In this document: positions 1 through 64,000 of the stretch, one piece after another
How the letters are laid out: each line of letters starts with the position of its first letter
Numbering within the stretch: the first letter of the stretch is position 1
Virus record (IMG/VR): IMGVR_UViG_3300024259_001623
Source of the DNA: a virus
Lineage: Duplodnaviria > Caudoviricetes
DNA length: 64,000 nucleotides
Strand: one strand, 5' to 3'
Translations under genes and position numbers: made by a program
The notes under the pieces: model-generated
Told to the model about the DNA's origin: nothing
What the model saw: the letters and a program-made list of their open reading frames with translations, nothing else
The model's database searches: none

Positions 1-818
1 TCATCTATCCATTCTACATCTGTATTAATACCAACAAGCGTTATATTAAACAAACCAGAATCAATAATAATCTGATAATTATCATTTTTGTCTGTTTCTT
101 TAATCGTGATCATATCTTTCTTGGATTTAGATAAGATATTAAGAACAACAGGCATATGTTCGTTTCTAAACAGAATATCGAAGTCATCTGTAGAATCAGA
201 AGAGAAACAATCTCCTTCTACATCCAAAATGGAGAACAAGCCGCCAGTTCCAGAAACGAATCTCAGGTTCTTTGGCTTGTTAGTTGCCCTCATAACCCAA
301 TACAAGAATCTGTCTTTTTCTTGCTCATAACCAAATGCAAACTTAATCTTATTAACGGACGAAGAAAATACATCCCTGCTAACTTTGATATTGTTTTTTA
401 TCTTGTCAGCAACTTCAGGTAGCTCGATCAATTCATCAAAACAGATGATTGTTTGATATTGATCATTATCAGAAGCAGATATGATTTTTAGTTCTTTAGA
501 TCCATCAACAGATACCAGATCAAATATAACATTTTCATCGCCTGGGAACGAAAGAAGTGTATCACGCAAATGATTTGTATTTACGCTTACCTCACCTTCA
601 TCGTCGAACTCAACATTTAAATCATCTACATTTAAATCGTTTAGTTTTCCTCTGACAGCCATGTTGCCATTATAAGAGGATACAGTGATATCTTCATCAT
701 CAACAGAAATATTGATACGATCAACCCCATCAAAATCCTTTCTACCACCTTTTTGAGATACATCTAATACAGGAATAATTGCATCCAAAAAGTTTTTCGC
801 ATTAACTGAAAATTTCAT
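1..818 (-). CDS. dnaN: DNA polymerase III beta sliding clamp (3' end runs off the window; missing from the ORF track)
   Basis: Hand translation from ATG at 818 (SD AAGGAG upstream) is open to the window edge: MKFSVNAKNFLDAIIPVLDVSQK...DITVSSYNG...LRFVSGTGGLFSI...GINTDVEWID. This follows the DnaN pattern (MKF.I....L..AL..V; L..VATDG.RL). DnaX lies nearby. Confidence 0.75.
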   Translation of the reverse strand, partial: MKFSVNAKNFLDAIIPVLDVSQKGGRKDFDGVDRINISVDDEDITVSSYNGNMAVRGKLNDLNVDDLNVEFDDEGEVSVNTNHLRDTLLSFPGDENVIFDLVSVDGSKELKIISASDNDQYQTIICFDELIELPEVADKIKNNIKVSRDVFSSSVNKIKFAFGYEQEKDRFLYWVMRATNKPKNLRFVSGTGGLFSILDVEGDCFSSDSTDDFDILFRNEHMPVVLNILSKSKKDMITIKETDKNDNYQIIIDSGLFNITLVGINTDVEWID

Positions 819-858
819 ATTTTCTCCTTCGCTTATTTCGTATTTTAACTAAGACTCT

Positions 859-889
859 ATTTTATCAGTTTTTTTGCCACTTTTGTCAA
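859..889 (-). promoter_or_regulatory. Possible sigma70-type promoter for dnaN
   Basis: Minus strand TTGACA (889-884) and extended -10 TGaTAAAAT (-10 hexamer at 864-859). The 19 nt spacer is longer than ideal. Confidence 0.35.
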
Positions 890-1653
890 TCATCATTTTC
901 ATGATTTTGATATATTTTTTTCGCCTTGTATTTCACTCTAGAAAGAGCGTTATCAACGCTTTTAACATTAATCTCTACTTTATGTTTTTTAGATTCTTTA
1001 TTCTTATTATTTATTAATTCAGCTATTTTCTCATATGAGAAGTTCTGTCTATACAAAACAAATACTTGTCTTTCCAAATAAGACATTTTCCCCCACAATA
1101 GTTTAATTAATAAATTATAATCTTCTTTTTCACTGACATCTGATGCAACATTCCCACAATCATCGCTAGGAACTATGTCAGCTAATGAAACTGGTTCTTC
1201 TTGAGAATCGCTTTTAGATCTATCTTGATCTAGACTAATAGAGCTATTTAATACTTTTTGTTTACTCTGAAAAGAAGATTTTAATTTAGTAGATAAATGT
1301 CTTCTTATACATAAAGAAGCAAAACTATCAAATGGAGATATATTACTTCTCAAACTCCTAGTCGGATCATAATCTTTTATTGCTTTAAAACATAAAGCTA
1401 TCAGTGCCTCTTGAGTCAGGTCTTCAATTTGACAACCAGGTATATTCATCTTATACGATATTTGTTTTATTTTTGGTTGCATTAACTCAATTATCTCGTT
1501 AAATGCAATATTAACTTCCTTAGAATTTTTAGATTTTCTGACTATATCAACAAGATCGATAAATCTTTCTATTTTCTTTTGTCTTTTTGCGTCGGCTTCA
1601 GCATCATTTTTTTTCTTATTAGACCCAACCAGACTTTTTTTAGGTCTGGCCAT
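886..1653 (-). CDS. sigH: RNA polymerase sigma factor, SigH (Spo0H)-like
   Basis: DLTQEALIAL-KAIKDYD...FDSFASLCIRRHL...LNSSISLD and LERQVFVLY...SYEKIAE...VKSVDNALSRVKYK closely parallel Firmicutes SigH (FAELCITRQI, LNSYVSLD, KSIDNALQRVKRK). Confidence 0.8.
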   Translation of the reverse strand: MARPKKSLVGSNKKKNDAEADAKRQKKIERFIDLVDIVRKSKNSKEVNIAFNEIIELMQPKIKQISYKMNIPGCQIEDLTQEALIALCFKAIKDYDPTRSLRSNISPFDSFASLCIRRHLSTKLKSSFQSKQKVLNSSISLDQDRSKSDSQEEPVSLADIVPSDDCGNVASDVSEKEDYNLLIKLLWGKMSYLERQVFVLYRQNFSYEKIAELINNKNKESKKHKVEINVKSVDNALSRVKYKAKKIYQNHENDD

Positions 1654-1673
1654 ATAAACTACTCCTTGTATAT

Positions 1674-2777
1674 TTATTTTTTACTTTTGATCAATTCTAT
1701 TATCGACTCAATAACGAATTTCTCTAAATATACTTGAGGGTCCAAATTTACATTAATAGCCTTTTTAACATCAATTAAAGCATCCATCATAGATGTTACT
1801 AAAGTAGGAGGAACTTGTTTCGACTGGTGAACTAACTTCTTAACCTCTTCATCCAAAAATCCTAGACTAGACAAGCTATCTTCACAAGTTCTAGCCAATA
1901 ATAAATTCCTTAAATGATTATTTACACCTTTTATAATATTATCAGGGTTTTTTCCCTTTACCATTAACCTATCTAGTGTTAGAACAGAAGATGCAACGTT
2001 AATTTCTACAATATTTTTTATTAATTCATAAAATTCAGCTTCATCAATGGAACCTAATACTTTTTGAACTATTTCTGAACTAATATGATCTCCACCAGTA
2101 AAACTCAAAACAGTCTGCAAATTCTGCAAAGCATTCCTAACACTACCCTTAGCGGTTTTAGATATGACTTTTGCGGCATCTTCATCAATATCTATACTTT
2201 CTTGTTTAGATATGTTTAATATATGACCATTAAGATCTAGCCAGCTTACTTTTTCAAAATTCAGTGTTATACATCTTGAGTGAATGGTATCTTTAAGCAT
2301 TTGAGGGTCTGTAGTGCATAACAAAATACGCACGTTATTCGGTGGTTCCTCAATAAACTTCAACGCCGCCTCAGCAGCTTTACCGGTTAGTGAATGGCTT
2401 TCATCCAAGATGAAGTATTTAATTCTACAAGCCATTGGTGCAAACTGAGCTTCTTTCTTCAAATCTCTTATATCATCAATGCTTCTATTGCTGGCAGCAT
2501 CTAATTCCTTTACATCCAAAGATTTACCGGAGAATATGTCTTTACAGTTCTTACATTCTCCACATGGCTCCATAGTTCTGCCGTTCTCGCAGTTCTCCAT
2601 AGCAGCCATGATACGGGCAACTGAGGTCTTCCCACATCCTAAATTCCCCTCTAAAATGTAAGCATGATGCCAACTAGAATTCTTAAAAGAATTAGTCAAA
2701 GTTTGAACAGCTACTTCTTGACCTACTATTTCTGACAAACTTTTAGGTCTATATTTCAAAGCAAATGGTGTTAACAT
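1674..2777 (-). CDS. dnaX: DNA polymerase III clamp loader subunit gamma/tau
   Basis: KYRPKSLSEIVGQE; Walker A GNLGCGKTS; Cys cluster (CENG..EPCGECKNC); ELDAASNRSIDDIR; ILDESHSL; TIHSRC; GSVRNA. Confidence 0.95.
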   Translation of the reverse strand: MLTPFALKYRPKSLSEIVGQEVAVQTLTNSFKNSSWHHAYILEGNLGCGKTSVARIMAAMENCENGRTMEPCGECKNCKDIFSGKSLDVKELDAASNRSIDDIRDLKKEAQFAPMACRIKYFILDESHSLTGKAAEAALKFIEEPPNNVRILLCTTDPQMLKDTIHSRCITLNFEKVSWLDLNGHILNISKQESIDIDEDAAKVISKTAKGSVRNALQNLQTVLSFTGGDHISSEIVQKVLGSIDEAEFYELIKNIVEINVASSVLTLDRLMVKGKNPDNIIKGVNNHLRNLLLARTCEDSLSSLGFLDEEVKKLVHQSKQVPPTLVTSMMDALIDVKKAINVNLDPQVYLEKFVIESIIELIKSKK

Positions 2778-2788
2778 ATTATCTTCCT

Positions 2789-3559
2789 TTAAAACCCAGA
2801 ATAATCTCTTCTAGGCATCGTTCTAACATCTGGTCGAGGTCGAGGTTTAGGTTCTCTATTAAAATCTTCTACTTTATTATGCTCTTCTTCAGCAGCACTG
2901 TTCAAAGGTTCTCCGTTCTCATCCAATCCATTTTCATTCATTATTTGGATAAATTCCTCTTGAGTCAGATTACATATAAATTGTTCTTTGTCTTTGTCGC
3001 TAACAGGATCTCCGTTCTCATCACGTACAATTCTTTTGTCCTTCGAATTTAACTCTTTATATATATTTCTTATATCTTCTTCGCTATACCATCGAGCTTT
3101 AGTCTTGACTGTACTTATTTCCCCAGCTTCTTCTGGCTTTTTGACATGAGATTCTAGAATTTCTAGCATCTCTGCTTCTTTACCTTCATATGGTTTAGGA
3201 AGGTCGTTTAAATCGTCTGACAATAGCCCCAGTTCAATTCTTTTCTTAGTCTCGACTATAGCCATCAAATTCCAGATCGCTGCTGACAGATGATCCTCGT
3301 CCTCTAGACCCATAATGATTTTCATAAGATGTCTGTAGGCAGAATCTAAATACCGGCTAAGAGGTTGACCCTTTTCCCAATTTCTATCTCCATACTTCCT
3401 TGCACCATTCTCATAATGCCTAGCCATACGGAACAAAGCATATGCAGGAAAAAGATCATATCTTCCTTTTCCTTCATTTGTATCTCTTACACTTCCAGTC
3501 CCGAAATCTTGTCTATGACCACTATCTTTTACATCTTTAAATTCTTCCGATTTAGACAT
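2789..3559 (-). CDS. dATP/dGTP diphosphohydrolase (DUF5664-like) with long C-terminal extension
   Basis: FGTGSVRD..EGKGRYDLFP..AL.RMARHYENGARKYGDRNWEKG....RYLDSAYRHL...EDHLSAAIWN is the characteristic phage DUF5664 pattern. Confidence 0.85.
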   Translation of the reverse strand: MSKSEEFKDVKDSGHRQDFGTGSVRDTNEGKGRYDLFPAYALFRMARHYENGARKYGDRNWEKGQPLSRYLDSAYRHLMKIIMGLEDEDHLSAAIWNLMAIVETKKRIELGLLSDDLNDLPKPYEGKEAEMLEILESHVKKPEEAGEISTVKTKARWYSEEDIRNIYKELNSKDKRIVRDENGDPVSDKDKEQFICNLTQEEFIQIMNENGLDENGEPLNSAAEEEHNKVEDFNREPKPRPRPDVRTMPRRDYSGF

Positions 3560-3572
3560 TATTCTTCTCCAA

Positions 3573-4028
3573 TTAAATCTTTCTGATAAACATAATACCT
3601 TTTCTCTTCAACTCTTCATCATTGATATCGCTAACAAATTGCCCTTTGGTGTCCTGAGCATAGACTTTTTCAACTATATCATTGCGGAAATCTTTGATAA
3701 TCTTTCCAATATAGAATCTAGGAGTAGCGGTAATGTTTTCAATGTCAGTCTCTTCAACACATAAATCTTCATTATCTACTACATAAACTAGATGATTTCT
3801 AACGCCTTTTCTGCCAGCGTAAACCACACTTACTTCTTCATCATCTTCGTTGAAAAAATCAACCCAACAGGCTTCCCATTCTCTCTTTTGCTCGTCCAGA
3901 GTCAGGGCGTTAGCCATATTTTCCTCAAACACAATATCTTTAGCCTTATCAGATAATTCATTAATATCTTCTGATGTAGCCAAAATACTTTTCTGTCCGT
4001 ATTCATCTTGCATAACTAAATTATACAT
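3573..4028 (-). CDS. Hypothetical protein
   Basis: 151 aa ORF with SD (AGGAG), co-oriented and tightly packed. No recognised motif. Confidence 0.6.
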   Translation of the reverse strand: MYNLVMQDEYGQKSILATSEDINELSDKAKDIVFEENMANALTLDEQKREWEACWVDFFNEDDEEVSVVYAGRKGVRNHLVYVVDNEDLCVEETDIENITATPRFYIGKIIKDFRNDIVEKVYAQDTKGQFVSDINDEELKRKGIMFIRKI

Positions 4029-4064
4029 ATATTCTCCTTATAGAATCTTATTATTTCTTATATG

Positions 4065-4508
4065 TTATCTCAAAACCCAATCGACTTGATCATTGATCAG
4101 ATCAGGGATATCTTCCGTATCCATGTAGTCTACGCCAAAAGTTCTCAGCAAGTTGCCAAAGTCTTTCAGGTCTGGAGTGTTTACCTTGCCTTCTTTGTCA
4201 TCTTCGTATGGAATAGCATGTAATGCCGAGGCAACCAGAACAGCCTTATGCTTGTCATCTAACTCAGCCCAATCATTCAGATAGATAATGATATAATAGG
4301 CATATGCACAATCCATTCTAATTGGATATGGGACAGGCTTGACTTCGTAAAACTTTTTACCTTCTTTTCTTTCCTTGTTAGTTATAGCTACACACTTAAT
4401 AGTTTCTATATCCAAAGTTCCAAAAACCTCTGGGTACTTACTTACTAATTGAGAAGCCATATCCGAAAAATCATCTAAACTTGCGTACTCTGGTTTCAAT
4501 TGTGCCAT
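4065..4508 (-). CDS. Phage metallopeptidase-like protein, probably inactive
   Basis: YYIIIYLNDWAELDDKHKAVLVASALHAI...PDLKDFGNLLRTFG matches the phage metallopeptidase pattern (W..L...Q..ALV.HEL.H ... HD.EEF..IV.RYG), but HExxH reads ASALH. Confidence 0.55.
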   Translation of the reverse strand: MAQLKPEYASLDDFSDMASQLVSKYPEVFGTLDIETIKCVAITNKERKEGKKFYEVKPVPYPIRMDCAYAYYIIIYLNDWAELDDKHKAVLVASALHAIPYEDDKEGKVNTPDLKDFGNLLRTFGVDYMDTEDIPDLINDQVDWVLR

Positions 4509-4547
4509 TGTATTTCTCCTTTATATTTCGATTTTTATATTTTATCT

Positions 4548-5015
4548 CTAAAGACTTTCACTTTCTTTAGACTTGTTTAATTTCTTTTTTAATTTTTTGA
4601 GTTTTTTTTCTTGAGCTTTGCATTCTTTTTTCAATTCATCTAGCCTTTCCAAATCTTTCTTCAATTTGAATTCTTTCTTAACTATTTCGTTTTCAAAACC
4701 CAATAATATTTCAAAAATCCCTGCATTATCAACATTAATTCTTCCAATAGCTCTACCCACATCTTCCTGAGAAATTCTTTTCCAATCTTTACCTTTCTTT
4801 TTGATAAAGAAAGAACGCACATATTCTGGATGATTAGCCCAAGCGTCATAAGCATTGATATTTTCAGAATATCTGATAAAAGCTTCCAGGGTAGAATGTT
4901 CTTTTAAAAAATGAGCAGTATATGTTCTTCCCTCTAATTTAACATCTTTATCTTCATATTCATATTCTGGAAAATTATGCGTTATCCCGAAATCGTTAAA
5001 TAAACTTTCCATCAT
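4548..5015 (-). CDS. Hypothetical protein with C-terminal Lys-rich coiled coil
   Basis: 155 aa ORF overlapping the upstream gene. The C-terminus is K/E-rich and heptad-like. Confidence 0.55.
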   Translation of the reverse strand: MMESLFNDFGITHNFPEYEYEDKDVKLEGRTYTAHFLKEHSTLEAFIRYSENINAYDAWANHPEYVRSFFIKKKGKDWKRISQEDVGRAIGRINVDNAGIFEILLGFENEIVKKEFKLKKDLERLDELKKECKAQEKKLKKLKKKLNKSKESESL

Positions 5016-5544
5016 ATAATACCCACCTTTTATCTAGAGGAATTATTCCATCATTCAATTTTCCCATATAATCTAACCACTCTTCTACAGTATTAAAAAT
5101 TTCTTCATGTTTAGCAATAGCAAATAGCCAATCAGGAGCATGTTCTTTGCCTTGATCCACTATAGCAAATATAGGTTTACACTGTCTTTCTGCCGTTATC
5201 AATTCATCATGGCTTCCAAGAGTATAGATGTCCAAATTAATCTTAATTACTAAGAATTGACTATTATCAACCATTCTTAAATCTAGTCGTCTATAATCTT
5301 TAACATGTCTAGAAAGCTTATCGAATTCTCCATTCCTCTTCCATTCAACAGCTTTATTCTTTTCAAATCCAATCTCAGAACCTAAACCTTTTGGCTTATC
5401 AGTAGGATCAAAAAATTCAATTGGAATCTTTCTATTAATAACCTCTTCTTTTACTTGCCTTCTCCATGTAACTCCATCATCATCGACATAAGTGATAGGA
5501 CCAGCCAAATATCCTCTACCCCCTGCCAACATATTTTTACTCAT
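4996..5544 (-). CDS. Nucleoside 2-deoxyribosyltransferase-like protein
   Basis: YLAGPI...WRRQV...FFDP...DLRMVDNSQFLV...GSHDEL..A...KPIF matches the NDT / nucleotide N-glycosidase family, with the catalytic Glu in GS.DEL. Confidence 0.75.
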   Translation of the reverse strand: MSKNMLAGGRGYLAGPITYVDDDGVTWRRQVKEEVINRKIPIEFFDPTDKPKGLGSEIGFEKNKAVEWKRNGEFDKLSRHVKDYRRLDLRMVDNSQFLVIKINLDIYTLGSHDELITAERQCKPIFAIVDQGKEHAPDWLFAIAKHEEIFNTVEEWLDYMGKLNDGIIPLDKRWVLYDGKFI

Positions 5545-5557
5545 ACTTCTCTCCTAA

Positions 5558-6580
5558 CTAAATATCCAAATTGAATTTGGCTTTTTGACCAACATCAACA
5601 ACTATTTCCGGTGGTGTGCTTCTCAATAACAAATCGTCAATATTTATTCTTTTATATTCATCTCCATCATATATCATAATCAAATTGTCAACATGATTAT
5701 TTTCTATGGGAAAAACAAATTCTTTACCTAAAGTAGCATCTATTTCTTCTTTCATCCATCCAGCATCAACATGGGTTACTTCTAATTTTTCTGTATCTTT
5801 GATTATTCCATGATAATCTAATCGTATAGCAATAAGATCTATCACGGAATCTGTTACAATCTCGAATCCCCACTTAAAAGCATAAATTTGCCTAGGCTTA
5901 TTAAGACATATAAAAGATTGGCATCTATAATCATTTTCTTCTAAAATATCTTCTTTCCCAGCACTATTCATAAATTTTTTCTTCTTGTAACCATATGACT
6001 TGAATCCTGTTACTTTATTCCAGTTATCATTTTCGTTATCCCCAAGAATCTCTGACAAACTTTGATCTTCGGAATTTATTTTATGATCTTTTCTGCCTTT
6101 CCAAGTAGCAGATATCGCAACACTATCTTGTTTTTGATTTTCATCCGGGCCTGTAACTTTTCTACGAACTGACAAATTCGGAAGACTATGTAAAACATTG
6201 AAAGTGTGTCTTTTACCTTTTTCTTTGTACAAAAGATATAAAACCATATTAGGAGCTATTTTAGAAAAATGTTCTTCCAAAAATCTAAATGATTCATCCA
6301 TATTTTTGCAATATTTTATACCGTTCATTTCATCATCTTTACTTTTTTCAGGAGCCTTTGTTACTTCACACCACATATCCGAGAGTTCTGATTTAGTAAA
6401 ATTTTTCCATTTCTTAGCTTCATACTTAGAAAATTTTTTCTTCTCAGCTTCGGTAAACGCTTTAGCTGTAGCGCTATATTGCTCTGAACTTATATAACCC
6501 ACAGAACAATTTTTAATAGATGCGTTATATTGCCCTGGACTTGTATAACCCATAGAACAATTTTCTACAATCATTCCCAT
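5558..6580 (-). CDS. Hypothetical protein
   Basis: 340 aa ORF with a 17 aa tandem duplication at the N-terminus. No family recognised. Confidence 0.6.
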   Translation of the reverse strand: MGMIVENCSMGYTSPGQYNASIKNCSVGYISSEQYSATAKAFTEAEKKKFSKYEAKKWKNFTKSELSDMWCEVTKAPEKSKDDEMNGIKYCKNMDESFRFLEEHFSKIAPNMVLYLLYKEKGKRHTFNVLHSLPNLSVRRKVTGPDENQKQDSVAISATWKGRKDHKINSEDQSLSEILGDNENDNWNKVTGFKSYGYKKKKFMNSAGKEDILEENDYRCQSFICLNKPRQIYAFKWGFEIVTDSVIDLIAIRLDYHGIIKDTEKLEVTHVDAGWMKEEIDATLGKEFVFPIENNHVDNLIMIYDGDEYKRINIDDLLLRSTPPEIVVDVGQKAKFNLDI

Positions 6581-6581
6581 T

Positions 6582-8537
6582 TTATTTTTTGCTCTTAATG
6601 GGATCGCCCTCGGAATCTCTCATACCCTTACACTTAGGATATGTGCTGCATCCGAAGAACTTCCCGTACTTGCTCTTTCTTTCTATCATTTTCGATTTAC
6701 ACTTTGGACATTTGTGGTCGCTGTAAACAATTTCTTTTTTCTCTTTCTCAATGGGCTTCCCATCTTTACTTATCTTGGCAGTATACTTACAGTTAGGATA
6801 TCCACTACATCCATAAAACTTTCCAAACTTGGAATGCTTTAGAGAAAGTTTAGATTTACATTTAGGACAATCATAATCAGTTAAGTTAATTTTCTTCTTC
6901 AAACCATTAGCATTGTCTATATCCTTTTTGAGTCTAGTCCAAAACTTATCCAATACTGCTAGTTTTGCGGAGTTACCATTTGATACTTCATCCAACTCAT
7001 CTTCCATGCTAGAAGTAAATTTCAAATCTATAAAACAAAAATCTGCTTTAATGAGGAAGTCTGATACTCCAATTCCTAAATCCGTTGTAACAATAGATTT
7101 ACCTTTTCCTACTTCTACATATCCTCTAGCTTTCAACGTTTTTGGAATGGTGGCATAAGTACTAGGACGACCAATACCCATTTTTTCTAGTTCTTTAATA
7201 AAACTAGCTTCGCTAAACCTAGTTGGAGGCTTTGTTTGCTTCTTCTCTGTTTTTGCATCTATCAAAATGACTTTATCTCCGATCTTTAGATCAGGCAAGA
7301 ATTTATCAGATATGTCAGAATAATCCCAGACTAATCTGAAACCATCGAACATTTCTTTACTACCATTCGCCGAAAGTACATATTTTTGACATTTAAATTC
7401 AGCGCTTCTTCGTTCATATATAGCAGGAGACATTTGAGAAGCGACTACTCTCTTCCATACCATTTTATAAATCTTAGCTTCATCTGATCCGCTACCTATC
7501 CATTCTTTAACTAAAACATCTGTAGGACGGATAGCCTCATGAGCTTCTTGGGCATTCTTAGATTTTGCTTTGTAAAAATTCTTCTTACTAGGCAGATAAT
7601 CTTTTTTATAGTTATTCTTAATATAATCTACAGTGGAATCAACAAAATTGCTTACAATACTTACAGAATCAGTTCTATGATAAGTAATTGCCCCAACCTC
7701 ATATAACTTTTGAGCAGCTTTCATTGTTCTGTCAGGACTAAACCCTAAGAAACTAGATGCTGACTGTTGTAAAGTCGAAGTGGTGAAAGGAGCGTAAGGT
7801 TTAGCCTTTTCAGTCTTAACGTCATATTTAGACACCAATATATCTTTGGTTTTTAAGGTGTTTATAATCTCTTCTGCTTCTTTTTTCGTAGAGATATCTA
7901 GTGGCTTAGGAGTTTTGATCAGAGCTATTATCTTTTCATGTTTATCAGTTAATAGTTCTGTCTCAACTGGCCAGTATATAACTGGGATAAAACTTTTTAT
8001 TTCTTTTTCTCTTTCTGCAAGTATTCTCAAACCAGATGATTGAGTTCTGCCTGCTGAGGCTCCACCAGTTGCCTGTTTTACCAAGAAAGAGCATTTATAC
8101 CCGCACAGACGATCTAAAATTCTTCTTGCCTCATAAGCATCAACAAGGTCCATGTCGATATCAGCAGCATTATCTATAGCGTCCTTTACAGCCTTTTTGG
8201 TGATAGAGTTTGTCTTAGCTCTTTTGAATTTAGTGCCAGCAGGCAAATGAGTAGAAATGTGCCACGCAATCGCCTCGCCTTCACGATCTGGATCGGACAT
8301 AAGATAAACTGTATCTACTTTTTTAGCAGCTTTAAGAATATCGTTTAAAACTTTCTTCTTATCTGGCATAACTTCATAACTAGGTGTGAAGTTATTTTTA
8401 ATGTCCACACTGATCTTCTTTGCTGGCAAATCTATAACATGACCTACAGATGCCATACAATTATAATCTTTACCCAAATATGCTTTTGTCTTTTTCGATT
8501 TCGTAAAACTTTCTTGAATAACTAAGAACTTTGCCAT
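6582..8537 (-). CDS. topA: DNA topoisomerase I (type IA)
   Basis: Toprim motifs VIQES, ASVGHVIDLP and MSDPDREGEAIAWH; SAGRTQS; catalytic ITYHRTDS; AQEAHEAIRPT; GIGRPSTYA; two C-terminal C4 zinc ribbons (CPKC...GCSGYPNC). Confidence 0.97.
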   Translation of the reverse strand: MAKFLVIQESFTKSKKTKAYLGKDYNCMASVGHVIDLPAKKISVDIKNNFTPSYEVMPDKKKVLNDILKAAKKVDTVYLMSDPDREGEAIAWHISTHLPAGTKFKRAKTNSITKKAVKDAIDNAADIDMDLVDAYEARRILDRLCGYKCSFLVKQATGGASAGRTQSSGLRILAEREKEIKSFIPVIYWPVETELLTDKHEKIIALIKTPKPLDISTKKEAEEIINTLKTKDILVSKYDVKTEKAKPYAPFTTSTLQQSASSFLGFSPDRTMKAAQKLYEVGAITYHRTDSVSIVSNFVDSTVDYIKNNYKKDYLPSKKNFYKAKSKNAQEAHEAIRPTDVLVKEWIGSGSDEAKIYKMVWKRVVASQMSPAIYERRSAEFKCQKYVLSANGSKEMFDGFRLVWDYSDISDKFLPDLKIGDKVILIDAKTEKKQTKPPTRFSEASFIKELEKMGIGRPSTYATIPKTLKARGYVEVGKGKSIVTTDLGIGVSDFLIKADFCFIDLKFTSSMEDELDEVSNGNSAKLAVLDKFWTRLKKDIDNANGLKKKINLTDYDCPKCKSKLSLKHSKFGKFYGCSGYPNCKYTAKISKDGKPIEKEKKEIVYSDHKCPKCKSKMIERKSKYGKFFGCSTYPKCKGMRDSEGDPIKSKK

Positions 8538-8749
8538 TTTATCTCCATTTCGTGTCTATCAATATATTTTTGTCTTGAAACTTTTGAACTCAATTCCTGT
8601 ATTACTTTTTTCCTTATCTGCTCTGTTGTAAGATTATTTTTTTTCGCAAAAATGATTAACCTGTCGATAGAATCTATTTTTTCCCTCTCGGGAGGATCAA
8701 ATACTTTTTCTTTCATAAATTGATATATTATATTTTCAAAATGATTCAT
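8522..8749 (-). CDS. Hypothetical protein
   Basis: 75 aa ORF with SD-like AAGG; overlaps the topA start. Confidence 0.45.
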   Translation of the reverse strand: MNHFENIIYQFMKEKVFDPPEREKIDSIDRLIIFAKKNNLTTEQIRKKVIQELSSKVSRQKYIDRHEMEIKWQSS

Positions 8750-8760
8750 AAATAACCTTA

Positions 8761-8796
8761 TAAAAAAGGGGCTACATAAAGGGATTATGTAGCCCC
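8761..8796 (-). terminator. Intrinsic (rho-independent) terminator
   Basis: Perfect 12 bp stem GGGGCTACATAA / TTATGTAGCCCC (8768-8779, 8785-8796) with a 5 nt loop, followed by T6 on the minus strand. Confidence 0.8.
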
Positions 8797-8838
8797 GGGA
8801 TATAACCTTTCTACTAAAATTGTTATATAGAAAGGGAG

Positions 8839-8862
8839 ATATTAACTATATATAGTTAATAT
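8839..8862. promoter_or_regulatory. 24 bp perfect palindrome (possible operator or origin element)
   Basis: ATATTAACTATATATAGTTAATAT equals its own reverse complement and lies in one of the few intergenic gaps. Confidence 0.4.
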
Positions 8863-8882
8863 AATGAGACTAGAACCCTTTA

Positions 8883-9263
8883 TTATTTGCCATAATATCT
8901 ATATAAAATTCCAGATGCAACAGCAGCTACTTGACACCATGCGCTCTTAGATGCATCTTTATTACTCCATGTAGGAATTCTTCCATCACGATCAGAACAA
9001 AAACCTATTCCATTAAGCTCTTTATCTTTTCTCGCGTTGAAACCAATGGAGAACAATCCGCTTCTTACCATCCGATCATAAGCCTTGGAGACTCTTTCGG
9101 AGATAGGTATATTAAGAGCCTTAGCTAATTCTGGCAAAGAAGGAGTTGCTCCCTCGATAAAAGCCATAAGCATAGCTACTCCGTAGCCACCTTCTTGTTC
9201 CTCAAAAGAGGCTCTTGTCCAATTATCTCCACAAATCTCAGATACAAGCTTTTCGTACTTCAT
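8883..9263 (-). CDS. Hypothetical protein
   Basis: 126 aa ORF with SD GGAG. The central segment (SLPELAKALNIP...AYDRMVRSG) is possibly HTH-like. Confidence 0.55.
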   Translation of the reverse strand: MKYEKLVSEICGDNWTRASFEEQEGGYGVAMLMAFIEGATPSLPELAKALNIPISERVSKAYDRMVRSGLFSIGFNARKDKELNGIGFCSDRDGRIPTWSNKDASKSAWCQVAAVASGILYRYYGK

Positions 9264-9355
9264 AAATTTTCTCCATTAAAATAAATTTCTTTAACTTCTA
9301 AACAGAATTATCCCTTGATTCTTCTGCACTTTTTGACAAATTATCAAACTTTCTT

Positions 9356-10258
9356 TTATCGCCCAAGAGCCTTATGACACAACTCAGAGATTTCCTCAAG
9401 AGCCTGTAATTCCTTACCTGGAACCGAAATAGCCTTTTCTAGAGAACCATAATGATGTTCTAGGCACTCCAACAGTAATTTCTTAATCTTGGATTCATCT
9501 GGTCCCCAAGGCAACTTAGATTCATTATATGCAGTCTCAAGCTCTTGCTCCATACGAGTAAAGAATTCTTCTATTTGTTCCTGAGTCCATTCACCGCGAC
9601 GAATAGCTTTCAACCTTTCCCTATCCTGTTGCAAGTTCAAATCACCTAAAGTTAATATCTGCTGTACCTCTCCTATCAACCGGACCACATGCGAAGCGAA
9701 TTTGGTGTCATATCCAAACTTATCAATCAATGCAGCACGTTTACTTCCCAGTTCTGGATTCTTATTCTTCATCTTCTTCAACTGCGAATAAGCATAACCC
9801 TTGAACTTCGGCCAGCAAGCCTTGCTCAGGAACATATGCCTGTTATCACGCAACATCTGACCGACTTGAGTTGAATGAATAATGCAATTATCAGGTACAA
9901 ACAAACAGTCAACCATGTTTGGGTTCATCTCCATACATAAAGAGAAGAACTTAACAATCGAATAGACAGTCATATCATATTCTTTATCTTTATGCATAAC
10001 ATGATGTTCTTGCCAGTTCTCAAACCGTTTTTTATGTCTACCGAACCCTTCAATCTCACCACGAAGATGCGGGAATACCATATCTTTTGGTGGAATGCAG
10101 AACCCAACCACATCCATATCAGAAGTATCTCCAGACATCCCATATGCAACTGAGCCAGTGATGACTTCATAATGCATATTGATTGGTACGAATCTTGGAG
10201 GGTTGACTAGCCCAACGTCATGTAATTTTTTAACTATACTGCTTCCCATTTTTGTCAT
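9356..10258 (-). CDS. Nucleotidyltransferase, DNA pol beta superfamily (RlaP/YcgL-like)
   Basis: ITGSVAYG..SDTSDMDVVG (GS and DxD motifs), YSIVKFF.L....NPNMVDCLF, KGYAYSQLKK and YDTKFASHVVRL. Confidence 0.85.
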   Translation of the reverse strand: MTKMGSSIVKKLHDVGLVNPPRFVPINMHYEVITGSVAYGMSGDTSDMDVVGFCIPPKDMVFPHLRGEIEGFGRHKKRFENWQEHHVMHKDKEYDMTVYSIVKFFSLCMEMNPNMVDCLFVPDNCIIHSTQVGQMLRDNRHMFLSKACWPKFKGYAYSQLKKMKNKNPELGSKRAALIDKFGYDTKFASHVVRLIGEVQQILTLGDLNLQQDRERLKAIRRGEWTQEQIEEFFTRMEQELETAYNESKLPWGPDESKIKKLLLECLEHHYGSLEKAISVPGKELQALEEISELCHKALGR

Positions 10259-10303
10259 CCTTTTCCGTTCTTTCTATATTATAGGGCAGAAACCAGGTTT
10301 TTG

Positions 10304-10612
10304 TCATATAATTTCAAAATTTTCTAAAAATTCATCTTCAAATTCTTCAAGTTCTATATCTACGGCAAAATCGACATCGCCGGGAGATACACAATAAACT
10401 ATTCGATGCTTCTTTTCTATTTTTTCATATGTTAAAGTAGAATCGTTTATTATATTTTCTACTGTAGGAGCAATATTTCCATCTTTTCTTTTTAGATAAA
10501 AAGTTTGTGCTTCATTGCTAGTCTGTACTTTATTCAGTATGATGAATACTTCATCGATCTCGCTGACTAATGCCATTTTGACTCTCCTCTTTTTTGAACT
10601 TTTCTTAGCCAT
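10304..10612 (-). CDS. Hypothetical protein
   Basis: 102 aa ORF with a basic N-terminus and an acidic C-terminus. Confidence 0.5.
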   Translation of the reverse strand: MAKKSSKKRRVKMALVSEIDEVFIILNKVQTSNEAQTFYLKRKDGNIAPTVENIINDSTLTYEKIEKKHRIVYCVSPGDVDFAVDIELEEFEDEFLENFEII

Positions 10613-10650
10613 AATATTAACCTACATGAAGTACACTATTTATTTAAAAT

Positions 10651-10893
10651 TTAACGCCCTTGACAATTATCACCAGAACATCCGATCTCTCCGTCTTTGG
10701 ACAGACCATCCAAATATTCTTTCAATTCTGTATTTTTAGCACAAAAAAAACCATTTTCAGATCTCATGATATATTTGCAGGTTCTTTTACCCTGTCCTTT
10801 CAAACATATATCATATAAAGCTGCATCGTCTATCTTAATAGAATCATTGTGTAAAATATGATTCAACTTTTCTTCCGTATCTATGGCTTTCAT
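10651..10893 (-). CDS. Small Cys-rich hypothetical protein
   Basis: 80 aa ORF containing C..GQG..TCKY...FFCAK...CSGDNCQG. Confidence 0.5.
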   Translation of the reverse strand: MKAIDTEEKLNHILHNDSIKIDDAALYDICLKGQGKRTCKYIMRSENGFFCAKNTELKEYLDGLSKDGEIGCSGDNCQGR

Positions 10894-10895
10894 AT

Positions 10896-11564
10896 TTAAG
10901 AAATCCTACTTTTAGGGAATCCCCTCTTTTTTCTCTTTGCATAGACTCTTTGATCTAAATGCATATACTTTAGATTCCTCATATAAGAAAAATCTTTACC
11001 AGTATATTCCACCCATGAATGCCTTATAATAACCTGATTAATATATCTACATTTTTTCATTTTCTTTGTTACTTCTGTAAATTCATCATCGCAATAAAAG
11101 CTGGTGTAATCTGGATGATAAATATATCCAAATCTATCATAAAACTTTTTTCCCATTATGGACAACGTATTTAGTCTTTTACCTCTTCTACCATCATTAA
11201 AATGAAGAACTCCATCAGTGTTAGAAAAATACTTTTTCATATTTTTCATAATTATATCGTCATAACCTTTAACTATCGGGATCATATCATCAGAAGCCAA
11301 AAGTAACACATCAAAATCAACATTATCTAGATTTCCATTAATCGCTTCTACTTTATTTCTAAACTTACCATAAAAATATTTTAGATTTTCCTTATTCAAA
11401 AGATATTTTTTCATCTTAATATTATTCATTGAAGGATCATTTTCATTCATAGAAATGATAAACTCATAATCATGTTTACCAGATAAGAACTTATAGTACC
11501 TATCTAAGGTATTTCTGAATTTCTTTTCTCTGAATCTGGTTGGAAATTTTATCAACAATTTCAT
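10896..11564 (-). CDS. GT-A (GT2-like) glycosyltransferase
   Basis: KLLIKFPTR...KVEAIN...DVLLLASDDMIP...LHFNDG...IYHPDYTSFYCDDEF. Near-copy of the next gene's N-terminal domain. Confidence 0.7.
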   Translation of the reverse strand: MKLLIKFPTRFREKKFRNTLDRYYKFLSGKHDYEFIISMNENDPSMNNIKMKKYLLNKENLKYFYGKFRNKVEAINGNLDNVDFDVLLLASDDMIPIVKGYDDIIMKNMKKYFSNTDGVLHFNDGRRGKRLNTLSIMGKKFYDRFGYIYHPDYTSFYCDDEFTEVTKKMKKCRYINQVIIRHSWVEYTGKDFSYMRNLKYMHLDQRVYAKRKKRGFPKSRIS

Positions 11565-12971
11565 TTATGTGACCACCCTATATTTTCTATTATCAAAAAT
11601 TCTCTTATCAGAAGCAAAAATCTTTTTTGCAGCAGGATTAGAGAACTGTGTAGATAAATTGCTATTATTCATTATTTTATTATTCACATATATATAATTA
11701 TCGTTTACCCTGCACCTTTCTATTAAATCTTCATCATGATATATATGTTTATACTGATCAGAAAAAACATATTTATTTTTATTATATGTTCTTCTTCCTA
11801 TACCAATACATTTATCAAAAAAGACTCCATGTTTACTACTCTTAAACTGGATAACTCCTTTTAAATCTGGAAAATGTTTAACAAAACTATTAACAATTAC
11901 TTCATCATAACCCTTTTTTGAAGGAGACATTTTATTATGAGTAGGTATTAATATGTCGAAATCTCTAGTTATATTTGAATTAAATGCATCAGTCTTACTA
12001 GCAAAAGTACCTCGTATTATCTTTATATTTTTAACATAAGAAACATTTTTAATATTAATATTTCTTGATACTCTTCTGTTTTCTATTATCAAATCTATCA
12101 GTATATTATAATTACCAGAAGACAATGATACAAATGGCTTTACGAATTTTTCTATTCTATCTTCTTGTTTCCAAAAATCGATATATATTCTAAATAATAA
12201 AGAAAACTTTTTCTCTTCTATCTTTTTACGAACTGATTTTATAGTTTCTTTTCTGATAGCATTTTCTTTTTGTACTTTTTCTGCATAATTAGATATAGAA
12301 TCTAATGGGAAACCCATTAATACACGTTGTTTAAAAATATTACGATCTTGCTTAAAAAACTTTTCATTTTTTAAATATAAATCATCTGGTTTATATTTTA
12401 TGTTCTTTTCTGGCCCTTTCCAATCATGTTTAAAAATAATCTTATCTATATAGACTGACTTCTTCATCCTTTCAGAAACTCTCTGGAATTCCTCATCACA
12501 ATAAAAACTTGTATAATCTGGATGATAAATATATCCAAATCTATCGTAGTATTTTCTCCCCATTATAGGGAAACTATTTAACTTTATACCCATTCTTCCA
12601 TCATTAAAATGAAGAACCCCATCAGTGTCAGTGAAATACTTTTTCATATTTTTTATAATTACTTCATCATAACCTTTTATTTTGGGAGTCATATCATCAG
12701 AAGCTAAGAGCAATATATCAAAATCAACATTTCCCAGATCACAATTGATAGCTTCAATCTTACTTTTAGAATTTCCATAAAAATATTTTAGATTTTTTTT
12801 ATCTAACATCTTACGTATTTCAAGGTTATTCATAGAACGATCATCAGAATCCATAGATATAATAAATTCCACTTCATTCTTACCAGATAATAAATTCCTA
12901 TATTGACTAAGAATTTTTCTAAATAGTTTCGGTCTTTGTCTAGTTGGAAATTTTATCAAAATCTTCTTCAT
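11565..12971 (-). CDS. GT-A glycosyltransferase with two tandem domains (second degenerate)
   Basis: The N-terminal domain carries LLLASDDM. The C-terminal domain repeats the pattern (KTDAFNS...FDILIPTHNKM...KGYDEVIV...HFPD..GVIQF) without the DD motif. Confidence 0.7.
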   Translation of the reverse strand: MKKILIKFPTRQRPKLFRKILSQYRNLLSGKNEVEFIISMDSDDRSMNNLEIRKMLDKKNLKYFYGNSKSKIEAINCDLGNVDFDILLLASDDMTPKIKGYDEVIIKNMKKYFTDTDGVLHFNDGRMGIKLNSFPIMGRKYYDRFGYIYHPDYTSFYCDEEFQRVSERMKKSVYIDKIIFKHDWKGPEKNIKYKPDDLYLKNEKFFKQDRNIFKQRVLMGFPLDSISNYAEKVQKENAIRKETIKSVRKKIEEKKFSLLFRIYIDFWKQEDRIEKFVKPFVSLSSGNYNILIDLIIENRRVSRNINIKNVSYVKNIKIIRGTFASKTDAFNSNITRDFDILIPTHNKMSPSKKGYDEVIVNSFVKHFPDLKGVIQFKSSKHGVFFDKCIGIGRRTYNKNKYVFSDQYKHIYHDEDLIERCRVNDNYIYVNNKIMNNSNLSTQFSNPAAKKIFASDKRIFDNRKYRVVT

Positions 12972-13864
12972 GATATTATCTCTATTGCTTTATTTACTAT
13001 TATATCGGGTTTTATGTCCCTACATCGCCATCCACATTGCTTCTTATTGTATAACCAAAAGTCAGGTGCTTTCTTCTGGCATGGAGAGCAAGACATTTTC
13101 TTTCTTATTATACTAGTAAATTTATGGAATCTCTGATCATAATTCTTTCCAGGGTTTGTCATAGTATAAATTGCTATGTTATTTTTACATAAAATATTAG
13201 CAATATGATAGGTGCTAGTATCATTAGATATTAATAATTTAGAACCTTTGATAACGCCCATAGAATCCCTCAGATTAAGACCTGTGAGATTAAGGGTTCC
13301 TGGCACATATTCGTCTTTTGATCCAATAGAACCGACTGAGAACCCTCTGGATAGTAGTTTACGGCATAACTCTTTATATCTAGAATAACTCTTACACTCC
13401 CATCTTCTCCTAGCAGCAGAAGAGACTTTGCTATAACCATTATGTACGATAATATCTGGAACATCTATACTTGTCTGCACATGGGAATAAAGATCCTCAT
13501 CAATAGAGAAATCCTCATTTGTATAGCCTGTATCTACAATAGATAAATTATATTCAATTTCAGATACTTTTGTAATATTCTTACAGTGCCTAGAGTTTAG
13601 TATTTTTACATGTTTTAGTGGTTTATCCCATCCACGAGATGTAATAAATTGCCCTGCATAAATAGGTTTATTTATTGGCTCTCCTCTAATAACTATTTCG
13701 TCTGCTATATGCTCAAATAGTATCTTAGTGGGTTTTTTAGTTGTAGGCATAGTGTTATAGACTGTTACAAAATATCCATATTTCTTTTTCAAATATACCA
13801 ATGCAGGGATTGTCTGCACTTGATTTCCTATACCATCTCCTACAATAAATATAATTTTCTTCAT
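12968..13864 (-). CDS. GT9 (heptosyltransferase-like) glycosyltransferase
   Basis: GDGIGNQVQTIPAL..LKKKY and LTGLNL.DSMGVIKGSKLLISNDTSTYHIAN match GT9 (IGD.V...P; NDSG.MH.A). Confidence 0.8.
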   Translation of the reverse strand: MKKIIFIVGDGIGNQVQTIPALVYLKKKYGYFVTVYNTMPTTKKPTKILFEHIADEIVIRGEPINKPIYAGQFITSRGWDKPLKHVKILNSRHCKNITKVSEIEYNLSIVDTGYTNEDFSIDEDLYSHVQTSIDVPDIIVHNGYSKVSSAARRRWECKSYSRYKELCRKLLSRGFSVGSIGSKDEYVPGTLNLTGLNLRDSMGVIKGSKLLISNDTSTYHIANILCKNNIAIYTMTNPGKNYDQRFHKFTSIIRKKMSCSPCQKKAPDFWLYNKKQCGWRCRDIKPDIIVNKAIEIIS

Positions 13865-13866
13865 TC

Positions 13867-15651
13867 TTAACCATGTATGTTGTCATACTCTTTAATAGCT
13901 CTAATGACTCTATCAACGTCTTCTGGATAGTCTACTGCAATAGAAGAATCTGAAACCTCAACCATTTCTATATCATAGCCTAACTCTATAAATCTTAAAA
14001 TCTCTATATCTTCTATAGACTCCAATACAGTTTTTTGCTTACTATTTCCAAAATCAATTAGAGCTTTCTTAGGAAAAGCATAAATACATACTTGCTTCAT
14101 GGCCTTTTTGAATTCTGACTTCTTCGTAGTAGGAATCGGTGCCCTGCTCATAAGTATCATCTCGTTATTTTCCTTAGTGACAACTTTTATAATAGATGGA
14201 TTCCTAAAATCTTCTTCTTTAAAGATTTGGCACATCCCACAATGTACTTTTTCTGGCGATGCGATATGTTTTTCAATCACATTAGTAATATCATCTGGAG
14301 ATATCAGTGGCTCATCCCCCTGGACATTGACAATCAAATCTGCATTTAAATTAAGAGAAGCCTCATAAACCCTGTCTGTGCCTGTCATACATTTATCAGT
14401 TGTCATAATCACCTGTATGCCACGTTCCTCACAGTGATTCTTTATAACCTCATCTTCTGTAGCTACAAACACATTTTCTTTTGGAAGAGCCAAGCAACAT
14501 CTTTCCCAAACTCTCTGTATTAAACTTTTCCCATTTAAATCTACTAAAGACTTCCCAGGAAATCTAGAACTTTTATATCTAGCAGGTATAACTATTTTGA
14601 TATCCATGTCGTAATTTTCCTTTTTATTGCTAAAACCATCCATCATAGCAACACTTAATATATCACCATTGTATTTATTGGAGTTTTCGCTCTTAGATAG
14701 ATTATTAACGCATTTAACTCTTTGAGAATTATTATAACTAACAGAACTCATTATCTCTTGTATATATGTTGGATGTATATCATTCATTGCTGCAATATAA
14801 TATAAAAGACTAGTTCCCCACCCGTATTTCTTCTTCAACTCTTCAAAATCACCCATTACAAGACCAAATATCTCATCTGTTTGATATTTTAAACCCCAGC
14901 CATTATTAAGCTCTATCAAAAAACTTTCAGTGTTAGCATTTCCTGATCCTCTGCCCATTCCCAACATCGTGCCATCTAACCATTCGACACCCAACTCAGA
15001 AGCAGCATAAATTGTATTATCTAAAGCTCTTCCTTTATTATTATGAGCATGTATTCCCAAATCTTTATCCCAGTTGTCTCTTAATATGGCACATATCCTA
15101 TCTAGTTCTTCTTCATCCATAGACCCAAAAGAATCTGCCATATAAAGAACATCAACAGATTCCCAGCTAGATATCATTTTAACCGCATCAGCTATATACG
15201 TTGAATCTTTGCCAGAAATTTGCATGATATTGAATGTAGGCATATAGCCCAACTGCTTCAACTCTTTACAAATAGGTTCACATTGTTCAATTTGATCTAA
15301 ATATGCGCAAATCCTAACAATATCTATAACAGAATCTTCTTTTGGGACAAACAAATCATTTACACATTTTTTTGCCCCTCCCTCATATGTTATGAAATCT
15401 TTTGCATTTATCATGACAGCTTTAGAGCAAGAAGGCAGATTAAGAGTTCTCAAAAAATCTTCTTTACAATAAGCAAACGGTCCTAATTGTTTATCTTTAG
15501 GAGTATACCTGAATCCGATTTCAATAACATCAATCTTAGATTTTTCTATAGCTGCAAAATATTTATTAGCTAAATCAATATCGAAATCCCAGTTATTGTA
15601 GTATCCACCATCTCTGAATGTACAATCCAAAACTTTTATTTTACTTGCCAT
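13867..15651 (-). CDS. Fusion of a DRE-TIM (HMGL-like) aldolase and a KdsB-like 3-deoxy-ulosonate cytidylyltransferase
   Basis: Start adjusted to ATG 15651 (SD AAGGAG). N-terminal domain: VLDCTFRDGGYYNNWDF, YMADSFG, GIHAHNN, GMGRGSGN. C-terminal domain: IVIPARYKSSRFPGK.L, MTGTDR, NVQGDEP, KQVCIYAF, LESIEDIEILR, VDYPED. Confidence 0.85.
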   Translation of the reverse strand: MASKIKVLDCTFRDGGYYNNWDFDIDLANKYFAAIEKSKIDVIEIGFRYTPKDKQLGPFAYCKEDFLRTLNLPSCSKAVMINAKDFITYEGGAKKCVNDLFVPKEDSVIDIVRICAYLDQIEQCEPICKELKQLGYMPTFNIMQISGKDSTYIADAVKMISSWESVDVLYMADSFGSMDEEELDRICAILRDNWDKDLGIHAHNNKGRALDNTIYAASELGVEWLDGTMLGMGRGSGNANTESFLIELNNGWGLKYQTDEIFGLVMGDFEELKKKYGWGTSLLYYIAAMNDIHPTYIQEIMSSVSYNNSQRVKCVNNLSKSENSNKYNGDILSVAMMDGFSNKKENYDMDIKIVIPARYKSSRFPGKSLVDLNGKSLIQRVWERCCLALPKENVFVATEDEVIKNHCEERGIQVIMTTDKCMTGTDRVYEASLNLNADLIVNVQGDEPLISPDDITNVIEKHIASPEKVHCGMCQIFKEEDFRNPSIIKVVTKENNEMILMSRAPIPTTKKSEFKKAMKQVCIYAFPKKALIDFGNSKQKTVLESIEDIEILRFIELGYDIEMVEVSDSSIAVDYPEDVDRVIRAIKEYDNIHG

Positions 15652-16012
15652 TCTTGTCTCCTTTTTCAACATCTTTCAGTAACTTTTGATTTGACTTATA
15701 CACTTCAAGCAATCTAGCCCTTTCCTTTCTCTTCTTGGTATTTTTTTTGATAGTTGACTCATCCATCTTATCAAATAATTTATCTGTATCGAACTTATAT
15801 TCTATCAGCTTATTATTCATCTTCATTCCCATAATAAAAGCTTCTTCCACCAAAGCAACTATTCTTCTACATAGATCTTCATCTTTCTCCAACAATTCTG
15901 TTATACATAGATCATATATCTCTCTATTAACTTCGCAAATAGTTCTTTTTTGATTAGATACTCTTAAACCCTTTTTAGAATTTAATATACTATCTTTTAA
16001 ATCCTTTTTCAT
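15641..16012 (-). CDS. Hypothetical protein in the ulosonate cluster
   Basis: 123 aa ORF overlapping both neighbours; RTICEVNREIYDL. Confidence 0.55.
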   Translation of the reverse strand: MKKDLKDSILNSKKGLRVSNQKRTICEVNREIYDLCITELLEKDEDLCRRIVALVEEAFIMGMKMNNKLIEYKFDTDKLFDKMDESTIKKNTKKRKERARLLEVYKSNQKLLKDVEKGDKNGK

Positions 16013-16671
16013 AACATTTCCTTATAGAAATCCTTGAATACAGTAGGTGTAATAATATTGAAATTTATTCCGTAAAACCATAGATAAGTCAAAGTATTTA
16101 AAACAATATCATCTTTCTTTTTACATTCAGAAAAATTATTTTTATCCGTTAATCCTGACCCATATAAATGCTGACCATTCATATCATCTTTGTTATTAAA
16201 ATAATAAGTATATCCATCCATTCCAACTATATATATATTCTTGCATCCTAATAAATGGGCTATCATAATAGATAAACATCCAGCAGTTCTATAATATCCT
16301 CTTATAACTCCATTCTTAAAACTCATTTGTTCTTTTTCATTATCAGTATATTTTATAAGAACATAATCATTAGAATATTTTCTTCTTATCTTCTCTGGTA
16401 TATTCCGACCGAACATGACTTTAGATTCTTTATGGATATTATCTCCGAAATCTAATAATCTTTGTCTATTAGTCCAAACATGATAGTCTGGTACAATAAA
16501 AGAAGTCATATTATTAATGCCAAATGTTATATCTATTTTATCTTCTATGAATGCTTCTATCTTATCTTTATGACTATTAATAGAAGCCCCTGCTCCTACT
16601 ATCAATGCATTTTTCCCTTTTTCCGTATTTAATATTTTTTGTATAGTTTTCATATTAAAATTTATATCCAA
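16009..16671 (-). CDS. Maf/DUF115 (MptE-like) family protein
   Basis: KGKNALIVGAGAS...FGIN...PDYHVW...TAG.LSI.IAH.LGCKNIYIVGMDGY. Confidence 0.65.
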   Translation of the reverse strand: MDINFNMKTIQKILNTEKGKNALIVGAGASINSHKDKIEAFIEDKIDITFGINNMTSFIVPDYHVWTNRQRLLDFGDNIHKESKVMFGRNIPEKIRRKYSNDYVLIKYTDNEKEQMSFKNGVIRGYYRTAGCLSIMIAHLLGCKNIYIVGMDGYTYYFNNKDDMNGQHLYGSGLTDKNNFSECKKKDDIVLNTLTYLWFYGINFNIITPTVFKDFYKEML

Positions 16672-17248
16672 ATAATTCTATATCTTTTTTAACGGCCTTG
16701 TATACCATATCTTTTGTCTTTTTATTATAATATTTTTTATAATTTTTATGTTTGCTTGAATTCATAACTGGCAATTTCTCTTCTATATTAAGCATCGAAC
16801 ATAATTTAGAAAAATCATCATTTAAATCTTCATATCTTCCTATAAAATCTACTATTATATTATCTTTTTTATCTAAAATAAAATCAGACTGCAATTTAGC
16901 TCTTTTTGTTATATGAATTATAAATTCTTCAAAATTCATATTTCTATACATCTTATGTCTTACCTCGTTCAACTTTTTGAAATCGTTACTAGTTCTGTAC
17001 CATGTGTAAAAAGACACAAAACGATCCCAAGGATTTCTTACAAAACAAAATTTGAAATACTTATCAAAATTATCTATTGTTTTTGCGAGTTCTGTAGAAT
17101 TTTTATGTTTACCACCAGGTACAATCATTAATCCTTCTGGTAAAACTTTTACCTCCTGATCTGAATATTTCCTCAAAGCAGTAGATATACTTGTTCCCCC
17201 TGTTCTAGGAATGTGAACAAAAATAGAATTTATTTTTTTAAAAATCAT
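16655..17248 (-). CDS. Sulfotransferase (family 2-like)
   Basis: IFVHIPRTGGTSI (5'-PSB), FKFCFVRNPWDRFVSFY (3'-PB), DFIGRYEDL. Confidence 0.85.
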   Translation of the reverse strand: MIFKKINSIFVHIPRTGGTSISTALRKYSDQEVKVLPEGLMIVPGGKHKNSTELAKTIDNFDKYFKFCFVRNPWDRFVSFYTWYRTSNDFKKLNEVRHKMYRNMNFEEFIIHITKRAKLQSDFILDKKDNIIVDFIGRYEDLNDDFSKLCSMLNIEEKLPVMNSSKHKNYKKYYNKKTKDMVYKAVKKDIELFGYKF

Positions 17249-17754
17249 ACTATATCAGTTCTAACTAATTGAGAATTAACAGTATCTAACCCTAACATAT
17301 AACAACATGATGTTCTATGATGCCCCTCGTATATCTCATAACCATCGTTATATTTATTTTCGACAACTGGCTTATTTATTAAAACTATTTCTCCTATAAA
17401 ACCTCTCTTTTTTATGTCTTCATATAAATTGAAAAACGTTTTAATTTTATTAATCGTCCATTTATGATTTTTTCCATATAGCTTATGCATTCTATAATAC
17501 ATGCTTTTTTTGATATTATCAAAAACCTTTTCTTTATTATCTATATAATTACGTAACAAATCACAATGTGGTGATTCACTTATATTTAGAATTTCATTAT
17601 AGTTGCATCCTTTCCTTACAACTTCTCTATATAGTTTGAATCTATCATAATTATACTGGCAATGTATTTTGTCTATTTCTACTGGCAAAATTTCTATATT
17701 AACTAGTTTTACATTTTCTCGCAAAAATTTAGAAAATGGTTTTCTTTTTTTCAT
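17245..17754 (-). CDS. ParB/Srx N-terminal-like domain protein
   Basis: LYEDIKKRGF...I.L....YEIYEGHHRTSCC matches the ParB-like (D/E)GHHR motif. Confidence 0.55.
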   Translation of the reverse strand: MKKRKPFSKFLRENVKLVNIEILPVEIDKIHCQYNYDRFKLYREVVRKGCNYNEILNISESPHCDLLRNYIDNKEKVFDNIKKSMYYRMHKLYGKNHKWTINKIKTFFNLYEDIKKRGFIGEIVLINKPVVENKYNDGYEIYEGHHRTSCCYMLGLDTVNSQLVRTDIV

Positions 17755-18590
17755 TTCACAACCTCGGAAATTGCATATTTATATAATTCAATATCGTATT
17801 TATTTAATTCATTCAATAAAGCAACGACCTCTTTATCTTCCCAATCAAACTGTTCTTTTTTAGAGCTTTTTCTAACAACAACGTTTTTCTTAGGAGCTTT
17901 AAAACCATAGAATTTACATAATCTTACATGATCTTCATAAGAATTTTCCTGCAATCCCACAAAATCAAATTTATGTTTTAGATTTATTTTGGCCTCGTCA
18001 AGCATTGTATTATAATATTTGTCAGATGTTTTTTTATTTCTTCCTGACCAACCATAAATTTGAAAATAACCAAAATCTTTATTTCCATAATTTTTATTTT
18101 TATTCATTTCTTTTAATTCGTCATATGATATTTTTTTATCACCACATTTCCATTTTTCCCATTCTCGCCATTCTAATATATTATTAACTGACTCCATACC
18201 ATAAATTTGTTTAACCATGATATTAGAAGAAACTTCATTTCTTATACACCACTCAAGAAAACGTTTCAGATCATTCCCATTTTTCTCAAATAGATAATAA
18301 CCTATAGACTTATCTCTATCCAATCCATGATAAAATTGAGACTTCCATCTTTGAATAGGATCTCTTAAAAAAGTGAAATAAGAAAACTTTCTCAAATTCA
18401 TCTTCTTATGTATGCCATATGGAACATGACCAGATAAAATATTTTTTTCACGATATTTATCAAAACTTTTATACCATATACGATCATCATTTTTATACCG
18501 TATACGACAATTTTTTTGAGATTTTAGTATCTTATTTATACTACTGCCAGAAGTTTTTTGTATATGTACGAAAAAAATCATCATTTCCAT
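17751..18590 (-). CDS. Sulfotransferase (family 2-like)
   Basis: FFVHIQKTSGSSI, GHVPYGIH, YFTFLRDPIQRWKSQF, FDFVGLQE. Confidence 0.8.
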   Translation of the reverse strand: MEMMIFFVHIQKTSGSSINKILKSQKNCRIRYKNDDRIWYKSFDKYREKNILSGHVPYGIHKKMNLRKFSYFTFLRDPIQRWKSQFYHGLDRDKSIGYYLFEKNGNDLKRFLEWCIRNEVSSNIMVKQIYGMESVNNILEWREWEKWKCGDKKISYDELKEMNKNKNYGNKDFGYFQIYGWSGRNKKTSDKYYNTMLDEAKINLKHKFDFVGLQENSYEDHVRLCKFYGFKAPKKNVVVRKSSKKEQFDWEDKEVVALLNELNKYDIELYKYAISEVVK

Positions 18591-19231
18591 GTTCCTATTA
18601 ATGTTAAAAAATTACCATTTCTATGATAATCTTTTGTACACGATTTACCATAAGTTCTATCAAACGAAACCTTACCTTTTTTAACTCGTTTAGAAATAAA
18701 TTTCTTTTCTATTTTACCATACTTTCCTATTAATCCCATCAATTTATGTATGTTAAAAGCAGTAGAGAAAAACTGTCTACGCTCCCTATATTGAGACTTT
18801 AAACTACCACCATGCATCAACCATTTAAACATATTGAAATAAAATCGCTTACCGACTCTGGCGAATTCCACTATAGAGCTTTCTATATCTGGTGAATGTT
18901 CCAAAACAGAACTTGCATAAACAAGATCAAATTGCTTATCTTCAAACGGAAGATCGACCATATCTGCCTTAAAACCTTCTACGCCATCAGTTTCATCAAC
19001 GAATTCCAAGAAAAAATCAGAGATATTTGCTGTGCAATATCTAAGCTTTTTCTTTTTCAATATAGCTTTAGCTTCTGAAAGTTCGCTGCCACCGACCTCT
19101 AATATACTATTGAAATCATTTTTCAAAACATAGTTAACATAGTATTTTCTACAATTATGCCCTCTATTACCGTCTATCCAATTAACCTTGCCTTTTTCGT
19201 AAGAATTCCATTTATCTTTATACTCTTTCAT
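18581..19231 (-). CDS. Class I SAM-dependent methyltransferase
   Basis: SILEVGGS...ADMVDLPFEDKQFDLVYASSVLEHS. Confidence 0.75.
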   Translation of the reverse strand: MKEYKDKWNSYEKGKVNWIDGNRGHNCRKYYVNYVLKNDFNSILEVGGSELSEAKAILKKKKLRYCTANISDFFLEFVDETDGVEGFKADMVDLPFEDKQFDLVYASSVLEHSPDIESSIVEFARVGKRFYFNMFKWLMHGGSLKSQYRERRQFFSTAFNIHKLMGLIGKYGKIEKKFISKRVKKGKVSFDRTYGKSCTKDYHRNGNFLTLIGTWK

Positions 19232-19232
19232 C

Positions 19233-19853
19233 TTATTCCCTTATACTATTTATAAACTCATTCATAGCGACAGTTATATTACAATCTTTATCATGTTCCA
19301 AAACCCATCTATATAACTTTGTTTCAGTCGATAAAATATCTTTAATCAAACTTCTATGATGTCTCTTACCCATTCCTATTTTTTTATGATGCCAAGCAGC
19401 ATATAAATTATTAATATATTTTATAGAATTATTATTAACCATTTTTCTAAGAACTGGATATTCTGCTCCTTCTATATTCATTTTCAATAAGATATAGTCA
19501 TCTATATCAAAATTATCTGTTATCCATTTACTTAGATCGACACATGGAACTCTTACTGGATGACCCACATCTATATTACCTGTTTTCTTTTCTTTGATTA
19601 AAGAACTTGATTCAGAAAAGCCTACTCCACCAAGATAAAATTCTATGTGATCATCATTAACCCAAACGGCCTTATTAATAATAGTCATATTATCAGCGTC
19701 ATATTCTTTCTTCAATTTTTCTATATTTTCAAGTAATTTTTCATTGCACTCAAATACATACATCTCATATTCTTTCCATCCAGGAATATTATCCATAAAG
19801 AACTTTACCGACAAACCATTCCAAGCCCCGCAATCTATAAAAATCTTTCTCAT
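19233..19853 (-). CDS. FkbM-family methyltransferase
   Basis: IFIDCGAWNG.S, YVFECN, INKAVWV, SESSSL, VPCVDLS.WI, LKMNIEGAEY. Confidence 0.85.
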   Translation of the reverse strand: MRKIFIDCGAWNGLSVKFFMDNIPGWKEYEMYVFECNEKLLENIEKLKKEYDADNMTIINKAVWVNDDHIEFYLGGVGFSESSSLIKEKKTGNIDVGHPVRVPCVDLSKWITDNFDIDDYILLKMNIEGAEYPVLRKMVNNNSIKYINNLYAAWHHKKIGMGKRHHRSLIKDILSTETKLYRWVLEHDKDCNITVAMNEFINSIRE

Positions 19854-19854
19854 A

Positions 19855-20490
19855 CTATCTCCTGAATCGTTTATATGTTTTTTTGAAAGGCATATGAAAT
19901 AAATCTAATTCATTCTTCCATAAAACATAAGGGAAACCTATTTGATCCCTATCACTACCATCAACTAATTCCTGAAACCATTTTTCCATAAATCTAGTTT
20001 GATTCTCTATGCCATGCTTTCTTATTATAATACCACCAGCAGTAAGCCCTTGCTGTCTTGGCATACCAGCTTTTTTATATCTCGCAATCTGTTTTTTGAT
20101 ATTTTCTTTTTCGCCGATGCCCTTTTTCAAACAATATTCAGCTTCATCATATAAACAAGTCCTCGATGGATGACTCATCATAGTAATATTGTGATCTTTA
20201 GACTGTCTAGACACAAATTTATCTAAATCACAAGATATACTAAATTTAGAATCTATGTATATAGATAAATCACAATCTTTTAAAAAATAATCATTAAGTA
20301 TTTTAGGTTTTCTAGATAACTTCCTATCTGATAAATTATCTTCATTTTCTACTATTCTTATATCCCAACTATCAGACTTCATATTAACGTTATCAGTAAA
20401 ACATACATGATCCCAGTTCGGGTTGTCCACCTTTGGTTCATATAATTTATAATCACCTATTATAACAGTGTAAACAACTTTATTCATCAT
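19855..20490 (-). CDS. DUF616-type glycosyltransferase
   Basis: KVVYTVIIGDY...DHVCFTD...SRKPKIL...SIYIDS...HPSRTCLYDEA...RDQIGFPYVLWK. Confidence 0.75.
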   Translation of the reverse strand: MMNKVVYTVIIGDYKLYEPKVDNPNWDHVCFTDNVNMKSDSWDIRIVENEDNLSDRKLSRKPKILNDYFLKDCDLSIYIDSKFSISCDLDKFVSRQSKDHNITMMSHPSRTCLYDEAEYCLKKGIGEKENIKKQIARYKKAGMPRQQGLTAGGIIIRKHGIENQTRFMEKWFQELVDGSDRDQIGFPYVLWKNELDLFHMPFKKTYKRFRR

Positions 20491-21040
20491 TCATCCAATC
20501 TAATTGCTTTTTAGTTTTTCTAATTACAGAAACTCCGTAATAAAATGGCAACGTAACAACCTCGACTTCATCTAGCATATTATCCTTGATCCATTGTGCA
20601 GTCTTATAAGTATCTCCACAATAACTATATGAGACTAGTTCTTCACATGTTGGATATGTATCATGTATCAAAATAATTCCATTATCTTTTAATAATGGCA
20701 AAGACAATTGAAAATCTTCTAAACTTGATTCATGCTTATGATCAGCATCTATAAAAATTAAATCGAACTTCTCGCCTTCATAAGAAGTCAAAAAGTCCTT
20801 TGTAGCCCCATGAAACCAAACTAAATTCTTATTATCCTTAATAGGCTTGTACCATCTTTTGTCTATATCTACAGCATAAGCCGTTTTAGCGAACCTAGCA
20901 ACTTCATTAAAATTACGTCCATTTCTGATTCCTAATTCCAAATAATTATCTAACTTTTTCGCCTCATTTAATCCTCTGGCAACCATTTTTATAATTCTAG
21001 TATGGTGACCTTTTGCGAAAGGCATTTTATCTCTATCCAT
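20480..21040 (-). CDS. Class I SAM methyltransferase (Methyltransf_24-like)
   Basis: YLELGIRNG, YAVDI, FDLIFIDADH, GIILIHDT.P. Confidence 0.8.
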   Translation of the reverse strand: MDRDKMPFAKGHHTRIIKMVARGLNEAKKLDNYLELGIRNGRNFNEVARFAKTAYAVDIDKRWYKPIKDNKNLVWFHGATKDFLTSYEGEKFDLIFIDADHKHESSLEDFQLSLPLLKDNGIILIHDTYPTCEELVSYSYCGDTYKTAQWIKDNMLDEVEVVTLPFYYGVSVIRKTKKQLDWMNDE

Positions 21041-21882
21041 TATGCATTATCCTCTATATATAACTCGATTCTATCTTTCCATGTTCTACCCCAATCACTC
21101 TTATATAAATTATGGCTTCTACATGCTTGCTTATGAGTTCCAAACAACTTATCATCATAATGCCATTCCGCCATATGAGTTGGCTTAGTGAGGCAGAACT
21201 TCTTTTGTTTTTTACTTCTGAAAGGCAATTTTATACCCTTTTCATTAACTCTCACACATTTTATTCCTTCTCCCTCATATCCTTTTGATCTAATCTGTAA
21301 AGGCAACTGCCAACCTGTATCACATTTGATCTGGTAACCTACTGGTCTATTAAAATACATTGCATTTTGTCTATCTCTAATCACTGATCTGCATACTGAT
21401 TCTTTATTCTTTTCTACTTTTGGTCTAAAATCAAGCTCAACATCCTTCAACATATCTTTTCTTAAACAAAAGAAAAATACAATTGGAAAATCTTTATATC
21501 GAGGACCGTCATCATGATAAGAAAAACCAAAACATCCTAATCCAGAATCTAGTTTATCTATCACTAATTTATCCCAGTCTTGATAAAGAATGGCTATATC
21601 AGCATCAGCAATAATAGCATAATCACTTTGTATATGGTTCAAAGATTCATTCAACAACATAGAATGATTCAAAGAACTATGATGTATATCATTTTCTACA
21701 GTTTTTACATGCTCATAGCCTTTAGGAAGTCTTTCATCATCATTAGATTTAAGACACTTCCAATTTATTTTTGTGTCATCGCTCTTAAATATATTGCAGG
21801 TTTTTTGTAAAAACTCCGCATAGTCAGAAGAATTTTTAGATACAAATGTAATAAAATCTATTTCTTTCATTTTGTCACCCAT
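21040..21882 (-). CDS. GT-A fold glycosyltransferase-like protein
   Basis: HS.LLNESL...DYAIIADADI (DxD motif)...WD; island context. Confidence 0.55.
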   Translation of the reverse strand: MGDKMKEIDFITFVSKNSSDYAEFLQKTCNIFKSDDTKINWKCLKSNDDERLPKGYEHVKTVENDIHHSSLNHSMLLNESLNHIQSDYAIIADADIAILYQDWDKLVIDKLDSGLGCFGFSYHDDGPRYKDFPIVFFFCLRKDMLKDVELDFRPKVEKNKESVCRSVIRDRQNAMYFNRPVGYQIKCDTGWQLPLQIRSKGYEGEGIKCVRVNEKGIKLPFRSKKQKKFCLTKPTHMAEWHYDDKLFGTHKQACRSHNLYKSDWGRTWKDRIELYIEDNA

Positions 21883-22541
21883 GTTGTGAATCTAGCCTTC
21901 TTTGGAGGTCTTTTAAACTTAGAAGATTCTATCCATTCTCGACCTATATCTTTTAAAATTACTTTCTTAACGTTTTTAGGATAAACACATACCTTTCCTT
22001 CGTGAGATATATTTTCTGCTTTACAAGGCATTTTTATACCAAACTTTTTACCTCTCAACTGAGTCTCAGGATTCAAAGTAGGATCTAAATTGCCCCCGAC
22101 CTTCTTATAGAATCTCTCATGTAAGAAAGCTGGAGATGTTGGACATTTTTGATAGACATAAGGATAAGCTCTTAATGCTACTTCAAAAAGGTTTTTGTGG
22201 GCATCGAAGAAACGCATAATTCTATCGACATTTACTTCTTCCTTCAAAGTCCAATCATCTTCTAGATTAAAAATATACTCAGTCTGAGCAGATGACCAAC
22301 ACCAATTATAAGCCTGAGTATAATTTCCTTGCTCGGGAGTATTAGCTACAACTTTGCCAAAATATTTTTCCGCAACTTTTATAACCTTATTTCTATCTAC
22401 ACTAGCTGGTAGAGGATCAATATTAATGTATAAAGTACATTTATCGAACTCAATACCTTTCAAATTTTTATGAAATGATGCATAAGTTCTATCCACTATC
22501 TTAGGTCGTGCTACCGCAGTAGTTGTAAAATCAAGAATCAT
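21867..22541 (-). CDS. GT-A fold glycosyltransferase-like protein (paralog of 33381-34070)
   Basis: LDFTTTAVARP...LYINIDP...AYNWCWS...YIFNLEDDW (EDD motif). Confidence 0.55.
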   Translation of the reverse strand: MILDFTTTAVARPKIVDRTYASFHKNLKGIEFDKCTLYINIDPLPASVDRNKVIKVAEKYFGKVVANTPEQGNYTQAYNWCWSSAQTEYIFNLEDDWTLKEEVNVDRIMRFFDAHKNLFEVALRAYPYVYQKCPTSPAFLHERFYKKVGGNLDPTLNPETQLRGKKFGIKMPCKAENISHEGKVCVYPKNVKKVILKDIGREWIESSKFKRPPKKARFTTWVTK

Positions 22542-23118
22542 TACTTTCTCCTAATAATGCACATTTTATCTGTATTATGTAATTCACAACTAACAATATT
22601 GTCAACTACTATATTCTCTATAAACGGTGATACAATTTTGCCATTATCTATATAATCTCTAAAAACATCTACAGTATACGGAACATAGTCTGCTTTTTTC
22701 TTTTTGTGTGTAGATCTTCTATAACATAAAGACCGCCAGGATTCAAACGATCAAACATAGATTGGAATGTAATCTGTTGGTCGTGAGCGGCATGAGAGCC
22801 ATCATCTATGATGATATCAAACTTGATACCCTTAATAACATCTAACTTATGCATTTCATCTTGCCTGCATATACTAGGAATAAAACGATCATTCTTCTTT
22901 TGCCAAAATTTTGATTTTAGAATATCTACTCCATATATAACAGCATTAGGAAAATAATCCAACCACATCTTTATTGATGCTCCCTTATCTATCCCAATTT
23001 CAAGAAGATTCTTTACATCGTTCCTAATAGGATCAAAAAAAAGAGAATATGTCTCAACATAATTATGACCATTACTCCCTTTATCTGTTGAATATTTTTT
23101 AGCCAATTTATTTAACAT
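22541..23118 (-). CDS. Class I SAM methyltransferase (sugar O-methyltransferase-like), completed only by a -1 frameshift at 22693-22699
   Basis: TDKG..GHNY..TY..FF, LLEIGI..GAS.KMW.DYFPNA.IYGVDI, DIIIDDGSH, GGLYVIEDL. Frame 0 stops at 22669. The -1 frame continues ADYVPYTVDVFRDYIDNGKIVSPFIENIVVDNIVSCELHNTDKMCIIRRK* to 22541 and overlaps the next ATG (TAATG). Confidence 0.75.
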
Positions 23119-23123
23119 TTTTA

Positions 23124-23978
23124 TTATATTCCAAAAACTTTTATAGATTTCTTTTTCAACTCATCATTTAACATAACTTTTTTATATCCATTTCTAGACC
23201 GTACATTTACAAAACCAGGTCTATTGGCATCTTTATATTTATATCTTCTAAGAACATCCATTCTGCTTCCATCATTATGAAATTTTAATCTAGAAAAGCT
23301 ACTTCCACCGCCGGCAGATAAAACAATATCTTTTCCTGCATCTGAAAAAGCAATTCCAATTTTCTTACATAAAGACTTCCTATATTTTTTATTTGAGAAC
23401 CATTTATTATAGCTTATACATAATAAATTATTTAAATCAGAATTTCCTAGAAAATAATCTATATGCTCATTATATACCTCCATATATCTTTCCACGCTTC
23501 GGACATTACCATTTTGTTCATCATACATAGGAAGAATCCCAACTCCTTTTTCACTTTTAGCTAAACGACTAGCCGTTAAGTTAGGTAAATCTCTTAAAAT
23601 AATAACATTATAAATTTTCTTACTATTTCCATTATCTGAACTATCTATTTTGTCAAAAACTTCACTTAACATTTTATCTTCATAAGTATGAATTAAACAT
23701 TTCTTACTACATCTTGTCAAATTTTTGACCCTATTCTCATCAACATATGGTTTACACTTAGATGCCTTATTACATCTTTTTCTCCATTTTCCATAATTTG
23801 CAAGATTTCTTTTTGTATAAATAGTTTTACCATTTATTTCTGTGAATGGAATATCTGCAAACCAAAACGCAGAACTACACTCAAAACAATGAGCCAGCCA
23901 ATTCACAACAGCATGATGACCGCTTCGTCTAATGGCAAAAACCCTAAATTCAAACTCATTATCACCAGCATCAACCAT
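23124..23978 (-). CDS. Sulfotransferase-like protein
   Basis: FRVFAIRRSGHHAVVNWL (PSB-like loop), IILRD..N..ASRL, ISYNKW. Confidence 0.5.
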   Translation of the reverse strand: MVDAGDNEFEFRVFAIRRSGHHAVVNWLAHCFECSSAFWFADIPFTEINGKTIYTKRNLANYGKWRKRCNKASKCKPYVDENRVKNLTRCSKKCLIHTYEDKMLSEVFDKIDSSDNGNSKKIYNVIILRDLPNLTASRLAKSEKGVGILPMYDEQNGNVRSVERYMEVYNEHIDYFLGNSDLNNLLCISYNKWFSNKKYRKSLCKKIGIAFSDAGKDIVLSAGGGSSFSRLKFHNDGSRMDVLRRYKYKDANRPGFVNVRSRNGYKKVMLNDELKKKSIKVFGI

Positions 23979-23979
23979 A

Positions 23980-24981
23980 TTATAGACCTATCCATTGCTT
24001 TCTTTCTAACATCCAATTTACTGTTTTCTCTAACGAATCTTCAAAACTAACAGGAACATCCCATCCCATATTGGACATTTTTGTTCCATCTAAAGCATAC
24101 CTCAAATCATGCCCTGGACGGCTAGAATGGAAATCAACCAGTTCGTACTTCAGTGGCTTACCAATAACATCAGCAATAAACTGAGCCATTTCTAAGTTGT
24201 TTACTTCTTTTTCTCCAACAATATTATATTTATCACGACTTTCTCCATTCTTCAACAAGAAATCGATAGCGCTAGCAATATTTCTACAATGAATATAGAA
24301 ACGTGATCCCGGTCTTGTCTTTGTTGCATCTGCATGAATAATCATGTCTTCGCCCAATAGAACCTTTTTAATAATCATTGGAATGAATTTTTCTGGATGT
24401 TGTCTTTCTCCAAATGCATTCATGGTATGAGTAACCATAATTGGAATCTTATATGTATTAGCATATGCCATACATAGTTCTTCTCCACCAGCCTTAGCAG
24501 CAGCATATGGATTAGAAGAATTATATCTATCCCACTCCTTATACGCAACTCCATCTGGTGCTGGTCCGAAAACTTCATCAGTTGAGAAGTAAATCATTTT
24601 TTCCAAAACGCCTTTATCTGACAACTTTCTAGCATAATCCAAAATATGCATAGTTCCAACTACATTACTCATAACAAATGGTCCTGGATCAACAATAGAA
24701 TTATCCACATGAGTTTCTGCTCCCATATGAATGATATAGTTGATGTCTCCCAACTCAGATATAACACCTACTGGCAAAGGATTAGTGAAATCAGTAGCCA
24801 ATGTCATAACTCGACTAATATCAAAACAATCGATATCCCTCAATCTATCAAAACCATCAGAAGCATATGTAAGCTTATCTAGAACATAAATATCCCAATC
24901 AGTATTTTTGATAAGGTGTTCTACCATGTGATGACCGATAAAACCGCAACCGCCTGTTATTAAGACTTTCTTTTTTGACAT
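23980..24981 (-). CDS. rfbB: dTDP-glucose 4,6-dehydratase-like NAD-dependent epimerase/dehydratase
   Basis: VLITGGCGFIG, LDKLTYAS, HMGAETHVDNSI, FSTDEVFG, PYAAAKAG, MNAFGERQHPEKFIP, RPGHDLRYALD. Confidence 0.88.
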   Translation of the reverse strand: MSKKKVLITGGCGFIGHHMVEHLIKNTDWDIYVLDKLTYASDGFDRLRDIDCFDISRVMTLATDFTNPLPVGVISELGDINYIIHMGAETHVDNSIVDPGPFVMSNVVGTMHILDYARKLSDKGVLEKMIYFSTDEVFGPAPDGVAYKEWDRYNSSNPYAAAKAGGEELCMAYANTYKIPIMVTHTMNAFGERQHPEKFIPMIIKKVLLGEDMIIHADATKTRPGSRFYIHCRNIASAIDFLLKNGESRDKYNIVGEKEVNNLEMAQFIADVIGKPLKYELVDFHSSRPGHDLRYALDGTKMSNMGWDVPVSFEDSLEKTVNWMLERKQWIGL

Positions 24982-25778
24982 TTTCTGATCTCCTTACAGA
25001 AGGATTCAACAATATCTCTTCCTTTATTTTTGAGATGATAGATATAAACATCTTTTCTACCATAATCTTTTAGGTTTGGATCTACATAATTATATGTATC
25101 ACAATTAAATAGACCGATATTATATTCTCCAAACTTATATATTGCTATATCTTTTACACTACGATATTTTTTCGTTAATCTAAAATACTTTAAAACTAAA
25201 GAAGAGAGAAAAACTTGGTCTACCCACCATCTTAAATTCTCTCTCTTCCATGTCTTATGTTTAGGACGATTTTCTTCAAGAGTCCTATATATTGTATCGT
25301 ACTCGGGAAGCGAGTCATCCCCTCCATTTTCCATAGTTTTTATTGCAAAATCACATAATTCATAAGATTTCTTGCTATTTTTACAAAAAATGACTCCCCC
25401 GTTAGAGAAAGCCCTTAACAATCTAGTTTTGATACAATTATTCCGAACCGTGATACCTAAATCAAAATCATTTGCAAATATCTTATTCCAATCTTTATTA
25501 AAAAAAGTATCAAAATCGACAAATGTAGTACCACCGCCATCATAAGATATCTCTTTTTTCAAAACATCGAATTTCAAAAACTGCATTTTATTCTCAAAAA
25601 TATCTTTATCAATATGCTTATGTTCTATATCATGCTGTTTAAGAACCGCTATTTGATCTTCGCTCAAATCTGGAGAATATACTACAAATTCAGCGTCAAC
25701 TTTGTGTCTGGTCAGCAAGAATGGTTTCCCAAACTTAAAATATGCCTTATCAGAGAATGATATAACTTTATTCGCCAT
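24960..25778 (-). CDS. GT-A nucleotide-diphospho-sugar transferase
   Basis: FVDFDTFF (DxD motif), FDLGITVR, NGGVIF, WWVDQ..L. Confidence 0.6.
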   Translation of the reverse strand: MANKVISFSDKAYFKFGKPFLLTRHKVDAEFVVYSPDLSEDQIAVLKQHDIEHKHIDKDIFENKMQFLKFDVLKKEISYDGGGTTFVDFDTFFNKDWNKIFANDFDLGITVRNNCIKTRLLRAFSNGGVIFCKNSKKSYELCDFAIKTMENGGDDSLPEYDTIYRTLEENRPKHKTWKRENLRWWVDQVFLSSLVLKYFRLTKKYRSVKDIAIYKFGEYNIGLFNCDTYNYVDPNLKDYGRKDVYIYHLKNKGRDIVESFCKEIRKCQKRKS

Positions 25779-26694
25779 ATAGAATCCTTACCATATTATC
25801 ATACGAAGCATCTAAGCTATAATTATCTATAGCACAGCTTCTACACCTATTATGATCGACATTTTTCAACAACCATTCTGAATTTTTTATTAAATTTTTT
25901 CTATCCGTTAAAACGCAGTTATCATTTTTTAAATAATACTTATTATTTGGTGCGTCCTTGTTGTAAACCACAGGCAATCCGCACATTGTCATCTCTAAAA
26001 ATGACTGTGGGAATCCTTCCGCCTTATGTTCAGTAAACAATATCCCAACCTTGGCTCTACTAATGTTGTCTCTGACAAAATCCCCACCAGAGAATGGAGT
26101 ACAAACCACATCATGGATAGAGTCAATTTTATCTTTATGTCTCATACCCCCTATCCACAACACTCTTCTTTTTTCTTTTATCTTGTTCAACTTCTTTATA
26201 AACAGCAATTCATTCTTATCTGCTCTTTTGCCCATCAATAAATAATCGAATTCATCATAATTGCCTACTGGCTTCCAAAAATCTTTGTCTTTGCCTTTAA
26301 ACCATATCTTAGAATTCTTACCCATTCTAGATTTGGAATCTACCAAACTAACATCACAATACTTATTATATAAATTATTTGCACAGCAAGAATAGTAAAC
26401 TTTCTTATTCTTTATATGCCTTAATATCTTTACATCTCTATTTGGATCATTTTTAACAGCCCAAACCATTGCGTCTGGAGACTTATTTATGAAGTTAATA
26501 ACCTTTTGTGGATTTGTCATACTAAATTCCCAGTCTTTATATACTTTTTGATCACTTAAATAAATGATATTACCAAATCTTTCAGCATAAGACCTGTATC
26601 CACAAACAGATCCTCCCTCTATCATCAGTTTCTGGTATTTTTCATTTCTCTTTTTAGTCAACGCACCATACAATAATATCAATTTCTTTTTCAT
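25768..26694 (-). CDS. GT-B (GT4-like) glycosyltransferase
   Basis: ISRAKVGIL...EGFPQSFLEMTMCGLPVV. Confidence 0.75.
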   Translation of the reverse strand: MKKKLILLYGALTKKRNEKYQKLMIEGGSVCGYRSYAERFGNIIYLSDQKVYKDWEFSMTNPQKVINFINKSPDAMVWAVKNDPNRDVKILRHIKNKKVYYSCCANNLYNKYCDVSLVDSKSRMGKNSKIWFKGKDKDFWKPVGNYDEFDYLLMGKRADKNELLFIKKLNKIKEKRRVLWIGGMRHKDKIDSIHDVVCTPFSGGDFVRDNISRAKVGILFTEHKAEGFPQSFLEMTMCGLPVVYNKDAPNNKYYLKNDNCVLTDRKNLIKNSEWLLKNVDHNRCRSCAIDNYSLDASYDNMVRILYGE

Positions 26695-26709
26695 TAATAA
26701 AATCCTAAA

Positions 26710-27624
26710 TTATTTACTAAATAACGATACCATCTTGCCCATATTAGTTTTTCTATCGCCGATCTTATTGTTAAGCAAATCAACCATTTCTCCATTCAGC
26801 TTAACTCTTTCATCTTCATCTGTCATCAAACGTTTAACATAAGAAGCAGCCTCTTTAAGCTCTCTGGCGGCATACACAAGCGACGTTCTACCATTTATAG
26901 AGTAATCTCCCATTCCTGCTTTTTTATGGTCTGTGCTGACCAAGGCACAGCCAGCTAAAGATGACTCCATAGGAGGATTATGTAGACCCTCTAATTCGGT
27001 TGGAGATATCCAAACTTTAATTCTATTATACCATTTATTAAGTTTCTTTTCGTCCGGATTTTTAATATCCTTATTCAAAAGTACAATCTTATATCCAGCA
27101 TGTTTGGCTATCTTGATAGCATCAACATGTCTTTTAGTTGCATGTCTTTCGCTATACAAGGCTCCAACAATATTTTCTCTCTCTTGACCCATATTATAAA
27201 ATTTGTCTATATCTAGGCCAGGATATACTAGATCAGAATGTATACCATTTTTCTTTAGATGACTGTGTAACCATTCACTATTAACAACGCAATGTAACTT
27301 ACTGTATGAATCGAATAATTGTTTTTTTGTAGCTTTCCACGTTTCATATCCTCTGATATAGTAAAACTTCTTATCAGCCGGTGTCTCTAAAGTATTTTGA
27401 ACGCTTTCAAGACCAGTAGCAACAACAACATCACATTTAGGACATTTTTGACCGGGCACAAAATCTATGCCTATTGGTTTATGCCAACTATATCCACTTT
27501 TAACATTACTGAACATTATAACTTCATGACCAAGAGAACTCAAAGTTTCTCCGCACTTCAACAATGTTCTACTTCCGCCATTATTACCAAGCCCAACATT
27601 AAATAAATTAAATGCTATTTTCAT
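26710..27624 (-). CDS. GT-B (GT4-like) glycosyltransferase
   Basis: GLGNNGGSRTL...LGHEV; SPTELEGLHNPPMESSLAGCALVSTD. Confidence 0.8.
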   Translation of the reverse strand: MKIAFNLFNVGLGNNGGSRTLLKCGETLSSLGHEVIMFSNVKSGYSWHKPIGIDFVPGQKCPKCDVVVATGLESVQNTLETPADKKFYYIRGYETWKATKKQLFDSYSKLHCVVNSEWLHSHLKKNGIHSDLVYPGLDIDKFYNMGQERENIVGALYSERHATKRHVDAIKIAKHAGYKIVLLNKDIKNPDEKKLNKWYNRIKVWISPTELEGLHNPPMESSLAGCALVSTDHKKAGMGDYSINGRTSLVYAARELKEAASYVKRLMTDEDERVKLNGEMVDLLNNKIGDRKTNMGKMVSLFSK

Positions 27625-28316
27625 TTTATAACCTTCCCCATCTTTCTTATTGATTTTACTTTATCTTCGGACAATACTATTTCAGTCTTTTTATCTTTGA
27701 TACCATCAAAATATCTTAGTCCACACATAATCCTACCATTGAAATCCCAAGGATCCCTGGTAGATATAACTCTCTTTATGTATTCGGCATCTCCATCAAA
27801 ATCACCAATCCATTTATAAATGTTATTTACAAAATTGAAAGGGTCTGAAATGATATCTTCATATTTGACAACTATACTTTCTGTTTTATCTATTTTAATA
27901 GTTTTATAAACCTTTGGAACATTATTAAAATAAGTTTTGATACATAAATTCACATCTTTTTCAAATGTTCTTACTTGTGAATTTATAGCAGACAACGGAT
28001 CTCTTATAATATGTATAACATGAAACTTTTTGAATAGTTTCTTGAACTTAGCGAAATATAGATCAAAATCTCTGGCAAAAACATATGGAAGTTTTTGACC
28101 AGCCTTAATAGACATCATTCCACCAGTTTCTTGTTTATTTTGAGTAACTGGATATGTCATATTCTTTATGGCCCATTGGCGTGTTTGAGCTTTCAACAAT
28201 AAGTCTCTTCTCTCATGTACTATATCATAACCCAAAGCCGGATGCATAGAAACTAATCTTCTTAATAATGTAGTGCCTGATCGTTCATATCCCGTGATCA
28301 ATATTCGTTTTTTCAT
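27621..28316 (-). CDS. Sulfotransferase
   Basis: ILITGYERSGTTLLRRLVSMHP, IHIIRDPLSAINS, VKYEDII.DP. Confidence 0.8.
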   Translation of the reverse strand: MKKRILITGYERSGTTLLRRLVSMHPALGYDIVHERRDLLLKAQTRQWAIKNMTYPVTQNKQETGGMMSIKAGQKLPYVFARDFDLYFAKFKKLFKKFHVIHIIRDPLSAINSQVRTFEKDVNLCIKTYFNNVPKVYKTIKIDKTESIVVKYEDIISDPFNFVNNIYKWIGDFDGDAEYIKRVISTRDPWDFNGRIMCGLRYFDGIKDKKTEIVLSEDKVKSIRKMGKVIK

Positions 28317-29317
28317 AATATGCTTTCTATAATGTTGATTAAATGATCAGAAGCTTGATCTAAACTTAAATGCTTCTCGTAATAGTCTCTTGTATTTATT
28401 CTAGATAAACTATGAATATTATTATCTAACGCTTGTTTTAAATGGTCGCTTGTACCTTTTACCAACATCCCTGTATTCACATTGATATATTTATTTTGCC
28501 AAAAATTTATATTCTTAGTCGCAATAACAGGTATTCCGCAAGCCAAGTATTCGGGTATAACTCTTGGACAAGAATCATAATTGGTTGAACAACATATACC
28601 AACTTTACATTGACTTATTTTTTGGGGTAGTTCTTTTCTTAATGACCAGCCTCCCCATTCTATATTAGTTTTCAACTCTCTAGCCATTCTAACATATTTT
28701 TTATTAGTATTTCCTAAACTAAGGATTCTATATTTAGATTTAGAAAAAGCTTTAATAAGCATCTCATGCCTTTTTATTTCGCCCTGAGTTGCATTTGCCA
28801 TAAAACAGATATCATACTTCTTTTTAGTTTCAACAGGCTTAAAAAGCATAGCAGCAGGCTTTATGAACAGTTCTGCTCTTTTATGCTTATCTTTTTCTAT
28901 TATATTCTTTTGTCTCTTAGAATCTACGATAAACACATCATAATCTTTAAATGAACTGTTAGGAAATGATCTTACACCGGCTCCATAATATATTTTTTTA
29001 GCTTTAGGAAACTTTTTAACAACATTGTCATAATAAGAAAATCCCCCTCTACAGAAAATCAAATCAGGGGAGAATGGAACAAAATCATGTGAAAAGTTTT
29101 TGAAAGACGGAATCCATTGCTCTTTGAAATTATCATCAACAACAAATTCTCTATCTCCATTTACATAAAGAATTCTACCATTAGACTCCATTTTTTTATT
29201 GATAAAATAGAATAATTGAGTCCACATATCCTCGCAATTCTCTATTGAATCATAATACAGCTTTTCAGGATGTTCGTTTTTAGGCGGAACAGACCCTCTC
29301 AAAAATAAAATATTCAT
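28313..29317 (-). CDS. GT-B (GT4-like) glycosyltransferase
   Basis: ISQCKVGICCS..DSCPRVIPEYLACGIPVI; related to 25768-26694. Confidence 0.75.
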   Translation of the reverse strand: MNILFLRGSVPPKNEHPEKLYYDSIENCEDMWTQLFYFINKKMESNGRILYVNGDREFVVDDNFKEQWIPSFKNFSHDFVPFSPDLIFCRGGFSYYDNVVKKFPKAKKIYYGAGVRSFPNSSFKDYDVFIVDSKRQKNIIEKDKHKRAELFIKPAAMLFKPVETKKKYDICFMANATQGEIKRHEMLIKAFSKSKYRILSLGNTNKKYVRMARELKTNIEWGGWSLRKELPQKISQCKVGICCSTNYDSCPRVIPEYLACGIPVIATKNINFWQNKYINVNTGMLVKGTSDHLKQALDNNIHSLSRINTRDYYEKHLSLDQASDHLINIIESIL

Positions 29318-29318
29318 A

Positions 29319-30017
29319 TTATATCCTATAAGATCTCAAATATTCATTATAAACATCTTTCGGTGTTATCTCTTCCATATACATATCTATTTCGTCTATT
29401 TGTTTCTGATCCAATGTTTTTGCATGATAAGAAAAATCTAATACATTGTCTTTTGTATAAGATTTATTCGTTTTGTCATACTTAGCGATAGATTTTTTTC
29501 TATGACATTCTAGATCAAACTTTTTTGATGAGCGCTTTATCTTAATAAAATCAAGTATCTTCTCCATTTCGGAGAAATCTTTAATAAGGTCTTCATATCT
29601 AACAAGAATTTTATCTCCTGCGAAATTATGATATGCTTTAAGATTTGATACGTACTCACTCATCCTGCTTTTATCCATTTTCGCAGCACGTACATAAGAC
29701 TCTCTATAATCTCTCAATAACAAAACCATTTTAGAGAAAACCTGACGCCCTTCTTCATCATAAAAATTGCATCCCTCATACCCATGAATGTCACGATTCT
29801 TATATCTATCAATATCTCGATATTGTTCCAAATCAAAACAATCAACATTATGAGTTCTCTGTATAATAGGGTGTCCGAACTTAATTAAACGAAATTTGCC
29901 TGGCGTTCTTTGATTGGAGAATAACTCTATACAGTATCTAACCCAATTTAAACCTGATCTTCTAAAAGATACCAAAACTACTCTATCATCATGTTTATCA
30001 CTCAAATTATTTTTCAT
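29319..30017 (-). CDS. Sulfotransferase-domain protein
   Basis: LVSFRRSGLNWVRY, LLLRDYRES, LVRYEDL. Confidence 0.65.
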   Translation of the reverse strand: MKNNLSDKHDDRVVLVSFRRSGLNWVRYCIELFSNQRTPGKFRLIKFGHPIIQRTHNVDCFDLEQYRDIDRYKNRDIHGYEGCNFYDEEGRQVFSKMVLLLRDYRESYVRAAKMDKSRMSEYVSNLKAYHNFAGDKILVRYEDLIKDFSEMEKILDFIKIKRSSKKFDLECHRKKSIAKYDKTNKSYTKDNVLDFSYHAKTLDQKQIDEIDMYMEEITPKDVYNEYLRSYRI

Positions 30018-30794
30018 TTATAATATTCCCCAAGCCTTTTCATTAGCAACTACAAAAGAATTATTTCCTGATCTTCTCATTTTTCTTTTATTATTTAATC
30101 TTTTTTCATTCTCTGTCCTGTGAGCCGTAGCCAATTTATTAATTTTGAATATAGGATGCCATTGATGTAAAATAGCAGTTTTTGTATGTAACCATTTTAT
30201 ACTAAGCCCATAACTTCTAGCCCTAAAAACCATATCATTGTCCATACCGCCCCACATAGCTAATTTTTCATCGTACCCTCTAACTTTCTTAAACCAAGAA
30301 GTATTTGTAAACTGACAAGCTCCATTGGCAGAATTTTTGCCAAAAAATCTTCCTTTTTTGTTCAATCCATCAAAATCTCTCATAGAAAATTCTTTTACAT
30401 CATCTTTCTTGCCCAGCATATGAACTTTACATAATAACATATATTTCTTGTGTTTTTCCTTCCACAAAGTAGATATGAAATTTTTCTTAAATATATAATC
30501 AACATCAGTACACATAGTATACTTAGATTTAGATCTCTTTATACCTATATTAAGACCTTGTGACTTATTCCAAATTTTACCTCTCATTTTTTTATATATA
30601 TGATTAGCATCATATTTAGCACATAAATCATTTACTTTTGTAAAAGAAGAATCATTACTGATGTCTACAATCATAATTTCAGGAGAAATATCGCTATCCT
30701 GGTTCCTGATAGAATATAAAAAATTATTTAATCTACAAGCCCCTCTATTACCAATATTATGAACAAAACAAATTATAGATAGCTCATTCGCCAT
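30018..30794 (-). CDS. GT2 / GT7-C glycosyltransferase (paralog of 35838-36629)
   Basis: WNKSQGLNIGIK...MCTDVDYIF...VRGYDEKLAMWGGMDND. Confidence 0.75.
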   Translation of the reverse strand: MANELSIICFVHNIGNRGACRLNNFLYSIRNQDSDISPEIMIVDISNDSSFTKVNDLCAKYDANHIYKKMRGKIWNKSQGLNIGIKRSKSKYTMCTDVDYIFKKNFISTLWKEKHKKYMLLCKVHMLGKKDDVKEFSMRDFDGLNKKGRFFGKNSANGACQFTNTSWFKKVRGYDEKLAMWGGMDNDMVFRARSYGLSIKWLHTKTAILHQWHPIFKINKLATAHRTENEKRLNNKRKMRRSGNNSFVVANEKAWGIL

Positions 30795-31611
30795 TTCTTA
30801 CCTTCTTTCCTGACATATTATAATTTAATTCCTTATATTCTACATATATTCTATTTTTCTTTTTTAAAGTTACATAATCTTTATTTTGTTTAACTTTATA
30901 CGAGGCAGAAAACAACCTATTCTTAACACTAATTGCTCCCTTATACGCTTTTTCATGCATCTTTATATACTCTTCGCTTTGATATGCATCATAGAAATTA
31001 TTTTCATCATTAAGACCTGCTCTACAGCATCTCATAGAATAATCTGTATGTCCTCCACCACACATCCCCATGTTCGCAACATCGATATATCCTACTTTCT
31101 CAATAGTCCTTGGAGTAAAAGTCCAAAAACAACCAAAAGCGTCACAAACTCCTCTTACTAGGCATTGTATTGATTTATCTGGATCAAGAATAAGCTTTTT
31201 TCTTATGGTATATTTAGGTCTATACTTTTTTGTCCAACGCAAATTAAAGAAACATAAATGATCATAGCCAGATTTCTGCATTGCTCTTACATACAAATCA
31301 TCCCAACCATTTCTACTAAACAAAACATCATCATCTGCCATAAAACCAAAATCAAAACCCATATCATATGATTCTTTCATCATCTTATTCTTTTGAAAAT
31401 GGACTCCTCTCCTCTGATTCTTAAATACTATAACATTATCGTATTTAGACTGTAACCTATCGCAGTATTCAAGAGTACCATCTATTGAACCATCATCAGC
31501 TATCATAACAGTCCAATCATGATCATTATTTTTACTATCATTCCAAGAAGAAAAAATAGCCTTCAAATATTTCAGTCTATTATATGTTGTTATTCCTAAA
31601 ACTAATTTCAT
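30784..31611 (-). CDS. GT2 glycosyltransferase
   Basis: ITTYNRLKYL, IADDGSIDGT, FMADDDV, VGYID...HTDYSMR. Confidence 0.8.
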   Translation of the reverse strand: MKLVLGITTYNRLKYLKAIFSSWNDSKNNDHDWTVMIADDGSIDGTLEYCDRLQSKYDNVIVFKNQRRGVHFQKNKMMKESYDMGFDFGFMADDDVLFSRNGWDDLYVRAMQKSGYDHLCFFNLRWTKKYRPKYTIRKKLILDPDKSIQCLVRGVCDAFGCFWTFTPRTIEKVGYIDVANMGMCGGGHTDYSMRCCRAGLNDENNFYDAYQSEEYIKMHEKAYKGAISVKNRLFSASYKVKQNKDYVTLKKKNRIYVEYKELNYNMSGKKVRNGE

Positions 31612-32457
31612 TTATTCAATCCCATATCTTATCTTAATAGGCCCTGGATGCTCTCCAGTAAATCTTTTTGTTTTCCCTCCGCGAACGGTAGGATGAACAC
31701 TATGCTTCAATTCTACAAGCTTTCTGTTATCATCCCATCTCTTCCATACATTCTTATACCATAAAAGCAAATCTCTTCTCTTGAATAATTTACTATAATA
31801 ATATATCTTCTCTCTTACTTGTTTATCCAAAACATATGAATAATGATACATAAATGTTTTATTATCTCCAGCAAATAATGGTCTTATCTTTTTGACATTC
31901 CTGCCTTTGTTATCCAGAATAGTAGGAGGTATTTTTTCTCCTCTTCCACTTTGGAACAACGAACCTTTATAATATTTGAATATTCTAGGTATTGGAGTAT
32001 TATACCCCCAGCCTTTACCGCTATCATAAGCTATAGTATGTATATTTTTAAAAAAGTTATACATATTAAATTCTACATAGGTAAAGTTTTTGTTTCTTAA
32101 TCTTTTTATGACATGCTTAATACCAGCACCTGTATATAGTTCATCAGCATCTAAAACCCAAATATAATCAGTATCTCCTGGCATTGCTTTTAGTGTCAAA
32201 TTGCTCTGCTGAGTTTCATTTTTATAAAATGAGTCATTTTGTATTAAAACGACCTTATTATTTGGATCAGGAAATTGCTTTATAATATTTATGGTATTAT
32301 CTTGTGATCTTGGAGTTTTCCATCTATGAGTATTACCCCATTTCGCTGTTGCTCCCTCGGCAATTATTATTTTATGTGCATAAGGATAAACACATTCTAA
32401 ACATTCCCTTAAAAAATATTCTCCATTGCATACTGTCATACTAAAACAAATATTCAT
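31612..32457 (-). CDS. GT2-like glycosyltransferase
   Basis: MTVCNGEYFL.ECLE...IIIAEGA...SQDNT...WVLDADELY...YHYSYV. Confidence 0.75.
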   Translation of the reverse strand: MNICFSMTVCNGEYFLRECLECVYPYAHKIIIAEGATAKWGNTHRWKTPRSQDNTINIIKQFPDPNNKVVLIQNDSFYKNETQQSNLTLKAMPGDTDYIWVLDADELYTGAGIKHVIKRLRNKNFTYVEFNMYNFFKNIHTIAYDSGKGWGYNTPIPRIFKYYKGSLFQSGRGEKIPPTILDNKGRNVKKIRPLFAGDNKTFMYHYSYVLDKQVREKIYYYSKLFKRRDLLLWYKNVWKRWDDNRKLVELKHSVHPTVRGGKTKRFTGEHPGPIKIRYGIE

Positions 32458-33405
32458 TTATCTAACCTTATAAAATTTTCTCATTTCTGGATTTTTTCTA
32501 AACAAACTCTTTATAATACTCGATTCTTCTGTTGAAGCCTCAAGTATCGCATTCATATAATCTCTACCGTCTACCGGCTGACCGCCCCATAAAGTAATTT
32601 TATTACAGATATCTAACACATCGCTATTTATATCTGATATATCTACATTATCATATACGGAACTCTTAAAATAAGTCGCCCCATCTCGTCTTCTTTTAAC
32701 AGGTGCATGAGGACGATCAAATCTTTTCATATATCTATGGTCATCAAAAACAGGATATCTAATAGGACAATCAAGAACTTTGGAAACGAACTTCCTATTT
32801 CTCTTGCTGAAAAAGTATCTGACCAATAATCTTTGATCATCTCCCCATTTGAATTTATTTGTAGGAGAAACCAATTCATTATAGTCACTAGTTATAAGTC
32901 TTCTATCTCTTAATAAGGCAGCATTAAATCCGCATAGACCTCCATATATGGGAATAGAATTATGATGAGGATGACATCTCATACTATGAACATGCATCTC
33001 TTCAGCTTGCTTAAAAAATCTAACACTTTGAACTTCTTTCTGTTCAGGGATAGAATCTATATCTCTACAAAAACAAAACTTGACTTTCTTGTACCATAAA
33101 GGCTTCAATCTCCACAGCATAGGCTTGGAGTCTTTATAACTATCATCTAATATTTTGATTTCTACTTTGTCTGTGCTTTCGGATATTTGCTGTAGAAAAT
33201 CGAATACAGGCTTAGTAATCATATTTTTATGTACAAAAAATTTAGAAACAGAATCTTTGAAGAATTCTGAATTAGCTATAATAATTATTGGAATATTATA
33301 CCAATATCTATAATTATCATTCCTTAAAGGATCATGCCTTCTTACAGATTTTGTCTTCTTTCCGTATAAAGAATATGCTATTACATTTTTTTCTTTAATT
33401 CCCAT
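32458..33405 (-). CDS. Putative glycosyltransferase (GT-A-like)
   Basis: VIAYSLYG...MLWR..PL...CRDIDS...HSMRCHP.H...I.GGLCG...GDDQ..L, a pattern typical of uncharacterised GTs in viral glycan clusters. Confidence 0.5.
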   Translation of the reverse strand: MGIKEKNVIAYSLYGKKTKSVRRHDPLRNDNYRYWYNIPIIIIANSEFFKDSVSKFFVHKNMITKPVFDFLQQISESTDKVEIKILDDSYKDSKPMLWRLKPLWYKKVKFCFCRDIDSIPEQKEVQSVRFFKQAEEMHVHSMRCHPHHNSIPIYGGLCGFNAALLRDRRLITSDYNELVSPTNKFKWGDDQRLLVRYFFSKRNRKFVSKVLDCPIRYPVFDDHRYMKRFDRPHAPVKRRRDGATYFKSSVYDNVDISDINSDVLDICNKITLWGGQPVDGRDYMNAILEASTEESSIIKSLFRKNPEMRKFYKVR

Positions 33406-34070
33406 TCAAACCACCTATTAGGATGACCATTCTTTTTATAAATCGTCTTCTCCAGCCAAGTTCTACCTGTATCCTGAACTAACCTTGCATAAATATTTTT
33501 TCTTGGATAATGATAAGAACAAAATTGACTTTTACAAACTTCTCTTATTTTTTGTTCTGGATTATGTTGAGGCGAAATCTTTTTACATACGTTTCTTGCC
33601 CATTCAGCATCAAACAAAGAAGGAGTCAGGCAAATTCTAAAATCTTTAAATCCATATACTCTCAATGATACTCCTATAACCTCTGCACCTGCCGTACCAT
33701 GTATTCTGCCAGCCTTTGGCCCTCTATTAATTGAAAGATAATTCAATATATCTGATATCTCAAATTTTTTCATCATTTTCCAATCATCTTCCAAATGAAA
33801 CAACATCTTTCCTTTAGTTTGGCTCCAACACCATCTCAATGCATTAGAAAAATTAGCCTTTTCAGGGATGTTATAAATAACTTCTCCAAAAAACTCTTTT
33901 GCCACATTCACAACGTCCATTGGATCTTTATTATAAGGAACAGGATCTACATTTAAATATAATGTAGACTTTTTAAAATCCACATCAAGCATTTTTCGAT
34001 TAAAGCTCTTATATGTTCTTCTTAATAATTTAGGACGACAGACAGCAGTAGTTGTAAAATCTAAATTCAT
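33381..34070 (-). CDS. GT-A-like glycosyltransferase (paralog of 21867-22541)
   Basis: LDFTTTAVCRP...LYLNVDP...ALRWCWS...FHLEDDW. Confidence 0.55.
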   Translation of the reverse strand: MNLDFTTTAVCRPKLLRRTYKSFNRKMLDVDFKKSTLYLNVDPVPYNKDPMDVVNVAKEFFGEVIYNIPEKANFSNALRWCWSQTKGKMLFHLEDDWKMMKKFEISDILNYLSINRGPKAGRIHGTAGAEVIGVSLRVYGFKDFRICLTPSLFDAEWARNVCKKISPQHNPEQKIREVCKSQFCSYHYPRKNIYARLVQDTGRTWLEKTIYKKNGHPNRWFEWELKKKM

Positions 34071-34930
34071 TTAAATATCCCCCATCGTTTAGTATCAATA
34101 GGTAAACAAATAATCTTTTTATTTTTATTTTTTCTATAGATAATTCTATTATTTTCTCTTAATTTCTCTGATAACCAATTTTTTTCATGCTTATGAGAGA
34201 TATGATATACAGTAAAATAACTATTAGGACGCAAAGTTCCTTTTTTGTAATATCTAAAAGCTCTTAAATTAAAATCCAAATCTTCTAATCCATGACCAAT
34301 GAATCGTTCATCAAATCCGCCCAATTTAAAGAAATCATCTTTGGGCATAGTAAAATGACTATTACCTAAAGCTTTTGTCCTATAAAATTCTGGATCGCTT
34401 CTCATATTAGAAGGTAAATCATTTAATTTGATTTCTTTTTTAGTATATCTCTCTAATGCCAACTTATGTCTATTAATATTTTTGCACAATATGGCATATA
34501 ATTCTTTTTTAGTAAGATTATTGCAATTCTTTTTTATTCTTTGAGATACTCTATCATTTACGAATCTAACCCTATGAGCCAATTTAGTTTTTGTACCATT
34601 TTTAAAAAAATCATCTACATGACCAAGAAAACCTGGCAAAACCATAGAATCTATGTCTAACATAGTTATTAAATTGCCAGAAGCCTTGGAAGCACAATGG
34701 TTTAAGGCTTTAGTCTTCCAGAATGGCCCTGCATATCTAACTTTCAAAACTTTTAAATTCATCTTGTCTTTATACAAGTTAAATATTTTATCTGAACCAT
34801 CTGTACTATTCAAATCTGTAACAATAACTTCATACTTAGCATTAGTTTCTTCGCCAGATAAATACAAACTTCTCAGAAAAGTTTTTAGACATGCTTTCCT
34901 ATTTCTATATGCAGAAATTATTGTGTTCAT
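34067..34930 (-). CDS. GT2 / GT7-C glycosyltransferase
   Basis: SAYRNRK, VTDLNSTDGS, WKTKALN, MLDIDS, LGGFDERFIGHGLEDLDF. Confidence 0.8.
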   Translation of the reverse strand: MNTIISAYRNRKACLKTFLRSLYLSGEETNAKYEVIVTDLNSTDGSDKIFNLYKDKMNLKVLKVRYAGPFWKTKALNHCASKASGNLITMLDIDSMVLPGFLGHVDDFFKNGTKTKLAHRVRFVNDRVSQRIKKNCNNLTKKELYAILCKNINRHKLALERYTKKEIKLNDLPSNMRSDPEFYRTKALGNSHFTMPKDDFFKLGGFDERFIGHGLEDLDFNLRAFRYYKKGTLRPNSYFTVYHISHKHEKNWLSEKLRENNRIIYRKNKNKKIICLPIDTKRWGIFK

Positions 34931-35841
34931 ATATATGAAATCGGAATTTTCAAGATAAAAAAAGAATCACATAATACTTGAGTTTTATAATTTTCTCTTA
35001 TAGCCAAAATATTACCATCTACATCATAAGTCTTCCTACAAGACTTTCCCAATGGCGAAAATATATTTTGCACATATACATGAGGAATCTTTTTCATCAT
35101 AGTATCTCTTATATAGAAAATTAAATCATCATCTGTAGATTTCCAATGATTGTTTTTATAGGCTGGGAATATCTTTAATAAATGAACAGGCGTATTTTTA
35201 TCATGATCACATATTATTTTAGTAATATCTTCTATATGTTCGTCATCTATAGACGTTGTAGTAATACCATTACTATTTGGATATATTGGAATACTAATTT
35301 CTACATGAGCATTGCTGTTTAATGCATGGATTATATTCTCTAATATCAATATGTAACTATAGCACAAATCATCATCTTCTATTCCGGCCACATCATGATA
35401 AGACTTTTTGCCCCCTTTCAAATCTATGTTAATAGCATCTGAATATTCACAGACATGATTCCAAAACTCTCTTTCTATAAAAGCATTAGTCTTCAAAAAG
35501 GTAAACATGCCAGCCTTCTTAGACATATCAAATAGATTTAATAAATATTCATAATAAACCGTTGGTTCATTATAAGTCATGCCCACTCCATCTACCTTAT
35601 TTTCGATAGCGATATCTACAATCTCTTTACATGATTTGAGATTTTTATTATCACCACCATGCTGACTTATTTTCCAATTTTGACAATAATTACATTTCAA
35701 AGAACATCCATATCCTCCAACAGAAAGAACTGAAGAATTAGGTCTAAAATGGTAGAAAGGTTTTTTCTCTATAGGATCAACAGACAGATTGCTTATGTCC
35801 ATAACTGGAGATATAGTATTGTCAATTATATGAGTTTTCAT
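34927..35841 (-). CDS. amrS: AmmeMemoRadiSam-type radical SAM enzyme (AmrS-like), N-terminally shortened
   Basis: VDPIEKKPFYHF.P...LSVGGYGCSLKCNYCQNWKISQ (CxxxCxxC), TYNEPTVYYEY, AINIDLKG. Start set at ATG 35841, which overlaps the upstream stop (ATGA). Confidence 0.8.
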   Translation of the reverse strand: MKTHIIDNTISPVMDISNLSVDPIEKKPFYHFRPNSSVLSVGGYGCSLKCNYCQNWKISQHGGDNKNLKSCKEIVDIAIENKVDGVGMTYNEPTVYYEYLLNLFDMSKKAGMFTFLKTNAFIEREFWNHVCEYSDAINIDLKGGKKSYHDVAGIEDDDLCYSYILILENIIHALNSNAHVEISIPIYPNSNGITTTSIDDEHIEDITKIICDHDKNTPVHLLKIFPAYKNNHWKSTDDDLIFYIRDTMMKKIPHVYVQNIFSPLGKSCRKTYDVDGNILAIRENYKTQVLCDSFFILKIPISYI

Positions 35842-36629
35842 AAAACTCCCCATTCCCAACCTACATTCTTCGTTATAAAAGACACATCTGATTTCGAGCG
35901 TCTTTCTTCTTGTATCCTAATACGGCGATTATTCTTTTTATAATGCCTGAAAAATAATCTATTATATTTGTTCTTCTCTATCTGATGCCACTGATGCAAA
36001 ATAGATGTTTTGTCATCAATCCATTTTGTTTCCAAACCATCTGCACTAGCTCTCATCCAAATATCATAATCCATACCTGACCACATATTGAACGATTCAT
36101 CATATCCATGAACTTTATGAAACCAAGTAGTTCTCGCAAATTGACAAGAACCACAAGCTCGTAAATCCTCTAATAACTCTGATTCTTCTTTCAAATCGTC
36201 AAAAGAACTCATTCTGAAATTTATTAGATCGTGATCAGGTTTAGTCAAATGAACTCGACAAGAAAGCATACTCTTTTTGCTTCTTTCTTCCCATAAAACA
36301 GATATAAAATCTTTTTTGAAAATACTATCAACGTCTGTACACATAACATATTCTGTTCTACATTCTTTTATACCAGCGTTAAGGGCTTGTGGTTTATTCC
36401 ACATTCGACCATCTAATTCTTTATATATATGGGCAGCACCATATTTTTTGCATATCTTATGGACTTCTTGATATGAATCATCATTGCTCACGTCAACCAC
36501 AATAATATCAGGATATATATCACTATCTTGTTCTCTCAAAGAGTACAAGAAATTGTTCAATCTATATATCCCACGATTATAGATATTATGGATAAAACAA
36601 ACAACCGATAATCCATCCTTATACGTCAT
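35838..36629 (-). CDS. GT2 / GT7-C glycosyltransferase (paralog of 30018-30794)
   Basis: WNKPQALNAGIK...MCTDVDSIF...HGYDESFNMWSGMDYD...HQWH. Confidence 0.75.
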   Translation of the reverse strand: MTYKDGLSVVCFIHNIYNRGIYRLNNFLYSLREQDSDIYPDIIVVDVSNDDSYQEVHKICKKYGAAHIYKELDGRMWNKPQALNAGIKECRTEYVMCTDVDSIFKKDFISVLWEERSKKSMLSCRVHLTKPDHDLINFRMSSFDDLKEESELLEDLRACGSCQFARTTWFHKVHGYDESFNMWSGMDYDIWMRASADGLETKWIDDKTSILHQWHQIEKNKYNRLFFRHYKKNNRRIRIQEERRSKSDVSFITKNVGWEWGVL

Positions 36630-36631
36630 AA

Positions 36632-37234
36632 TTAATCTGCACCAACCTCTTCTACTTCCTTGACTTCTTCTACTTCCTTACCATACTTATCTTCTTTCCA
36701 TCTCTCTCCTACAATGCATTTTCCGGAAAGATGATCTAATTCGTGCTGTATAACTCTTGCCTTAAAATGGAAATATTTTTGCTCTTCTTGCTTTTCCATC
36801 TTTTCATTCCAATAAGTGATCATGATCTCTGGATACCTGGCGACAGATGTGCTAAAACCGGGATAAGACAAACAACTTTCTTTCTTTCTCTGTTCAAACC
36901 CGCTATAAATATTAACATATGGGTTGATCATAACTGTATACTTGCCATTATTGTCAGGATCAATAACAATAACATTTTTTGTAACACCAATCTGATTAGC
37001 TGCCAAACCTACACCAGAAGGACTTGCATCTAAAACATTCTTCATATCCTTGATGAAGGATAAATCATCGCCGGGGCTTACCTTTTCACATTCTTCTGAT
37101 AAAATAGGATTATCATACTTTAAAATCTTCTTTCTAAGAGCAGTAATTCTAGCTACACGGCGTTGTCTATTTAAATTTTGCACCTTTTTTCTTTTATTGT
37201 CTCTGGTTTTCCCTCTCGGCTTCTTATTCGACAT
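36632..37234 (-). CDS. def: Peptide deformylase with a basic N-terminal extension
   Basis: GVGLAANQIG, ESCLSYPG and QHELDHLSG are the three PDF motifs. Confidence 0.92.
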   Translation of the reverse strand: MSNKKPRGKTRDNKRKKVQNLNRQRRVARITALRKKILKYDNPILSEECEKVSPGDDLSFIKDMKNVLDASPSGVGLAANQIGVTKNVIVIDPDNNGKYTVMINPYVNIYSGFEQRKKESCLSYPGFSTSVARYPEIMITYWNEKMEKQEEQKYFHFKARVIQHELDHLSGKCIVGERWKEDKYGKEVEEVKEVEEVGAD

Positions 37235-37243
37235 ACAAATCTC

Positions 37244-37642
37244 CTATCTAAATAATTTTAACTTTATCTTAATTGATCCATCTTCTTTAGTTTGAGTTTT
37301 ACCTAAAGAATATCGGCCAGCATTCTTTTTTACAAACTTAAAAACTTTATTTTTTGCGTATAATTGTTTCAACTTATTAAGTTTAAAAACTCCCTTATCA
37401 TATGCAGACAGGTGCATAATATACTTGCCGTCTACCTTTTCAAAACCAACATCATTACTGGCACTACCCACCTGCGATCTAGGAATCACAACATGAGCCT
37501 TTTGTTTTCTTTTATCCCCTTGGTATCCATACAGATTTACAGCATCTTGATGAACTTTAGGATTATACTTCATTTCTTTCAAAGCCTGTAAGAGGCAGTC
37601 CACATCATCCATTTCTATTTCTACAACATGAAATTCACTCAT
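37244..37642 (-). CDS. DUF1257-family protein
   Basis: MSEF..VE.EM.D...L..AL..M.Y...LYGYQGDKR.QKAHVVIPR..VG.ASNDVGF.....Y..H.S.YD. Confidence 0.7.
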   Translation of the reverse strand: MSEFHVVEIEMDDVDCLLQALKEMKYNPKVHQDAVNLYGYQGDKRKQKAHVVIPRSQVGSASNDVGFEKVDGKYIMHLSAYDKGVFKLNKLKQLYAKNKVFKFVKKNAGRYSLGKTQTKEDGSIKIKLKLFR

Positions 37643-37901
37643 CTGTTTCTCCTATCTTTCTTAATATCCAATGAGGAAGAATATTTAATCCCTCTGGCAC
37701 AATAACAGCTTTTTTATTACACCCTAAAACAACATCATCTTTTTTAGGCAAAGTAAAAACAAAAGTATGTTCATATCCATTTGGAGGATTCGGTATAAAA
37801 CCGGCCCCTTTACATGCAGGACAACCAAAAACATTAAAAGAACGATCAGATTCTCTAGATTCGATCTTGCCTTCGCCTTTACAAAAAGTACATTTTTCCA
37901 T
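37635..37901 (-). CDS. Small DnaJ-type zinc-finger protein
   Basis: Two CxxCxGxG repeats (CTFCKGEG, CPACKGAG). Confidence 0.6.
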   Translation of the reverse strand: MEKCTFCKGEGKIESRESDRSFNVFGCPACKGAGFIPNPPNGYEHTFVFTLPKKDDVVLGCNKKAVIVPEGLNILPHWILRKIGETDE

Positions 37902-37903
37902 TT

Positions 37904-38392
37904 TTACTCCCGGTTCATAACATATTCTATAAAATCATGAACAGCACCATGTCCACCGTCAAATAGAGCTATAAAGTTGCATTCGTCTTGTACATTACAA
38001 AGAGCGTCATTAGGGCAACCAGTTATCTTGCAACTCTCCATACACGCAAGATCATTTTCTGCATCTCCAATATACGCTACTTCGTCCCACTTTATTCCCT
38101 GTTCTTCCAAAAATTTCCCCAAAAACTTCTTTTTCTCCCCATGACAACCAGTTATTAAAAATAAATTATTCAGCAATTCTCTATAATAATATAGCCCTTT
38201 CACTTTTTCTTGGATAGCTCCATCAGCAGCAGAAGTTAAAATAAGAAACTTAAAACCTTCAGTCAACGCCTTTTGAATAGCATTGAAGTCTCTAGTATAA
38301 AAAGATTTAGACACAGTTCCAGCATCAGAAACGAGGTACATACCGTCAGTTAAAGTTCCATCAACATCAGTTACAATCAGTTTTATAGACAT
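37904..38392 (-). CDS. kdsC: KdsC-like HAD phosphatase (ulosonate-phosphate phosphatase)
   Basis: KLIVTDVDGTLTDG, VAYIGDAENDL..M, GGHGAVHDFIEY. Confidence 0.85.
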   Translation of the reverse strand: MSIKLIVTDVDGTLTDGMYLVSDAGTVSKSFYTRDFNAIQKALTEGFKFLILTSAADGAIQEKVKGLYYYRELLNNLFLITGCHGEKKKFLGKFLEEQGIKWDEVAYIGDAENDLACMESCKITGCPNDALCNVQDECNFIALFDGGHGAVHDFIEYVMNRE

Positions 38393-38420
38393 ATTTTCTC
38401 TCCAAAATAGACTCTAATAA

Positions 38421-38449
38421 ATTATAGCAGCACAATTATTATATTGCAA
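38421..38449 (-). promoter_or_regulatory. Near-consensus sigma70/sigmaA promoter upstream of the kdsC-like gene
   Basis: Minus strand TTGCAA (38449-38444), 17 nt spacer, then TATAAT (38426-38421) with an extended -10 TG. Confidence 0.65.
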
Positions 38450-38481
38450 TATTATCCGATATTTAAAATAGGAGAACAATA

Positions 38482-39351
38482 ATGAGCAATAACTTCACAT
38501 TAATAGCAGAGATAGGATGCACTCATATTGGAAATATCGACAGAGCAAAAAAATTAGCTCTATTAGCCAAAGAAAACGGAGCAGATGTAGTAAAGTTACA
38601 AAAAAGAAATCCATATGAATCAGTCCCAAAATCTTTGTGGGATAAACCTCATCCCAACCAAATATTTTCATATGGAGATACATATTTACAACACAGAATA
38701 AACGTAGAATTAAATAAAGATGCACATATAGAGTTCAAAGAATACTGTAAAAGTATTAATATCAAATATGCAACTAGCGTATGGGATATGACATCTGCTA
38801 AAGAAATGGTTGAAATAGACCCAGCATTTATCAAAATACCTAGCGCATGTAATAATAACTATGATATGCTAAAATATCTATTTGATAACTATAATGGAAA
38901 AATACACATATCATTAGGAATGACAACCGAGGAAGAAAGAGAAGATATATTAAGACATGTATACTTTGATTTCAATAAAGTAGTCCTTTATCATTGCACA
39001 AGTGGATATCCAGTTCCTTTTGAACAATTATATATAAAAGAAATAGAAAAACTAAACACTCTACAAAGAGAAAATGTATTTTTCGGGATTGACAAACCAG
39101 GAGTAGGTTTCTCTAATCACGGTTTTGGCATAGCTATAGAAATTGCAGCCTATATGTTAGGAGCAAGATATTTTGAAAGACACTTCATTGATGATAGAAC
39201 CTTCAAACACACTGACGCAAGCTGTTCACTTGAGCCTCAAGGTCTACATAAATTATCTCGTAATTTACAAGCTTTAGAGAAAACTTTACAATTTAAACCA
39301 GAAACTATAGACAATATCGAAATGGAACAGAGAAAAAAACTAAGAACGTAG
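38482..39351 (+). CDS. neuB: NeuB-family PEP-dependent nonulosonate(-9-phosphate) synthase lacking the SAF domain; the only plus-strand gene
   Basis: LIAEIGCTH.G, GADVVKLQKR, SVWDM.S, IKIPSA, ISLGM, YHCTSGYP, GFSNHG, GA.YFERHF, D...SLEP; SD AGGAG. Confidence 0.9.
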   Translation: MSNNFTLIAEIGCTHIGNIDRAKKLALLAKENGADVVKLQKRNPYESVPKSLWDKPHPNQIFSYGDTYLQHRINVELNKDAHIEFKEYCKSINIKYATSVWDMTSAKEMVEIDPAFIKIPSACNNNYDMLKYLFDNYNGKIHISLGMTTEEEREDILRHVYFDFNKVVLYHCTSGYPVPFEQLYIKEIEKLNTLQRENVFFGIDKPGVGFSNHGFGIAIEIAAYMLGARYFERHFIDDRTFKHTDASCSLEPQGLHKLSRNLQALEKTLQFKPETIDNIEMEQRKKLRT

Positions 39352-39352
39352 A

Positions 39353-39613
39353 TTACCACATATCATATTCTGTAACATCAATAGTTTCTTTAGTATAATT
39401 ATGAGTAACTTTCAAAACCTGCCCTAAAGATGTACTAGTAAAAGAATAAGTTAAAGATCCTCCAATAGCTCCATAATAAGGAAGCCCACTTTCGGCAGAT
39501 TCTTTTTCTATAACAGAATGAGAATTTTTTTGTTTCTCTATAACAATCTCATCCTGTTTTTTCTCCCATTCTGTTATCTTTTTTAATTGTTCATCTGATA
39601 TTGAAAATTTCAT
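39353..39613 (-). CDS. Hypothetical phage-type protein
   Basis: 86 aa ORF; YYGAIGGSLTYSFT.T.LG...TEYD.W; SD GGGAG. Confidence 0.55.
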   Translation of the reverse strand: MKFSISDEQLKKITEWEKKQDEIVIEKQKNSHSVIEKESAESGLPYYGAIGGSLTYSFTSTSLGQVLKVTHNYTKETIDVTEYDMW

Positions 39614-39726
39614 AACTTAAACTTATCTCCCTTCTCTACAAAACCAATAAACCCATCATCTTTGGGTTTGACATCTGTTCCCTGATAAAGTTAATTTCAC
39701 TATATTACTCCTTCTTTTACTGTTAT

Positions 39727-39735
39727 ATTATACCA
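39727..39735 (-). promoter_or_regulatory. Extended -10 promoter element
   Basis: Minus strand TGgTATAAT in an intergenic gap, followed by SD AAGGAG. The -35 match is poor. Confidence 0.4.
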
Positions 39736-39758
39736 GTCACATACTAGATTTGAAATAT

Positions 39759-40220
39759 CTATTTATATTCATCTGGAGGTCCAGACTTATCTTTATTATT
39801 TGGATCATAATCTTCTGGAGGATCATAATCATCTCTTGGGGGAAGAAAATCATCACCAGCTTCTTCTGATTCTTCCTCATCTTCTTCATAATCTTCATCA
39901 TTATTGAAATCATCATAATCATAAAAATCTTCATCTTCATCTACTTTAGATAAGAAAATATAATTTCTACCCATCCACAAAACTACTCCTATTTCTAAAT
40001 CTTTCTTATCCTCATCGTACTTTTGTTCTATTCGATCTATTTTTGTTTTTGTTTTACTACTATCAAGCCACTCAGTATAAACATATTCCTCATCAAAATC
40101 AAAATGTTTTAACTCTGGATTACCTGGTGAGGGATTATAAAATCTTAATACAAAATGTTTCCCGCTCAGAATTTCATAATCATCAACGCTATCTTTTTTC
40201 ATTTTATACCATATTTCCAA
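39759..40220 (-). CDS. Hypothetical protein with an acidic low-complexity tail
   Basis: 153 aa ORF ending in a D/E/P-rich segment. Confidence 0.55.
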   Translation of the reverse strand: MEIWYKMKKDSVDDYEILSGKHFVLRFYNPSPGNPELKHFDFDEEYVYTEWLDSSKTKTKIDRIEQKYDEDKKDLEIGVVLWMGRNYIFLSKVDEDEDFYDYDDFNNDEDYEEDEEESEEAGDDFLPPRDDYDPPEDYDPNNKDKSGPPDEYK

Positions 40221-40926
40221 TTATTCTGCACACATTTCCAATAAGCAAAAAATCATTTAAATCATCAATCTGCAAAGATTGATATTTGTCTGTTTTATAA
40301 GTAGTAATTTTTCCACCTAATCTATTATTATCAGAAAATAAAATATTCTTATCTGTTATATATATATTACCATTATCAAACAATGCAAAATCTTTTGATT
40401 TCATCTCTTGCCTCATCGGTCTATCATAATAATATAGATTTGGGCAATGTGCAGAATCTTGGTTATCATCTTGATACCAGAAAAATGGAGAAGTTTTACT
40501 GACAGTTAACAGACTATCAGCTTTATCATCCATCATTTTCTCTAAACATCTATCTAATAAATTATTATATCTTATTGGAGAAGAAGCTTGTAGACATACG
40601 ACTATATCAACATCTAACCCAAGATGATTAACAGATTGTATCAAAACATCTTCGTTTTTGACAAGATCTCCATTCAATTCTTCTGGTCTATCAATAAAAT
40701 ATAAAGACTCATCATTGTTAGTAGCCTTATATTGCAGAAAATATTTTTTTACGCTGGGACAACAAGAGTTTACAACATTATAATCTACATATTTACTTTT
40801 GGATGCAGCTTCTACTGACCACAGGAAAACAGGCTTGCCTGCCAATGACTTGTAATTCTTCCCTGGCAGACCTTTACTATCTTTACGAGCCAGAGTTATC
40901 GCCATTATTTTTTTATTATTTATCAT
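40204..40926 (-). CDS. neuA: NeuA-like acylneuraminate/ulosonate cytidylyltransferase
   Basis: AITLARKDSKGLPGKN...LAGKP, RPEEL, LQASSPIR, DNGNIYI, QIDDL.DF. Confidence 0.88.
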   Translation of the reverse strand: MINNKKIMAITLARKDSKGLPGKNYKSLAGKPVFLWSVEAASKSKYVDYNVVNSCCPSVKKYFLQYKATNNDESLYFIDRPEELNGDLVKNEDVLIQSVNHLGLDVDIVVCLQASSPIRYNNLLDRCLEKMMDDKADSLLTVSKTSPFFWYQDDNQDSAHCPNLYYYDRPMRQEMKSKDFALFDNGNIYITDKNILFSDNNRLGGKITTYKTDKYQSLQIDDLNDFLLIGNVCRIIGNMV

Positions 40927-40928
40927 AT

Positions 40929-41873
40929 TTAAAAATCTAAAAATCTATATGTCTTATCGGTTTTAATATCATTTTCATCTTCTTTTTTATCGACGCTGAC
41001 GCATTTCTCAATACATTCTGAAATTGCATTTACGACTTCTATATCTACAACAGATGAGACTATGTTAAGATCATTATCGAGAAGCGTTTTCAAATTATTA
41101 CTCTCTGCTGTTTTTCCTATTTTTTCTAATAATAGACATACAGCAAGAATTAAAGCAGGTAAACATTTCCTTGTTCCGCCTTTTTTATATATATCATGTT
41201 GTTTTTCCAAATATTTTTTAAATTTATCAATATGCTCTTTATCAAAATGCTTTTTACCAAGATAATATTCATTAATACACTTAGTATAATACTCATTCAT
41301 GCTATCAATAACTACTGTCTTATTTGGAGTTTTTTTATTATATTCTTTTTCAATATCAGAAATCATAGCTGATCCTTCCTCAGGAGTCATAAAACCAACA
41401 TTAACGGCCTCAAAGATTTGTTTTTGTTGTTTTTTCTTTTCCATTTCCGTGTTATATTCACTTGCAGCTTTAAGATTAGTAAATATTTTTTGATCCTCTT
41501 CTGCTAATATTTCTTTAGCTATTGTGTCTGACAATTTTTTTGCTTTATCTAACAATTGACCATTAGGATGATGAAGCTCTTTATTACCTTGATGTTTATA
41601 AGGTTTAGATAACAATTTCTTTTTTTTATTTAATTTATCGTATTCATTTTTGTGATATGCTTCAACAGCACCAGGGGGGAATGGCTGAACATCCACCAAT
41701 TCATTTAGAATCTTTTTATGATTATAATTATTCCCAAAAGGATTCATTTTATCAAATGCATCTTTGTTTTTATCAAAGAATTTCATCCATTTTTCTTTTT
41801 CTTTATTTGATACTGTTTCTGCCATTTCAATCTCCATACAAATCAAAAACATCTTCATATTTTTGTTTTTCAA
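40929..41873 (-). CDS. Hypothetical protein
   Basis: Long K/E-rich ORF ending YRFLDF. The true start may be downstream of the listed one. Confidence 0.55.
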   Translation of the reverse strand: MKNKNMKMFLICMEIEMAETVSNKEKEKWMKFFDKNKDAFDKMNPFGNNYNHKKILNELVDVQPFPPGAVEAYHKNEYDKLNKKKKLLSKPYKHQGNKELHHPNGQLLDKAKKLSDTIAKEILAEEDQKIFTNLKAASEYNTEMEKKKQQKQIFEAVNVGFMTPEEGSAMISDIEKEYNKKTPNKTVVIDSMNEYYTKCINEYYLGKKHFDKEHIDKFKKYLEKQHDIYKKGGTRKCLPALILAVCLLLEKIGKTAESNNLKTLLDNDLNIVSSVVDIEVVNAISECIEKCVSVDKKEDENDIKTDKTYRFLDF

Positions 41874-42564
41874 AGCATTCTAGTACTCCACCAGATACAT
41901 CTATTATATGTATATTTTGTTTTTTAGCTTGTTTAGAAACAGCCTCCCAATAATCTATAAAATCTAATCCATGTTTGTCTACAGCCTTACCATTTATTTT
42001 CTTTTTAACCGTAGTAAATATCCTTCGCCCGTCTGTTCTAAATGGCTTTCTCTCTCCAGGGAACTGCCAATAATATCTTTTATTATTAGTTAAACAACTA
42101 TCACATCCTAATAACACTATTGGATCGCATCCCATTATATAAGCCATATGCACAGCAGACCCCGTAGAGCTTCTTGCACCTATTATAGGGTCCGACGCCC
42201 TTTTTGTAAATATAAGCCCATCTGGGTTATACTCACGCTTCCTGTGGTCATACCAGAATTTGTGATCATACCAGATAACTCTGTCTTTATCTAGATGGTC
42301 AACAAAACTTTCCATCTTTTTTTTGTATAGCAAACATTTACATTTTAATTTAGGAAGGTCAATAGAATAATAACTCCAATTGCTAACATCCCAATCATCT
42401 GACAAAAAATAATCACAAAATGGGACTTTTACAAGGCCAGAATTAACAGCTATGGTAACATGATCTCTTAACAGTTCTGTATTTTGAAAATGCAGAGATG
42501 GGCCTGCTCCTACCAAGAAAGCCATCTTACCTTTATGTAAATCTTGTAAATCATTTAGTTCCAT
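41827..42564 (-). CDS. Maf/DUF115 (MptE-like) family protein
   Basis: HKGK.AFLVGAGPSL...IAVNSG...SSTGSAVHMAYIMGCDPIVLLGCD. Confidence 0.7.
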   Translation of the reverse strand: MELNDLQDLHKGKMAFLVGAGPSLHFQNTELLRDHVTIAVNSGLVKVPFCDYFLSDDWDVSNWSYYSIDLPKLKCKCLLYKKKMESFVDHLDKDRVIWYDHKFWYDHRKREYNPDGLIFTKRASDPIIGARSSTGSAVHMAYIMGCDPIVLLGCDSCLTNNKRYYWQFPGERKPFRTDGRRIFTTVKKKINGKAVDKHGLDFIDYWEAVSKQAKKQNIHIIDVSGGVLECFEKQKYEDVFDLYGD

Positions 42565-43135
42565 TTGAAATCCTTACTCTCTTAGTATCTGTATGGTCTA
42601 TATCGCAAATATAATAATACAACAACTTATCAATCTTATTTTCAGTTTCAATGAACTTTCTTACTTTATCACCATATATAAGGTCTTCCCCTCTATCTCT
42701 TTTTGTAAAACCAGCCTTCAAAGCTATTTCTCTTTTAACAGGAGTAATATGGTTAGTACCTATATAGTAAGTATCTCCAGATTTTTTCCAATTATAGTCT
42801 TTACCCCAAATTATTTTATAATTTGTTTTCTTTTTCCTTATCATCCATAATCCACGAATAGAACAGCAATCAGGATTATCTTTTAAAGCTTCTAATATTA
42901 ATTCTACATAATCATCTTCTACCATGTCGTCATCATCTATATAAGCAACATAATCTCCAGTAGCTTTCTCTAATAGTCTTTGTCTCTTTTCTCCTACTGT
43001 TACAGCCCCATTATCAACATCTATTATTATTTCTACATCATCTGTCTTTTGTCTATCCAGCGTATCTAACAGATTCTGTAAACTATGCTTTCTCTTTTCT
43101 AGAGAACATATTAATATAGATAATTTAATGCTCAT
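42551..43135 (-). CDS. GT2 glycosyltransferase
   Basis: KLSILICSL..R, VGEKRQ.LL..A.GDYVAYIDDDD, NHITPVKR, GEDL.Y. Confidence 0.8.
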   Translation of the reverse strand: MSIKLSILICSLEKRKHSLQNLLDTLDRQKTDDVEIIIDVDNGAVTVGEKRQRLLEKATGDYVAYIDDDDMVEDDYVELILEALKDNPDCCSIRGLWMIRKKKTNYKIIWGKDYNWKKSGDTYYIGTNHITPVKREIALKAGFTKRDRGEDLIYGDKVRKFIETENKIDKLLYYYICDIDHTDTKRVRISNGTK

Positions 43136-43866
43136 AAATATTTTCCTATATCTTCAAAATCTATTTTCTCAAATGCAGTTACTTTACTTCTCTTACCAAC
43201 ATTGTATATTTTACAACCTTTACTTTCTGCGAAAATATTTAGTGCAGAAAAGGCTCCCTGGTTTATACCAAATACATATCTTTGTTCTACGAAACCTGGC
43301 CTTGGTTTATTAATTCTTCTAGGCCATTCTCTTCTTGGTCTGTATTCCCAAAAATATCTTCTCTCGCCCAGGAAATAATGATCGACGCCAACCAAAAAGA
43401 TTTTTTTACATCCCATCTGTATAGCCAAATCAACACAAGAAGGCGTAGAACTACAATACGATAAACCCTCCTCATTCTCATCTATAACATCCGGCTCAGT
43501 TTTCCTAGGCCAAAAAACATAAAAATCATCTGGGATTTGATCTCTATACTTTAACCAACTTGTACGTATAATTTTATTACTAGAACTATTCTTTACAGTT
43601 TCCCAATAAGTCCATTCCCTGACCATAGAATCATTAGTTACCCAATATCTATTATCTTTATCACCTTTGCTCCAGTTAAACAGCAATATACCAGAATTAG
43701 TTGTAATAGAAACATAATCTTTAACAAAACTCAAATTCTTTTTGTATAAAGATGTTCCTGCACCAAAAACAAAAGCAGTTTCCCCATCATGTTTTCCTAT
43801 TAATTCCGTATACTTTGTTAATCCAGTTCCATCTACTAGATCAGGACTTTCAATTACATTTTCCAT
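43132..43866 (-). CDS. Maf/DUF115 (MptE-like) family protein (paralog of 41827-42564)
   Basis: HDGETAFVFGAGTSL...ITTNSG...SSTPSCVDLAIQMGCKKIFLVGVDH. Confidence 0.7.
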   Translation of the reverse strand: MENVIESPDLVDGTGLTKYTELIGKHDGETAFVFGAGTSLYKKNLSFVKDYVSITTNSGILLFNWSKGDKDNRYWVTNDSMVREWTYWETVKNSSSNKIIRTSWLKYRDQIPDDFYVFWPRKTEPDVIDENEEGLSYCSSTPSCVDLAIQMGCKKIFLVGVDHYFLGERRYFWEYRPRREWPRRINKPRPGFVEQRYVFGINQGAFSALNIFAESKGCKIYNVGKRSKVTAFEKIDFEDIGKYL

Positions 43867-43873
43867 TATAACC

Positions 43874-45790
43874 TCACTTTTCTACTTTAAAACCAGATTC
43901 AGTTAAAAATTGACTAGGAACGGCCTTAACATAATTCAAACCGCCCTTGCTTCTAATTTTTCTATATTTACAATAAGACATATTCAAATGCTTCTTTGCT
44001 CTCGTCATTCCTACATAACAGATTCTTCTTTCTTCTTCTATAGCCTCTGCTTTATCTTTATCGTCTATAGCTTCCAATAAAGGTCTGTAATGAGGTAAGA
44101 TATTATGTTCTACTCCGACCATAAAGACTATAGGGAACTCTAACCCCTTACAAGCATGTAAAGTCATCAAAGAAATAGAATCAATATCATTTTCTTTATC
44201 ACTAGCAGACATAAGAGATATATTCTGTAAATATGCTTCCAGATTCTTTTTTCTATCACCAAATTCCGTGGCATTATTTATCAACTCTAATACATTTCCT
44301 ATTCTTTCATCAGACTCGCCTTCTTTTTTCGCAGTCCTCTTGAGATATTCACAATATTCTGTTTTGCCTATAAGATAAGATAAGCATTTACCTGGACAAA
44401 TGGTAGAAAAATCTTTATCGAAGATCTCTGCTATCTTCTCTGCCGCTTTTATCACTGGTGTTCTATTTGATATCTCTCTGATATTTTTACAAACATCTAT
44501 GACGCTAATATTTTTTTCTTTAGCTGTTTTTTCGATATCTGAAAGACTTTTATTGCCTAATCCCTTGAACACAGAGGACATTCTATAAAATGCAACCATA
44601 TCTTTGTTATTTGAAGCGAATTTCATCATTGCCAAAGAATCTTTTATTTCTTTTCTACTAAAGAAATTTTGACCGCCAATAACTGTATATGGAATGCCTC
44701 TATTAGTGAATACTGTTTGAAGTTCCAAAGAAAGCTTATTAAGTCTATAAAGAATAGCTATATCAGAAAAATCCCATCCATACTCATCAACATATTTCCA
44801 AATTTTATCTGCTATTTCTTCAGCTTCTTTCCTGGAATCGAAACAAGAACTAACTCCGACAGGATCGCCACTAGGATTATTAGTAAAGAACTTATCAGCC
44901 ATATGAGAAGAATTATGTTTAATAAGCTTCTCTGCCCTGTTAACGATTTCTGGAGTCGATCTGTAATTTTGACCTAATGTAATCTTCTTACAGTCTTTAT
45001 GTTTTTTCAGGAAATCTAAAATATTCTCATATCTGGCATTTCGGAAACGATATACACTCTGAGATATATCACCAGTCAGCAATATATTAGAAGTATCTCC
45101 CCCGATCAAGTTAATAATTTCAAACTGAGCCAAATTAGTATCTTGTACTTCGTCTACTTGTATATATTTGAATAGATTTCTAACATGAGTCAGTGCATCA
45201 ATATTTTCCCTAAATATTTTAACAGTAAAATATAATAGACCTGAAAAATCTACCAAATTATTTTCTTTTAACTGGTCGAAATATTCTTTGACAATATCTT
45301 GATATAAAACATCATCAAAATCAGCTATTACATCTTCTACATCTAAAAGATCTTCTCTTAATTTATTAATTCTGCTGGTTATAAGGTTAATATCTACATT
45401 ATCTTTTTTCTTGTCTTTACCTAACTGTTTGATAATCTTGTCTATCAGGTCTTTTTGATCACCATCATCCATAATAGACATTTTAGTACTATAACCATAA
45501 TCATCGCCATAGACTCTTAGAATATTCGCACATAAAGAATGGAATGTTCCTACGTAGAAATCCACTTTATCTACTCCCAACCTAGAGCATATTCTTTCTT
45601 TCATCTCTTTTGCAGCTTTATTAGTAAAAGTTATGCATAGGAGGTTTTTTTGATCAACCCCTCTTGAGATAAGATTTGCTGTCCTTTCTACCAGTACAGA
45701 CGTTTTCCCGCTGCCTGGAACTGAAATTACCAAACAAGGACCATCGAAATGATTCACCGCTTCCACTTGTGCGTCATTAAACTTCATCAT
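43874..45790 (-). CDS. uvrD: UvrD/PcrA/Rep superfamily 1 helicase
   Basis: VPGSGKT, ITFTNKAAKEMKER, GTFHS, VDEVQDTN, GDISQSVYRFR, QNYRST, LMTLHACKGLEFP, EERRICYVGMTRAK. Confidence 0.96.
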   Translation of the reverse strand: MMKFNDAQVEAVNHFDGPCLVISVPGSGKTSVLVERTANLISRGVDQKNLLCITFTNKAAKEMKERICSRLGVDKVDFYVGTFHSLCANILRVYGDDYGYSTKMSIMDDGDQKDLIDKIIKQLGKDKKKDNVDINLITSRINKLREDLLDVEDVIADFDDVLYQDIVKEYFDQLKENNLVDFSGLLYFTVKIFRENIDALTHVRNLFKYIQVDEVQDTNLAQFEIINLIGGDTSNILLTGDISQSVYRFRNARYENILDFLKKHKDCKKITLGQNYRSTPEIVNRAEKLIKHNSSHMADKFFTNNPSGDPVGVSSCFDSRKEAEEIADKIWKYVDEYGWDFSDIAILYRLNKLSLELQTVFTNRGIPYTVIGGQNFFSRKEIKDSLAMMKFASNNKDMVAFYRMSSVFKGLGNKSLSDIEKTAKEKNISVIDVCKNIREISNRTPVIKAAEKIAEIFDKDFSTICPGKCLSYLIGKTEYCEYLKRTAKKEGESDERIGNVLELINNATEFGDRKKNLEAYLQNISLMSASDKENDIDSISLMTLHACKGLEFPIVFMVGVEHNILPHYRPLLEAIDDKDKAEAIEEERRICYVGMTRAKKHLNMSYCKYRKIRSKGGLNYVKAVPSQFLTESGFKVEK

Positions 45791-45814
45791 CTTCTGCTAC
45801 CTTTATAGAAAAAT

Positions 45815-46075
45815 TTAAGATACGACGTTCTTCAACTCTTGAGGATCAAACATGCCTATTTTTTCAAATAAAACTTTTCCTTTTTTGCTAATGACTTTTA
45901 CATGAGGAAGGTCATCTACATTATGCTCATCGCATATTTCTTCTTCTTCGTCATCTAAAGCATCTATAAGAAAAAACTTATCGTTTTCTTCTATTTCCAC
46001 ACCGGCTTCTTTTATATCAAATAGCAAAGTCATACATTTTTCACAATGCGGACTGCCAAAGAAATATATGTCCAT
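45815..46075 (-). CDS. Thioredoxin/glutaredoxin-like protein
   Basis: FFGSPHCEKC (CxxC) and a cis-Pro motif (VDDLPHV). Confidence 0.65.
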   Translation of the reverse strand: MDIYFFGSPHCEKCMTLLFDIKEAGVEIEENDKFFLIDALDDEEEEICDEHNVDDLPHVKVISKKGKVLFEKIGMFDPQELKNVVS

Positions 46076-46434
46076 TATTGCTCCTTTTCGCTCTCTGCCT
46101 TATTCATTTCTTGTATAGTCTCATCAAATGGATATTTATCCATCTCATTGCTCAATCTATGAATCTGGTCTGTAGTCATGTCTTCTATATTAGGCATTTC
46201 TTTGATAGCTCCTTCTATAATAAGATTAATTGTTTTGCCTTTTATTTCTTCGCAAAACTTTATCATATGCTCCGGAGTTATTTCTTGGGTTATACCTAAA
46301 GCTGTACCTAGATCACTGCCTCTCCACGCCAAAACTATTTCTTTGTCAGCTTCATCTTTAACGACCCATTCTACCAAATTATATTCTTCAGTATAATTTG
46401 TATCTATAATCGTTACTCTTCTTGGTTCTGCCAT
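46075..46434 (-). CDS. Hypothetical protein
   Basis: 119 aa ORF translationally coupled to its neighbours. Confidence 0.55.
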   Translation of the reverse strand: MAEPRRVTIIDTNYTEEYNLVEWVVKDEADKEIVLAWRGSDLGTALGITQEITPEHMIKFCEEIKGKTINLIIEGAIKEMPNIEDMTTDQIHRLSNEMDKYPFDETIQEMNKAESEKEQ

Positions 46435-47177
46435 TACTGTCCTCCGAATGCCTTTTTCAATATATTAACAACAGTGTTAGCAACGATTTCCTTTTCATAA
46501 GGCTCTCCATGCAATCTAACATCAGTTAAATCCATCAATAGTTTATCATTTGCTATATATAATAATAAATGATCGTGGAATGTTCTATAAGAGCCTTCTA
46601 AATCATCATTGATATTTTCTTTAGGAACTCCCATTTCCTCTTCTATTTTATTTAATCTTGCCCACCATTTATCAGTCTTTTTAGTGGTCACTTCTTCATG
46701 GTTTGTTGTTTCTACTAGATCGCACTGTTCTCTAATCAGAACAAATGACAAATCATCTTTAAAATCCTCTCTAACTCTGGCTAGACTTTTGTTGAATTCT
46801 TCATCAGGTACAACTCCGTATACTCTACAATTATACGGCCTAGTCGAGTGAATTGAACATAATTTTTTTTCTTTATCAAAAAAGATACAACCTTTATTTA
46901 AGACCTTGCCAGAAAGGTAACTTCTTACTGCACGTTCTATAACTTTTATAACTTCATCCATTTCCCAATTGTTTAAGATATACTTCCAAGTGTTCAAAAA
47001 TTCTGAATACAATACTTGAGGATTTTGAAAATTACAGCACCAGCCATTACATCCACCATCTTTGTTTATATTCTCCATACACCCTTTAGTCGCAGGTATA
47101 TCTTTATAAACCTTATTAAGCTTCTTGAATATGCTATCAATATTTGTATCTGTAGAAAGATTTATTTTTTCGTACAT
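46434..47177 (-). CDS. YkgJ-family cysteine-cluster (Zn/Fe-chelating) protein
   Basis: C...GC.GWCC...CIFFD.EKKLCSIH..RPYNCRVYG. Confidence 0.75.
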   Translation of the reverse strand: MYEKINLSTDTNIDSIFKKLNKVYKDIPATKGCMENINKDGGCNGWCCNFQNPQVLYSEFLNTWKYILNNWEMDEVIKVIERAVRSYLSGKVLNKGCIFFDKEKKLCSIHSTRPYNCRVYGVVPDEEFNKSLARVREDFKDDLSFVLIREQCDLVETTNHEEVTTKKTDKWWARLNKIEEEMGVPKENINDDLEGSYRTFHDHLLLYIANDKLLMDLTDVRLHGEPYEKEIVANTVVNILKKAFGGQ

Positions 47178-47797
47178 TAGAACTCCAATACATCATAATC
47201 TATTTCGCTTACTTCTGTATCAACTTCATTGATATCTAAATCTTCAATTTGATCAATTTTTTCAGCGATTTTTTTATCAAAAGATACGGTCAAAGATGTA
47301 GAATCATCTCCTTTTTTAACGCATTCAGGCACCGAGTCTTGAGAATCCCATTCTCCCAATATTCTATCTAATTCTTTCTTCACAATGGAGGGTTTCTCGA
47401 CAACAACATCTTTAAATTCATCCTCACTTAATTTATCTGCCAATTCGGCCAACAGTGCTTTTTCATCGTCAATAACCCATTTCCCCTTAGAGATTTTCTT
47501 ATTGACTCTGCCAACACCAGGAAAATTAAGAGATTTATGTTTGAATTTGACTAAGGTGTTTTTAATGATGTCCTTCAACTGATCTTTCTTGTCTTTCAAC
47601 TTGTCAATTTCATCAGTAATAGTAGCTGTTCTATCTTTTTTCAGTCTACCAAGAAAAGCTATTTTATCATCAAGACCTTTAATAAAAACCAACAAATCTT
47701 CTATTTCAACATCGTTGTCTAAAGAAATGCTTTCTTCTTCTGTCTCAAACAACTCAAAAATCTTTTTTTTATTAAATTGCATAACAATATACCTCAT
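47177..47797 (-). CDS. Mu Gam / Gp157-like host-nuclease inhibitor
   Basis: N-terminal coiled coil followed by KSLNFPG.GRV.KK.SK.KW.IDDE.ALL...VVEKPSI.KKEL. Confidence 0.55.
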   Translation of the reverse strand: MRYIVMQFNKKKIFELFETEEESISLDNDVEIEDLLVFIKGLDDKIAFLGRLKKDRTATITDEIDKLKDKKDQLKDIIKNTLVKFKHKSLNFPGVGRVNKKISKGKWVIDDEKALLAELADKLSEDEFKDVVVEKPSIVKKELDRILGEWDSQDSVPECVKKGDDSTSLTVSFDKKIAEKIDQIEDLDINEVDTEVSEIDYDVLEF

Positions 47798-47799
47798 TT

Positions 47800-47836
47800 A
47801 TATATATAAAGCAGCCATCTATTAAGATTAGCTGCT
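47800..47836 (-). terminator. Probable terminator downstream of spoVS
   Basis: Minus-strand hairpin AGCAGCTAATCT-taat-AGATGGCTGCT (one bulge, one G-U pair), followed by TTATATATAT. Confidence 0.45.
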
Positions 47837-47858
47837 CTATACATAACTGTGTTTTAAA

Positions 47859-48200
47859 TTATGATTTCTTTTCAATAACTTCTAAAACAATAGCAGTTCT
47901 ATCTTCGCCACCAGCAAATTCAACAGTTGTGAAACTTGGAGATAGAGCGAAATAAACGCCCTTCTTACTAGCTTCTCCTGATGCGATAATAGTAGCCTTA
48001 ATAGCGTTATTTAAAGCAGCAGCCCCAATACATCTTAGCTTGGCAGACCCATACTTTTGAAATACAACAGAAATGGCTTTTGCAAGACCCTTTACAAAAT
48101 CTTTTGCATCACTTTTATTGTCAAAATGGCCCTTAACAGCCAGAAAAGCAGGATCATCAGAATTTACGAACTTCGTTTTGTCATCTTTCGAGTTAGTCAT
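47859..48200 (-). CDS. spoVS: Stage V sporulation protein S homolog (Alba-like fold)
   Basis: LAKAIS.V....G.AKLRCIGAAALNNAIKA.IIASG....KGV.F...PSFTTVEF.GGEDRTAIVL mirrors SpoVS (AIGAGALNQAVKA.AIARG...PAF..I.IDGEERTAIK). Confidence 0.8.
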   Translation of the reverse strand: MTNSKDDKTKFVNSDDPAFLAVKGHFDNKSDAKDFVKGLAKAISVVFQKYGSAKLRCIGAAALNNAIKATIIASGEASKKGVYFALSPSFTTVEFAGGEDRTAIVLEVIEKKS

Positions 48201-48275
48201 TGTAATAGCCTCCTTGGTTACTAAATTATTGACTTCTAAATTACAATTAGTTTATCGTCATTTTCGTCTTATTAA

Positions 48276-49208
48276 TTATAATAAAATATCATAAAAATTC
48301 TTTCTTTTTTCATTTAACTTGGGATCATCCCATATCTTAGAATTATGACATATATTCTTGCAACCGCATTTTGAGCATTCATAATCATCTTTATTCAAAG
48401 GACGCGGCGGTGGCAATAATTTCAAATCTGTCATTTCATTCATAGATTTTGCCTGTCTTCTGATCAACTTAAATACAGTATCAGTATTTTTCTCGATTTT
48501 GTAAGCAGCAGTATCAGAATTATTTTTATTCTCATATATCAGCAAACCAAACTCAACAGGTAATAAATTAGCATAAATTGTCAACTGAACTCTGTAATCT
48601 AAGCTGGGACCGTGCTGCAAGATCTTTTTGAACTTAAAATCGTTACAAGTCTTCATATCAATAACAAAAGGATTTTTTGGCAACGACTCCATGCTAAAAG
48701 CTTTTGTGATATCCCCGAATCTATCTTCTTTCAATACAGAAAAATCTATAATCATATCAGCATGACCATAAAAATTCAATTCCTTGTCTACTACAGATAC
48801 TTCATTGTAATGGAATTTGTTACAATCACAACTTTCGCATCGTTCTGGTTTGAAACAGCCAAGAGGATCATCTTTTCCAAATATTTGCCCACATTTCAGA
48901 TTAGCACATTTCCAATATCCTCTAAGCACACCGATGGCCTCCATATACTTAGCCCATCTGTCATGCATATTATGGCCTTTATCGAATAAACGAAGTAACT
49001 TGCTTTCGTGACATTCTTCTTCGACTTGGATATATCCTCTTTCTGCATATCTTAGATACTGCATACATCTTAAACATTTTCCAAAAGCAGATGGATGATA
49101 TATCTCAAATCCTCTGGGAGGTCCATTAGAACTTCTCCATCTAAGAAAAGTATCAACTACTCCCATAACTGCTCTTATATCTGGTGTTACAAATGCTTCA
49201 TTACTCAT
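48276..49208 (-). CDS. Cas4/RecB-like PD-(D/E)xK exonuclease
   Basis: HPSAFGKC.R, GHNMH, GHAD, IDMKT, YRVQL..Y and C-terminal CSKCGCKNIC (Fe-S-like Cys set), plus an inserted CxxxxC/CxxC pair. Confidence 0.75.
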   Translation of the reverse strand: MSNEAFVTPDIRAVMGVVDTFLRWRSSNGPPRGFEIYHPSAFGKCLRCMQYLRYAERGYIQVEEECHESKLLRLFDKGHNMHDRWAKYMEAIGVLRGYWKCANLKCGQIFGKDDPLGCFKPERCESCDCNKFHYNEVSVVDKELNFYGHADMIIDFSVLKEDRFGDITKAFSMESLPKNPFVIDMKTCNDFKFKKILQHGPSLDYRVQLTIYANLLPVEFGLLIYENKNNSDTAAYKIEKNTDTVFKLIRRQAKSMNEMTDLKLLPPPRPLNKDDYECSKCGCKNICHNSKIWDDPKLNEKRKNFYDILL

Positions 49209-49948
49209 ATTAGTTCCTTAGTATTTTCTCTACATTTTCTTAAAAGTTCTATAAACGCTTGGCTTCCATTTTCATTGACAAAAACGTCTGGATCTTTTTT
49301 ATCTGGCATTATGACTGGTATTATATCAATTTGAAAAATATCAAATCTTCTTTCTTTAGCCATTTTAACAACTTTTGCTGCCGCTTTTTCACCAGCCATA
49401 TCTCCATCAAAAACCAAAAATATTTCTCTGCAATATCTACTTAACATTGCTATATGTGACATCTTTAAAGTACTACTCATTACACCCACAGTGAACCTAA
49501 ATCCGCTGGCCGAAAGATATTGTACATCAAACTCTCCTTCGACTACTATGGCTTTCTTTTTTTTCAGAATATGTTCTTTTGCAACATTTAATCCATATAA
49601 TATATTCGATTTAGGAAAGCTCTCATGAAAAAACTTCCTTTTTGCTCCATCTCTCCAATCTCTCGAAGACAACGCAACCAAATTGTCATATTGATCGTAT
49701 ATAGGAAGAACCATCCTTCCAGAAAACTCATGATTTACGCCATTTAAATTCATTACATGATCTGGCATATATCCTATATGAAAACGATCTTTAATAATCT
49801 CTATCTGATCATCAGTAAATCTTCTTTTATCAGATTTTAGATAAGCAATAGCTTCTGCACCCTCATCTTGCTCAATAACCTCTCTAGATAGGGCCAGAAC
49901 CTTCTCTCGCTCTATATCTGGTAATCTGTCTCGCCATAGCTTCTTCAT
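49205..49948 (-). CDS. dnaG: DnaG-type primase catalytic core (no zinc-binding domain)
   Basis: A.AYL...RR, FHIGY.P, FSGRMVLPIYD...L.A.S.R, LYGL..AK..I, IVVEGEFDV, FDGDMAG..AA, KKDPD.F. Confidence 0.85.
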   Translation of the reverse strand: MKKLWRDRLPDIEREKVLALSREVIEQDEGAEAIAYLKSDKRRFTDDQIEIIKDRFHIGYMPDHVMNLNGVNHEFSGRMVLPIYDQYDNLVALSSRDWRDGAKRKFFHESFPKSNILYGLNVAKEHILKKKKAIVVEGEFDVQYLSASGFRFTVGVMSSTLKMSHIAMLSRYCREIFLVFDGDMAGEKAAAKVVKMAKERRFDIFQIDIIPVIMPDKKDPDVFVNENGSQAFIELLRKCRENTKELI

Positions 49949-49959
49949 ATTTATTTTTT

Positions 49960-51150
49960 CTAATTAGCCATCATGTCATCTTTATATTCTTCAACCACTT
50001 TTTCTTTTGTTACAGCTTTTTTCCCGTCATAATTTTCTTCAGCCCATTTAGAAATTTCAGGCGGGACAAAAAGACCTGTTTCTTGAGACTTGTCTATCAA
50101 CTCTCCGCACAATGCTTGTTGAAGATCATTGCTTTTGATATTTTCTATAAAAGCTTTCTTTCCTTCTACTTTAATATCATTCCACTTAAAAATTCCCTTT
50201 CTGACAGAGATAACCTTAATCTGTCTTCCATATGAGAACATAAGATCTTCAATATCTGGAAAATATGGCTCATAAAAGATAGGAATTTCGATACTCTCGA
50301 AAAATGGTTTCGCAAATCTATTCTTTCTAATGTATACTCTACTCTTTCTACCTATTAAACGTGGACCGCCATCTTCATCTTCTACCTCTATGTTAGCATC
50401 TTTACTATTCATCTTAGAAACTTGTATTCTTAATGAAGCATTATGCTTCAAACTTCTACCGCCAGGAGTTGTCTCAGGGTTACCGAACATAACTCCGATC
50501 TTTTCTCTTAACTGATTAATGAAAACAACTAACACTCCATACTTAGATGCATAATTGGCGATCTTGCCTAGATTCTCACTCATCAATTTAGCAATAATTC
50601 CTACAGTCGCCTTATCTGCTGACTTCTCCATTCTGGCCTTGGGGACCATATTAGCAACAGAGTCCAACACAATGACCTTTACGCCGCTCTTGCTCAAAGT
50701 CACAATGGCATCAAAAACATCTTCTGCATGAAAGACTACATCTTCATCTTCTGGATTAGACATATCAGAATAGAAGATAGTATCTCTGTCTGCACCATTA
50801 ATTTCAGCAAGATTATCTGAGAAACTATGCTCGGTATCAATCCATGCGCATTTATGACCCATCTTCTGTGCAAAACCAACTATTCTATATGCCAAAGATG
50901 ATTTTCCGCCACCCTCTTCCCCAAAAATTTCTACAATCTTGCCGAGAGGACATCCCAATGGTTCATTAGCATCATATCCCTCAACCGTTGACAAATCTAC
51001 ATCTTTAGGTAAAACTCCATGATGGATAGCAAAATCCAAATCAAAATGTCCAATAGGAACATTACCTGGAGAATTCGTGCTGGCACCAAGTCTAACAAAA
51101 CCTTTTAGGTTCTCTAGAATTATATCATCTGTACTCTTTTTCTTAGCCAT
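49960..51150 (-). CDS. recA: RecA recombinase
   Basis: GKIVEIFGEEGGGKSS, WIDTEHS, IVLDSVA, FINQLREKIGVMFGNPETTPGGRSLKHNASLR. Confidence 0.93.
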   Translation of the reverse strand: MAKKKSTDDIILENLKGFVRLGASTNSPGNVPIGHFDLDFAIHHGVLPKDVDLSTVEGYDANEPLGCPLGKIVEIFGEEGGGKSSLAYRIVGFAQKMGHKCAWIDTEHSFSDNLAEINGADRDTIFYSDMSNPEDEDVVFHAEDVFDAIVTLSKSGVKVIVLDSVANMVPKARMEKSADKATVGIIAKLMSENLGKIANYASKYGVLVVFINQLREKIGVMFGNPETTPGGRSLKHNASLRIQVSKMNSKDANIEVEDEDGGPRLIGRKSRVYIRKNRFAKPFFESIEIPIFYEPYFPDIEDLMFSYGRQIKVISVRKGIFKWNDIKVEGKKAFIENIKSNDLQQALCGELIDKSQETGLFVPPEISKWAEENYDGKKAVTKEKVVEEYKDDMMAN

Positions 51151-51162
51151 TTACAACTCCTT

Positions 51163-51714
51163 TTATATATCTATTGATGCTTTATATCCAAACAGTATCT
51201 CTTCTATTTTAGAAGGATCAGTAGCGACATAAATCTTTTTTAAATCATGTAATCCCTTAGACTTTATAAGTGATACATCTTCTTCTGTAAGACTGTGAGG
51301 CCCAACGAATGTAACCTTATATCGTTTATCTTTGCCAACACCTGAAACAGATATTTTAAATTCTGCTCCATTAGAACCACCTGGATTCCTACCAGTCTTC
51401 TCATAGAAAGTCTTAAAATTCTTAAAAATATATTCAGACTGTTCAAAAACTTTAATCTTATTATCTCTTCTATCTAAAACATTTATGGCGAATCTTAAAG
51501 TTGGTCTTATATTATGTGTAGTTGCCACAGGACAAGTATCTTCATCAAGACATACGGCACTTTTAAAGCTTGGGGAATATATAAAATATTTTTTAAAATA
51601 ATGCAATTTCCCCAACAACCTCATAGTAACAGATTCTCCATCTTTCAGGTAAAGAAATATATTATTATTACTATAACTATTACCTGTAGGTATATCACTC
51701 CATCCCATAGACAT
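51163..51714 (-). CDS. Phage (gp32-like) single-stranded DNA-binding protein
   Basis: FLYLKDGES..MRLLG...C....CP......R.AINVLDR.DN.IKVFE...FKI...G.GKD.RY.V; located beside recA. Confidence 0.6.
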   Translation of the reverse strand: MSMGWSDIPTGNSYSNNNIFLYLKDGESVTMRLLGKLHYFKKYFIYSPSFKSAVCLDEDTCPVATTHNIRPTLRFAINVLDRRDNKIKVFEQSEYIFKNFKTFYEKTGRNPGGSNGAEFKISVSGVGKDKRYKVTFVGPHSLTEEDVSLIKSKGLHDLKKIYVATDPSKIEEILFGYKASIDI

Positions 51715-51724
51715 CTTTATCTCC

Positions 51725-53023
51725 TTATAGCAAATCCCAGCTTGCTTCTTTTGCTGCCGACTCTAAATTAACATCTTTTACTTCTACTTCCGCTTTTACT
51801 TTTTCATTTGCCTTTTTGACAGAAGCAGTTAACTGGTCTAAAATATCAAACTCCTTCAACTCTTCTGGAATTTCTTTTTCTTCAACGACCTCAACTGATT
51901 TTTCTTCTATCTCGGCAACAATATCTTTCTCATGATCTTTTGGATTAAAATGGTTTTTAGTATTCACATCGCCCATCCTTTCAATATTTTTATTTGGAAG
52001 TGCAATTGTCAACTGTCTAGACAAAGTTTCATAAGCATTATCTAAGTTTTTAGACACGATTTCAGCAGAACGGTGTATCCCTTTAAGATCAGAGAAATAC
52101 AATCCAAAATCACTAAGATGTTCATATATAACACCTTCCTGTTTAACTGCTGGCTTTGCATATTCTACTCTAGCCAACAACCCTTTCAAAAACTCATATG
52201 CTGTTTCAAACTTGTAATACTGACTATTGCAATTCATTTGAATTTCTTTGACTCTATCTCTCCAAGCCTGTACCTCTTGCATCCTTTTATGGATTTGAGG
52301 CAAATCATATATAGGAACTGATACATCTACCTTTGCGTCAATCAACTCCTGAGTATACCGCTCAATAGGAATCATATCACTTTTCAAAACACGATTCAGG
52401 ATATTAGCCTTCTCCCTATAAAAAGAATCGAACTTAGGAGAAGGACTGGTGAGATTCCATTCATCTAAATTAACGATAGGTTCAATAGAACCTGTATGTC
52501 CATCTTCAGATACCTCTTCTAGATATTTTTCAGTGACCTCTTCTACAACATCAGAATTATCACCATCTTTTAGATCAATACACTCAATAGGTTTTCCATC
52601 CGTTTGAACCCATCCAACCTTTTCAGGATATTTTACTGCAACCTTCAGAGCATCACCTAATGCCTCAACATCATCTCTAATAGGGAAAGTCCCTGTAAGA
52701 ACTTCTTCCACAGGAGGCTCTTCTACAATCTCTTCCTGATTAGTCTCTTGTATAATGGTTGCAATATCATCGTCCATAGATACAGATTCTGTTAAAATAT
52801 TAGAAGGAACTTCTTCTACAGCATCTGCCTTTTCATCTTTTTTAACTTCAAGCTCTTTACCATCAACGGTGCCAACCATTTCTTTTACCATATTAACCTT
52901 GTCTTCAAAAGACTCCTTATTTTGAGCATCACTCAACTCTCCATAGATTTCATCATCTGATGAATGTTTTTCTTTTGGATTAATCCCAAAAATGTCTTTT
53001 ATTTTATCAATATCTTGTGCCAT
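51725..53023 (-). CDS. Hypothetical protein with an acidic N-terminus and a C-terminal coiled coil (possible UvsY-like mediator)
   Basis: Long helical block ending KNLDNAYETLSRQLT; adjacent to SSB and recA. The UvsY-like role is inference only. Confidence 0.5.
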   Translation of the reverse strand: MAQDIDKIKDIFGINPKEKHSSDDEIYGELSDAQNKESFEDKVNMVKEMVGTVDGKELEVKKDEKADAVEEVPSNILTESVSMDDDIATIIQETNQEEIVEEPPVEEVLTGTFPIRDDVEALGDALKVAVKYPEKVGWVQTDGKPIECIDLKDGDNSDVVEEVTEKYLEEVSEDGHTGSIEPIVNLDEWNLTSPSPKFDSFYREKANILNRVLKSDMIPIERYTQELIDAKVDVSVPIYDLPQIHKRMQEVQAWRDRVKEIQMNCNSQYYKFETAYEFLKGLLARVEYAKPAVKQEGVIYEHLSDFGLYFSDLKGIHRSAEIVSKNLDNAYETLSRQLTIALPNKNIERMGDVNTKNHFNPKDHEKDIVAEIEEKSVEVVEEKEIPEELKEFDILDQLTASVKKANEKVKAEVEVKDVNLESAAKEASWDLL

Positions 53024-53039
53024 AATACCATCCTATATT

Positions 53040-53417
53040 TTATATACCATCGAATATATCATTATCAACTGTAGCACCGCCACTATCATCCTTTTTAGGG
53101 TCTTTAGAGGCAAAAACTTTCTTCTCTCCCAAACCCAACTCATCACATGCAGTATTCAATGTTCTTTTTAATTCATTAGCAACATGAATAGATATAGCAT
53201 CCAATTTCTTTTGTCTTTCTTTCAGGTCAGTCCAGGTTATTTCTTCTTCTAGACTAACATCAACTTTAAGACCCTCGTATTTCGCCGTCCATATAGTTCT
53301 TTGCATACTTTTTCTTACTACAGTTGTTCTTTCTACAGTTGTGCTTATTTCACTCTTACCATCAGCAGACATTGTTACTGTAGTATTTCTTACTTCACCT
53401 TTTCCACCTTCAGACAT
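53040..53417 (-). CDS. Hypothetical protein
   Basis: 125 aa ORF with SD GGAG. Confidence 0.55.
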   Translation of the reverse strand: MSEGGKGEVRNTTVTMSADGKSEISTTVERTTVVRKSMQRTIWTAKYEGLKVDVSLEEEITWTDLKERQKKLDAISIHVANELKRTLNTACDELGLGEKKVFASKDPKKDDSGGATVDNDIFDGI

Positions 53418-53428
53418 TATTATCTCCT

Positions 53429-55432
53429 TTAGAATAACGATTCTGGACCTACGCCTCTTTTAGCAGATGCTTTCATATCTTTTCTCAAAGATCCAAATTT
53501 ACTTGCTAACATTTCCGCGAAATCTTGTTTTTTAATTTTTTGACCTTTAGGTAATTTTTTATTAAGTTCTTTAAATTCATCATTAAAGAATCCTGCTTCT
53601 GCCAAAGACCTAATAGCTCCCAGGTCTACCTTGCTAGTATCTGTATTGAATGCTATATCTCTCAAATTATCATACGGAGCATTCTTAGCCAATTCTGTAG
53701 CTGTTTCAATTCCTACGCCTTCACATACAATACTAGGCATTATCTCTGTGAATTCTACTCCAGAGTTTCCGTCTTTCTTCTTAATTATCTTATATTCTAC
53801 TCCACAAGAATTCAATTTCTTAGGAAGAATTTTTATATCAAACTTTTTACAGTCTCTTTCTAATTCCTTAACCTTATCGTACTTCTTACGAGTACTTTCT
53901 ATATTCATATACGCACACATAAATTCATCAGTATAATTCGATTTCAAATATGCCGTCATATAAGAGTCATAAGCATAGCAACATGAGTGAGCCGCATTAA
54001 AACCATAAGCTGCGAATGGAGTAATAAACTTCTCCCAATAATCATCTGCTATTCTTTCAGGTAAGCCTCTTTCCACGGCACCTTTAATAAACAAACCTTT
54101 ATACTTATCAATAAGATTTTGTTTCTTCTTACCAATACCCTTAATTAATACATATCCATCCGTTTCAGAGAAACCTGCTAGTTCTTTACAAATTTGCATA
54201 ACCTGTTCTTGGAAAACTAACACTCCATAGGTCTTATCTAAAATATGCTTGACGTGCTTCTCGATAACTGGATGGAAAAAGTCTACTGTCTTAAAACCCT
54301 TTTTCCTAGCACAATATTCTGGAATCGAAACCATAGGCCCAGGTCTATATAGTGCAATAGCGGCCATAATATCATTAAAACAATCGACTTCGATTTCTTG
54401 TATAGTCTCTTGCATCCCTCTATTTTCACACTGGAAAATACCTGTCAGCTTACCGCTCTTATACAGATCAAAAGTATTCTTATCATCTAGAGGCAAATTT
54501 TTGATATCTATATCTATATCATAATTTTGTTTAACCATCTCGACTGTCTTTTTAATAACAGATAATGTACTGATAGCCAATATATCAAATTTTATAAGTC
54601 CCATACTCTCAAGGTCTTCATTTGGGAATTGAGTAGCAAAACCCTTATTAGAAGTTCTCAAAGGAGCAATCGTATGCAATGGAACATTAGAAATAACTAC
54701 ACCAGCAGCATGAACTCCAAAATTAGAAACAATACCTTCTATAAGTTTTGCATGATTTCTAAAACCTTTTTCCTCGAATTTATCTATATACGCTTTGAAA
54801 TCTGAACAATACTTATAAGCATCTTCGATAGTCTTTATTTTATGCTCAACGCCATCTTCATCGGCTACTTTAAGAATAGCTCCGATCTGTCTTGGCAAAG
54901 AAGCAACTATCTCAGATACTTTAGCTTCATTTTCGCTTTTATTCTCTTTGCTACCTTTGAAAAATGCATTTGCTACATCAAGTGCCTTACCGATTCTACG
55001 TATTGCAGATTTTAATTTAAGACCACCATAAGTTCCGATATTGCCGACATTTTCTCTACCGTATTTGTCAATAATATAGTCATATATTTCTTGTCTACGG
55101 AAATATTCAAAATCACTATCAATATCTGGGAAACCTGCTCTAGCGAATGCTCTTCTTTTGAGCAAAAATTCCCCATCAGGGAATTTAGCAGTCATTCCTA
55201 TATAATAAGCAGTAATACTGTTAATGGCATTGTTCTTGCCTTTTCTTTTATTCTTTTTCTTTTTCTTTTTTCTTCTTTCCCATGTGTCGTAGAATCCCTC
55301 TAATAGACTACGACCGTCAAGGCCGTCCTCTACTTCCATAAAATCTAATTCACTATCTATTTGTTTCAGTGCGCTTTCGTCAGCACCCTGAACCTCAGAA
55401 AGAATTTGTTTTCTAATTTCTTCTATTTGCAT
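53429..55432 (-). CDS. dnaE: DNA polymerase III alpha, catalytic half (palm, thumb, fingers, HhH; no PHP domain, no OB fold)
   Basis: RAGFPDIDSDF, FGVHAAGVVIS, GLIKFDILAISTLS, GIFQCE, AIALYRPGP, YGVLVFQEQVM, YGFNAAHSCCYA, YLKSNY; ends GPESLF. Confidence 0.93.
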   Translation of the reverse strand: MQIEEIRKQILSEVQGADESALKQIDSELDFMEVEDGLDGRSLLEGFYDTWERRKKKKKKNKRKGKNNAINSITAYYIGMTAKFPDGEFLLKRRAFARAGFPDIDSDFEYFRRQEIYDYIIDKYGRENVGNIGTYGGLKLKSAIRRIGKALDVANAFFKGSKENKSENEAKVSEIVASLPRQIGAILKVADEDGVEHKIKTIEDAYKYCSDFKAYIDKFEEKGFRNHAKLIEGIVSNFGVHAAGVVISNVPLHTIAPLRTSNKGFATQFPNEDLESMGLIKFDILAISTLSVIKKTVEMVKQNYDIDIDIKNLPLDDKNTFDLYKSGKLTGIFQCENRGMQETIQEIEVDCFNDIMAAIALYRPGPMVSIPEYCARKKGFKTVDFFHPVIEKHVKHILDKTYGVLVFQEQVMQICKELAGFSETDGYVLIKGIGKKKQNLIDKYKGLFIKGAVERGLPERIADDYWEKFITPFAAYGFNAAHSCCYAYDSYMTAYLKSNYTDEFMCAYMNIESTRKKYDKVKELERDCKKFDIKILPKKLNSCGVEYKIIKKKDGNSGVEFTEIMPSIVCEGVGIETATELAKNAPYDNLRDIAFNTDTSKVDLGAIRSLAEAGFFNDEFKELNKKLPKGQKIKKQDFAEMLASKFGSLRKDMKASAKRGVGPESLF

Positions 55433-55435
55433 ATT

Positions 55436-56008
55436 TTACCTTCTAGTATTTATTCTGGCATGTAGATCATTAGGTTTATCAATTATATGATCTACGATTC
55501 CCATTTTTAAAGCCTCTTTTGCAGTTATGTAAGAGTCTTTTGACATCAAATCTTTAATTTGTTTATTGCCCAAATTAGTATATTTTTTAATCAGACTTTC
55601 TAGTTGCTTTTGCAATTCTTTTGTTGCCTTGACTTCGTTATCCATCTCATGAATATTGCCATAAAAACCAGTGCTTACAGAATGCATCAAAACACAAGAA
55701 TTAGGAGTAATAAATCTCTTTCCTTTTGTTCCGCTCATAAGTATCATTTGAGCGGCACTCATAGCTTTTCCAACACAAATGGTAGCAACATCACATCTGC
55801 ACATTTTTATAGCATCATGTATAGCCAACAAACTGTAACATTCTCCACCATAAGAATCAATATACAAAAGTATATCTGACATAGGGCTTTCTTCTTCTAA
55901 ATCAATTAAACTCTGAACAACAGTTTTTACACTTTCTTCATCAATCTTGCCGTTTAAATGAATTATTCTCTTCTCTTTTGCTTCCTTAGCTGCTGTGGTC
56001 ATATTCAA
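55436..56008 (-). CDS. clpP: ClpP-family protease subunit
   Basis: RII.LNG.ID, LYIDSYGG, VGKAMSAA (Ser), RF...NS..LMH (His), RD-like KDSYITAKEALKMGIVD. Confidence 0.9.
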   Translation of the reverse strand: MNMTTAAKEAKEKRIIHLNGKIDEESVKTVVQSLIDLEEESPMSDILLYIDSYGGECYSLLAIHDAIKMCRCDVATICVGKAMSAAQMILMSGTKGKRFITPNSCVLMHSVSTGFYGNIHEMDNEVKATKELQKQLESLIKKYTNLGNKQIKDLMSKDSYITAKEALKMGIVDHIIDKPNDLHARINTRR

Positions 56009-56023
56009 TATTCCTTTCTTAAC

Positions 56024-56419
56024 TTATGAAAATATTTCCCAGGGAAATTGTATCCAAGTGCCGTCATCAATTTTTTCTGCGTAAAAATCTGGTTTAATTT
56101 TACTAGATTCTCTATAAAACAAAGAAGCTGTTTTAAATCTTTTATGATAATTAGTTATAGTCGCTCCAGAATCCACAATGTCGTCAATTAAAATTGGCTT
56201 TACAGTATAATTGTCAATATTAGAGATATTATCATGAATATAAATATGATTATCACTAATATGACAAAGACATGTTGCAACAATAACGCCACCGCGAGGA
56301 ATACCCATAACACCACTACTTTCTTTTTTCATAACGTCAGAAAGTAAATATACCATATTATGAAAATAGTCCCAAGATATTTTTCGTACAGGCTGATCTT
56401 TCGCTCTCATCTTAGCCAT
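56024..56419 (-). CDS. Purine phosphoribosyltransferase-like protein
   Basis: GIPRGG, PRPP-binding loop LIDDIVDSGAT, WIQFPWE. Confidence 0.85.
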   Translation of the reverse strand: MAKMRAKDQPVRKISWDYFHNMVYLLSDVMKKESSGVMGIPRGGVIVATCLCHISDNHIYIHDNISNIDNYTVKPILIDDIVDSGATITNYHKRFKTASLFYRESSKIKPDFYAEKIDDGTWIQFPWEIFS

Positions 56420-56434
56420 ATTGTTCCTCCAATC

Positions 56435-59065
56435 TTAATAACGATCAACTCCGCCAAGGTCATCGTCAACTTCTCTTTCTTCATCTATATCATTATCAAA
56501 AACATCCACTGATACATCTTCATCTTCATCATCAAAGAAATCAGAATCTTTTATGAAGTATTTCGTGTCAAATCCCAAGAACCTTTCCCAGATAAGGTCA
56601 TAATCCAGAGGATCGACTCCATAACATATATCTAAACAATGCAATAGAACGCTTGCATAACCTGAATTATGAACTACAAAAGAAGATGTTAAATAATTAG
56701 ATTCATTTTCTACAGTCAAATCATAAACTTCTTTTATATTTTCAACTTCTGCTATACTTCTAACTTTTAATAATATCCCATTATCAACCTGTTTATACGT
56801 AAATTTTTTATTGTTTTCTATATAGATAGTTTTTGGAGAAACGATAACATAACTATTTTTTGCATTTCTAAATGCTTCTCTTTTATCGATTCTTTCATAC
56901 AAACTCAAAGAAGAAGGCACACCAATTTTTCTATAAATATATCTGATTTGATTAGCCAACTTTTTAGAAACTGTTGTATAACTCAACTTATATTTACTTA
57001 ATGATCCATCTCCATCATGCAACCCAATTAATAAAGATTTTATTTTTTCATAATTATTTTCTTTTATAAATAGCTCTGGTATATATTTAGAAGAAGCGCA
57101 AAAATTATAATCTTTAAACATTTTTTTAAATAATGCATATATGAATTTACTTTTTATATATACCTGAATTAAATTTTTGCTTACATGTTTGTTTATGTAT
57201 ATACTAAAATTATATTTATCAAAATAATTTATAATCTTGTATATTTGATCTTCTTCATTACTATTAAAAGCGAATGCTATATAACTCTTATCTCTTCGTG
57301 TAATCCAGCCATCAGATATAAACTTACCTACAACATAAAAAAAATCATCATCAAATGATATATATCTATCATGCACTAAATCACTCAATATATTCTTTTT
57401 ATTCATAGGATTTAATCTCATAGAATGAACTTGATGTTTATCACATACCATATCACTATTATTTTGAAATTCACCAAAATCTATAAATTTGTTATTATTC
57501 TGCTTAAAATTCTCTTTGACATAAGGGACAAAAACCCAATCTCCAACTTCTAAATCTTTTGCATTAATCCAGCACATATGATTACCTGTTGGATCTTTAT
57601 ATCTTTTCATGCGTTTTTTACAAGAATCACTATATTTCTCCCATCCATCTGGTCTTACTAGTTTTTCAACCAAGATTTTATGATCTTTGGTAACAGTTAC
57701 CCCACACGAATCTCCATAATAACATTTGATATTTAAAAGCGTTTCATCTTTAATATTATATTTATGTTTTTTCACAACTTTTTGTTTTTTACCGCTTAAA
57801 GATATAACATTATCTCCTTCCTTAATATCTTTAATTTTTTTTGTTTCCCCCTCTCCCATTACAATACCAACATCACCTGACAAACATCCTCTACCTGGAC
57901 CTGTCAAAATATCAGAATCATTTGCAAATTTCATTATATCTTCTTCGATCAGAAAATATGTTGCAAAATCATATCCATTATTTTCCCAAGCGACTCTAAC
58001 ATCTTTCAACTCTTTTTTCAACGTTGCTACGTGGTCAGGACTTTTATCCCATCCTCTTTTCTTCATACCATCCATAGCTTTTTTCTTCATATATTCGTAT
58101 GAGCCTTCAAACTCTCCCATATCCGCATATTCTTTTGGTATCTCTATATTAGGCAATCTCATACCGCCAAATAGATTCTTGGTTATATCTTCTGTATCTA
58201 TTCGGTCTGACAAAGCAACAGTGTTCCTTAAACATTCTGGAGAAAATCTAAATATCTTTGCCATTTCCTCTGCACTTTTAAGATAGAACTCTTCATACGG
58301 ATGCTTTAAATGCTTTGGATTTGTGATACAATTAGATGTTGACATGCACATAAGAACTTCATGAGATTTTGCGTGTTCTTTTAAAAGATAATGACAATCA
58401 TTTGTCGCTATGACTGGAATGTCCATTTCTTTTCCTAGCTTGAAAATCTCTGGAAGAATAAGAGCTTCTTTATCTATACCATGATACATTGCCTCAAGGA
58501 AAAAATCTTCTCCAAAAATATCTTTTAATATACCGCAAATATCTTTTGCACTATCATATCTATCATAAAGAAGATTAGCATTGATTGCACTAGATAAGCA
58601 AGCGCTGCCTATGATTAAGCCCTCAGAATGCTTCTCTAACAGTTCTAAATCTATTCTAGGGGTGAAATAGAATCCATCAACCCAAGACTTCTCAGACAGA
58701 GTACACAGGTTCTCATACCCTTTATAGTTTTTCGCCCATATATTTAAATGCCTATTACCCTTCTGCCCATCAGGCTGATCGTCTTTGCTTTTATATTCCA
58801 TCTTTCTAGATAAATATACTTCACATCCCAAAATGGGCTTAATTGGTTTATATGGAATGTCATCTCCGTTCTTATCTTTAGTAGCAGAGCATTCTTTGAT
58901 AAACTTGATCCAAGAACCTATAGTTCCATGATCTGTTATAGCCAATGCCGGAAATTCCATTTCCCTTGCCTTTAAGACCAGCTTCTTTAGCTGAGACAAT
59001 CCATCAAACTGGCTAAATTCAGAATGACAATGTGCGTGAACAAAATCACTGTTTTTGAACTTCAT
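56435..59065 (-). CDS. dnaE: DNA polymerase III alpha, N-terminal half (PHP domain plus start of palm), intein-containing
   Basis: Start adjusted to ATG 59065 (SD AAGGA). Motifs HAHCHSEFS.FDG, AITDHG, GCEVY, SACL, TNDCHY, GPGRG|S and VDPL.YDLIWERFL, then an acidic tail and stop with no PDxDxD motif. Confidence 0.92.
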   Translation of the reverse strand: MKFKNSDFVHAHCHSEFSQFDGLSQLKKLVLKAREMEFPALAITDHGTIGSWIKFIKECSATKDKNGDDIPYKPIKPILGCEVYLSRKMEYKSKDDQPDGQKGNRHLNIWAKNYKGYENLCTLSEKSWVDGFYFTPRIDLELLEKHSEGLIIGSACLSSAINANLLYDRYDSAKDICGILKDIFGEDFFLEAMYHGIDKEALILPEIFKLGKEMDIPVIATNDCHYLLKEHAKSHEVLMCMSTSNCITNPKHLKHPYEEFYLKSAEEMAKIFRFSPECLRNTVALSDRIDTEDITKNLFGGMRLPNIEIPKEYADMGEFEGSYEYMKKKAMDGMKKRGWDKSPDHVATLKKELKDVRVAWENNGYDFATYFLIEEDIMKFANDSDILTGPGRGCLSGDVGIVMGEGETKKIKDIKEGDNVISLSGKKQKVVKKHKYNIKDETLLNIKCYYGDSCGVTVTKDHKILVEKLVRPDGWEKYSDSCKKRMKRYKDPTGNHMCWINAKDLEVGDWVFVPYVKENFKQNNNKFIDFGEFQNNSDMVCDKHQVHSMRLNPMNKKNILSDLVHDRYISFDDDFFYVVGKFISDGWITRRDKSYIAFAFNSNEEDQIYKIINYFDKYNFSIYINKHVSKNLIQVYIKSKFIYALFKKMFKDYNFCASSKYIPELFIKENNYEKIKSLLIGLHDGDGSLSKYKLSYTTVSKKLANQIRYIYRKIGVPSSLSLYERIDKREAFRNAKNSYVIVSPKTIYIENNKKFTYKQVDNGILLKVRSIAEVENIKEVYDLTVENESNYLTSSFVVHNSGYASVLLHCLDICYGVDPLDYDLIWERFLGFDTKYFIKDSDFFDDEDEDVSVDVFDNDIDEEREVDDDLGGVDRY
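56666..57886 (-). mobile_element. Full-length intein with LAGLIDADG homing endonuclease (407 aa)
   Basis: Starts CLSGD after GPGRG and ends YDLTVE.ESNY....VVHN before Ser. Block B motif VTKDH; LAGLIDADG motifs VGKFISDG and IGLHDGDG. Confidence 0.92.
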
Positions 59066-59084
59066 ATTTTTCCTTCTATGTTTG

Positions 59085-59435
59085 TTACTGTTCAATATCT
59101 AAAAATGCATGCTTAGATATTTTGTCTTTTCCTGCAACGATATTATGTTTTGATGTGGTTAGTATGATAGATACTATATCATCTATATCTATACCTTTTT
59201 CATTGCTTGATGCTGATTTAAAAAATATTATTATATCTATAGAATGTTCTTCTACTTTTTTAATACGAACTTTGTCATATCTTTTTATATGATCATTTTT
59301 CGCATCTCTGTATTCTATAGTAATATCTGTACTAGCTTTTCTAATATTATTTAAAAGATCTATTATGACCTCTTCATCATGCAGATCATCTTCAGATACA
59401 GTTTTTGTTACTATTTGTTTTCTTATATATATCAT
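59085..59435 (-). CDS. Hypothetical protein
   Basis: 116 aa ORF ending HAFLDIEQ. Confidence 0.55.
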   Translation of the reverse strand: MIYIRKQIVTKTVSEDDLHDEEVIIDLLNNIRKASTDITIEYRDAKNDHIKRYDKVRIKKVEEHSIDIIIFFKSASSNEKGIDIDDIVSIILTTSKHNIVAGKDKISKHAFLDIEQ

Positions 59436-59438
59436 AGT

Positions 59439-59708
59439 TTAATTATGTTTTGTAGGGTCATATCTTTCTCTATGACCATCTCTGAATTTTACGTATTTGG
59501 GATTACACTTTTTGACATAATCCCCGTCTAGCTCGAAAGACTCTTTTTCTTTGGCCGCTTTTCCGAAATATCCTACGCTACCACTGATTTTAACCCTCTT
59601 ACATTTTGTTCCATCTTCTAAGACATACGGTTTATTTCTATCTTTTATAGGTCTTAATTTCTCAAATATTTCCTCAGTTTCTGGATGGACATACTCATAT
59701 ATAGGCAT
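59439..59708 (-). CDS. FmdB-like zinc-ribbon protein (degenerate)
   Basis: MPIYEY.H......FE...C.R matches the FmdB N-terminus, but most Cys ligands are absent. Confidence 0.5.
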   Translation of the reverse strand: MPIYEYVHPETEEIFEKLRPIKDRNKPYVLEDGTKCKRVKISGSVGYFGKAAKEKESFELDGDYVKKCNPKYVKFRDGHRERYDPTKHN

Positions 59709-59719
59709 TACAATTCCTT

Positions 59720-60502
59720 TTAAAACAAATCTAAAAACTTATGAGACTTTTCTTCACATACAACTTCATCATCACTATCAGAATAGATTGCTATTAGCTC
59801 CATCGCTTTATCAAAACTTGTTTGTTTAATCTCTTCAAATATAGTCTTTTTAAATCTTCCTAATATTTTATTTTGTCTTTTTATACTATACGTGGAAAAT
59901 TCTTTTAAATCATATTCATTTTGCAATAAGATTTTTTTAATCACCTTTTTATTATCTGCTATACTTACAAAGAATGGCAGAAAGTTATTGTTTACAATAT
60001 CTTCATCTGACATCCCTTTGCTTCTGAGGTATCCTATTGAATTACCATAAGCAAATTCTTCTTCTACTTCTACACTACTTTTCCTAACTCCTTCACAATC
60101 ACATACATAATGCAATAATTCATGAACTAAAACTTCATCAATTTCTATTTTTGCAGTAATGCTATATTTTTTTGAACTACCATGATCCAGACTAGACAAG
60201 ACTACAGTTTTCATAACCTTTTCAAAAAATCCGCCTACACCTTTATACCCCAGCCTGGACAAAAACTTTTGATTACAATGATAAACAACTACAGATTTTA
60301 CATCCTCTTTAGGATATAGATTATCAACATAGTCAAAAGCCTCTTTATGCTGAGGATATTTTATAATTACAGTATCATCATGATTTTTTATCTTATCTAT
60401 ATTTTCCTTAATAGTTTCACAATTTATTTTATACTGTTTTGCTCTAGCATTATAAAATTTTGCCATTTGACCATAGGTAGGTCTTCTTGTAGGTCTTCTC
60501 AT
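59720..60502 (-). CDS. Putative zincin metalloprotein (HExxH)
   Basis: VLVHELLHY followed by EEEFAY; ends HKFLDLF. Confidence 0.5.
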   Translation of the reverse strand: MRRPTRRPTYGQMAKFYNARAKQYKINCETIKENIDKIKNHDDTVIIKYPQHKEAFDYVDNLYPKEDVKSVVVYHCNQKFLSRLGYKGVGGFFEKVMKTVVLSSLDHGSSKKYSITAKIEIDEVLVHELLHYVCDCEGVRKSSVEVEEEFAYGNSIGYLRSKGMSDEDIVNNNFLPFFVSIADNKKVIKKILLQNEYDLKEFSTYSIKRQNKILGRFKKTIFEEIKQTSFDKAMELIAIYSDSDDEVVCEEKSHKFLDLF

Positions 60503-60762
60503 TCATCTTCTCCTGTTTCTTCATCTATCTCTTCATCTACTACTTTTTTGGAATATCCATCTACGCATTGAACAACGCAATAAGGTTCCGAATAACGTAC
60601 ATAAACTCTATGTTTTTCTATTATACCTAAAATACTTACAGATCTTATTTCTATAGGGTTTGTACAATCATCGGTCCCACATGAATCACACATGGAATCC
60701 ACAAAACCATTCTGGTTAAACATTAATTTTGATAATGGACAAACTTGACAATTATATTCCAA
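60499..60762 (-). CDS. Small Cys-rich hypothetical protein
   Basis: CQVC...CDSC...C...C; acidic tail. Confidence 0.5.
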   Translation of the reverse strand: MEYNCQVCPLSKLMFNQNGFVDSMCDSCGTDDCTNPIEIRSVSILGIIEKHRVYVRYSEPYCVVQCVDGYSKKVVDEEIDEETGEDE

Positions 60763-60764
60763 AA

Positions 60765-61316
60765 TTATACCCTCGTAACAGGTTTACCAGGTTTTTTAGT
60801 TTTTTCAACAACTGGTCTTTCAACGACGGTTTCTTCTACATCTGTATCTTCTTCTTGAACTGTTTCTTCTACATCTTCTTCAACAAGACCTTCATCTTCG
60901 TCGCCAATATCAGAATCAAAACTCTGGAACCCTTCTTCATCAGTTTCAAGAGGTTGTATTACCTCTATCTGAGAAGCAGGATTGCCACCAGCTTCGTTCT
61001 TTATATCTTCCACAACATTAGGAATAGGCAATTTAGAACTATGAGCATGTTGACGGCCACGAGGCTCCGGAATCTCATGAGCAACAACTATCTCTTTCTT
61101 TATTTCTCGACCGGGGATGACACCCTTTTCGATCAAAAAATCAGATATTTCTACGAACATATCCGCCGGAAGATCTAAATATTCCACACCGTCAGATGAC
61201 ACAGATATAGTTAATCCATGTGTCTCTGTATTATGGAATCTTACAAAATATGTAAAGTTATCATTATTATATGTAAAATCCATTGTAACTTTAGAATTTG
61301 CATAATCTATAGTCAT
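60765..61316 (-). CDS. Hypothetical protein
   Basis: 183 aa ORF with an acidic, Pro-rich C-terminal half. Confidence 0.55.
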   Translation of the reverse strand: MTIDYANSKVTMDFTYNNDNFTYFVRFHNTETHGLTISVSSDGVEYLDLPADMFVEISDFLIEKGVIPGREIKKEIVVAHEIPEPRGRQHAHSSKLPIPNVVEDIKNEAGGNPASQIEVIQPLETDEEGFQSFDSDIGDEDEGLVEEDVEETVQEEDTDVEETVVERPVVEKTKKPGKPVTRV

Positions 61317-61546
61317 TTTTTGTCTCCTTTTCCACTTCTTATTTTTTTAATTATTATTTTTTCAATTATTGTTTTTCTTAACTCTTGCATGAGTAATTTG
61401 TTCTTTTTTACTAAACCTAGCTCGGAGTCCGGTTCTATAAAATTCAAACAATTACGACATATACGACCATATAAGTTACCACATTCATCTTTATCGTCAG
61501 ATAAACTCATAGGAGAATTATATCCGCATTTAGGGCACTTTCTCAT
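61313..61546 (-). CDS. Small zinc-ribbon protein
   Basis: CPKCG...CRNC. Confidence 0.5.
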   Translation of the reverse strand: MRKCPKCGYNSPMSLSDDKDECGNLYGRICRNCLNFIEPDSELGLVKKNKLLMQELRKTIIEKIIIKKIRSGKGDKK

Positions 61547-61557
61547 AAAAACTCTTA

Positions 61558-61989
61558 TTAAATAATATCGTAATCGAAATCTTCCCTTTCGCCAAAAATC
61601 TTATCTAAAAACTCTGAATCTATTATCCAAGTATCCCAAAAATGCTTCCAAAAGTCCACATTCTCTCTCGCCAAATCTGGAAAAGGCTTTGGTCTATTCC
61701 ATCCTACCGATTGCGACCATGAAGATATAGCTCTAACATCTGGATTATAAAAAGCATCACCCTGAGTAGATGGATTAAACTCCATTATGTATATATCTCC
61801 ATTGGCATAAAAATGTAACAACATTTTAGATGATCCAAATGAACTCGTAATGGTAACACCTGATTCCAGCATCCAAGAGTCTTTAGCAAAAAGATCTTCA
61901 TTCATCAAATCTCTAGTTTGATCAAAAACTCCCTCTGTCTCTATCAGAGTTAAATCATCAAACTCAATTTCGAATTCGGTTTCTGTCAT
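61558..61989 (-). CDS. Hypothetical protein
   Basis: 143 aa acidic ORF coupled to the methyltransferase gene (TAATG). Confidence 0.55.
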   Translation of the reverse strand: MTETEFEIEFDDLTLIETEGVFDQTRDLMNEDLFAKDSWMLESGVTITSSFGSSKMLLHFYANGDIYIMEFNPSTQGDAFYNPDVRAISSWSQSVGWNRPKPFPDLARENVDFWKHFWDTWIIDSEFLDKIFGEREDFDYDII

Positions 61990-62858
61990 TAAAATAAACT
62001 CTCTTCTTTTTCTTGTAATGAATTTTTCTTATTCTTAGCTAATCTATCAGATCTAGGAACATACTCATCTTCTACTATTTTACAATTATCATATTCTTCT
62101 ATTCTATTCCTAGCAAAATCGCAATAATCCTCGTCACAATCTATTCCTATATATTTCCTGCCATACTTGTTGGCAACATATAGAGTAGTGCCAGAACCAG
62201 AAAACATATCCAAAACAGTATCTTCTCGATACGAAAATAACTTAACAACTCTTTTGGCAAGTTCTTCGGGGAAAGGAACCGGATGCCCACCAAGCTTTCT
62301 AGTTTCAGGACGGACAAACCAAGTACTAAATGTCCAATCATTAAACTCCTTAATAGTCATATCGGATAATTCTGAATCACCTTCTAATTTATATTTGTCT
62401 TTAGAAAAAACATATATAAATTCATGCGTACTTCTCATTATAGGGAATGAGCATGAATCAAATGATCCCCACGCTGTCTTTTTGCCAGCAGCATCTTGCT
62501 TATACCAGACTATTTCAGCGAAAGGCAGCATTCCTATTTCTTCCATCTGATTAGACAAATATTTTCCTATAAATCTAAAATATTCTTTGTCTTTGTCGTT
62601 TTGTCTATTAGTAATTGTAGCCATATTAATAGCTAGTCTACCGCCAGACCTTAATACTCTTTTACTTTCTATCCATATTTTTTTTAGCCAATCCATATAA
62701 TCTGACCAAGGCATATCATCTTTATAAGAGCCGTAATCAATTTTCAGATTATATACCGGCGAGGTAAAAATAAGAGATACACAATTATCTGGCATTTTTT
62801 TTAAAACATTCAGATTGTCATCACAAATAATCTTATTTTCAAATTCTTTTACATCCAT
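61989..62858 (-). CDS. DNA N4-C/N6-A methyltransferase (beta class)
   Basis: Motif IV TSPVY precedes HPVPFPEELAKR and motif I DMFSGSGTT...GRKYIGID. Start adjusted to ATG 62858 (SD AGGA). Ends EESLF. Confidence 0.9.
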   Translation of the reverse strand: MDVKEFENKIICDDNLNVLKKMPDNCVSLIFTSPVYNLKIDYGSYKDDMPWSDYMDWLKKIWIESKRVLRSGGRLAINMATITNRQNDKDKEYFRFIGKYLSNQMEEIGMLPFAEIVWYKQDAAGKKTAWGSFDSCSFPIMRSTHEFIYVFSKDKYKLEGDSELSDMTIKEFNDWTFSTWFVRPETRKLGGHPVPFPEELAKRVVKLFSYREDTVLDMFSGSGTTLYVANKYGRKYIGIDCDEDYCDFARNRIEEYDNCKIVEDEYVPRSDRLAKNKKNSLQEKEESLF

Positions 62859-63726
62859 CACATTTTTTCCTATTAAAATGAACATTTTTCATAATCTTAC
62901 CACAAACACAACATTGTTTATCACGACTCAAATTGTTTTGATAACATTGTATACTCTTTAAGGCTAAATATTTCTTCCTTCCCAAAGCAAAATAACTATT
63001 ATCGTACATCTTTTTAAAACAATGAAAAGCATAAATACTGTTAATGCCCAATGTGCCATTAACATTTGATTTGCAATTATAATTAATGGAATAATGAGTA
63101 CATTTAATTTTTTTCTCCAAAATAGATAAAACTTTTTTAAGAAATTTTTCATGCCCAACAATATTAAAACCAATTATTTTAGAGCTATCTCGCGGGGGTT
63201 TAATGCTTCCATCTCCGTCAACGTAGCCTCTTAAAAAATGCCAAAAATATCGATCAGGGATATTAGGCAAATCAAAGTCCCAAGTTTTCCTGTGGCAAAT
63301 ACCTCTATTCATCAAAGACCGGACGAATTCACCAGAATAAACACAAAAGACATAGCAATTAGAATTCTTTTCTTTTTTAATTTCAAAATTCGATTCTAAC
63401 TCATCTTTTAAAAAATCTAACAATTCATAATCTATAGATTTAATTGTGAATTCGTACTTATGAGGTCGGATACAACCATCGGCGGATATATATCCTAATA
63501 AATAAGCCATATTTATAGACCATTTATTAAAATATTGTTTATTAACGTAATTTATTCTTTTGGGATTTTTTCCATTTCTTCCTTTAATAGGAATATTATT
63601 TCTTTTTATTGCATAGCGAATTGCGCTAGCAGTACAATTATATTTTTTAGCAATCTCTGTACTTGCCATATTCTTCAAAATATACATATCATATAATTCT
63701 TGTTTTGTCGCTTTTATTTTAGACAT
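62839..63726 (-). CDS. Free-standing LAGLIDADG homing endonuclease with N-terminal HTH and C-terminal Cys cluster
   Basis: AYLLGYISADGC and HFLRGYVDGDGS motifs; EIAKKYNC....IRYA HTH. Start adjusted to ATG 63726 (SD GGAG). Confidence 0.88.
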   Translation of the reverse strand: MSKIKATKQELYDMYILKNMASTEIAKKYNCTASAIRYAIKRNNIPIKGRNGKNPKRINYVNKQYFNKWSINMAYLLGYISADGCIRPHKYEFTIKSIDYELLDFLKDELESNFEIKKEKNSNCYVFCVYSGEFVRSLMNRGICHRKTWDFDLPNIPDRYFWHFLRGYVDGDGSIKPPRDSSKIIGFNIVGHEKFLKKVLSILEKKIKCTHYSINYNCKSNVNGTLGINSIYAFHCFKKMYDNSYFALGRKKYLALKSIQCYQNNLSRDKQCCVCGKIMKNVHFNRKKCDGCKRI

Positions 63727-63817
63727 TTTTATCTCCCCTGTAATATTCTGGAGAAACAAAAATATCCTTTATATATTTTACCATTTTGCCCCAAAACAAT
63801 AAATTTGTATTACTCAT
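63719..63817 (-). CDS. Possible 32 aa small ORF (MSNTNLLFWGKMVKYIKDIFVSPEYYRGDKNV)
   Basis: Fills the gap between two genes and overlaps both the upstream stop and the downstream start. Confidence 0.25.
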   Translation of the reverse strand: MSNTNLLFWGKMVKYIKDIFVSPEYYRGDKNV

Positions 63818-64000
63818 TTTCTTCCCATAAATATATTTCTTTATTAATTCCTTCGCATACAGCAATACTACTTCTATCTAATTTAATGTCTCGTACATTA
63901 ATTCCCCAAAATTTTCTTTCTACTTCTACAGAAGAGGATAAACCTAGATTAATATTATATGTCTCATCCAAATCCATTTTGGGGTTATTTAAAATATCAA
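63810..64000 (-). CDS. 3' end of a hypothetical protein (starts outside the window)
   Basis: Open frame DILNNPKMDLDETYNINLG...IYLWEENE* ending at TAA 63810-63812. Confidence 0.45.
   Translation of the reverse strand, partial: DILNNPKMDLDETYNINLGLSSSVEVERKFWGINVRDIKLDRSSIAVCEGINKEIYLWEENE

What the first reader, a model, noticed from the sequence alone, without database searches (positions are those of the whole stretch)
53429..59065. DnaE split into two genes through the middle of the palm, with no split intein, a duplicated palm entry and charge-complementary ends
Seen: gene A (59065-56435) encodes a PHP domain with intact-looking metal ligands plus the palm entry (GPGRG/S...VDPL.YDLIWERFL). 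It stops before PDxDxD and ends in an acidic tail (DSDFFDDEDEDVSVDVFDNDIDEEREVDDD). Gene B (55432-53429) starts with a degenerate second copy of the same segment (KQIDSELDFME...NNAINSITAYYIGMT, against GSGAGSLVAYALKIT), preceded by a poly-basic tract (RRKKKKKKNKRKGK). It then carries RAGFPDIDSDF, KFDIL, fingers and HhH, and lacks the OB fold. ClpP and a PRTase lie between the two genes. Known: in E. coli alpha the G363-S364 loop, R390 and R396 bind the dNTP triphosphate and D401, D403 and D555 are catalytic; the known cyanobacterial split DnaE is rejoined by a split intein. Here the GS loop and the R390-equivalent (WERF) are in A, while the R396-equivalent and all three Asp residues are in B. 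Inference: either the active site is assembled in trans as a heterodimer, possibly zipped by the acidic tail and basic tract, or B is a stand-alone divergent polymerase and A is a detachable PHP proofreading subunit. I am not aware of either architecture being described.
Basis: partly seen in the sequence, partly recalled or inferred. Interest (0 to 1): 0.85.

Follow-up and report, generated by a model that had tools for sequence, protein, structure and literature searches.

The report
Two-gene phage DnaE polymerase, no split intein
A giant marine phage, like over a thousand metagenomic relatives, encodes its DnaE-type DNA polymerase as two separate proteins that are predicted to lock together and build one active site from both chains, which has not been shown for a polymerase of this family.

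Summary
Gene A (56435-59065, minus strand) encodes a PHP domain with all nine metal ligands and the palm up to GPGRG|S...WERFL. A 407-aa LAGLIDADG intein sits exactly in the GS loop. Gene B (53429-55432, minus strand) carries R98, PD103xD105, KFD283, thumb, fingers and HhH, and ends at the position of E. coli's clamp-binding motif. It has no OB or tau-binding domain.

The split is the usual state in a large clade of marine giant phages: 1233 A-type hits, conserved synteny, and contigs up to about 500 kb. Rare fused ~1100-aa orthologues carry the same ~115-aa insert between WERFL and RAGFPD, and the cut lies inside that insert.

An ESMFold2 complex of the closest intein-free pair scores 0.83 against 0.00 for the best control. 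A's whole GS loop and B's DxD strand lie in the interface. The AF2 model of B alone matches E. coli alpha only from residue 391 on, whereas a fused orthologue matches residues 1-910.

Best reading: an obligate heterodimer with a trans-assembled active site. The charge "zipper" is not conserved. The closest precedent is the PHP-less split "minimal Pol III" of Iyer et al. 2021. First readers of this scan also noted the feature in other genomes.

The parts
56435..59065 (-). Gene A: DnaE N-subunit precursor of 876 aa, 469 aa after protein splicing. It contains PHP, the palm N-part, an intein, the GS-loop helix, WERFL, a decayed DxD strand and an acidic tail.
   Evidence: ORF and Pfam matches. The family profile aligns to Taq DnaE 6-470 and E. 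coli 3-413. There are 1233 homologues of 420-490 aa.
58487..59038 (-). PHP domain with all nine metal ligands: H12 H14 D21 H46 E82 H106 C156 D223 H225.
   Evidence: Pfam PF02811, 4e-41. The ligands are invariant or nearly invariant in 121 homologues and present in the window protein. The pattern of five His, three Asp/Glu and one Cys is that of the active Mtb DnaE1 exonuclease (PMC5636811).
57887..57901 (-). GPGRG, the N-side of the nucleotide-binding GS loop and the last residues of the N-extein.
   Evidence: Sequence. GRG is invariant in the family.
56666..57886 (-). Intein of 407 aa with a LAGLIDADG homing endonuclease, inserted between G393 and S of the GS motif.
   Evidence: C1...HN|S boundaries. 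Pfam Intein_splicing, LAGLIDADG_3 and Hint. The same insertion site is used in relatives P0377 and P0242.
56576..56665 (-). Start of the C-extein: S801 (the Ser of GS), helix alpha2, G.DP, and WERFL (the equivalent of E. coli R390).
   Evidence: Alignment to Taq 426-455. This is the most conserved block of the A family, with mean column identity 0.83. In the complex model it lies in the interface with B.
56534..56557 (-). Decayed copy of the catalytic strand (FIKDSDFF). It is A's contribution to the inserted 'clasp' module.
   Evidence: Aligns to Taq P462-F468 without the first Asp. DFG is nearly invariant. D435/F436 touch B residues 65-66 with an expected error of 0.8-1.1 A.
56438..56533 (-). 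Acidic tail ending in the conserved C-terminal motif DDLGGVDRY (56438-56455).
   Evidence: 69 of 110 A homologues end in GGxDR[YWF]. The motif is absent from the four fused forms read through the linker (P0013, P0060, P0070, P0098). Its function is unknown.
56024..56419 (-). PRTase-like gene (131 aa) inserted between A and B.
   Evidence: Weak Pfam Pribosyltran match and PHROG 8995 at 2e-13. It is absent from this position in relatives.
55436..56008 (-). ClpP-family protease gene (190 aa) inserted between A and B.
   Evidence: Pfam CLP_protease, 2e-47. A ClpP gene also lies between A and B in L002, but not in L001, L003 or L004.
53429..55432 (-). Gene B: DnaE C-subunit of 667 aa, with clasp, catalytic palm strands, thumb, fingers and HhH/beta-binding domain. 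It has no OB or tau-binding domain.
   Evidence: Pfam. The profile aligns to Taq 422-945. The AF2 model has pLDDT 93. B residues 95-651 align to E. coli 391-910 with Z 26.4.
55151..55432 (-). B residues 1-94, B's part of the inserted clasp module. It has three helices, a variable basic loop (R53-K66, 55235-55276), a pseudo-GS loop with a second alpha2-like helix (N67-T81, 55190-55234; N68 invariant), and the start of the conserved RRAFAR segment (R93-R98), which continues into the next part.
   Evidence: Secondary structure. This region is not aligned to any solved DnaE. An HMM of residues 62-99 hits canonical alpha2. It makes contacts with the A tail. The whole module is missing in the fused variants P0243 and P0246.
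55112..55129 (-). PDIDSD: catalytic D103 and D105 (E. coli D401 and D403). It is preceded by R98, the equivalent of E. coli R396.
   Evidence: Invariant in 117 homologues. Aligned to Taq PD463ID465TD.
54584..54592 (-). KFD: the third catalytic Asp, D283 (E. coli D555).
   Evidence: K281 and D283 are invariant. Aligned to Taq KMD.
53432..53449 (-). C-terminal GPESLF, a clamp-binding-like motif at the extreme C-terminus.
   Evidence: The model's C-terminus aligns to E. coli residue 925 in 5fkw. The E. coli motif is 920-QADMF-924 (PMC3201878). A motif of the form x[DESN][LIMFV]F is found in 60 of 109 B homologues.

Best explanation
A and B are the two obligatory subunits of one replicative C-family (DnaE-type) DNA polymerase of a marine giant phage of about 435 kb.

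Steps, with their status:
1. A is translated as a precursor, and its LAGLIDADG intein splices out to restore GPGRG-SG. This is inferred from intact splicing motifs.
2. Spliced A (469 aa) supplies the PHP proofreading exonuclease and the first half of the Pol-beta-like palm: strand beta1, the GS loop, helix alpha2 and WERFL with the R390 equivalent.
3. B supplies the R396 equivalent, the DxD strand, the third Asp, thumb, fingers, the HhH domain and a C-terminal clamp-binding-like motif.
4. The two chains pack as the domains of a single-chain DnaE do, so the nucleotide-binding loop of A meets the metal-binding strand of B. This is predicted, not measured.

The cut lies inside a clade-specific insert of about 115 aa between WERFL and RAGFPD. 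The insert contains decayed second copies of the DxD strand (on the A side) and of the GS-loop helix (on the B side). These inner copies are predicted to pack on each other as a helical 'clasp' module that is shared between the chains and helps hold them together.

The junction is evolutionarily labile. In different relatives the two genes are adjacent, fused, or separated by one or two inserted genes (here PRTase and ClpP). In two fused variants (P0243, P0246) the insert is absent.
For: - **Complementary motifs under selection.** In A, GRGSG, G.DP, W.RFLGF and all nine PHP ligands are invariant or nearly so. In B, N68, R98, PD103xD105xD107 and K281/D283 are invariant.
- **Canonical DnaEs match a fused orthologue in two stretches.** The stretches are query 5-415 and query 531-984. 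The canonical GS-to-ERFL block is therefore the copy in A and the canonical DxD strand is the one in B.
- **Rosetta-stone fusions.** Fused orthologues of 1082-1117 aa carry the same insert in the same synteny.
- **Pairing and synteny.** A and B lie on the same contigs in at least 25 cases by matching contig length. The gene order is conserved in four loci and in the window.
- **Complex prediction.** For the closest intein-free pair (65% and 62% identical to the window proteins), ipSAE is 0.83 against a best control of 0.00. This mark was reached by 58 of 80 solved complexes and 2 of 110 mismatched pairs. There are about 430 contacts, the runs agree at 90% or more, and the partner pLDDT is at least 84. 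The interface contains A 386-397 (LTGPGRGSGFAS), A 420-438, B 86-94 and B 97-105 (FPDIDSDFD). A residues D435/F436 touch B residues 65-66.
- **B alone is incomplete.** The AF2 model of B alone aligns to E. coli alpha only from residue 391 (Z 26.4, 502 residues aligned). Its segment 91-100 has low confidence.
- **A fused orthologue is complete.** Its AF2 model (pLDDT 93.7) aligns to E. coli residues 1-910 (881 aligned, Z 42.9) and to the Taq ternary complex (895 aligned, rmsd 2.9 A).
- **The assembly is reproduced.** Independent seawater assemblies carry the same arrangement.
Against: - Nothing has been measured. Binding and active-site geometry rest on two structure predictors. Both may rebuild the DnaE fold from memory, and I could not read coordinates or distances.
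- B keeps a strongly conserved pseudo-GS loop (N68, N71, S72). Its role is unexplained and it might substitute for GS.
- The complex was modelled for a relative, not for the window's own proteins.
- No RNA data were found, so expression and intein splicing are unverified.
- The insert-free fused variant P0243 comes from a single 9.5-kb contig.
- The duplication is statistically supported only for the alpha2-like helix and the strand remnant, not for the whole insert.
Confidence: 0.8

Rival explanations
1. B is a self-sufficient, divergent polymerase that uses its own N68...N71-S72 loop in place of GS. A is a bound or detachable PHP proofreading subunit whose palm piece serves only as a docking element.
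For: B's pseudo-GS loop is invariant or nearly invariant. HMMER aligns it to Taq 422-430. B alone folds with pLDDT 93.
Against: - Structurally, B alone starts matching DnaE only at E. coli residue 391. No element of B occupies the position of beta1, GS or alpha2.
- A's GS block is the most conserved part of A (0.83). It is the homing site of the intein and lies wholly in the predicted interface next to B's DxD strand.
- Canonical DnaEs align to A's copy, not B's.
- The fused variants P0243 and P0246 delete B's pseudo-GS loop but keep A's GS.
Confidence: 0.1
2. A and B are joined into one chain after transcription or translation, by an unrecognised trans-splicing element, an intron, or ribosomal bypass or frameshift.
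For: In one relative the two genes are only 14 nt apart.
Against: - There are no Hint/intein motifs at either end and no Rfam intron.
- Two unrelated genes lie between A and B here.
- A has its own conserved C-terminal motif before the stop in 69 of 110 homologues.
- B has its own RBS, its own ATG and a conserved N-terminus.
- In L003 the frames differ and stops occur in all frames.
Confidence: 0.04
3. The split is a decayed or misassembled gene: a pseudogene or a chimera of two dnaE genes.
For: None beyond the unusual layout.
Against: - More than 1000 A-type homologues and at least about 120 B-type homologues (108 of the 120 listed hits, plus 16 further 50%-identity cluster representatives) have intact catalytic residues.
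- Independent assemblies give identical sequence across the junctions.
- The complex prediction is strong.
Confidence: 0.01

Closest known systems
Split 'minimal' DNA polymerase III alpha of group 2.2 (T4-like) jumbo phages (Iyer, Anantharaman, Krishnan, Burroughs, Aravind 2021, PMC7824862)
   Same: It is a phage C-family catalytic module divided into two stand-alone proteins at the same functional boundary: an NTP-binding N-part and a Mg2+/DNA-binding C-part. The authors proposed that the parts reconstitute one enzyme, and no intein is involved.
   Different: That version is reduced to the nucleotidyltransferase core plus the template-binding domain and has no PHP. Its genes lie far apart and it accompanies a family B polymerase. 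Here A carries a full PHP exonuclease and B carries thumb, fingers and the beta-binding domain. The genes are adjacent or nearly so, fused orthologues exist, and the cut lies in a duplicated insert. I did not test homology between the two splits.
Cyanobacterial split DnaE (DnaE-n/DnaE-c joined by the naturally split DnaE intein; Caspi et al. 2003, cited in PMC3919608)
   Same: dnaE is encoded as two genes.
   Different: There the halves end and begin with intein halves and are ligated into one chain. Here there are no intein halves at the break, and the only intein is a contiguous one inside A. By my recollection the cyanobacterial break lies elsewhere in the protein, not in the palm between GS and DxD.
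Canonical single-chain DnaE1 with an active PHP exonuclease (Mtb DnaE1 5lew/7pu7; Taq Pol III alpha 2hpi/3e0d)
   Same: The domain order is the same, the nine PHP ligands are present, and GS, R, DxD...D, fingers and HhH are all present. The fused orthologue model superposes on 3e0d over 895 residues at 2.9 A.
   Different: The phage enzyme is two polypeptides, has a ~115-aa insert in the palm, and has no OB fold or tau-binding C-terminal domain. B ends at the internal clamp-motif position.
Single-chain DnaE of jumbo phages such as Bacillus phage G (group 3.2 of Iyer et al. 2021)
   Same: A phage-encoded DnaE with an N-terminal PHP domain. The A query aligns to phage G gp329 over residues 8-526, past A's intein insertion point at residue 393.
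   Different: It is one gene. Identity to the window proteins is about 26-33%. The INPHARED collection holds no close relative of this clade.

Membership tests
C-family DNA polymerase, DnaE type (Pol III alpha) | N-terminal PHP domain | tested here: met
   PF02811 at 4e-41 in A. All nine metal ligands are present.
C-family DNA polymerase, DnaE type (Pol III alpha) | Pol-beta-like palm with a GS nucleotide-binding loop | tested here: met
   GPGRG|SG in A is restored by intein removal and is invariant in homologues. It aligns to Taq 422-426.
C-family DNA polymerase, DnaE type (Pol III alpha) | Three catalytic aspartates (E. coli D401, D403, D555), absolutely conserved in the family (PMC3919608) | tested here: met
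   B has D103, D105 and D283, invariant in 117 sequences and aligned to Taq. A's own remnant lacks the first Asp.
C-family DNA polymerase, DnaE type (Pol III alpha) | Fingers and HhH (beta-binding) domains | tested here: met
   PF17657 at 3e-51. The structural alignment runs to E. coli residues 910-925.
C-family DNA polymerase, DnaE type (Pol III alpha) | C-terminal OB fold and tau-binding domain | tested here: not met
   B ends at the equivalent of E. coli residue ~925. No further domain is found by Pfam.
C-family DNA polymerase, DnaE type (Pol III alpha) | All catalytic elements on one polypeptide | tested here: not met
   There are two ORFs separated by two genes, in the window and in most relatives.
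Split-intein DnaE (cyanobacterial type) | An N-intein at the end of the N-gene and a C-intein (ending HN plus a nucleophile) at the start of the C-gene | tested here: not met
   Hint/intein matches are confined to A residues 392-800. A ends in GGVDRY and B starts MQIEEIRKQ. Fused orthologues run straight through the break.
Split minimal Pol III alpha of group 2.2 jumbo phages (Iyer et al. 2021) | Split between the NTP-binding and the Mg2+/DNA-binding subdomains | tested here: met
   GS and R390 equivalents are in A. R396 and DxD equivalents are in B.
Split minimal Pol III alpha of group 2.2 jumbo phages (Iyer et al. 2021) | Reduced to the core: no PHP or other Pol III domains | tested here: not met
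   A has a full PHP domain. B has thumb, fingers and HhH.
Split minimal Pol III alpha of group 2.2 jumbo phages (Iyer et al. 2021) | Accompanies a family B polymerase, with the two genes far apart | tested here: inconclusive
   The genes here are 1 kb apart or adjacent, so the 'far apart' criterion is not met. No whole genome is held, so the presence of a family B polymerase could not be checked. Earlier notes on this genome list none.
Class 1 intein with LAGLIDADG homing endonuclease (element inside A) | C1 nucleophile, block B TxxH, terminal HN, +1 Ser/Cys/Thr, and two LAGLIDADG motifs | tested here: met
   CLSGD..., TKDH...VVHN|S. Pfam Intein_splicing at 1e-10 and LAGLIDADG_3 at 2.5e-7.

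The most novel reading that the evidence does not exclude
This would be an intein-free, obligately heterodimeric C-family replicase whose catalytic centre is built in trans.

A partial tandem duplication of the GS-loop/alpha2/DxD-strand unit left the outer copies as the true active site. The inner, decayed copies became a shared 'clasp' domain. That arrangement allowed the gene to be cut, and later re-fused or interrupted by other genes, repeatedly in a globally distributed clade of marine giant phages.

The conserved free C-terminal GGVDRY tail of the split A subunits may be a new docking peptide of this replisome.
Probability: 0.55. Interest if true: 0.72.

Novelty: new variant of a known kind. 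Interest (0 to 1): 0.62.

Why it matters
Bacterial-type replicative polymerases are described as single catalytic chains. In the papers I could search, the only natural dnaE splits were the cyanobacterial one, which an intein re-ligates, and a PHP-less mini version in other jumbo phages.

If A and B work as a non-covalent pair, a Pol-beta-like active site can be divided between the nucleotide-binding loop and the metal-binding strand and still serve as a main replicase.

This gives a natural system for studying how the PHP exonuclease and the polymerase communicate. It also offers a split scaffold for engineering, and a worked example of gene fission through internal duplication.

The feature appears to be the norm in an abundant, uncultured group of 400-500 kb marine phages. 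Annotation pipelines that expect one ~1100-aa DnaE will therefore mislabel it, as the 'PHP domain-containing protein' and 'hypothetical protein' names in public records show.

Tried and rejected
- **Close relatives in GenBank phages.** There are none: megablast gave no match, and tblastn identities were at or below about 36%.
- **IMG/VR scan with exact peptide words.** No confirmed relative.
- **Whole-genome search.** No genome is held for this window.
- **Direct profile-profile comparison of copy 1 with copy 2.** The alignment is in register but not significant (E 0.17).
- **Likeness of B residues 1-52 to the region before GS.** Not distinguishable from reversed-sequence controls.
- **Mixed alignments of A, B and fused forms.** MAFFT mis-placed B's copy 2 onto copy 1 (A3, A4, A6), so these were discarded. 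A7, with B rows cut before N.INS, was used instead.
- **Charge zipper as the conserved tether.** Rejected as a general mechanism.
- **B residues that co-vary with the GGVDRY tail.** Tested on 26 A/B pairs. The best p was 8.5e-4 over 1365 tests, which is not significant.
- **The 432-aa gene downstream of B as a sliding clamp.** No support. No clamp was found in window 40-47 kb.
- **Promoters, terminators and Rfam families.** Promoter and terminator scans gave nothing beyond chance. No Rfam family was found in the locus.
- **RNA runs.** None hold the stretch, so expression was not tested.
Full report
**What is in the window**

The window is AT-rich (about 31% G+C) and every gene examined in and around the finding lies on the minus strand. 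The contig that carries gene B is 434,625 bp. Seawater metagenomes from many studies hold the stretch. No close relative exists among 50,697 GenBank phage records.

Gene A (56435-59065) starts MKFKNSDFVH, like its homologues. It contains a PHP domain (Pfam 4e-41) and the first 69 positions of the DNA_pol3_alpha profile.

A complete intein follows at residues 394-800, which is 56666-57886. It has C1, TKDH, two LAGLIDADG motifs and a terminal HN, followed by Ser. It is inserted exactly between GPGRG and SG.

The C-extein continues with helix alpha2, G.DP and WERFL. It then has the segment FIKDSDFF and a 32-aa acidic tail that ends in DDLGGVDRY.

A PRTase-like gene and a ClpP-family gene follow A, and then gene B (53429-55432). 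Each of these three has its own Shine-Dalgarno sequence, and the intergenic gaps are 3-15 nt. B matches DNA_pol3_alpha profile positions 67-260 and the finger domain, with a weak HhH match.

**The split is the normal state of a large clade**

A search with B returns about 650-aa proteins on metagenomic contigs of up to about 500 kb, including Tara Oceans contigs. It also returns a few ~1100-aa proteins that carry PHP and cover 100% of B.

A search with A's N-extein returns 1233 proteins. The best 120 are all 420-494 aa, with PHP plus the palm N-part.

Four loci were fetched, and all show the same gene order: DnaB, DnaG Zn-ribbon, methylase ... A ... B, ~100 aa, ~390 aa, ~220 aa, RecA, Toprim, ~335 aa, SpoVS.

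| Locus | What lies between A and B |
|---|---|
| L003 | nothing (14-nt gap, different frame) |
| L002 | ClpP |
| L001 | a 155-aa ORF |
| L004 | fused, one 1089-aa ORF |

The window has the same order. Independent assemblies of other seawater runs bridge B-ClpP-PRTase-A without a single difference. Misassembly and pseudogene readings are therefore excluded. First readers of this scan noted the same layout in other genomes. I did not check those notes.

**What is duplicated**

Family profiles were compared with solved structures. A covers Taq Pol III alpha 6-470 and E. coli 3-413. B covers Taq 422-945 and Mtb 380-910. Taq 422-470, which runs from the GS loop to the DxD strand, is therefore matched twice. 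Pfam shows the same overlap: A-type proteins cover profile positions 2-99 and B covers 67-260.

- In A the GS loop is canonical, but the strand is decayed. The equivalent of Taq D463 (E. coli D401) is missing. The next position is E or D in 79 of 110 homologues, and DFG is nearly invariant.
- In B the strand is canonical (PD103-I-D105-S-D107, invariant). GS is replaced by K-N68, followed by I-N-S and a short alpha2-like helix.

An HMM made only from B residues 62-99 finds canonical DnaEs at GRGS+7 in 95 of 99 cases. The median score is 5 bits, against -3.7 bits on reversed sequences. Direct comparison of copy 1 with copy 2 is not significant, and B's first 52 residues show no detectable likeness.

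When a fused orthologue is used as query, canonical bacterial DnaEs match in two stretches, query 5-415 and query 531-984. Seen against an ordinary DnaE, the clade therefore has an insert of about 115 aa between WERFL and RAGFPD.

The canonical elements are A's GS-alpha2-WERFL and B's R98-PDxDxD. The gene is cut inside the insert. Two fused relatives lack the whole insert (WERFLAF-RTAEDG-KRVFARPGFPDIDSDF in P0243, and similarly in P0246). A's strand remnant and B's N-terminal 90 residues are therefore lost together. P0243 lies in a 9.5-kb contig with the usual downstream genes, but it was seen only once.

**Do A and B form one enzyme?**

I modelled the closest intein-free natural pair: L002 A, 65% identical to spliced window A with identical numbering, and P0002, 62% identical to B. 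Family alignments were supplied.

The ipSAE score was 0.83 (three runs gave 0.83-0.85), and the best of three controls scored 0.00. The mark was reached by 58 of 80 solved complexes and 2 of 110 mismatched pairs. These counts hold only roughly here, because my own alignments were used. There are about 430 contacts, the runs agree in at least 90% of contacts, and the partner pLDDT is at least 84.

Mapped onto the sequences, the interface contains:
- all of A's LTGPGRGSGFAS;
- A's ERFLGF...ESDFGF segment;
- B's LPLRRAFAR and FPDIDSDFD;
- one face of the helix that follows in B;
- PHP surfaces packed against B's palm sheet around KFD.

The best-defined cross-contacts include A D435/F436 with B residues 65-66. 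This places A's strand remnant against B's pseudo-GS loop. Because single-chain DnaE structures are solved, this pass may reflect memory of the fold. It shows that A+B can rebuild a DnaE, not that they bind in a cell.

Two AlphaFold2 models give an independent check.
- Window B alone (pLDDT 93) has three N-terminal helices, a short helix at 73-77, and a coil at 78-103 with a confidence dip at 91-100. It superposes on E. coli alpha only from residue 391 onward: B 95-651 on 2hnh 391-910, Z 26.4, 502 residues aligned.
- The fused orthologue P0098 (pLDDT 93.7, with the insert also confident) superposes on E. coli 1-910 with 881 residues aligned (Z 42.9). It superposes on the Taq ternary complex with 895 residues aligned at 2.9 A.

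Nothing in B occupies the place of E. coli residues 355-390, so that place is filled by the A part.

In the fused model the insert is a mainly helical module. It is flanked by two short strands, one right after WERFLG and the other at RRAY right before ARAGFPD. Natural A proteins end, and natural B proteins begin, in its first loop.

**Mechanism proposed**

Shown from sequence:
- the division of motifs between A and B;
- their conservation;
- the existence of fused, adjacent, interrupted and insert-free states;
- an intact set of PHP ligands matching the five His, three Asp/Glu and one Cys of the active Mtb DnaE1 exonuclease (PMC5636811).

Predicted:
- a large, domain-like A-B interface;
- a composite active site made of GS and the R390 equivalent from A with the R396 equivalent, D103, D105 and D283 from B;
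- a clasp module assembled from both chains.

Inferred:
- the insert arose by partial tandem duplication of the GS-alpha2-strand unit, the outer copies stayed catalytic, and the inner copies decayed into the clasp;
- this made fission tolerable.

A maximum-likelihood tree of the shared C-terminal region puts the fused forms at several separate places among split ones inside a clade with 100/98 support. At least 3-6 changes of state are needed, so the junction has been cut or rejoined repeatedly. The direction of these changes is not resolved.

B ends at the position of E. coli's internal clamp motif 920-QADMF-924, with G.x[ES]xD/S-[LIM]-F. The enzyme is therefore probably clamp-dependent. I found no clamp gene in the part of the window I scanned.

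**The charged ends**

Acidic tails on A are common, with a median net charge of about -6. However, 19 of 110 homologues end right after DFGF. The four fused forms whose linker I read (P0013, P0060, P0070, P0098) have only a short linker there.

B's loop before N.INS has a median charge of +3, and the window's +11 is the single extreme. The predicted interface does not use the tail beyond residue 446. A charge zipper is therefore at most an accessory.

The notable feature is the C-terminal motif GGxDR[YWF], found in 69 of 110 split A proteins, including the window's. It is absent from those four fused forms, and its partner is unknown. A covariation screen against B found nothing significant.

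**Comparison with what is known**

Surveys of C-family polymerases in bacteria and in dsDNA viruses mention only intein-split cyanobacterial DnaE and single-chain phage enzymes.

Iyer et al. 2021 (PMC7824862) described a 'minimal' Pol III alpha in T4-like jumbo phages. It is split into an NTP-binding protein and a Mg/DNA-binding protein encoded far apart, without PHP, and it occurs beside a family B polymerase. That is the same functional cut in a different architecture.

Full-text searches found no description of a PHP-bearing, intein-free, two-gene DnaE. The library does not cover subscription journals.

**Verdict**

The trans-assembled heterodimer is the best-supported reading (about 0.8). 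The zipper idea is not supported as a general mechanism. I rate the finding a new variant of a known kind, with interest 0.62.

Noticed in passing
window 56438-56455 (A C-terminus), and A homologues P0121-P0240: A conserved free C-terminal motif, ...[ED]DD[LFM]GG[VTI]DR[YW]-stop, follows a variable acidic linker in 69 of 110 split A subunits. It is absent from the four fused orthologues read through the linker (P0013, P0060, P0070, P0098). It looks like a docking peptide, but its partner is unknown.
   Followed up: partly
window 53432-53449 (B C-terminus): B ends in GPESLF. In the family the C-terminus reads G[VIL]xSxD[LIM]F and aligns structurally with E. coli's internal beta-clamp motif at 920-924. 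No clamp gene was found in the part of the window I scanned.
   Followed up: partly
P0243 (994 aa) and P0246 (873 aa): These are fused DnaE variants that lack the whole ~115-aa insert (WERFLAF-RTAEDG-KRVFARPGFPD). P0243 lies inside the split clade and P0246 in its sister branch. P0243 is seen on a single 9.5-kb contig with the usual downstream genes.
   Followed up: partly
P0263, P0348, P0382: More distant single-chain DnaEs (34-36% identity, 1039-1397 aa) carry a similar insert with a second alpha2-like helix at the same palm position. In the tree they branch among canonical DnaEs. The insert is therefore either older than the phage clade or has moved between lineages.
   Followed up: no
window 55436-56419; L001 5534-6001; L002 6388-6999: The gap between A and B is a hot spot for inserted genes: PRTase plus ClpP here, ClpP in L002, an unknown 155-aa ORF in L001, and nothing in L003. 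In run X4 one contig matches up to position 55435, just upstream of the B start codon, and then diverges. This suggests co-occurring strains with a different gene at this position.
   Followed up: partly
P0252, P0253, P0267, P0366 (A-type); P0005, P0016, P0020, P0119, P0120 (B-type): Several clade members are 150-800 aa longer than the usual A or B. The B-type ones, except P0120, are about 400-470 aa longer, and all five B-type proteins carry Intein_splicing Pfam hits (two also endonuclease hits). The longer A-type ones lack the GRG|C...HN|S signature, so any insert lies elsewhere. The GRG|S site is shared with P0377 and P0242.
   Followed up: partly
window 62839-63759 (minus strand): A 306-aa ORF has a LAGLIDADG_3 match (7.5e-10). 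It lies next to the N6/N4 methylase gene at 61989-62885 and may be a free-standing or intein-borne homing endonuclease.
   Followed up: no
window 47177-53417 (minus strand): The conserved replication and recombination block downstream of B contains these genes:
- unknown 125-aa and 432-aa proteins (the latter with a faint UvsY-like hint);
- a weak SSB-like 183-aa protein;
- RecA;
- a DnaG Toprim domain encoded separately from its Zn-ribbon;
- a Cas4/RecB-like exonuclease;
- SpoVS;
- a weak Mu Gam-like protein.
   Followed up: partly
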